The position numbers and the translations under genes are program-made. A stretch of DNA of 64,000 nt from Antedon mediterranea. Taxonomy: Eukaryota > Animalia > Echinodermata. Below, one piece after another: positions 1-64,000 of this stretch. Position 1 is the stretch's first letter, and the number at the start of each line of letters is the position of its first letter. The notes beneath the pieces were generated by a model. It saw only the letters and a program-made list of their open reading frames with translations, did not search any database and had not been told where the DNA came from. The stretch lies in contig NC_092671.1 of the NCBI RefSeq assembly GCF_964355755.1, forward strand, positions 11,470,001-11,534,000, written 5' to 3'.

Positions 1-429
1 AAAATTAAAATAATGATAGTAATTTATAATTATTAAAACGCTTAATTGCACACTGTTAAATTTGCAAGTTAAAAAGGAATTAAATCTTCCAACCCTCTAT
101 TATTAGCATCTATTTTAAAACAATTTTATAATTTGGATTTAATTTAAGTTATTACATATTTTGAGGTGAAATTTCCATTTAAATAATAATCATGATAACA
201 AACTTTCTTGTGTTAGTATCGCATTAGTTGCAAACATTTCAGTTTTGATGACATCATCAAGTCCAAACACGGATCACTTAACTATACACTATTATATAAC
301 ACATAAATAAATTCATGTAAATTTACAGTATTGGACAATTGTGGGTCACATGATTTTAATAATTTCCATACAAAATAATGTACCATAATTGATTAATGTG
401 ACATTAACAATCAATTTTATTTATTTTAG

Positions 430-2492
430 ATAATGAATCTGATTTGAACGATACAGATGACAGTTCTGACTTCTCGATGAGATATAAAAATAAGAAATAT
501 GACAAAGAGCACTGGAAAGAATGTATGCCAAAACAAGTCAACACACTGCCCTTTGATATCAATGGCTTAGAAGTTTATCATCTTTCCTGCAGTAAACAAA
601 GTGAAATGATGAAAGTTTCAAAGGACGGAAGGCCATGGAACCGTTACTGCAAGACTTCACGAAAACACTTTAAGGGGGTACGACGTATTGCACACTGTAA
701 AGGATCGCCAATATGTAACAACCCGGAGTGCACATATCTGAAAATGTATGGGTGTCAAAACAGAAGCCAATTCGGTAAAGAGACGGGCATATTAGTGTGC
801 TACACATGTGGGAAGGCAGCAGATCATGTAAAATGTTATGCCACGAAGGTATGGGAATACAGTAACGACATGGTGGTTGTTATGCATACTGGCTTCCACA
901 CATGTGTAGCAAAAAAACCAAATGTTTCTGTGGCCGTCATTGAAAAGGATATAAAACAGCATCCTGGTCTCAAGCCAAGTGCCATCGTTTCGGCCAAAAT
1001 AAACGCAATCATGACCTCCAACAGCTTCAAGTGGAAAGATGTGGATGAGTTAGCTGAAAGATATAGTGAAATGAAAAGAGTCCACAATGCAAAGGAAAGG
1101 TTGAAGCAGGTGATGTTGCCACTTGGTGACAATTTTGAAGCTCTCGCGGATTTTAAACAGAAATGCGAGGAAAAGGATAAGTACCTAATATATCAGATAA
1201 ATAACAGGACCTTTAACAACAAACATAGTTATGTTTTCAAGTCCAGCAAACAAATGGCAGAACTGGCTCTATCAATGGACAGAGACCAAGATGGCATATT
1301 GTCAGGTGAATATGCCTATGTTGACGGCAAACATAACCACTGTAGAGGTTATGTTACGATCACATTATGGGTTTACCATCCAGTAATGAGACGAGTTGTT
1401 CGCCTTGCAGTGTGTGACACAGAGAAAGAGGACACCACTAACCTTGAAACATTTTGGAATGTTTTCAACGAGATGCTCTCTAACGCTGCTGGACGAACAG
1501 TAATTTTCAATCCCTGTGGTTTTGTTGCAGATGAAAATCATGCCAACTGGAAAAGTATCAAGAATGTGTTCGGCGATGATGGAGTTCGTAGAACTGTATC
1601 CTGCGAATTTCATTACAAGCAAAGTGTACAACGCCATTCAAAAAAAATTCCGCAAGATGATGCTGCACAATTCATTGAGATTGCAAATTCTATGCTCACT
1701 GCATATTCCCTTACTGAACTTAATGAAGCATGCAAAGAAATGACCAAGTTCACTGAGAAGCATCAAGTTCTTCAGAACTGGTATTCCTGGTGGTATGCTC
1801 GAAGAAGTCATATTTTTCGGGCTTACAAACCAAGTGATGCACCAGTTTCAAACTTGGCTGAGGTAGGGCATGCTAAAATGAGTGTGTCAAAGCAAAAAAT
1901 GTCCCTTTTAGAAGCAGCTAGGCAAGACGTAATCGATGCCATTAGACAACAAGCTGAGATTAACGGCTTCAAAGAAGGTCAACATAAGGGGGGCAGAGGA
2001 GAAAGAGCAAATAAGAAAAAAGCGTTGAAATACCGCAATGAAAAGAAGAGAGCTGCTCAATATGCAGAAGAGGTGGAGCATCTCTTCATTCCAGATCAAG
2101 GGTCTCATCGTCCGCCAGAACCAAAAAGGAGAAAATTAGCAAAAAGGGCACCAGTGAACAATGACGAGCATCCAGTATGTGTTTGTTTTTCAACGATGGT
2201 AATTAACCTTAAAACATGCTATGGGTGCAAAGAAAGATTTTCAGATCGCTACAGAAAAGAGCCAAATGATGTCATCTTAAAAGTCAACCTGAAAAGGAAA
2301 TATACAAAAGATGGCAAAGAACATGTAGCATCGAAGGTATCTGCAGCCTACTTTCACCTAAACATGAACTGCGTAAGGAAGGTTAAACCGTACGCAGAAA
2401 TCAACGAGATAGTCATTCACAATGAGGTAAAAGCACTCTTAAGAGCAGGACACAAACAGGTTTTAAAAATATTTGGAATGAAAGCAATATAG
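430..2492 (+). CDS. Terminal exon of a Mutator/MULE-type DDE transposase with N-terminal WRKY/GCM1-like Zn domain and C-terminal CxxC..H..C Zn finger (5' exons outside window)
   Basis: Uninterrupted ~687-codon frame after acceptor ttattttag (428-429). GCM-like DGRPW..CKGSPICNNPEC..CYTC..HTGFHTC; MULE core YVDGKH..FVADENHA..SCEFHYKQ (CxxH)..SNLAEVGH; C-terminal CYGC..YFHLNMNC. Confidence 0.75.
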
Positions 2493-5400
2493 ATTTGGAG
2501 GCTGCTATTTTTTAAATAATATTAAAATACAGTGTGATCACTACCCATGAATACTTATAACTTGACATTTTATTATAAATACATCATGTAAACTTTTGGA
2601 TCTCTGTGTTTTTGGGGGGTTGGCTGGGGAATGTGTTTATGTTGAACAAAGCTACAATATTTTAAAATATATCTGTTCTGTTAAGGGTATGTTCAGACTC
2701 ACAGTGTACGGTTTGTTATCTGACGCAAGACGTCAAGGTGTTCAGACACAACGATCAACATTCCAATGCTTGCATTTAAAACACTCTGATAATCAGATCT
2801 AAGCAGATTGAACTATGTATACATTCATGATGAAAAATGCATTACAGTTTACATTTTAAAGTTGTTTTTTGATATTTTTATTTATACAGTATAATGTTAC
2901 CTTCAAAATACTGATTTGTTCTTACCACTTGCAGAATTGCATTCTAATTCAAAATAATTTCAAACACAATTAGCACACGGCCAATTATCTGATTATTACA
3001 GTATTGTATTTAATTTATGAAAATATATCGCTGACGTGAACTTTACTTTAAAATTTAAAACCTGATAGTTTGACGGTCAGCGATCTCGATGTATGCCTGC
3101 TATTAACCGTGGTCGTGTCTTTTTATTGGTTAAGGTTAAAATCACTGATGCCTCACTGGATTAGCATTATTAAATCTACCCTCTTCTTCAAGGGTTATTA
3201 ACGCAACTGGTGCGGCGTAACAGCTCCCTAACGCTAATCCGTGGCCTAGTTCACACACAAAAATATGTACGCCGCTTACATAATGCCACCTTAACTGAAC
3301 ATATCCTAAAGCAAACATATTCCTTATTATCTTTAGTTACAGAATTATAACAAACAAGTTCTTATAAACAGTAACTTAGGTATCATTTCGTTCTATCTTG
3401 TAATACACAGTGCTTTGAAACATGAGGTTTAATTAATAACCATAAACTTAAATATTGTTTTTAATTCTGTACATTTTTTATTTTTAAGAAAGGTTTTAGA
3501 ATTCAATATTGTCTAGAAAACAATTCTTTTTTAAGGGATTTACAGTACAATTATTAAAATGACTGTAACTACAAAATTTGTAATATATCTACAGTATTAC
3601 AATTTTGGCCTCATTTGGAGGAGGCGGATATGGTGAGGGGTGTGAAGAAAGTTTGGTTCATGTTAAGCTTTGACTTTGTTCTACACTGCATTATAAAGTG
3701 ATTTTTTTTTGCTTTGCACCATAGGTCTAAATGTTTATAATAATAATAATAACAACTTTATTTTAAAACGGATGCAACACTTGGATCACCAGATTGGTGT
3801 TTTTCACAAGGCCGTTACTTACTACAAAACTATTTACACAAGTTATCATTTACAGTACATAATGATTTCATGAAAAACAGGGTTTCAAGTATATCTTACC
3901 TTCATTTATTATTTTTTTAAATATATGTATATTAGGAGCTGTAATTGCATTTGAGTTTATAGCATTTAAACTATTCCATAACTTTGCTATTGATCTAGTA
4001 TTATATGTTTGTTTGCGTTCATAGAATCTGTTTCTTAAGTAGGATGGTGTTTATTTATTTATTATGTTTAAGAGCTATAATGTTTTTTTTACCATTTTCA
4101 GGTAAATTATGTATGTTTTTATGAAACGCTGTGAAAAGGGTTTAGAATTTAATATTGTCTAAAAAAACAAAAACATTTTTTTTAAATCTTTTATTTACCA
4201 TTTAAGTATGTCAGGGATCTACAGATATAAATTTAAATGTTGATCTTAAAATGTGACTTAAGATTGTAAAATTGTCCTTGACAGGAATGGGGAAGGTGGG
4301 AGATATTATGTTATTTTATAATGTTATTTTTTCTTTCAGCATGCTTTAGTATCTAGTATTTTATGAATTTAGTATTTTATGAAGCTATGCATTGACTGTG
4401 TACATGATCACTGTACTATCAGAATTATCTTGTTGTATGGCTGAGGTTGTAAAAATTACTGTAACTACTGCAACGCCTACACCTCCACCAGATTGTGCAT
4501 ACAGTCTATGCCCCATGCCGGGATAAGGAATAAGAAAGGTTGTTTAGTTCATGCTAGCTTTTCTTTTCTTGTGTTCTACAATGCAGTGCAGTGACAATGT
4601 TCAAGTATTTGTATGTGGTCAACTATTTAGTCATGATCGTTATGTTTAAAAGTTAGGTTTTACTTAACCCTTTGAAGACACAAATGACTGAGGCTAAATG
4701 AAGTATTTTTAATAGGTTTAACTTTCTTTTTCTTTTTGGTATGTGATACGTACTATACTACAGTACAGTACTATGTTTTTACCAATTTGGTATGGATGAC
4801 GTGGGTTGAAATTAACATGAAGGGGTCACTTTAAGGGGGCCTGGCCTGACATGACATTTCCGACCTGATATTTTATCAGTTTTTGTTTTTTTGTTATGTC
4901 CTCACACACTTATGTTTGTACAAATTTTGGTTCATGGAAGAGATGTAGGGAAATAAACCATTTTTGGAGGTTTTCAAAGAGGTCTGGAGACCAGACCCGA
5001 CCCCCGGGGTCAGGCTGGCAAACTTTTTTTTAAAATGTTTTTGGTATAGTATTAACATTAAGGGGTCAAACCTTCTGGGTTGTATGGGGTTAAATCATAT
5101 GTTACGGGCTCTTGGCCTATACTCATCTCGTGGAGTTTTTGCCTGAGAAACAGTGTTTCTTCACCAAGTGAATCTAATCTAGGCCTACCTCCAATGCTTA
5201 GCCTAGAACTGTAGTAAGCACTGACTTAACTAAAACATAAACAAGTTGAGCATTCAGAAACAAATAATGCTAAAGTGAATAATAAAAAAATATTGTAAGC
5301 AGTGTTAAGAAAATAATTAAATTTCTTGCCATTGTCATATATGCCACAATAGGTTAATTTTGGTGATCATCCTACACTATGTACAGAGTCTACACACCTG

Positions 5401-5536
5401 GGTGGGTTGTATCATGTCGCACTGGTCGCAGATCAAATATAATGATTAATTATTTCATATCACATGCTCAAGCAATTTGTTTCTAACATCCACAATACAA
5501 CCCACTCTATTTTGTTTAGGTAGGACTGGTGTATTT

Positions 5537-6078
5537 GACCCGCAACTCGCGTTTTTCGACCCGCAACTCGCGTTTTTCGACCCGCAACTCGCGTTTTTCG
5601 ACCCGCAACTCGCGTTTTTCGACCCGCAACTCGCGTTTTCCGACCCGCAACTCGCGTTTTCCGACCCGCAACTCGCGTTTTCCGACTCGCAACTCGCGTT
5701 TTCCGACTCGCAACTCGCGTTTTTCGACTCGCAACTCGCGCTTTCCGACTCGCAACTCGCACTTTCCGACTCGCAACTCGCACTTTCCGACTCGCAACTC
5801 GCACTTTCCGACTCGCAACTCGCACTTTCCGACTCGCAACTCGCACTTTCCGACTCGCAACTCGCACTTTCCGACTCGCAACTCGCACTTTCCGACTCGC
5901 AACTCGCACTTTCCGACTCGCAACTCGCACTTTCCGACTCGCAACTCGCACTTTCCGACTCGCAACTCGCACTTTCCGACTCGCAACTCGCACTTTCCGA
6001 CTCGCAACTCGCACTTTCCGACTCGCAACTCGCACTTTCCGACTCGCAACTCGCACTTTCCGACTCGCAACTCGCAAC
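5537..6078. repeat. 21-bp minisatellite, ~26 copies
   Basis: Unit GACCCGCAACTCGCGTTTTTC grading into GACTCGCAACTCGCACTTTCC; explains the five overlapping repetitive ORFs. Confidence 0.97.
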
Positions 6079-6855
6079 TTGCATTGAAGTAACACTCAAC
6101 ATAAACTTGTTGGAATTTCTTTGTTTTTCAGTATGTGACAGTACCAAAAGAAGGTTCCAATGGTACGGCACTATCAACACTCAACAAATCAAGTGCATCC
6201 ACTGAAATACAAGTTGAACCAACATCCTACTTTTAACAAATGCCAATAAATCTTAATTCCAGAAATTTAGTAACATGATTTATTTTTGTGTTTTTTTTCT
6301 GTCACACTGAAAAATATTTAAATTGTAGCTGCTGATTTTATAACAATTTCTAGTATTAAACTATACTGTATATTAAACCCCGTAAACACAAAAACTAAGT
6401 AAATTTTAATTTTTGGTCTTCTTGTAAAGAATTCTAAACTTTGTCATATTATATTAATAATGAATTTATATCATCTTTTTTACAGCTTATTTCTTTAAAA
6501 TTTAAGATTTTAATCACTTTGTTCTTTTTTATCTTTTGATCATTTTTGATTTCAAGAAATATGAAAGCAATAAATTTGTATTTGTAAAGATAGGCAATAT
6601 CATATTTAAATAAATTTATAAACAAATATATGTATGAAAATAAAGTAATAATAAATTATTTTGAATCTTATGAGAAGTAATTGCTTTTATTGTTGTTATT
6701 TGATGTTGTTGACTGCGGAGATGTTTGAGAATTAGAATCTCAAAAAAGATAACTAACAGACAATGGTATAGTTTTATTTAATTAACTTACGAAGATGAAG
6801 AAGAATTTTTACAAATGATAAACAACGTATTTTGATAAACGAGTGATGAATAAAG

Positions 6856-7471
6856 GGATCAACCTGAGTTTTCGGCATGTATTGAATATAGGACTATTCC
6901 ATTATTATTTATAGGGGTGTTAGTCAATATGTTGGGTTGGGTGTGCCAGGCTTGTTGAGGCTTCTATTGTTCGTGTCATTGTGCCAATTGTTTTGTATTT
7001 CACTGTGTTTGATAAAAACAAACAAAAAACTGCTGCTGTAGTTAGCCTATGTGTCTGTAAATTATATCGTATTTTACACTATATTTATATAGCCTGTAGG
7101 CCCTAACATGTTTTTCTACCGTCAACAGTAAAATCATATCATGTTTTATTTTACATTTCATGTAATATTATTATTATTTTTTTTTCTCAACAGCCGAATC
7201 AAGTTATATAGCCTCTTACAAATAACAAGAAAAAATACATTCAAACGTTATTCACAATAAGGAGAAAACATATACAACTTATTTAATTTATGTTTTAATT
7301 TATATAATCCAAAGGCAAATTAATGAAACAATGACAATGATGTGGGTATCAGTGTCTGGATCTCAATAGAGATACAAAAAAAAAGCGAAAAGCTAAATCA
7401 AAACGATAAAGTAAACAGCCAGAAAAACAATTTATATAAATACATCCATGTTTGTTTTTTTCTCAACAGTT
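6856..7471 (+). repeat. Left long terminal inverted repeat of the Merlin element
   Basis: Reverse complement of ~9314-9741 and ~12054-12481, with indels. Confidence 0.9.
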
Positions 7472-7759
7472 TATGACTTTAAAAAATTCAGTACACTTAA
7501 AGGCATAAGATTAAGCAAAACATACATTGTGTAACATATTTAATTTAAGGTATATATGTTTTATTTCATCGACCCAGTTTTAAGTGTTATTTAGTAGTGT
7601 CATGTTTGGTTCAACTCAATGAGTTAGCAATGTTCGTGAGGTTCTCTCTCCAGCTGATCCTGACACAAAAACTAAAATAGTCAGAAATAAAATTGCAGAA
7701 CTTTCTCTCATGCAACACACACTAACCCTTCCCCAGTACAGGATATATAGGGCCTAGTA

Positions 7760-8260
7760 CACTGTTAAAAAAATTCTTATAAAAAAACGGTAAATTACTG
7801 GCAATCTGGACGCCAGTAATTTACCGTAATGTAGAATTACAGGTACTGTTGAAAATAAATTACTGTAAAACTACAGTAAATTACTGTTGGTCATAAAGTC
7901 GGTTGCCTACCGTAATGTAAAATCACAGGTACTGTTGAAAATAAATTACTGTAAAACTACAAATTACTGTTAACTTGAAAGTCAGATGTCAACTATAACG
8001 TAAAATCACAGGTACCGTTTCTAATAAATTACTACAGTATATTACTGTTTATCTGAAAGTCTGTTTGTCAACAATAACGTAAAATCACAGGTACCATAAA
8101 ACTACAGTAAAATTACTGTCGATTTCAAAGGAAGTGGTCTACCATAATTTAGAATAATGTTTATAAATAACTGTAAAACTACATTAAAATTACTGTCGAT
8201 TTCAATGGGCAATGGTAATGTAAAATCACAGGTGCCGTTATTAATAAATTACTGTAAAAG
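7760..8260 (+). mobile_element. Truncated CACTA/CMC-like element end with ~60-bp subterminal repeats, nested in the Merlin
   Basis: Starts CACTGTTAAAAAAA; repeated GTAAAATCACAGGTAC..ATAAATTACTGTAAAACTAC units; no matching right end seen. Confidence 0.5.
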
Positions 8261-8756
8261 ATTTAGTGAATTCAAACCAAACAAAATATTACAAAAATAT
8301 AAATACCATACAGACAAAATAAATACATGCCAATCTTATTTCAATAACTGATAACAATAACAAACTCCATTATAACATTTCTTTTTCTACTTGTCTAAAC
8401 ATCTTGTTTCTGTCATGTTCTTATGTTCTCTACAATGTTCATTGTATCTGAACTTGATCTGGGATTCTCTGTAAACGTTTCTTTTTTTTAAATAAACAAT
8501 AACATTTTTATAAATCTATGCCTATATTACATAGATGTTTTCAATCTTCAAAGAACGTCTTCTATTAAAATCTGTTTATCACCTATATTTAGATTGATTT
8601 CAATATAAAATATTTAAGTAATTGATATTTACAATCGATCGAAAATCTTTAAAAAACCAATCTATTAAAATTAGACCTACAGTACCATCTATGCTTGATC
8701 ATTAAATAATTAATATGGACGTTACAATCATCAAAATATGCCTTATATTAAAATGA

Positions 8757-8986
8757 CCATCAAATAAATGGAAGGTTTATTCCAGAGTACAGGACCTGGA
8801 TGTGGTAGATGGAACAGTAAACCACAGTAAGAATGTTGTTGATCCAATAACAGGATTCCACACTCAAAACATAGAATCCTACTGGAATCGTGAAAAATTA
8901 AAGTTAAAAAGAATGGGTGTAAACGGGAATGGTTACCGGAATACCTTGACGAATTTATGTGGCGAGAAAGATATGGCATAATATAA
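8757..8986 (+). pseudogene. Merlin/ISXO2-like transposase C-terminal remnant
   Basis: Translates SNKWKVY..TVNHSKNVVDPITGFHTQNIESYW..K..G, frameshift, then LPEYLDEFMWRERYG: the diagnostic Merlin VNHS/VDP.TG.HTQ.IE..W/YLDEFMWR motifs. Confidence 0.9.
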
Positions 8987-9112
8987 ATTAAACAGATTAA
9001 GTAAGTTAAAATAGATGTTCCTTGTGCCTTATTAAATAATGTTAAAGTTCTTGTGCCTTATATTTGAATAAAGTTTGAAGAATGTATCTTTCGATCTGCT
9101 TTTGTTTTTTTG

Positions 9113-9741
9113 CTTCTGTAATTGTTTTATTATTTTTGATTTGATATCTGCTTTTTACATTTATTTTTGTTGGTGTTTTCTTTTGAGCACGTTTTTGTTA
9201 CTGAAAAACAACTTTTAGTTGAGTTAAGTATCCGTGATTAAATAAAGCTTATTATTATTATTATTATTATTATTCTATCGATTTTTTTCTTGTTGTTTGT
9301 AGAGGCTATTTGCAACTGTTGAGAAAAAAACAAACATGGATGTATTTATATAAATTAAAACATAAATTGGATATTTTATATAAATTAAAACATAAATTAA
9401 ATAAGATTAAAATATATATGAATCTTTTTCTTGATCTTTTCTTGTTATTTGTAGAGGCTACTTGATTTAACTGTTGAGTAAAAAAACATGTTAGGGCCTA
9501 TAGGCTACTGTATATAGTGTAAAATACGATATAATTTACAGACACATAATAAAAGCTATAGGCTAACTACAGCAGCAGTTTTTTGTTTGTTTTTATCAAA
9601 CACAGTGAAATACAAAACAATTGGCACAATGACACGAACAATAGAAGCCTCACAACCCAACCCAACATATTGACTAACACCCCTATAAATAATAATGGAA
9701 TAGTCCTATATTCAATACATGCCGAAAACTCAGGTTGATCC
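9113..9741 (+). repeat. Merlin right end, copy 1 (629 bp)
   Basis: Direct repeat of 11853-12481 (offset 2740), apparently identical by eye. Confidence 0.95.
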
Positions 9742-10326
9742 CAATTCATTGCATAGTATTTTGAAAAGTGCATATTTTGGTCGTTTTTAAAAAATGACCA
9801 AATTTTGACCTCTTTATTTGACATAAATGGTTACTATACGTCTAAAAGATAATAATTAATAACCCAATATACGCGCATATATAGAAATTTTATTGCATAA
9901 TAACAGTATTTTTGAAAATGTGCAGAACACAAACATTTGATTCTGCGCATGCAAATTATATGATATAGTAAACAGTTATATCGACATTTAGCCATTTTTT
10001 CTAAATTTTTCAGAATAAATGGCCTAAAATGTATTGATTTAAAATGCGCAGACCATTAGCCTATGTCAAAAAATAAAATTTGGCCATTTTTCGAAAATGT
10101 CCTGTACTATATATAGTACGATAACATTGCTGAAAGCTCTAGTTAGAAAATGTGATCGGCAAGGAACTATAACGAACATAATGCTTAATAACATCTTTGA
10201 TAAAAGGAGACTTTAACGAAATTTGTGACAAAATATTACCCCTAATTATGGTTTATAAAAGGATCTAAATTTATTTGAAATAGTAAAAATACACAATATA
10301 TGTTTAGGTGAACAAATATCATGAAT

Positions 10327-11298
10327 TTACAAAGCAGTTGTATTGGCATAACTGTTAGGCCTACTAATACTTGCAACAACACTAGGCCTATAAAATTTGG
10401 AGAAACATGGTTCCAATAAACGTTTATATCCGCTGCGGAATTCCGGAATGCGCCACCAATAAACGAACGGATTCAACGCCGAATTCAACGGCAGTAACAC
10501 ATGACTAATATCGTAAACCACAGCTTGAAATGTATTTTTTAAACTAGTACCAGTAGTGGTATGAATAACGTACATCATGAATAACTGGTTTGGTAATAAG
10601 CAACAGCAAAGCAGGCCGAATAAAATAGCAAATGTAACGAACAACGATTTTAATCGTGCATGGCGAGCATTCACAGACGCACATCCTCTTTCAAATGTAT
10701 CACTTTGGCGTTTTACGAATCCAAAGATAATCGCATACATCAGTCCAACAACGCAGGTCATTGAAAGGTATATAAAATACACAGGTTGCATATATTTTCT
10801 ATCTTCTACTGCGAAAATCAGCAACATACTCATCCCACTGATAAATATAAGTGAAAAGATCCAAAGACAAATGCATGCGATTGTTAACTTGCATTTAGTA
10901 ACGACATACCGATAACGGAAAGGTGCAACAACCACGGCTAAGAATCGTTCAAAACTAACGGCAAACACCCAAAGTAAAGAAAACATAGCGTTGGTTGTGG
11001 CATCAAGACTTGTCAGGGAATCCGAACCATTGTGTGTAGTTGACATCAGTGTCGCAAATACACCGACGAGGAAGTCTGCAACTGCAAGATTTGCAATCAG
11101 AACATTCTGACGTTTTCTGAGTTGTCGGATGCAACATAACATAAAAAATGTAATCATATTTGTAATGATTGCAACAATGCCAATTATAATTGTTAATATC
11201 CTACAAACCTCAGTCACTGGGCTCATATTGAAAATAAATAAGTATTTGACATCAGAAAAAAATATTGGTTCATCGGTTGCATTCGAAGAGGAAGACAT
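10327..11298 (-). CDS. Intronless rhodopsin-family (class A) GPCR, 323 aa
   Basis: Seven hydrophobic segments; TM2 IANLAVADFL, TM3 SFERFLAV (E/DRY), TM6 CCLLP, TM7 NSALNPFVY (NPxxY), N-terminal NAT glycosylation site. Confidence 0.93.
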   Translation of the reverse strand: MSSSSNATDEPIFFSDVKYLFIFNMSPVTEVCRILTIIIGIVAIITNMITFFMLCCIRQLRKRQNVLIANLAVADFLVGVFATLMSTTHNGSDSLTSLDATTNAMFSLLWVFAVSFERFLAVVVAPFRYRYVVTKCKLTIACICLWIFSLIFISGMSMLLIFAVEDRKYMQPVYFIYLSMTCVVGLMYAIIFGFVKRQSDTFERGCASVNARHARLKSLFVTFAILFGLLCCCLLPNQLFMMYVIHTTTGTSLKNTFQAVVYDISHVLLPLNSALNPFVYWWRIPEFRSGYKRLLEPCFSKFYRPSVVASISRPNSYANTTAL

Positions 11299-11852
11299 GG
11301 CCTAATATAGCCACATAAACTTTAGCGAGTCAAATTCACTTATCGATCCTTAGAAACTTATCTCCACCACTTAGATGCGTTCATTCATACTAACCAATGT
11401 AAACGGACGCTTACGGATGTTTCAGGTAAAAAACGTCAATTTCATGAGCAAAGCTGCATGCAGCGAATCCACTTTGTTAAGGAAGAGAATTGCATCAAAT
11501 CCACTTTGTTACTGAAGTATTCCATTGTTTTGTCTATATATACAGTATAACTGTAACATAAAACCTAGCTACCCTCATAAATGTGCATTTTCATAATATC
11601 AAATTAACTGTATTTGTTTAACTTAAGGTCGGAACACAAAGCTATAACATTTTATGGCTACGTTCCATGATTCAACAGGAAAATCTAGGACAAATTTAAA
11701 TTTGTCCTAGATTTTAAAATGTTTTAGATTCCAGACATTTGTGACTTTTTCATTGGGTGTGATAACAATGTATGATTTCAACATAATAAATTAGTAATTT
11801 TAACAGCCGGAATGTATGATAGATAGTTGAAAAACAATTAGGAACATTGATT

Positions 11853-12481
11853 CTTCTGTAATTGTTTTATTATTTTTGATTTGATATCTGCTTTTTACAT
11901 TTATTTTTGTTGGTGTTTTCTTTTGAGCACGTTTTTGTTACTGAAAAACAACTTTTAGTTGAGTTAAGTATCCGTGATTAAATAAAGCTTATTATTATTA
12001 TTATTATTATTATTCTATCGATTTTTTTCTTGTTGTTTGTAGAGGCTATTTGCAACTGTTGAGAAAAAAACAAACATGGATGTATTTATATAAATTAAAA
12101 CATAAATTGGATATTTTATATAAATTAAAACATAAATTAAATAAGATTAAAATATATATGAATCTTTTTCTTGATCTTTTCTTGTTATTTGTAGAGGCTA
12201 CTTGATTTAACTGTTGAGTAAAAAAACATGTTAGGGCCTATAGGCTACTGTATATAGTGTAAAATACGATATAATTTACAGACACATAATAAAAGCTATA
12301 GGCTAACTACAGCAGCAGTTTTTTGTTTGTTTTTATCAAACACAGTGAAATACAAAACAATTGGCACAATGACACGAACAATAGAAGCCTCACAACCCAA
12401 CCCAACATATTGACTAACACCCCTATAAATAATAATGGAATAGTCCTATATTCAATACATGCCGAAAACTCAGGTTGATCC
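11853..12481 (+). repeat. Merlin right end, copy 2 (629 bp), followed by the TSD
   Basis: Copy of 9113-9741; followed by GAATAAAG. Confidence 0.95.
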
Positions 12482-12987
12482 GAATAAAGTATTTTGGCAA
12501 ACGACTAATAAACAACATATATTTTCCAAAGCGAATATTACAAATTATAAGTACAATTTTTCAAATCATCCCCTGATGAAATTAATTGATGTATATTTGG
12601 CGCCCTCTGGATAAGTCACCTGCTTAATATATTAATGTTGCCGAGCCTTTTTTTGCAAAACAAGAAAAATGAGTTCGTAAATTAACAATAAAATAGTTTT
12701 TTTTTGTCGAGGTATAGTGCATTTATTTTATCATATAAGGTAGAATGAATGTAAAACTACCTATTTAAAGTGTTTTTTAGCATATATGTATTTCCTATTT
12801 CGTGTTGTAAGCCTAGCTAGCCAGGCACCGGGCCTAGGCTAGGCCTAGCCGTACACTCTAGGTCTGGGCCAGGGGCCTTGGCTAGCTAGGGCGGCTAGGC
12901 CAGGGTGGTAGGCTAGGTATACCTAGGCCTAGTACTGTACGTAGATCCCTACTCAATACTGTACTTTGCACCTCAATCTCGAGTTTA

Positions 12988-13884
12988 GGCGCTAGTTCCG
13001 TTTCGCACCTGTCGTTTATTTCGACTCAAAATTGGTTAAGTAACTTTATCGTGAGTACCACACCTTTAGAATTAGGCCTCAAAAATACTTTTACGAAGGA
13101 GATCACACAAAAAGTAAAAAGTAAATCCTTTAAATTGATGAATTTACAGACGTGTTTCTCGCACATCAGTTCGTGAATTTCGCATACTCCATGTTCAATG
13201 GGGATTGTTGTTTCTATGGAGCGCCAAAAGAGCAATCATAATAGAGGGCTAAAAACTCAGTAAATTTCGTATATTTAATGCATTTATTGGTGAAAATTAC
13301 GTTCAATTTTATCATATTTTGTCAATGTCAATGCAACAAAAATATTACTGTTGATACTGTACATGGTTTTTGCAGGAGCTTTTAGGAATGAAAATCGACA
13401 AATTCATCATCATATTACATGTACTGTAGGGGTATACCTTAATCTAAATAATGTGCGTCTTAGTCTTACTCTTAGGCCTAGGGTTGGTTGCTATTTGAAA
13501 ACAGCAAATTATTAGCAGTAAAATGTTACAGCATTTTTATTGACAAAATATATTAAAATTAAACGTGTATTTCAATAGTAAATGCATTAAAAGAAGACGC
13601 ATTCCACTGAGGTTTTAACCATCTATTGTTGTTGCTCTTTTGGCGCTCCATAGAAACGAAAATATTGAACTTCGAGTATGCTAAATTCGCGGCGAACGGC
13701 ATGCGAGAAACATGTCTGTAAAATCATCAATTTAAGGATTTATTTGTTACTTTTTGTGTGATTCTTCTTCATAAAAGTACTTATGAGGCCCAATTTTAAG
13801 GTGTGGTATACACAATAAGTTGCTTAACAATTTGGAGTCAAAAGGAAGTCGAAATAAAAACAGGTGCGAAACGGAACTAGCGCC
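12988..13884. mobile_element. Non-autonomous long-TIR element (Merlin- or MULE-like MITE) just upstream of the WDR7 start exon
   Basis: ~250-bp imperfect TIRs GGCGCTAGTTCCGTTTCGCACCTG / CAGGTGCGAAACGGAACTAGCGCC; 8-bp TSD CGAGTTTA (12980-12987, 13885-13892). Confidence 0.88.
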
Positions 13885-14024
13885 CGAGTTTATACCAACA
13901 ACGAACATCCACCCCTTTTTTTGCATATTCATAAATTAATATAATAGGCCTACCCAGTCATAACTATTCATACTGTATTTTTTTGCTACATATTCATAAC
14001 AATTCCACCTTTCCCTCTAGGTGA

Positions 14025-33150
<19,126 letters not shown>

Positions 33151-35563
33151 GTTGGTAAGTAGTTTTATATTAGTAAGAGAATACATACATACAGATTTTT
33201 TGTATTATTTCCAAACATGATTATAGCTGACAATATAAAAATCAGCATAGTTTTGATCCACTGCCAGCCTGCAAAAACTACTGATTTACATGCCATACTA
33301 ATTTTTTTCGTAACCCCTGATTTATATGTCTGTTTCTAACTGCTTGAAAAATGCTTTTTTACATTTTAAAAATACAACAACAATCAACAACTGCATTTTT
33401 AATTCTTTTTCTTTATAAACTTACAAACAGTTAATGCCAATTTACATGGAAACCGGGTAGTTTGTCTCACATAGGACATATCCTTAGCGGAAACCGCCCT
33501 TCCGCTCCACGTTTTGTGTAAATGGTCATAAGGAATAACATAGATTCTATTCTAATTTTTATTTCCGTTACCGCTCGTTTTTTAGCCTTTACAGTTGATG
33601 ATAAGTAAATCCTGCCTGTGAGGAGTTACTCTTGGAGGATATGTTGAAATTAAAAATGGTTAGTTACTATATTTTGAAAGGATTCTTAACGACCTTTTTA
33701 CCACCCCCAGTTTTAATTAGCAATCTTGTCCCTGTTAGCTAAATGTCTGATTCGTTTTAAGCATCAGGTAACTACTTGCAGACATCTATGTCACTTCACT
33801 TCCTCACATCAATACTCTAGAGACAATCTGACAGCAAGCTAAAAGCCTAGCTTAATTGTTTTCATTTGTTTTGTGTGTTTTGGTGTTTTGGCTAGACTCT
33901 GCTTCCTTGCACATATTATAATGAGCGATCTGATGACCTCCCCCCCCCCCCCCATGCCCCTTGCAGATCTCATCCAGGTAAACCACCTTTACACTTCAAG
34001 GAACCATCAATATTAATGCTCCTTCTTCTTTCATACCGACACCTAGCCCCTTCCCTTCTTGTAGTATCAACCTTTTAATCATAGAGGAATTAAAACAATC
34101 ATCTCCCTTAATATTATGCTCTGTCAGTGGAATGAACAACCTAGAATACACAGTGCCATACCAGATACTATTAAATAAGATAAATGTGGGAGTCTAGCCA
34201 GCTCTGCATGTGTTCAGTGATGACAAATGAGTCACAAATATTACTTATTTCATTATTTGTTTCATATCATACTCAACAAGTTAAACAGTACAGCAATGTC
34301 AAATAGTTGCTGTCCTTTTTGTGTATGACTGTTTCAAAGTCTTGTTTAATATATTTTGCACATAGCATTTAGGCCTATGTTGGTTTTTTCATGGTAGAAA
34401 CCATCAAACAATTTTTTCAACATCCACACTGTCCTATCTATTAATTGATAATTGACAAGATCATCTAAGTTTAATTTCTAAAATTAGACTGTCTGACGTA
34501 CGATTGATATTATCAATTTTCTTAAACTTATTTTGGTATGCATTACATCATTTCTTATATATATGCCAAGACATTCTCAGCTGGGCTATATCAATACGTA
34601 GACTATTTAATTAATTGGCTAGACAGTAATTGAATTAATTTTCAGTTTAAATTTGTAATTTATTTATTTTGAGATAATATACACACTGGAATGAAAAGTA
34701 CTATATAATGGTTTATTTATTTCTTTAGTTTTTAGACAATATTTATAATCAGACAAATGCCATTATTAGTTGTTAGTTTCTGATATAACAAATATTCTTT
34801 TCATCCACATTGTGTATTAAATTTTAATTCTTTTTTATACCCTTCCAAAATTAGACTAAATTAGCCTTTATAGAAAATGTTTGATATTTTATTAGTGATT
34901 TTCTATATTGACTGTTTTCTGCATGTACGTATATTGTTATTATCTCTGCAGTGTATATAAGAGGAATTTCTAATGTATTTTTATATTGGACCAAATAAAG
35001 AATATATATAAATCCAAAGGCAAATTACTGAAAAAAATGCTAAAAAGCTAAATCAAAACGATAAAGTAAACAGCCAGAAAAATTAGCAGAGCTTTATATA
35101 TATATATACTGTATATATAATATAGAAATTGTTTACTAAAAGAACAATGTCTAAAGTAGAAGAATACACAATGTTTTTGAATTTGTGTAGGAAGTTAAAT
35201 AATGACGTCAAAAACACCCAATTGAAAATATGGGTATTAATAGTTCCCTCAGGACTTTAATTTGTATGAACAACAGGATAATTATACAATTTGGTCTCTG
35301 GCTGTATCTTACCTCCTGGGTCTTCGATATTTTACAAATTGCTATGTGATTTTTTTATTTGAATGCCTACAAAAATCACATGAAAAGTCTGCAATAGGAC
35401 TTGAAATGAATAGCACCTTTGAGACTAACACTGGAATGTGAAGTACTTGACATTTAAAGTCACTCATATTTTGAATTACATTATGAATTATTTTGCACAT
35501 TCGAACTCCAGACTTTCAAAGTACTTTTTTGAAGAACGAGACAATGTTTTTCAGACTGAAAAG

Positions 35564-35790
35564 TTGATAATATTTTGTGACTTATTTCCACTTAAATTTG
35601 AGTTGATTTAAAGTATATTGATAATATTTTGTAACTTATTTCCACTTAAATTTGAGTTGATATAAAGTATATTGATAATATTTTGTGACTTATTTCCACT
35701 TAAATTTGAATTGATATAAAGTATATTGATAATATTTTGTGACTTATTTCCACTTAAATTTGAGTTGTTATAAAGTATATTGATAATATT
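35564..35790. repeat. 54-bp tandem repeat, ~4 copies
   Basis: CTTATTTCCACTTAAATTTG recurs at 35581, 35635, 35689, 35743. Confidence 0.93.
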
Positions 35791-36600
35791 CTGCAGTTTA
35801 TAGTTAATAAGGTTTTTTTTTTACAAAGAAATTTGTAACATTTTTTAGTAGGATACTGTTATAACTACAGTACTACAAAGTATATTTGTCCGATGTTTTT
35901 CCCTACTCTGAGATAAATTAACAATTTGTAAGGCTAGCCTAATCATGTACCTAAAATTATATGGCCAATTATAAGGATTTGTATGGGTTGGAATGGGAAG
36001 GTTCATAACATAAATCAAACATTTGAATCACTCAGATAATGCATTAATATTTTGCATAAAATTAGATTACATACGTTAGCATAATCCTTGACCCTGAGAA
36101 GAAACTTCAAAGTCTGTGTTGCATCCTGGAACTCAACTTTAAAGTTAACAAAAAGTGAAAGATTACTGTTAGAAATGTTGTTATGAAATTAATAAAGATA
36201 TTATCTGTTTGTAAATTGGTTAATATCTACCCTAATCATGTACTCAACTGTAAGTAATACTCATTTTGAACATATTTCTTATTCAATCAATGTAAATAAA
36301 ATGTATCAATTTTGAGATAAGAAGTATCTACATTTTTGTAATGTATAATCACATATGGAATATTTGGTCCAGTCTCATAGATAAATTCTGTATACAGTGT
36401 CACATGTATCACATGCGTGTATTATGTTGTCATGGTTAGATACAGACTTCCCACGTGATGCATATGTGACGCTGTATTACAGAATCTGCCTAATACTGTA
36501 TACATACACTATTGAATAGAAATCTTTTTTGGTGGAGAAATATAAATTTTTTTTAGGTTTACTTGATTCTTTGATTTGTCTTAAAGCTTGTCTTGCCACA

Positions 36601-38535
36601 TGATTTGATTTGATTTGATTTATTTCGGCATCAGTACATAAAATATCACAGACATACAATTAAAATTGGCAAATATAAAAAGACCAATATAAAACAAGGA
36701 TGCCAAGGATAACTCATAAAAGTCCTCTACGGACTTGTTTCCAATGAGGTCCTTTGAGAGAACAGCAAAAAAGACAAACAAAGCAACAATAAAAATTACA
36801 AAAAACAGCAAAAAGGACAATCGAAAAAAGAAGAAGCGCTAATTAAATAGTTTCTAGAGCTAGTGAACGTTCCTGTAGATACTTTTTAACTTTACTTTTA
36901 AAACAACAAACAGTTTGTGATTCCTTAATGTTAATTGGTAAATTATTCCATTCTTTAATAGCATTGTAAAAAAAGGTCACATGTGCCATTGGCTTGATAG
37001 TTGGGATTCTAAAATTAAAATTGCATCCCCTAGTATTGTAATTATGACTGTCTGAAATTCTAATAAAACGATTGCATAAATAAGGTGGACAACAATGATT
37101 AAATATTTTAAAAACATGACAGACTCTAAGAAATTCGACACGGTCTTGGACTTTTAACATACCAACGTCGTTTAGCTGAGATTGACCAACATGAGATCGG
37201 GGACCTAACTTTTTTATAAAACGAACCATTTTGTTTTGAGTCGTTTGTAATTTTGATTTTAAATTTTTATTTACCGTAGAAGACCATGAGCAAACCGAAT
37301 AATCGAACATCGGTTGGATTAAAGCAAAACTAAGAATTTTGCGACAATGTGAATTAAGAAATGATGATTGTCGGTACAGAAATTTCAGTCTGCCGTTTGC
37401 TTTGTTTATAACAGAGCGGGCAATGACGTCACCTGATACATTTTGGTCAATCTCAATACCTAGATATTTGATAGATTTTGATCCATTTATAGTCGTTCCA
37501 AAGCAATCAATATAGAATTCGTTTACTTTGCTTAATCTACGTTTAGAACCAAACAGGATGCATTCGGTCTTACCCATATGAAGCGAAAGTTGATTGTCGA
37601 TCAGCCAATTATTGCATGATACGAGATTGTTTTGGAGTTTAGATTGGATTGCGATTGGATCTTTATGGGAGTAAAAAAATTGCACAATCGTCAGCGTACA
37701 AAACAACTTTACAATCACTTTCGATACTAGATGGTAGGTCATTCACGTAAATAAGAAACAAGAGAGGACCCAAAAGGCTACCCTGGGGGACTCCACATCC
37801 AATCTCAATAGAGTTCGATTTGGTACCTTTAATATCGACAATCTGATTTCGCCCAGACAGGTACGCTTGAAACCAACCGATAGACCGGCATCCTAGATAC
37901 TTAAGTTTTTTACACAAAATATCATGATTGACCGAGTCAAAGGCCTTTTGGACATCGAGTAAAACCATACCCGTAAATAAACCATTTGACATTTGAACTC
38001 TAAGGTGATCTCTAAGATGGATAAGACATGTGTCGGTAGAAAATGATCTACGAAAACCGGATTGATGATCGTAGATAAGTTGATTCCTTTCAAGGTAATC
38101 GGAAACTTGTATATATACCACCTTCTCCAGAATTTTTGAAACTGAGGAGAGAATGCTTATAGGTCTGTAATTGTTAGCCTCAGTTCTGGAATTCTTTTTA
38201 TGAAGGGGCGTGACTTTTGCGAGTTTAAAATCCGAGGGAATACGTTCGTATTTAATGGAGAGGTTAATTATATGTGTTATTGGTATTTTAATATTAGGAG
38301 CTCCGTCTCTAAGAAATTTTGCAGGAATCTGATCAAGGCCTACACTTTTAGATGGGTTGAGATTTCTCAATTCCTCTTCGATAAGGCTCTCATCAATTTC
38401 TTCGAGAGAAAAACCAGAAACATGTTTGATTTTGCTATTATAGTAATTTTTAAAGGCATTCGAACCCACACTAAAAAGGTTACTGGGAGAAGGCAATTTC
38501 TTCATTAAATCGGAAGCAATATTTGCGAAGTAATG
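36601..38535 (-). mobile_element. 5'-truncated CR1/L2-group LINE: RT domain plus C-terminus, one frameshift
   Basis: NYRPISIL, QSGFR, LLDVQKAFDSVNH, GVPQGSLLGPLLF, YADD, KYLG; frameshift in the A/T run near 37675; 3' UTR ending in (AAATC)n tail at 36601-36620. Confidence 0.92.
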
Positions 38536-41500
38536 CTTATCTTTTGATTCTTACGTCTGTTGGCTTCAGACATATAGCACTGTACAGTAGTAATTGGGCA
38601 ATTTCTTTTTATAGTCTCAAATTCATTGCCTGTTTGAATTATATTCATATTGTAGATAAAGCTTACTGAATGAAGATATATACCCATAATGCAAATATAC
38701 AATATTCAACTTTTGTCATATCAATATCGCTTAAGTTGTTAACTACAAATTCACTTTTTTTACTCCATCAACTCGCCATGATATTGCAGAAACTAAAGAT
38801 TTCTTTATTGCCATATAAATCATGAACAAAGCTTATTGATGACACACTTACTATCTTTTAACTTCCGTCACAAAATAAATACCGTTGTCACGTACGTTTG
38901 TCGTCGTACAGTGGTACAAAATACTAATGTATTTATTCAAAGACTATCCTTTGAGAGTTTCTTTGTCACATGTGGGCGACTCTTTAAAGTTACAATTTTC
39001 AGGCCTGTCAATATGCTCTCTTTCTAAAATCCAAATCGACTTTTGTGACTGAGTTCAGCAAGAGTAGGCTACAGTATAGTGTGAAAAGTTTTTTTTATCA
39101 CTATTGTATTAACACTGTTTAAAATAAATTAAATCAAAATTGATGATACTAAGGCAAATATGTGATTATCAAAATACAGATATGGTAGTTAATTTACCAC
39201 AATTTATATAAATGAATCACTAAAATGTTATCGTTAAATGATTTATATTAATCAATCAAGTTATTCATAAATCAAATTGAAAAGATAAATTGTTATTTTT
39301 TAAATAATATTCAGGAAAAAATGTAAAAGGTTAAAGCAAAATAAGGAGAGAAAGAATAATTACAAATTTTTTAATAATAACTTATTAGCCTATGTCTTAT
39401 CTTTTTTTAACAGAAATCTTAATTTTATTATTTAAATTATGCTTATTCATTTATTTGCAGAACATTTTCAATTTTCCCATACATACAGTTTTCCTCAACT
39501 AGTTTCTTTACATCCAAACATGTGCATGCATGTGGAGCTGTGATATGTCCAACCAAGTCAGCATGACAAATAAAAATGTAACATATCCTATCACCAGGAT
39601 CTGCAGTACATGTTTATGCCTGTTAGTTCAGCCTATTAACTTTTTATGAAATATGATACACTTTGGACAATACCAGCTGTATTTCAAATTACTGATGATC
39701 TTAATATCTCATCCTTCTTTATAAAACTTAATATTAAGTTAACCATATTGGTGCCTGCTGGAAATTAAGCCTGCAGAATTGCAACACAGCTTGTTAGATA
39801 TAAAATTTAATTTAAAATATGAGAGATAACCTGTATGATTTAACCCATGGGGTAATATAATTGATTAACCTCCGCATGATATAAAGGTACGGTAACCTTT
39901 TTCTTGGCACACTGAAAAAGTCTTTGAATATGAAGTCATTGTATTTCAGCATCCCTATACTGAACTTAATAGACAACACAGCATAACAATAGTTTATACC
40001 AATTCAGAAACAAATCATCTAAGCATTGGCATTATGTGGTAGGGTGGCCATTTCCACACAGCCTTATATCCTCCCTAGTATCTTTCAACCAGGTGTTCAA
40101 TTACAGCTGAGTGGACAGGGAGTCATTCTTCTTGGGAGTTGAACCTGTGCCTTTCTGTATGATAGTCAAGTCCACTCAAGACCACTCAGCCACCAACATT
40201 CAAATAAGAATAATATAATACTTGAATGACAGATTTTCTTTTGAGTAAAAATATGCAATGGAATACACCAAATGTTTTATTTATTATTTTGACATCCTCC
40301 TATTAATCACTTAGCTATAAAGTACTAGAAAAAGTACTATGTAGTATATCAGATCATGAGAAACTTTTCACATGTTGTCTGGTAATAATCATATTTGTCA
40401 TGATGTTATTTTCTTATAGAAATGCTATGAATGATTGACATGTGTCAGATGTTGATTAAGTTGACATATATTGGGAATTACTGTCTCAATGCAGCAACGC
40501 TTTCCTTCTGCAGTAACACTACTTACGCTGCGACACTAGTGTCCCACTTAAGTAACACTACATTAACAGGTATGTAGTGACACTAGTGGCGCACTGCAGT
40601 AAATTAACAGCAACACTGTTTTGTTTCGGAGCTATTCAGAACTGTATTTCGTCAATTTAGATTCATTGTTCATCCAACTCCTAAATCAAATGTATGCTAC
40701 TATCTCAATGCACTGTATTTACTATACTCATAGCAGTGACACTACCATCGCCTGTCTACTACCTAAACACTTTACAGTAAGACACAATCTGATATTGTTG
40801 ATTAACTAGTTTGATATTTCGTATTGTCTTCTAAAAACATGTAAAAATCAGTATGTTCAGATACACAAAGTTTATTTATAAACAACATAGAATACCAAAC
40901 TTGATGTTCTCGTCACTTTGTGAGCCTCATACTGAAAGTCTTAGTGGGCCAAAAATATGCTTATTTATATAGGAGAATAATGATGATAATAGAACTATCT
41001 GATTCCAAAGTAAAATATAAAGTTGCGATATTAAAAGAAATACAGAACGTTTCTATGCACTATTTAATGGATTTATTGAATATGGTTATATTCTTTCTTA
41101 TTTCCTTTCTTTAATTGTTGAATTTAGTCCAATACTATGAAAGTTATACATAATACAGATACACATATTTAAGGAATGGTGTTAATGTTAATACATGCAA
41201 AGGCAAGTTACTGGAGAAGAAAAAATGATATATTGGATTCCTAATTGATTGTAATTGGTTCATATATGTGTTTCATGGAACATTTTTTTCTTAATGTACT
41301 AAATCGTTTAATGAACTCAAGTTCAAAATTATGAACTCACCATTCCAACTACAAGCTTTCAACTTTGTTTCTTTTTATACATATAATCTGTGTTTTCACT
41401 TAAATCTATAAGATTATTGGCTCCAATGTTGGTTTCAGAAAAAAATACCAAAAATATCATAGATATACTATAACTACTAGAGTGTATACTACAAGTCAAG

Positions 41501-41663
41501 AATCATAGTGAGTCACTATGTTTGGTTTAAAGCCAATCTATTGAAGCTCATTGGATAGTACAGTAATGTTTTTGAAAAAAAATAGAAAGTTGGTCAGGGA
41601 CTAAAAGTAAACTAATGTATTAACAATCTTACTATTAAATCTACGAATTAAGTCTATACTTAA

Positions 41664-42213
41664 AGATGTATTGTCCCTTGAAACACAAAAAAATTAAAGT
41701 CAAAATATAATAAATTTGTATTGGCCATATCAAAGTAATATTAAAGTTATTTACTTTAAGTCGAAAATTCGAGCCAAAAACAACAATTTTACGTAATTAT
41801 CAGCTAAATTAATTTGATTACATTTCGTCTGGAAAATAGTCGCGAGCAAAAGTAAACAAAGATTTTAAACCATGAGTATACATTATGCATGATGCTAATT
41901 AGTATTGTTTACAACTCGTCACGGTTGAGAAGTGTGTTTTCACACAGATCGCGAGGAAGTTTTATGGTTATGATACAGAGTAGCCAAATAAGCGCATTGC
42001 ATTATAAGATATGTTTTGATCGAAAACTTTGACTGGAAGTCAAAGTTATTTTTTGAACCAAAAAACGTCTGTATTTCAGTTAAATGATTTTTTTTTCGAC
42101 TAATTTTTTTTGGTGAAAGTTAATAACTATTATGATACTTCAAAATGACCCACTTTTTTTCGAAATCTTTTTATTTTAATTTTTTTGGAATTTGACAAAG
42201 GGACAATACATCT
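41664..42213. mobile_element. Kolobok-like MITE
   Basis: TTAA|AGATGTATTGTCCCTT ... AAGGGACAATACATCT|TTAA; partial copy at ~62240-62593. Confidence 0.85.
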
Positions 42214-43451
42214 TTAACTGCATGTAAGTTAGTTTCAGTTGTTAAAAGCATAACAATGATAATAGTATTTATTTAAATGTTGTATAATGTTATAAAAAAA
42301 AGAAGGAAATATGACGTGTATTAATTGTGGTAGATGTACAATTAATGTGTAAGAATAAATGAATTTAGGTATAAACAATAAATATAAATGCCGGTGCAAT
42401 AAAGAAAATATGAAAACATAACGTCAGAATTATTGGTATCATGTTGTGTTTATCATATCTACTTTCAATAACAATCACATACATACATTGCTTTAATAGT
42501 TGATACTTTTCTACGATGTTTGAAACATTGCTTTCGCAATTTGATTGCCCCAGGAAACCTCCCCCACATCCTAAATCAAAGCACTTTACTTGATATTCCA
42601 TTTTTTTTTTCGAAATTGACTTACACCATCATGCGCAAATTGACGTTAAGGTTTTTAATTGTATTTTTGGCGATACTTGAATTCCATAACATTATACTTT
42701 TTTGTCTTTTAACGTGTTTAGCATAAAGTACGTCGCGTCTTAGCAATTGTACGTTGTTAGTATTTGAATTGTATTTTTGGCGATGTTTGCCTTCCATAAC
42801 ATTATACTTTTGTTTGCCTTTTAACGTCTGAAAACCATCATTGGTATAAACGTGTTTAATAGTGACAGGCGGGTTGACTGAACCTGCTTGTGTGGACAGA
42901 CAGTTCTTATTTAAAGACCTAACAAAAGCCCGAGAGAGAATCAAGTATCTATTCATAATTCCCATGGTTTGCAAAGTTATACCCGAAAGTCAAATCATTG
43001 TTTTTAAAAACGACTAAATTTAAAAAATAAACACGATGACCAGTCAGTGATATGTTAAGTTCAGATCCCAACGGGAATGAAAGATACAATCATTCTCTTC
43101 TATTTATGATTGGTATGAGTCCACAATCCCATCGGCTGCTTTTTTTTTATTCTGTTCTATTATATTTTTTATATGAATCTTGATGTTTTACAAGCTCCTG
43201 AAATTTCTTCTTTTGGAGATAATAAAATATGTCTTGTCAAACTCCCAATTCTATGTACTGTATCTCCAAATTTATAGTCCAGTATGTCATAGACAAATGC
43301 TAGTGCCACATGTGTCACATGGACGCCATTACGTTAAGGTTAGAGTTAGGCATGGCCTATTTATACAGGCCCATGCGATACATGTGTGACACTGTATTGC
43401 AGAATATGATACTAGACAAACATTATAGATTCGTCTACTAATCTAGTCTTT

Positions 43452-43589
43452 AGCTCTGTCTACACTATCAAACTTTATGTGAAAAAAAAATGTGATGTGC
43501 CCATATATGGACACGATGACATCATATCACTACCATATTTGGGCACATCACACTTTTTGTGAAACTAGTTTGATCATGTAGACAGAGGT
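43452..43589. mobile_element. Harbinger/Tourist-like MITE family A
   Basis: AGCTCTGTCTACACTATCAAAC ... GTTTGATCATGTAGACAGAG. Confidence 0.8.
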
Positions 43590-44547
43590 TTTTGTATAAA
43601 ATAATCATAAAAAAAACAATAGGCCTCTCTGAAATCAGCGGTCAACCTTCAACTTGATGTTTAAAGGAAACGTGATCGTGGTTGTTTATTCCATTCAAAA
43701 GTCCTTTGACACTCGTTGCATTATCAATTTCGATTGTACGTGATCGAACGTTTAAAAAAATGATTTATTGGAATCAGTTGGTAAAAGTTTAGGCCTACCG
43801 CGTAATTTATTTTATGGTAGGCCTACACCAAAAGGAGCTAAACAATTGTGTAACGTTAAAAAAAAAAGAGGTAACGATACGTTTACACTGAGCCAGGTAG
43901 CTATATAAAAATCATGAAAAATCGATATAGTGTTTAGGAACTATTCACACTAACGCAATCCGGGTTCTATAAACCGTGAAATTTCACTCTTCCCTGGTGT
44001 TTGACTTTAGTCAAACTTTTGTCAGTCAGTTTTCCAACTTTCCCATTGGCTGAAAATCAGGCAAAGAGTTATTAAATGTACGTCATAAACTGTAACGGAT
44101 TCGATAGAAGACAAGAATCCTCGGAGGTTTTCTGCGCTTTGTAGGTAGGCTTAACTTTCGAACCCGTTTTAAGTTCGGTCAATCGTCTGCTACTTTTAGG
44201 CATCTCCAGGGTAATTCGGTACGCGAAAAGGAAATGGTTGTATTCATTGGACAACTAATCCTACGTCACAAAAAGAAAACACCGGCAGACGATGCGATTA
44301 CTTTACGCATGCATAAAGAAGTTCAAACTGGGATGTGAAACTTGTTTTACATGATATTACAGCTTACAAATACAAAGGATAATATACTCCAAGTACGTGT
44401 GTTGATTACAGATGATACAATGTAGTTGGATCTTACTCAATTAAGTTATAAAATGACGACGAGTTCACTAAACTGGAATTTCAACGCTTTAACGAAACAG
44501 GAACGATTAACACTTTGAATGTTATTGATTTTGATCATTTTTGGAAG

Positions 44548-47291
44548 ATGCGTGCGTTTGAACGTTATTTAGCCTTACTGGCAATGTCTACGTGTATGTG
44601 TATTGTATTGACATACATGCACTCGTGGATAGGTACAGTTGAGGAACATTTACGGAGCGTTGACCCGTCAATGGGTTTTATATCAACACTTAAGTATGTT
44701 TAACATTAATGTCTTAAGCTTTGTCTACACTACCAAACTAGCTTGACAAAAAAAGTGTGATGTGCCCAAATATGGTAGTGGTATGCCCAAATATGGTAGT
44801 GATCATCATCATCATGTCCATATATGAGCACACTTCACATAAAGTTTGATAGTGTAGACAGAGCTTCATTTTATTTTTATTTTTTATTTTTGTAGGCTTA
44901 ACTATTAATATCATTGGTGTAGGCCTAACTCTACGTTTATTTCTTTATTTAATACATTTTTGTTTCGTGGCAGTTTTTCAAGGCTGTCCGAAATCCACAA
45001 AACGGATTTTTAGGAGACAGGTTTAACGCCTTTCCCGGTACTGTTATTGATCATAATATATTTAAAGTGCGGCCCATGGGACATAACTTATTTAGGCCGG
45101 GGTGACTATAAAACTGATTCCTACTGAATGCTACTGTATCGCATCGTTAATTTTAAGTTAGGCCTAATTCTAATTGTACTATACAATTAATTTATCCTTT
45201 AAATTGGTAGCCTCTATCGTAATTATTATATTAATGGTTTCGTATAATGTTCAGAAAGGAATATTTCCTCCGAAGAACCGATGTAAGTTTTACCGTCGCC
45301 AATCAAACAAATATTTCTTCATATCTTATAGATCTAGAACTTTGCTAGGTGAACAAATTTTAATTCCAAAAATAACTAATACCAAAGAATTTAAAGAAGA
45401 TGTGAACGAGGAACTCGATGAAGAAGGTTCCATGTTAATTGCTGAAGTTAAAGCAGATGTCGAGGATGTTATATCGTATCCATGGCAACCAAATCATACA
45501 GCAGCAGTTAGTAAAAGGTATGGGGGTAATAGGAACAAAATTGTCTGACAAAGTTTTTAACTATATTTTGGTGGGATGTTAGGCGAGTATACACGGTCTC
45601 TGTTGCTAGACAGTGTACAGTATATGTAGTATATCAGATACAGGGAGTTCTTAACTCCCTGACAGATATGATCTGGATGAATTGAATTGAAATTTATATT
45701 TATACTGGGTAACCTCTTCAGTCAAAGACTGGTCTCCCAGAGGGCCCAGTTGGTGATCAGTGGCTGTGATGTACTAATACACCGGGGTAACTCCCTACTC
45801 GTCTCGAAAGATGTACTAGGTTCTTTAAAGTGCACACGAGCTAGATGTGTACACTGGACCTACGGTTTATAGTCCTTATCCGAGAAGACTCGTTCTACCA
45901 CCAGAACCATGGAGCGAGTGAGCCTCGAACCCTTGCCGATGTTATGGCTACGTAATTACGGTTCCACTGTCTTAACCGCTCGGCCACTCACTCACTCGTA
46001 CTTCAATTTACTTAAAGTTTTAACGATGACTTCTGATGACGTCACAAGTGGATGGCCATTGCACGTTTATGACGTGATTTTACTAACGAAATAAAGATGG
46101 TAATATTAATCGATGCTTTATTTATATTTTTAGAGAAGAAATGTTGTCGTACTTCAATTTGCTTAAAGTATTAACGATGACTTCTGATGACGTCACAAGT
46201 GGACATTTGGCGCGATTTTATTCCGCTAAATCAAAGAGGATAGTATCGGTACCAGGAGGTATGCACGATTTACTTCCCAAACGGCAGCTATTCCGCAAGA
46301 ACCGCTACAAAAAGTGTTCTTTGGTTGGAAACAGTGGTGTCCTACTACAAAGTGGTTGTGGAAAGAATATCGACCAATCAGACTTTGTTGTTAGATGCAA
46401 CTTTGCAACAATGAAAGGGTTCGAGAAAGACGTTGGAACAAAAGTTGACGTTGTGACCTTTAACCCGAGTATATTACGTAATAATTATAACTCTTTATTA
46501 ACAGAGAAAGATAGATTACAATTCAAGAATGATTTGATAGGATATGGTAATTTTGTTTTATGGGTTCCTGTGTTTTCGGATCACGCTGTTTCTGCCACAA
46601 TAAGAACTTTGATTGATTTCTTAGGAAAAAACAAGGACGATTTGACCAACGTTCAGCTAGCATTTCCAGGCAATGTTCTGCCGGACATTGAAGAGTGAGT
46701 TTCATTGTTATTGAGGCTTTTTTTCAATGCTGATAATATAAACCTAGTTGAAAATTTAAATTAACGGACGAACGTTAAATTGACAAATTCAGTCCCGATT
46801 ATGAAGAACGATGCACACTGGGATTATACGTATGCACAGAAACAAATTCTACCATTTCGAATATGAAAAACTGGTTTCTTAATTTGAAACTAATCTGTAT
46901 TGTTTTTTTATGTCGCTAATTATGTTTGTGCACATCACACTTTTTTTCACTTTAAGGTTTGTTCATCTTACTAATATTGTTATTTATATTATTGTTTAGA
47001 TTTTGGTTTTCAAAAGATATTGACGAAGAGCGAATAAGCACTGGTCTGCTAATGTACATGATATCAAGTCTGCTCTGTGAGGAACTTCATCTCTATGGTT
47101 TCTATCCATTCCCTGAATTTCGCAATAAACAAATTCCATATCATTATTATCAGTCAATGAATAGAACTGCTGAGAATTATGACTTTGGTTATATGAAGGT
47201 GCATCGGCTACCTGACGAATTTGCATATTTGACTAAATTACATAAAGAGGGCGCTATTAAGTTACACCTTGAAACATGTTCTGCGAAGTAA
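44548..47291 (+). CDS. Alpha-2,8-sialyltransferase-like (GT29, ST8Sia family), 4 exons
   Basis: Exons 44548-44693, 45332-45517, 46134-46694, 47000-47291 in phase. N-terminal TM; sialylmotif L CSLVGNSGVL..CG..ID..DFVVRCN..DVG.K, motif S STGL..C.E..LYGFYPF, motif III YHYY, VS HRLPDEF. Confidence 0.92.
44717..44865. mobile_element. Harbinger/Tourist-like MITE family A in sialyltransferase intron 1
   Basis: AGCTTTGTCTACACTACCAAAC ... GTTTGATAGTGTAGACAGAGCT. Confidence 0.82.
45690..45995 (-). mobile_element. Full-length tRNA-headed Deu/Nin-domain-like SINE
   Basis: Minus strand: A box TGGCCGAGCGG, B box GGTTCGAGGC, Deu-like GGATAAGGACTATAAACCGTAGGTCC..AAAGAACC..GAGTAGGGAGTTACCCCGGTGT, AT-rich tail. 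Confidence 0.8.
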
Positions 47292-48473
47292 TTATTCACA
47301 TGATCTGTCATTTTTGAATTTTTGATTATGTGCCTACTAGACTTCATATTACGTAATATTACGTGTTCAGTACATTTAGTACGATTCTGAGAATTGTAAT
47401 ATTATGATTCAATCACGCCTAAACATATTTTTACAATTTAGGCCTATAAAAAGTAATCATTTTATGAGTGTGTAGGCCCTATATGTATTTCTGCTTAATT
47501 GACCTTGTACCATTGATTTCTCTTCTATATTATTATGTAAACTACTCAAAACAATTAGTTTCCTTGTTTATATATAGTTTAGGTTCTTTACAAACCTTCT
47601 AAAAATAAAACTAATTTATAAACAACATTCTAGACTCTCGAGCACCATTTTCGTCTGCGTATAGAAAGAAAAGTTAAGTTTCGTCAGAAGACGAATAATT
47701 GTTAATGTAACATAAAATAATATGTTAAAACATAAGACTTTCTTGGTTTAAGTATAGGAGTAGATGCCCTTTTCAGTAGTCCTGATGAGTTCCGGTGAGT
47801 TCTCATTTGAGAGCTTCCAAGAAGTTGGGAAAGCAATGGTGAAATTGTTTCCTCTACGTCATCTTTATTTATCTTCTTTTCTTTATTTTTATAATATTTC
47901 ATAAACTTTTCTTTTGTGTGTTTAAAGTTCTTAGACATATTTGTATTGTTTTTCAATTTAACAAAATATCTAACTATGGTGGTTAAGCATTCCGAATTGT
48001 TTTATCTTTCCACTTTGTTTTGGGGTTTTTTTTTTTAAATTTACCACCATGCCATTATAGTTATCTTTTAATATCGGTTTCAAAATGACACATATTTTCA
48101 GGAAATTGAAACAATTTTATTATAATAAAATTAATGTATAGTTTTTATTTCTATGTTGTAGTTTCAGATGTCGATTGCTCAAAAGCTGTAGCTATTGAGA
48201 AATACAAGTATGCCCATACAGTATGTATTTAGTTTTGAATAACAACATGATTGTATTTCAGCATTTCATGTAATTAAACCAGTCTTTATTGTAATGTTTT
48301 ATTAGAACTCTGTGATTTATTGCAAAAGACCAGGATATCATATTTTATCAAAGAGCCATTCACAAGTATAATATTGTCAGTATGGTGAGTGCGACACTAT
48401 TTAGATAGACCTTCTCTCATTAATTGACTGACTGAAAAATAACGCGAACAGACAAAAGATTTGATTGAAAAAA

Positions 48474-50493
48474 ATGGAATGGTTTATGTTTATGCTGACC
48501 TTTGGTCTGTCCTTTGAGAATGTTGTAAGCCGAACAAACCAAATAATCGATAATGTCGATTTTTATGCCAATCGATCGTATACTTTTACTGCAGACGGTA
48601 AATGTGAAACTTTAGTGACTTGGGATTACCGTGAATCGCCACAAGAAATGCCTACTGTCCTCGCCAATAACTTCACAGTGTCCGCCTTTAAACGTTCCAG
48701 AGTCCTAGCAGACGTTAATAACACCACCAATCCTACACTGAATATCAGATATGCTAAATACAGTGATCAAGGTATTTACAGATGCTGGTGTTGGCGAAGA
48801 GTCTATAAACCAATCAGTCTGAAAGAGGTTTGGCTGGGCCAAGTTAACACTTCTACGCGAAAAATAAACTGGAGAGAACCATATGCTGAAATCTTAACAG
48901 ATAGTCCAGATAAGCTACCTATACATTCAAACGTTGTTTACAGATGTGGAGAGACACACAGTGTAAATGCAGTTATTGGCTCTGTTCGGTGGAAAGTTAA
49001 CGTAACAAATGACAGATTTAAAGTAAATGAAGACGCCATGGAGATACGTGGTATTCAACCAACTGACAATGGTACCGAGATTTGTTGTGAATTTGATGCA
49101 ATATCGTTTAAAAAGAGCAGTACAGTACCTTATGCAATGACCCCGAAAGCCTATAAGATCCTCGTTGTTACGTCAGCAGAGCACCCATCAACCAACACGG
49201 TAATCTTATTAACAAGCTCCACCGGCACAACGCTGATAATGAACCGGAGTACCAAAAAGGTAGAGACAATAAGATAATTAGTAAAGAAATTGATATGATG
49301 GTTCATTTAGTGTAAACCAATATTAGTATTTATACTGGTTTACACTCAATGAACCATTTCAATATAGATAATATTAATTTAGATGGTTATAATTAATTTA
49401 TGTAATTAATGAAATGATCATTATGATCTTTTTATTTATTTTTTCTAACTTGAGTGATATGATACACTTTTCTTTGCAGACTAATCACTGGTACAATAGA
49501 TTACCAAAATGGGTGATGATATACAGTACTGTTTCTATTGTTTTCTGTGTGTGCATTGGTATCTGCATTGCCCTGTGTATAAGAAAAAAACAGAAAAAGA
49601 AACAATGGATTAATAACACAAATTGCAAGGAAAGCTGGGGAAGATTTACATCTAAGCCCCCCAGAAATAGATCTAGGCATAGGTTGTCTTTACGGCGTCT
49701 ACGGCAATATTTTAGTGTTCTTGGAACTGGCCACGTATATGAACACGGAATACCAATCCAATTACCTGACACCCCGTGTGTTCATAGAAACAACTCACAT
49801 ATGCTTACACAACAGCAAACCAGTCCTCTTGATGAACTATACCTTAACACTATGGACAGGAGAAAGGAACGGCAGGAGAAGCAGCCAAAAGATACGCATC
49901 TGCAACAGTTGTCGACGAATGAACGACTGGAAAGGCAGCCAAAAGATACGCATCTGCAACAGTTGTCGACGAAGGAGCGGGAGAAGGAACCAAATGTGAC
50001 AAGGAATCTGAAACAGACTGCCACAAAGGAACATGAGGGTGAAATAAAAAACTACACAATAGACCACATGGACATGCCACCGCAACAATACACAAGAGAG
50101 AAGCTGGAAGGGAAGCAACAGAATGATACCGACACCATAGACACACATCAACATCACACTAAAGACTACCAACGAAAGGCATACAATCACACAAGAGAAA
50201 TATGTAGTAGGCAGACTGGAAAATTGCCAACGACAGCTGCTCACAAAATAGGCCTACAACATGGCCGTACCGCAACAGGACATGAAGACGCAATTACCCT
50301 AATGACAAACATGAGAAACACAAATGAAAGGCTGCAAAGACCAACGAGAGAGATGCGGACATCAGAAGAACACTTAAGTAGGCCTAAAATACAAGAGAGA
50401 CGTCGACCACGCGCAACGAGAGTGACCAAAGAACCGTGGGTAATTTACAGAAAACCGGAAAGTAACATTTACATGAACGTAAATCAAAAGTAA
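48474..50493 (+). CDS. Type I membrane protein: signal peptide, two Ig-like domains, S/T stalk, TM, long Tyr-motif cytoplasmic tail
   Basis: Exons 48474-49259 and 49480-50493 join in phase 0; Ig signatures C..W..DQGIYRC and YRC..W..DNGTEICC; TM WVMIYSTVSIVFCVCIGICIALCI then RKKQKKK. Confidence 0.72.
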
Positions 50494-50676
50494 AGAAGTT
50501 AGATTTTGTTTTTAAACACACATAGTCAATTTTACTAAACGCTCGCGCACCTTGCTGCCAAATGGAAATATTAACCGCGTGTGAAAATCCCGGTGAAAAT
50601 AATAATAGTAATATTAACGTTTTGGACATTATTATATTTATGAACATTTTATCCAGACGTGCTCCTATAGGGTGAG

Positions 50677-52445
50677 GAATCATATTTCGTCACCAGAATA
50701 TGGTATCTAAGTAAAATTGGTGTCAAAATGTGCAGAAGTAAAAAAGGAAGAATACTTAAAATAGAAGTCATGTCTTTGGATCAAATCTTGACCACTAAAA
50801 ATGAGGTCAAAGGTCAAAAAGTCAAATTTTCTACATAAAATGGCATATAATTGATATTTCAGCAACATATAATGGTATATTGATGTTAAAATATGTAAAA
50901 AAAAAAGAATAAAACTTGGAACAAAAACAAACAACTTAAAAAATGAGGTCAAAGGTCAAAACTATTTATTCTATCATGAACATGCTGCTATTACTATTTT
51001 TTTTTTGTTGGAAAAAAAAACCCCAAAACATTAACTTTGACTTATTGAGGCGTACACGGTGTCAAAACGCACAGAATAAATGGGTCAAACTAACTTGACA
51101 ATGACCCTAAACCAAGTCTTGACCACCAAATACAAGGTCAAGATAATGCTGATAATAACTTGCAGTAACTATCACCAAAACAAAATAAATTAATAATTAT
51201 AGTGCTTCATCTTCATCGCTGTCAATTAGTTCTTCTGCATCTGTGTTATCCTTTCCATTCTCGCAATGTCCACTGCACACACCACATGCAGATACACATG
51301 ACATGCTAGCTTTCATGCAGCTGCATCTCATGGTTTGGCATTGCCTTTCGCCTTCCTTGCAATTGCAGGAGATTCCTTTGAGAAGCTTGTCTGGCGCAAT
51401 ACCACAAGAGAGCATCTTAGGTTTAAGTTTTCAGTTGGAGTCTAATTCCCATCCTCTTCCTTTGGGTTCAAGAACCGAGGTGTTCAGATGCCTCCATATC
51501 CCAACTTGAAGATGAACACGCAGGGAATGTTGAGCGGTTGCATATTCCGTTGGTGGTAGACGGTCAGGATCGATCTTTCCTTTGGCTGCTTGCTTCTTGA
51601 ACTTAAGATAGCGAGGCTTTTCAAGAGGAGTATCCCCACAGCCATATGTGATCTGCATTGCCTTTGATCCGGCTGTTCGAATTTGTGAGACAGGTGAAGT
51701 GGTACATGTAGATGTTGTGATGACACTGGCAGGAAATTTGGATTTGTAAAGAGCACATTTGGTATGTCCATGAATGCATGAAACAGTGTCATTTCTAGAC
51801 CAGCCATACTTGATGAGGAACTCCTCGCGGTCACAGATGTCTATGGTAGAGATGTCGTAAAGACCAAAATCTGCTTGAAGATACAAGTTAGTACAGTCGA
51901 TAGGTCTATGATAGCAGAGCAAAATCAAAATATCAGTGTCCTGGGCGACAACAACAACTGGTGAATTAACACCTACGACCAAATCCATTGCAGATCTAAC
52001 AATCAGTGTGTCACCATCATCCTTTGCTTGGCGTACAGTGATATGCTGTCTTGCCATCTCTGTATATATCATCGTGATTAAGGCTCCTTTGTTCTTCTCA
52101 TTTGCCAGGAATACCTCTCTATCACATGACACAGTCAGGTCCAGTGTGACACTCAAGTCCGGAGAAACCTTTTCCAGCCATCCGGCGTATATGCTCATGG
52201 TCTTTCGTTGATGATTCTTCCCCGTAGTCATCAAACACGACGGTAGCACTCTTGAATTTGTTGTCAACATACCTGACATAAGAATCAACTATAGCCTTGA
52301 CAGTTGCTCCGCTGGCCCATTTTACCTGATGAAGAATCCATCCTCCATCAACCACGTGCACCTTGCTGTTCATGTCTACATCGAGTTTTGTAGCTTTCTT
52401 CTTTAGCATCTGGCCAAATTCATGTTTTTTTGGTTTCCTCATCAT
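50677..52445 (-). mobile_element. AcademX-like transposon 3' fragment (XPG/PIN-like nuclease + Cys cluster), frameshifted
   Basis: VVDGGWILH, VVFD.Y, DDGDTLIV, DTDILILL, LPPT, GW, C.C..C...CSC....C...C..C...CEN across ORFs 52122-52445, 51431-52288, 51197-51415. Confidence 0.72.
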
Positions 52446-53173
52446 GCAGTCTATTGTGAAATTACATTGCTGCTTGGTCCATTGGTGGTCTCCTGAGAAA
52501 CAGGTTTTGGCTGAGGGTTATCTGTTTTAAGGCCATTTTCATATAAAGATATTGTGGAACCACGTCAGGTCAAGTTCAATATTGAATGTCGAAACGTGGC
52601 AGGCTGAAGGCGCTTGACCTTTGACAAGATCGCCTAATTTTTTTGTATATTAACTTTACAATACCTAGTGTTGTATATTCTGGTACAGCAGCTCCATAAT
52701 CTCTTTGCTTTTCTTCATTATATCTATATTTTTTATTTATACTAACAAATATCTTTTTATTAATATTATAATAATAATAATATATCAAAAATTGATTAAA
52801 TAATATTTATCGCATAATATACAACCTACGTATACGATAATTTAATTAATTGATATAAAAAATAATTATAATGATATTATATTCGATATTATACCCAACT
52901 ACTATCTCCAATTCTTTATCATTAGAATAAAAGAAAAAATCACACATCTACACATAATCAAACATTGTATACTCTATCTCTAACATTTTTTTCAATCTTC
53001 TATTGACTAAAGCCAAAGTATTTAGTCGTTATCTCGGGACCGTTCTATAGTTACCACCAGGCAGGCTTACTTCATCAAAGCTTCTATGAATGGATGTATT
53101 GGTTGGGAGCAGAAAAATTAATAGACCATACCCAGTACCGTTTTGATTACGATCAATCGGGAAATTACCTCAC

Positions 53174-54608
53174 GAAATTCAAGAGTGCTACCGTCGTGTT
53201 TGATGGCTACGGGGAAGAATCATCAATGAAAGACCATGAGCATATACGCCGGATGGCTGGAAAGAAGGTTTCTCCGGACTTGAGTGTCACACTGGACCTG
53301 ACTGTGTCATGTGATAGAGAGGTATTCCTGGCAAATGAGAAGAACAAAGGAGCCTTGATCACGATGATATCTACAGAGATGGCAAGACAGCATATCACTG
53401 TACGTCAAGCAAAGGATGATGGTGACACACTGATCGTTAGATCTGCAATGGATTTGGTCGTAGTGTTAATTCCCCAGTTATTGTTGTCGGCCAGGACACT
53501 GATATTTTGATTTTGCTCTGCTATCATAGACCTATCGACTGTACTAACTTGTATCTTCAAGAAGACTTTGATGGCCTGCGTGTTCATCTTCTAGTTGGAA
53601 TATGGAGGCATCTGAACATCTCGGTTCTTGAACCCAAAATAAAAGGATGGGAATTAGACTCCAACAGAAAACTTAAACCTAAGATGCTCTCTTGTGGTAT
53701 TGCGCCAGACAACCTTCTCAAAGGAATCTGCTGCAATTGCAAGAAAAGCGAAAGGCAATGCCAAACCATGAGATGCAGCTGCATGATAGCTGGCATGTCG
53801 TGTGTATCTGCATGTGGTGTGTGCATTGGACATTGCGAGAATGGAAAGGATAACACAGATTCAGAAGAACTAATTGACAGCGATGAAGAGGAAGCACTAT
53901 AATTATTAATTTATTTTGTTTTGGTGATAGTTACTGTAAGTTATTATCAGCATTATCTTGACCTTGTATTTGGTGGTCAAGATTTGGTTTAGGGTCATTG
54001 TCAAATTTAGTTTGACTCATTTATTCTGTGCGTTTTGACACCATGTACGCCTCAATAAGTCAAAGGTAATGTTTTGGGGATTTTTGTTAATTTAAAAAAA
54101 AACAATCACTCATAATAGCATGTTCATGATAGAATAAATACTTTTGACCCTTGACCTCATTTTTTAAGTTGTTTGTTTTTGTTCCAAGTTTTTTTCCTTT
54201 TTTTTCTACATATTTTAACATCAATATACCATTATATGTTACTGAATATCAATTATATGCCGTTTTATGTAGAAAATTTGACTTTTTGACCTTTGACCTC
54301 ATTTTTAGTGGTCAAGATTTGATCCAAAGACATGACTTCTATTTTAAGTGTTATTCCTTTTTTAATTCTGTACATTTTGACACCAATTTTACTTAGATAC
54401 CATATTCTGGTGACGAAATATGATTCATACAAGAATTATAGCTATTTGGCAACGGTCAATGAACTTTGACCTCCGATAAAAAATTTTCCCCAGCCCCTAT
54501 GCTCCCTTCTTTTTTTTTGGTAGTTGTCCATACCCATACCTACCAAAATCAGTTGAAATTTGCTTCTTTTAAATTTTTTCACAGATAAACCTTTAGTTAG
54601 GGATACTA
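53174..54608 (+). mobile_element. Second AcademX-like fragment, inverted copy with ~340-bp internal deletion and probable CTA terminus
   Basis: 53174-54426 is the reverse complement of 50677-52262; continues to ..AGTTAGGGATACTA (54608). Confidence 0.7.
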
Positions 54609-55401
54609 ATTAGGCCTATTTAGAGAGTTGACTGTAATAGTTATTTACATTTTTATTAAAAATCATTGAAATTAGCTGTAAATAAAGGATTGATTAAACC
54701 AATATAATTTAATTTGGGAACATCATTATTTGTTACGTGTACGTTAAAAAATAAAAATGTATAGGGTCAATACCAAGTACTACACTGTCTTTGCTAATAC
54801 ACTTCTTAACTACAAACGAGAACAGACTTCCGATTTAAAGAGGGCGCTATTTGGCATTACGTCTCGTGTGTGTCTCTGCTGCTGCTCTGCTGCTGCTTCT
54901 CTGCTGCTGCTCATCTCCTCCCACCATCCAGGGGCCGAAAGAAAATAAAAAAAAGGTTTGTTGGAATTTCCTGAAAAGCATTGTTTGTGTGGTAACTAGT
55001 TACTGTAAGTGTACTTATTAGGGTCCGATATAACTAGCCTATATAAAGTAGTAGGCGTACGTAAGTTGTAGTTCTAGGCCTAGCCTAGATAGAGGCCTAT
55101 GCTAGCTAGGCTAGGCTAGAGAGGTAAGAAAGTGGGCCTTTTGCGCCTCTATATAGGAGGCCTAGGGCCTATGCAGTTTCGTGACATGCGGTGGATGCAC
55201 ATGTAATGCATGTGTTATTTTTAAGCCTACCTAGTAGTATTGTAATGTATCATAATGAATCTGCATACCATACGGTTACAGAATATCCATTCGAGCCTAA
55301 ACTAGGCCTATCCAATAATTAATTTAACTCATAATTTTTAATGTATTGAATGTACAGTATTGACATTGTATGAAGCCTTGACCAATCACCAACTAGACAT
55401 C

Positions 55402-58400
55402 ATGGCTGACCAACAACCTGAACATGAGAATGATGAACATTTCACGCAACTGTATGCCCACCAAGCAGCTATGAATGCCGACTCACTTCTAGATCATTAC
55501 AGTAAAATGGACGTACATTCCACATCTGGCAAAGTTCGTTTAAGTGGCATTATCTGTACGATAGGTGAGTAAGTATACAGACCATTCATTGCCAAAGTTA
55601 CAACATAGATGATCAATACAGTATACAGAAACTGGCTCAGATGACATGAGAGTACATTACATTAGCAAAATAAAAAAATATATAATATTTAGTCATATAA
55701 TATAAGAACAGTATCTGTTTATGTTGGTTGTATTTTATCAGAAAAAAAAATGACTGACCAGGTTCCATTTCCCAGTTCTTTCCAAAAATGGCATGGGGGA
55801 AAATGTTGTTACTGGAGGATGGGATGACACCCAGTACTTTGGTGTCAAATGATGCAAATCAATTAAAACAATAAATAAGTATAGCACTAATTTATTTAAT
55901 ATACAATAATTAAATATTTTAAATGGTTATTCTGTTTTATTTTAGGGCCAGCCTCAAATGATGTTGTCAAACTTGAAAGCATGATCAAAGCAGGAATGAA
56001 CATAGCTCGACTCAACTTCTCACATGGAACACATGATGTATGATTTATCTATAAATATAAACAGTTGAACAATACCGTTACTGTGTATGACCGTTTAGAG
56101 TAGATTATACTTGGATTAACGAAATCTTATTTATAAATTTAGCCTAATTTACAGGCTGGCATTATACTGAAGCATGTTCATATATAGGTAGCACTAAAAT
56201 AAAAAATCTGTATTACATAATATACAAAAAAGTAAAAGTAAAATACAACTTTGGTATGAATTTTTATTTTTTTTGAATATATAAAGGTTTGTTTTTTAGT
56301 ATCATGAAAGCATTGTTAATAAAATTAAGGAAGCCAGATCAAGGTTTACATTTTCAAGAAATGTAGCGATTGCATTGGATACCAAAGGTCCGGAGATTAG
56401 GACTGGCCTACTGAAGGGTGTAAGTCATTTAACATTATATTGGTTGTATTATTGTGTGTTTTTAAACTTGATAATTGCTGTAGCTTTTAACAGGGGTAAG
56501 AAGTTTACTCTTTTTTCGATCTCTTTCTCCTACCCTTCCATCTTTTAACTTCTTTTTCCGTTCCTTCCAAGTGAGTAGAATTGTTTGCATCATTCTCTGG
56601 TTTTTACTCTTGCAGGGTGGTTCTGCCGAGGTTGACCTGAAATCTAACAACAAGATACGTCTGTCATTCGACGATGCCCATGCCGAATGCGGAACAGAAG
56701 AGTGCATCTTTGTCGATTACAAAAACATGCCAAAGATTCTGGACAAAGATTCTATTGTTTATGTAGATGATGGACTTTTATCATTTAAAGTTGATCGCAT
56801 TGATGATGGTAACATTTCCTCTTTTTAATCTTTTTTTAATGTTTGCTCAAAACATAAAATCGGAAACATTGTTAATATCATGGAAAAAAACCATTTATAA
56901 TTGTATTACTTCGGCTGTACTACAATTTAAGACCTTGCTCTCTGCCTACTGTATCGCATTAAATTTTATGTAACAAACAAAAATGATTTTTTAATAGTTT
57001 ATTTGTTGACGCTTTCATAAATTCTCTTTATAGTTATTCACTTTGACAAATATCAAATGTTCAGATATAGGCAACGATATTTTTGTGAAGTTTACTTTAC
57101 TTTCATTCACATCTTAGATTTGAAGTTTATAGACTGTACCATTATAAATGGGGGTAGTCTTGGGAGTCGTAAAGGTGTAAACTTACCAGGAGCCAACGTT
57201 GATCTTCCTGCATTGTCCGTAAAAGATAAAGCTGATATTGGTTTTGGTATCAAACATGGAGTAAGTATATTAAGCAAGCAATTTAGTTTAAATTTATTTT
57301 CAATCTCGTCTTGTATGTCTGTTACGTGACTTGTATTTTTTTAGTAAATTTTAATTTTGTGTTTATACTCGTGACAAGTGTTTTCATACTTATTGACATG
57401 ATCATATGAACAAATTTATCTTATATATTTTTATTATCAATTGAAATAAATGGTTGAGAGAACCAACTAGGGCTGCTAAACTTGTTTTCCAGGCAAGGAA
57501 ATTTGATCATGTCTCTTCTTTTCACAACTTTACTCGTTGCCTGTTACAGAGTGTACACAGTACAAGATTGCAACCTTTTCATATAAGTGCCTTTATGGCA
57601 CTGCTGCACATTATCTTTATGATCTTATTAAACCACTACGCAGAGGTTTTTGTTCTGACACAGATCCTCTTATGTTAACACCTATAACCAATCTAAAATC
57701 TGTGCCTAAGGGCTTCTTTGCTCAGGCATCAAAGAATTAACTAGTACTAATAATAGTTTGGGGTGTTTTTTTAGGTAGATATGGTGTTTGCTTCATTTAT
57801 CCGTAAAAAAGAAGATGTACTAGCAGTTAGAGAATGCCTGGGGAAAGCTGGGAAGGACATACTGATTATAAGCAAGATTGAAAACCAAGAGGGATTAAAA
57901 AAGTTGGTTGAACTATTTTTAATAATTATAAATAATTTATAACTAATCCATTATCCACCGACATTGTCACAATCAATCATATTAATAGGGACTTTTAGAT
58001 CGTGTCAAGTTGACCATGTCGACACGACATGATTACATTATTTTGAGGCATTGCGCATGTGCCGTGTCTTCTCCCTCGTTTACTTGCTGCCTTGAGGGTA
58101 GGCAAATTATATTTGTGCATATAATTATCCAAACATAATGTAAAAATCATCAATTATAATCATTAGTTCTTTGATCTTTCTAGTTTTGATGAAATTTTGG
58201 AGGTGACAGATGGTATAATGGTTGCTAGAGGTGATCTTGGTATTGAAATTGATGCCGAGTTGGTTTTCTTAGCACAGAAAAAAATGATTAGTTTATGCAA
58301 CCGGGTTGGAAAGCCAGTTATTTGTGCAACACAGGTACAATTCTATGTTTTTAGATATACTATAGAACTATCTTGACAGGGTGCCAATTAAAAACAAAAT

Positions 58401-59415
58401 GCAAAACTACTCTTCACAAATAAAATAAAATAATAGTAAAACATTCTGCTGAAAAACATTATTCTAATGGATATGTTGAATATACATTTTTTTAGATGCT
58501 AGAGAGCATGGTTAAAAATCCACGGCCAACTAGAGCGGAGACCAGTGATGTAGCTAATGCAGTGTTAGATGGATGTGATTGTGTTATGTTGTCAGGAGAA
58601 ACAGCAAAAGGGAAATACCCTGTTGAAGCAGTTAAAATGATGCATGCTGTAAGTACAACATTCATTAAAATCATTATATAATTAGTATTTTACACAGAAA
58701 ATCAATACTATTTGTCAATCTAGGTAACTCATGGGTCTTTTGGTATAAAATGGTTGTTATAAATACTGTATATATCACTTATTTACTAGGTGGCTCGTGA
58801 GGCTGAAGCAGCCATGTACTATAAACAGACATATGAAGAGCGAATTCATGAGATATGCGCTCCAACTGACCCAGCGGAGACCATTGCAATAGCAGCAGTA
58901 GGTGCATCATTCAAATGTCAAGCTGGAGCCATTATCGTTCTTACTGAGACGGGAAGGTAGTGTATTTTATGTTAATTCAAGGTACAAATCTTCAAAACAA
59001 CATTCTCATGCTAATAACCTCATCCAATTATTTTAAACCTATAGAAGATATTATTTTAATCTAGAAAATATATTTTAAGCCTAATTTGATAAGACGTAAT
59101 AAAGGTAATAACTTGTATCTCAATGACAGGTCTGCGCATCTGATATCACGTTACCGGCCAGCAGCACCAGTCTTAACAGTTTGTCGCAGCAAAGTTGTTC
59201 TCCGACAGTCACATTTGTGGCGAGGGTGCTTCCCGATTTTTTATGACAAACCTGACCAGGTAGATTTTGAGAAGACTATGGATGATGAATTTGCGTTTGC
59301 GACTGAGATTGCAAAAAAACGAGGCTTCCTTTCAGATGGTTCATGTGTCATCTACATCTCTGGATGGTGCAAAGGTCAAGGCTTTACAAATACTATAAGG
59401 GTCGTTCAAATATAA
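55402..59415 (+). CDS. PK: Pyruvate kinase, 10 coding exons
   Basis: Exons ~55402-55564, 55946-56037, 56300-56419, 56616-56808, 57118-57260, 57775-57902, 58184-58334, 58496-58648, 58790-58956, 59130-59415. [62 protein letters not shown]. Confidence 0.96.
57460..57740 (+). mobile_element. Degenerate L2/CR1-type LINE ORF2 C-terminal fragment in a PK intron
   Basis: [15 protein letters not shown] / LPV....YKIA...YKCLYG.A..YL..LI.P, frameshifted. Confidence 0.55.
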
Positions 59416-60886
59416 ATGTCTTGATAGTTTTATTGTCATTTCTACTAGAGTTTTCTGGTATTTATGGGTATTGCTGATTCAGCATTATTAATTTGTTACC
59501 ATCTGGCGTTTCATACTTAATGTCTATGTAATTTATCAATAATTCTTGCATACTATTTAGAATTACTATGGTATACTGCCATTTTGGCCAGCTCAGAGGG
59601 TGTCCATATTGAAAATACTACTATGAATTCAGTAAAAAAAGTTGTTAAATATAGTGTAGGGATCTTGAACCCATGTCCAGTCTGGATCTTTTTAGGCCAT
59701 CCTGTTTTTTTATTATATTTAATAAAAGGTAAATTAATTACTGTACAGCAGTATATCAATATATATAAGCTCATGTCTGGCATAGGCCTACAGAGCTATA
59801 ATAAAAAGAATTTTTAGAGAAATCATGTTTTGGTAAATTATTGAAAATAGTAGAATGTTCACTAATCAACTTGGTACTTATCTATATTATTGTAGTTAAA
59901 ATAATGTTTTTAAACAGTATTAAAAAAAAATATCACCTTTTTTTTAGAGTACTATTATACATTCCATAAATAAGAAAATTATAATTGAAAACTGAAATAC
60001 AGTATAAACTCTAACAGGTGTATTGGACAAGATATGTACAGTACGATGTTCTTCTATGTGAATATCAATATATGACATGATAGATAGTCTGTACAGTATA
60101 TAATGTTCATTTAATGAAAATAAATAAAGTAAGGTTAAGGTTAATGATAATGACAATACTGTGTTGTTTCTACTTTTTGTTTCTCATTATTTAATCAGAA
60201 CCATTATTATAGCTCTGATCATGGACCTATTTATACTGTAGGTCCATGCTCTGATCATTATTTTAAAGTACCCCCTCTATTGCAATTATCTTTCCAGACT
60301 TTTTTCGTTATTTTGATCATCGGCCCTCCCCCCTGCTCTGGCCAGGTTGTGCATGTGTTGGGATATGTAGGGCTAGGCCTAAGCCTATATAGTTCCACAA
60401 CCAAAATAGCATATATAATCACATTTCAATAGTCCTAATCTTTTATTCGTATATAAGTTTATTAAGTGATAGTTAGGTAGGTGAGTGTTTGATGCAAAGA
60501 CAGCAGAGAGAGGCTTATTAGAGGCTTACTACTATAGCCTAAAAGCCTAGCCTTCGTTCAGTAGGCTACCTACCTAGCCGATGCTACTCTACACTCTATC
60601 ATGTTAATAGTTTTAATACTAACTAACTAGGCCTAGGATAGGCAGTACTACAAGGGTTCCCTACTACAACAGGGGGCTGGGCCTTGGCCCTAGCTCGTAC
60701 TCTCCAAGATGGGACTTGCAAGATGTCATATAAGCCTGCTGCTGCAATTAAAAATGTGCAATGCAATTTGAAATTCTTTTGCAATTTCAAATTGCGCAAA
60801 AAATCCTTGCGCAATTTCAAATTGCACATAATTATTAATAATAATGACATTATGCATCAAAATTGTTTCATTTCAGATTTGTGAAT

Positions 60887-63697
60887 ATGATAAAAAAAGC
60901 AACCATCCTAAAATCTAAGCATTTTCATTGGTTATTAGGAGCAACAGTTGGTGGCGGAGTTATTGTTACAATCTTCAATGATGACAGTATAAGTAATAAA
61001 AGAAACAAAAATTCAGCATGTATATCGTTGGTACAACATGCAACATGTGACAGCCAATTTATAGAAAAAGAAAATCTGCTCTCCTGTAGACCGCAAACGC
61101 TGAATGAAGCCATCCAGAAATCCAAAGATTTACTCACAAGAATTAAGGTTTGCCAAATAAATGTTCAGACTGTGTTGAAAATCTTCCTGAACTGGTTTCG
61201 ACTCCTGTCTACATGCCAGAAGAAATCTAAATATCTCAAATAACTTACTATATCGACAAATATTTTTTAAACACATATTTATTGTTTTCTTTTAGGATGA
61301 GACGTGTTCACCTGGAATCTCTATTTCAGTCAGTGTTGATGGAGAGACTGTATGGAGTGAAGGCAAGCTATAATTGAGTTTTTGATTTATTTTTTTACCT
61401 TTTATTTTTAGTGGATAATAAACTGTAAAGAAATACAACAAATGTGGTAAGGTATAGGCCTAAAGTCAATCTGTAAAAGAAGCCTGTGTTTAGGACTATT
61501 TAAATAATTCAAACTTCTTTTTGTGATGTCGCACACATTTTCTGTCACTGTATAAGATAGAAAATCCAAAAAAAGGTCACTTACATGAGTAATATACATT
61601 GATGAACTAATTCCATTTTTTTGAATACCGGTAGTTTCAAATTTTATTTATTTTGATTCACAGAAAGCTCACAGTAATCTTAAGTTTTGTTGGATGTGAA
61701 TTATAATAACAAAACAACATTTTATTCTAGGCATAGGATATGCAGATGTTGAAAATCGAGTAGCATGCACACCCCAGACTGTGATGAGAACGGCAAGTAT
61801 TAGTAAACCATTGGCAATGGTAGCTGTGGCTAAACTGGTTGAAGAAGACAAATTAGATTTAGATAAGCCTGTACAACACTACTTGCCAGATTATCCTGAA
61901 AAAACATGGAAAGATGAAAAGGTAAACCTGGTAGTACTAGAAGATGACCTGTAAGTAAGGACACTAGGACGATCGATGATGCATAAACATGCATTTTTCT
62001 TATAATTATAAAAAAAAAAAAATTAACATTGTTCAACCTAGAACTATAGGATAACCATCTATGCTATTTGGTGAAAACGCGTCCAAGCAAGTGACGTTAT
62101 GGTTAATAAGAGCAATAATATCATGGTCGATTTTATTGTTCTTATGGATCATGATGTAATTTGATGGGATTTTTATCAAAGATACAATAAACAGTCATCC
62201 TATAGTTCTAGAATGAAATTTTTTAAAAGATCTATTGTCAAGATTTCAAACCATGAGAATGCATTATGCATGCTGCTAGTTAGGATTGTTTACAACTCGT
62301 CACGGTTTGAGAAGGTGTTTTCACACAGATCGCAAGGAAGTTTTATGACTGCATACAGAGTAGCCAAACAAGCGCATTGCATTATGAGATATGTTTTGAT
62401 CGAAAACTTTGACTGGAAGTCAAAGTTATTTTTTGAACAAATAAATGTCTGTATTTCAGTTTAATGATTTTCTTTTCAACTAATTTTTAGTGAAAGTTAA
62501 TAACTACTGTATTATGATACTTCAAAATGACCAACTTTTTTTCGAAATATTAAAAAAAATGTTTTTGGAATCAGTCAAAGGGACAATACATCTTTAAATT
62601 TCTTTTGTTTTATATAAGAAAAATGTGTGTTTATCTATTTATCGTCGATTGTTATCGTCCTAGTGTAAAAGCAGCAAAGACTTTTGAGACCAAGGAAAAT
62701 AAATCTGTTTTTGATTTACACGATTGTACACAATTTTGAAAAAGTTTTCAACAATGTAATGTAATGTGTTAATATCCGTTTAGATAAACATATTTTCTAC
62801 TTTCTAGGTTACCATAACAACTAGACAGCTTGTATCTCATCTAGGAGGTATTCGTCACTATGACAAGAAATACATAAAAGATGAAAGCAAAGATGGTGAA
62901 GCAAAAGAAGAGAAAAAGAAGGATAAAGTGAATGAAAAGGAAAATGGAAAAAAGGATAAAAAAGAAGCAAAAGTGAAACTATCTGGAGATTCTATTTATA
63001 AGGAATTCTTTAACAAGAATGGATGTCCAACAATTGCAAAGGCCTTGGAAATATTTAAGAATGATCCATTGATTAAAAAACCAGGTATTGTAAAACTGGT
63101 TGGTAGAACCACTATTAAGTGTACGATTTAAAGCTTGGTTTCCACTTGGGTACAATGCAATGACATATGTGCAATGCAAAAGTATGTTGACCAATCATCA
63201 GCGACATTTATGGATTGGAGAAATTACGTGGGTTGCGCTTACGTCCTTGCATTGCGTCATAGTGGAAACCAAGCCTAATAACTGTACACACCGTGACTAG
63301 GGATTGGCTTTAGTTTTAAAGCGTACAATTGCTTCTCATTCATTTAGGTATATCGACTGAATAGGGTAATCCAAACGAGTGGTTACACTGTAATCATAAA
63401 AACCTATAAGATAAGAAATACTTTTTTTTTCATCTTCAAAAGTGAAAATCACTGCATGGAAAAATCAAAGAGTGTACAATATTTGTTTTAAAATAATAAG
63501 TAAATTGAAATTGATATTATTTTCCTTGTAGGTACTGAATTTTACTACACAACGAATGGGTGGACGTTAGTTAGTGCAGTAGTTGAAGCTGCATCGGGAA
63601 AAGATTTTATCAAGTACATGACTTCCATATTTGCTGATTTGGGCCTAGCATCCACCCAACCAGAGTATCATAAAACACTAATATATCATAGAGCAAG
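60887..63697 (+). CDS. LACTB: Mitochondrial serine beta-lactamase-like protein, 5' part (continues beyond window)
   Basis: Exons 60887-61147, 61296-61362 (GC donor), 61731-61921, 62808-63084, 63532-63697. GYADVENRV, ASISK (SxxK), TTRQLVSHLGGIRHY, charged insert, PGTEFYYTT. Confidence 0.92.
62032..62217. mobile_element. Small MITE in a LACTB intron
   Basis: CTAGAACTATAGGAT ... ATCCTATAGTTCTAG inverted ends. Confidence 0.6.
62240..62593. mobile_element. Partial copy of the Kolobok-like MITE at 41664-42213
   Basis: Aligns to ~41860-42213; ends GGGACAATACATCT|TTAA. Confidence 0.85.
63132..63275. mobile_element. Palindromic Harbinger-like MITE family B
   Basis: TAA|AGCTTGGTTTCCACT ... AGTGGAAACCAAGC. 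Confidence 0.75.
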
Positions 63698-64000
63698 GTA
63701 AACAGTATCCATGATTTTTTTTAATGAATATACTGTATAAAAATGCAACGTACCTTCAATAATGATAATTGTAAGGGATATTGTACTAGCATGTGAGAGG
63801 CATAGATTTCCAGATCTGTTTTTACCATATTGCTTGTATATCCTTAGTAGGTAAGGTACATGGACCATTGGCCCTGTGTGCACTTTAAAATACAGTCAAC
63901 TCTCCCAATACCGGACACCTTTGGGCCGGCCAAATAAGTCTGGTTTTCCGGAAAGTCTGGTATTCGGAATGCGTTTTTAATGGTAAAAATAAATTTGGGA

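Follow-up and report, generated by a model that had tools for sequence, protein, structure and literature searches.

The window, the 64-kb stretch of Antedon mediterranea DNA analysed here, carries a 5.6 kb insertion upstream of the host gene WDR7 (coding span 14037..33147, + strand), whose ATG lies 1,548 bp from it. Immediately outside the insertion the 8-mer GAATAAAG is found at 6848..6855 and again at 12482..12489, and between these copies lie, in order, the left end of a Merlin transposon, a transposase remnant, a right end (R1), a cargo segment and a second right end (R2). The element begins GGATCAACC at 6856 and its outer right end stops at 12481, while R1 ends at 9741, with CAATTCAT and not GAATAAAG next to it. 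The layout claimed in the preliminary description, including unrelated sequence next to the inner right end, is thus confirmed by the window sequence. From the window composition, the probability of GAATAAAG matching by chance at a fixed place is 3.6e-5; the 8-mer has four + strand copies in the 64 kb, one of them within the element at 9066. Merlin target-site duplications measure 8 or 9 bp, and the one observed here, at this one site only, is 8 bp.

The left arm is a long terminal inverted repeat (TIR) with a 5' GG end (6856..7140, + strand). It matches the right arm at 265 of 302 columns, with five substitutions, all beyond column ~243, and with earlier columns differing by gaps only. It falls within the range of the Merlin superfamily, the IS1016 group of IS1595, for which the available text of PMC8101967 gives TIRs of 24-462 bp and a terminal GG. 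The interior holds tandem repeats of 83-86 bp (7761..8253, + strand) and a 403-bp segment (8335..8737) which one subfamily has and another lacks, as the joint 8334-8738 in contigs of the sequencing runs X4, X1 and X5 indicates (contig records 4 and 11). A search for an intact DDE transposase in the element returned no more than its last third, frameshifted (8757..8977, + strand, two frames), in which the second catalytic Asp reads as Asn. Against the Pfam family DDE_Tnp_IS1595 the remnant gave E 0.0096, which falls below the cut-off, but a profile built from 15 full-length relatives matched 8757-8933 with E 3.7e-22 and the second frame, 8894-8974, with E 1.1e-5, covering profile positions 213-285 of 303 only. 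The transposase has 881 relatives at E<=0.001, and all 14 of those scanned, out of 150 listed, reached the DDE_Tnp_IS1595 cut-off, which places it with Merlin. The Merlin identity claimed earlier therefore stands on the TIR, the 8-bp duplication and the profile match. A transposase remnant is likewise present as described, although it had been overlooked that this is just the C-terminal third and frameshifted; the element is a non-autonomous Merlin derivative. The family gives the impression of being young and present in several copies, its contig depth, a rough measure that gives no copy number, amounting to ~12 units in X4 and to ~40 units in X6, from a relative.

R1, complete to the TIR tip (9113..9741, + strand), and R2 (11853..12481, + strand) are identical at 629 of 629 positions. 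The element differs from the family-majority contigs by 0.3-3.7%, and by 1.1% for the pooled X1 records; at 1.1% divergence, zero differences in 629 bp have a chance of 0.0009. Since the two ends are identical despite a family divergence of ~1%, one right end was likely copied from the other, and both likely derive from one element. The divergence from the family majority may reflect a subfamily instead of age. Rare variants are dropped from such contigs, so the absence of the window's private letters was given no weight.

The cargo (9742..11852, 2,111 bp) holds an orphan, single-exon rhodopsin-type (class A) GPCR frame of 323 aa on the - strand (10327..11298), with 554 bp of upstream DNA, in agreement with the ~550 bp first described, and 585 bp downstream. 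The frame is unbroken from ATG to TAA (323 codons) and matches Pfam 7tm_1 with E 1.6e-16 over profile positions 2-260 of 260. Aligned to its relatives, it keeps the LAVAD, ERF, CxLP and NPFVY motifs and both ends, and a simple hydropathy scan gave six peaks above 1.5, the seventh helix being lower. An AG lies five bases before the ATG and might serve as a splice acceptor; its pyrimidine share is 0.5, compared with 0.5-0.85 for 17 acceptors chosen from the window. No RNA data set was listed as containing the cargo, which speaks neither for nor against its expression. The 'complete, intact GPCR gene' of the preliminary description is accordingly upheld for the unbroken reading frame, which is as far as completeness is established. 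Upstream of the frame lies a perfect 36-bp palindrome (11680..11715), because of which contigs break at 11686/11709. The cargo starts within a piece of another, unrelated high-copy repeat of ~370 bp, overlooked previously (9742..10108, right limit approximate); its contig depth is very high in all four runs used, and in X4 the unique contig begins at 10082.

Contigs from four of ten public sequencing runs were used: X1 and X4 are from one sample, which may be the source of the assembly, X5 is from another individual and X6 from a relative. The records listed cover 15 of 89 joints, 24 of 1,494 loose ends and 32 of 13,839 pieces. No second copy of the cargo was found within the 64-kb window, but two contig records leave the cargo into other DNA. 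Record 7 of X1 (1,965 letters) fits 11686-11860 and continues for 1,790 letters of non-window DNA, and record 13 of X4 (981 letters) fits 11686-11861 and continues for 805. Both have a depth like that of single loci and differ from the window by two letters, and the continuation beyond the cargo edge that lies upstream of the GPCR is non-Merlin DNA. As claimed, the cargo is therefore not native to the element, and a parental copy of at least 90% identity is present elsewhere in the genome, as seen in the sequencing-run contigs. The ratio of cargo to single-locus depth is consistent with this, being 1.75-2.21 in X4, 2.1-3.1 in X1 and 0.9-1.45 in the relative X6; there is room for the donor and this copy and no sign of further copies such as a family of composites would give. 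Other loci with a left end, right end, GPCR and right end, which had been predicted, are thus not indicated by a depth of only about two units in the sample. In X5, cover is zero just right of the insertion, and the ratio of GPCR to left flank (1.55-1.83) is too weak a basis for deciding whether X5 has the insertion. Just one contig is recorded for the GPCR protein, as would fit a donor on the same chromosome.

The places where the contig fits end (11860 in X1, 11861 in X4) suggest 8-9 letters common to the donor continuation and the Merlin interior, a putative microhomology at the switch point (11853..11860, + strand); the probability of eight letters matching by chance at a fixed junction is 2e-5. 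At the other edge, none of the contig records listed shows the Merlin end that had been predicted to precede CAATTCAT in the donor. Record 5 of X1 has GATCC ahead of the cargo, preceded by eight letters that do not fit the TIR; its break coincides with a GATC site, a feature that it shares with a second X1 break, at 10262, and the eight letters may be an artefact.

No listed contig record bridges any junction under a rule of 31 letters. The left outer junction is crossed furthest, by 28 letters into the TIR, the right outer junction by 4-6 letters and the inner left one by 5, while the junction of cargo and R2 has zero listed records and a left-over depth of ~34 in X1. A mis-join in assembly, in which a simple Merlin at this site was fused through the identical 629-bp ends to a Merlin-plus-GPCR segment, could draw on this lack of a formal bridge, above all at cargo-R2, and on the perfect identity, which is just the substrate that a mis-join needs. 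It is nevertheless improbable, as the cargo has about twice the depth of the flanks in two runs, the donor contig has two letters other than the window's, the left-over X1 depth points to a second contig at the right edge of the cargo, and the locus sits on a 40.9-Mb contig. A native GPCR flanked by two independent Merlin insertions, one later truncated, is scarcely credible: it would make a capture step unnecessary, but requires both the chance 8-mer match (p 3.6e-5) and identical ends from two insertions, and leaves the second cargo copy with its other flank unexplained. A comparison with other echinoderms speaks, weakly, for the capture of the GPCR from elsewhere. The nearest relatives of the GPCR are two Anneissia proteins (58%) on a scaffold of 1,071,974 bp. 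Anneissia WDR7 was absent among the 120 of 553 matches listed, and the window's ST8Sia gene was substituted; its Anneissia orthologue is on a scaffold of 1,319,994 bp, a weak comparison given draft scaffolds of ~1 Mb. WDR7 and ST8Sia are on equal-sized contigs in three of the other echinoderms that were listed in both searches and compared.

The best explanation, with a probability of roughly 0.55, is that a Merlin already resident here suffered a break at its right end, which was repaired by template switching with a second site as donor. An ordinary 2,886-bp Merlin would have inserted and created the 8-bp target duplication, and its right tip would then have been broken, the simplest cause being a one-ended cut by transposase from another copy. 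With the sister chromatid as template, repair synthesis would have reproduced 629 bp of the right end; at the 8-9 shared letters it would have switched to the donor locus and copied 2.1 kb, after which the copied strand would have been rejoined to the intact tip, giving left end, right end, cargo and right end, and one extra copy of the receptor frame. The capture was likely recent. Both copying-in during repair and the arrival of a ready-made 5.6-kb unit had been proposed in the preliminary description; the former fits better, because the right ends are identical and the depth fits just the donor and this copy. The shared letters at 11853 correspond to the microhomology of gap-filling Pack-TIRs, and single-copy animal Pack-TIRs are attributed mostly to gap filling with microhomology in the available text of PMC8277862. 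Counting against repair capture, the cargo is joined exactly at the TIR tip, and a parent Merlin at the donor needs no extra step. As far as that text goes, moreover, gap-filling breakpoints lie within elements, with a small deletion, and the pattern has no re-copied complete end. The contig rows listed include no simple 2,886-bp allele for this site.

Close to the main idea of the preliminary description is a composite insertion, or end bypass, in which a parent Merlin adjoined the donor GPCR and the whole 5.6 kb arrived in one event. The left end and the sister right end would be joined to the target by transposition during replication, re-replication would run through the parent's right end into the 2.1 kb flank and abort, and the aborted end would use microhomology to join 629 bp of the other right end. 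This would account together for the exact tip junction, the identical right ends, the outer duplication and the 8-9-letter join. Maize Ac cases are built in this way, and their internal joints have microhomologies of 4 bp and 9 bp (PMC4270019, in the part available), and end bypass is cited for P elements, Tan et al. stating in the available text that their own pipeline would miss such cases. Record 5 of X1, however, would then be expected to continue into the TIR in the way that record 1 does at the left end, and it does not. The window's letter at 8915 has one depth unit in X4 (313), although the depth of 66 in X1 is 2-3 units; the parent Merlin could also be lost or polymorphic. A composite insertion is consequently a possible but doubtful account. 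A composite formed at a third site, moved here as a 5.6-kb unit through its left and outer right ends with its source since lost, corresponds to the FoSTeST route, which is described and proposed for Ssk-FB4 in the available text of PMC8277862. In its favour, neither outer end is damaged and the family has the look of a young one with several copies. Such a move is nevertheless very unlikely: the depth in this sample does not allow for another composite, and the inner right end, itself intact, would be in competition with the outer one. Unlikely too, if somewhat less so, is that the locus is a newborn eukaryotic composite transposon, with a receptor gene enclosed by a single left end and a pair of right ends, mobile as 2.9 or 5.6 kb and spreading an expressed extra GPCR in feather-star populations.

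The locus may show, at base resolution and at a very young age, a gene duplication linked to the end of a DNA transposon, in a superfamily for which no report of cargo was found. Single-exon genes, such as many GPCRs, are small enough to be transferred whole by such events. The suggestion of a route for the expansion of GPCR families finds no sign here, as there is one extra copy only, and one copy is no demonstration of such a route. The choice between repair capture and composite insertion was left open for end-linked cases by the animal Pack-TIR survey, and the donor, the Merlin family and its relatives are all in public data.

No published case of Merlin cargo was found in the literature, the main survey having hardly sampled Merlin: none of the 370 Pack-TIRs in the available text of PMC8277862 is a Merlin case, but by our own sum just 111 Merlin elements in 100 genomes were included. 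The words cargo, composite and additional gene are absent from the main text of PMC8101967, and nothing relevant to crinoid GPCR expansion or Antedon mediterranea transposons was among the titles listed. Whole-gene cargo accordingly appears new for Merlin, but not for animal TIR elements, since near-whole-gene capture has precedents in Ssk-FB4 and ARF6-MER20 (PMC8277862, in the part available). The gene-duplication route is thus already described for other animal transposons, and the Merlin locus would be a further example of it.

By analogy, the locus would function like a single-copy Pack-TIR (Tan 2021). As described in the available text of PMC8277862, such animal Pack-TIRs are alike in carrying 100-5,000 bp of non-TE DNA inside a TIR element (2,111 bp here, ~370 bp of which is another repeat), and in the parental copy elsewhere, the breakpoint microhomology and the single copy. 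The cargo here is ten times their 224-bp median and holds a whole reading frame, and 629 bp are duplicated with a complete inner end where gap-filling cases have a small deletion. Ssk-FB4 of Drosophila melanogaster (PMC8277862, same part) likewise has a near-whole coding gene with upstream DNA in a TIR element and is very young; it exists in multiple copies that have different target duplications, gives rise to a transcript and a protein, and is subject to selection, whereas the feather-star case is known from sequence alone. The maize Ac/Ds composite insertions, in the available part of PMC4270019, similarly have transposon ends and adjoining DNA within one 8-bp duplication and a microhomology joint, but they are hAT elements, were caught experimentally and require transposon ends at the donor. 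With the Merlin/IS1016 group, as the available text of PMC8101967 describes it, the element shares GG termini, the TIR range, the 8-bp duplication, a DDE_Tnp_IS1595-type transposase and tandem repeats, and it differs from that group in being a non-autonomous remnant with host cargo.

The composite at 6856-12481 (5,626 bp) consists of a Merlin left end, a transposase remnant, a right end (R1, 9113-9741), a cargo segment (9742-11852) and a second right end (R2, 11853-12481); with the cargo and either of the right ends taken out, it would measure 2,886 bp. All coordinates of the preliminary description for this structure were borne out when the window sequence was re-checked. The 8-mer GAATAAAG is present at 6848-6855 and 12482-12489, immediately flanking termini which start with GG, a target duplication with a chance probability of 3.6e-5 at a fixed place, and the inner right end (last base 9741) is followed by CAATTCAT. 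R1 and R2 are identical over 629 bp, and gaps are the sole differences between the left and right Merlin arms in the first 244 aligned columns.

The cargo carries a GPCR frame on the minus strand (10327-11298) of 323 uninterrupted codons from ATG to TAA, with 554 bp of DNA upstream and 585 bp downstream; the leftmost ~370 bp of the cargo are part of another high-copy repeat. The frame covers the Pfam 7tm_1 profile in full; the description of a complete, intact GPCR gene holds for the reading frame. Two Anneissia japonica proteins, also of 323 aa, align with its product over the full length (59% and 56%), and as the next matches are at only 23-30% it is predicted to be an orphan class A receptor, the names of the source proteins having no functional weight.

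By itself the transposase remnant falls under the Pfam cut-off (E 0.0096). Its relatives number 881 at E<=0.001, and DDE_Tnp_IS1595 was at or above the cut-off in all 14 that were scanned of the 150 listed. On a profile built from 15 full-length relatives the remnant covers only positions 213-285 of 303, split over two frames, and its second catalytic position reads SN, not SD. Tandem repeats inside the element have a unit of 83-86 bp. The GG ends, 8-bp duplication, internal repeats and IS1595-type remnant fit the description of Merlin in PMC8101967, as a non-autonomous copy. Contigs from four of the ten listed sequencing runs were aligned to window sequence, and depth gives a rough estimate of about 12 family copies in the source-like sample (run X4) and about 40 in a relative (run X6); a 403-bp segment is present in one of two subfamilies and absent from the other. 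A 52-bp piece of the element (7376-7427), with a further copy at position 35031 and extreme depth in each of the four runs, is part of another very abundant repeat.

Exons adjoining the insertion match Antedon mediterranea WDR7 and ST8SIA3-like proteins at 99-100%, and the GPCR protein record is on the same 40.9-Mb contig as both. The site is intergenic, with the WDR7 start codon 1,548 bp further on. In Anneissia the scaffold with the two GPCR proteins differs in length from that with the ST8Sia orthologue, and WDR7 and ST8Sia are on equal-sized contigs in Acanthaster, Strongylocentrotus and Diadema, which hints that the GPCR gene may be non-native at the WDR7 site. A very high-copy element (13000-13900; inverted arms 13204-13334 and 13531-13663) lies on the stretch from the insertion to the start of WDR7, a 21-bp tandem array (5432-6100), very deep in each of the four runs, is ~750 bp to the left of the insertion, and the last WDR7 intron contains a long 17/50/51-bp array (30363-31900).

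Elsewhere in the window, a 694-codon open frame (408-2492, plus strand) lacks a Pfam match; in the atlas it has SWIM/MULE-type proteins as neighbours (0.90-0.93), and it is likely an intact-looking Mutator-like transposase. The halves of a 3.75-kb stretch (50677-54426), possibly an Academ-like element, are long inverted copies with arms of up to 433 bp, 80-98% complementary; it contains fragments of a transposon-like protein with atlas matches to unnamed eukaryotic clusters, and no target duplication was found at its outer ends. Putative reverse-transcriptase frames of a LINE-type retrotransposon (36843-38550, minus strand) were identified by eye. Two long frames at 48465-50493 (plus strand) possibly encode an Ig-domain receptor: in the first, a match to the immunoglobulin V-set falls under the cut-off (E 3.7e-5), and the second has a transmembrane-like stretch.

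A second copy of the cargo, the donor, exists elsewhere in the genome. In both runs of the best-matching sample, contigs at single-locus depth fit 11686-11860 or 11686-11861, with two letters differing, and leave the cargo edge for 1,790 and 805 further letters of other DNA, absent from the aligned window stretch. This supports a donor copy elsewhere; the Merlin end that the preliminary description expected beside it was not seen among the records listed. As the window cargo stops at 11852, 8-9 letters are common to donor and Merlin interior where the template switch is placed, a match with p 2e-5 for a fixed junction. The ratio of cargo to single-locus depth was 1.75-2.21 in X4 and 2.1-3.1 in X1, runs of one sample, and 0.9-1.45 in X6, contig depth not being copy number by the tool's own warning. 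An X4 contig break leaves out precisely base 12671, as if two chromosomes differed there by a single letter; unit depth would then be diploid and the insertion on both. One X1 contig (record 5) has GATCC ahead of the cargo, then 8 letters not fitting the TIR; these may mark the edge of the donor itself, with a microhomology of 5 letters, or be an artefact produced at a GATC site. As far as the contigs reach, cargo and donor differ at about 2 of 1,800 letters, so the capture looks young; another individual's allele differs by 0.7%.

The best reading, at a probability of about 0.55, is that a resident Merlin inserted first and that the cargo was added by template-switching repair at its right tip. 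After insertion of an ordinary element the tip would have broken, likely by a one-ended transposase cut, and repair synthesis would have copied 629 bp from the sister, moved to the donor via microhomology and, after another 2.1 kb, been joined back to the tip. Insertion as one unit or copying during gap repair had both been proposed earlier; repair copying is preferred, and the single-step composite ranks second. In that rival a parent Merlin next to the donor gene would have produced a composite insertion directly, a tentative alternative with analogues in maize Ac (PMC4270019) and in P-element end bypass, as cited in PMC8277862.

Divergence of the window Merlin from majority contigs is 0.3-3.7% in single records and 1.1% when three X1 records are pooled, and R2 carries the window's letter at 8 R1 places where contigs list another. 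Two independent copies would be identical over 629 bp with a probability of about 0.0009, so R1 and R2 likely derive from one element; a native GPCR lying between two Merlin insertions is scarcely credible. Among the records listed, no contig bridged any junction by the 31-letter rule: contigs went 28 TIR letters past the outer left junction, 4-6 letters past the outer right and 5 past the inner left, and the inner right junction showed nothing beyond left-over depth in X1. Mis-assembly is judged improbable. Formation of the composite elsewhere and transposition to the present site is just as doubtful. No empty or simple allele was found in what was listed, namely 15 joints out of 89, 24 loose ends out of 1,494, 40 letter differences out of 300 and 32 pieces out of 13,839.

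The composite works like the single-copy Pack-TIR elements (TIR elements holding captured non-TE DNA) in PMC8277862, a survey of 370 cases with a median cargo of 224 bp, microhomology in 67.6% and near-whole-gene precedents in Ssk-FB4 and ARF6-MER20. In 12 of its supplementary files "Merlin" occurs as a column head only, and since the surveyed genomes hold just 111 Merlin elements by summation, their lack among the cases says little. No relevant report of Merlin cargo or GPCR capture was found in the open-licence literature. The class of event is already known, and this is a single copy; in contrast to the usual gap-filling product, the inner end is here duplicated and complete, and it is this which sets the composite apart.
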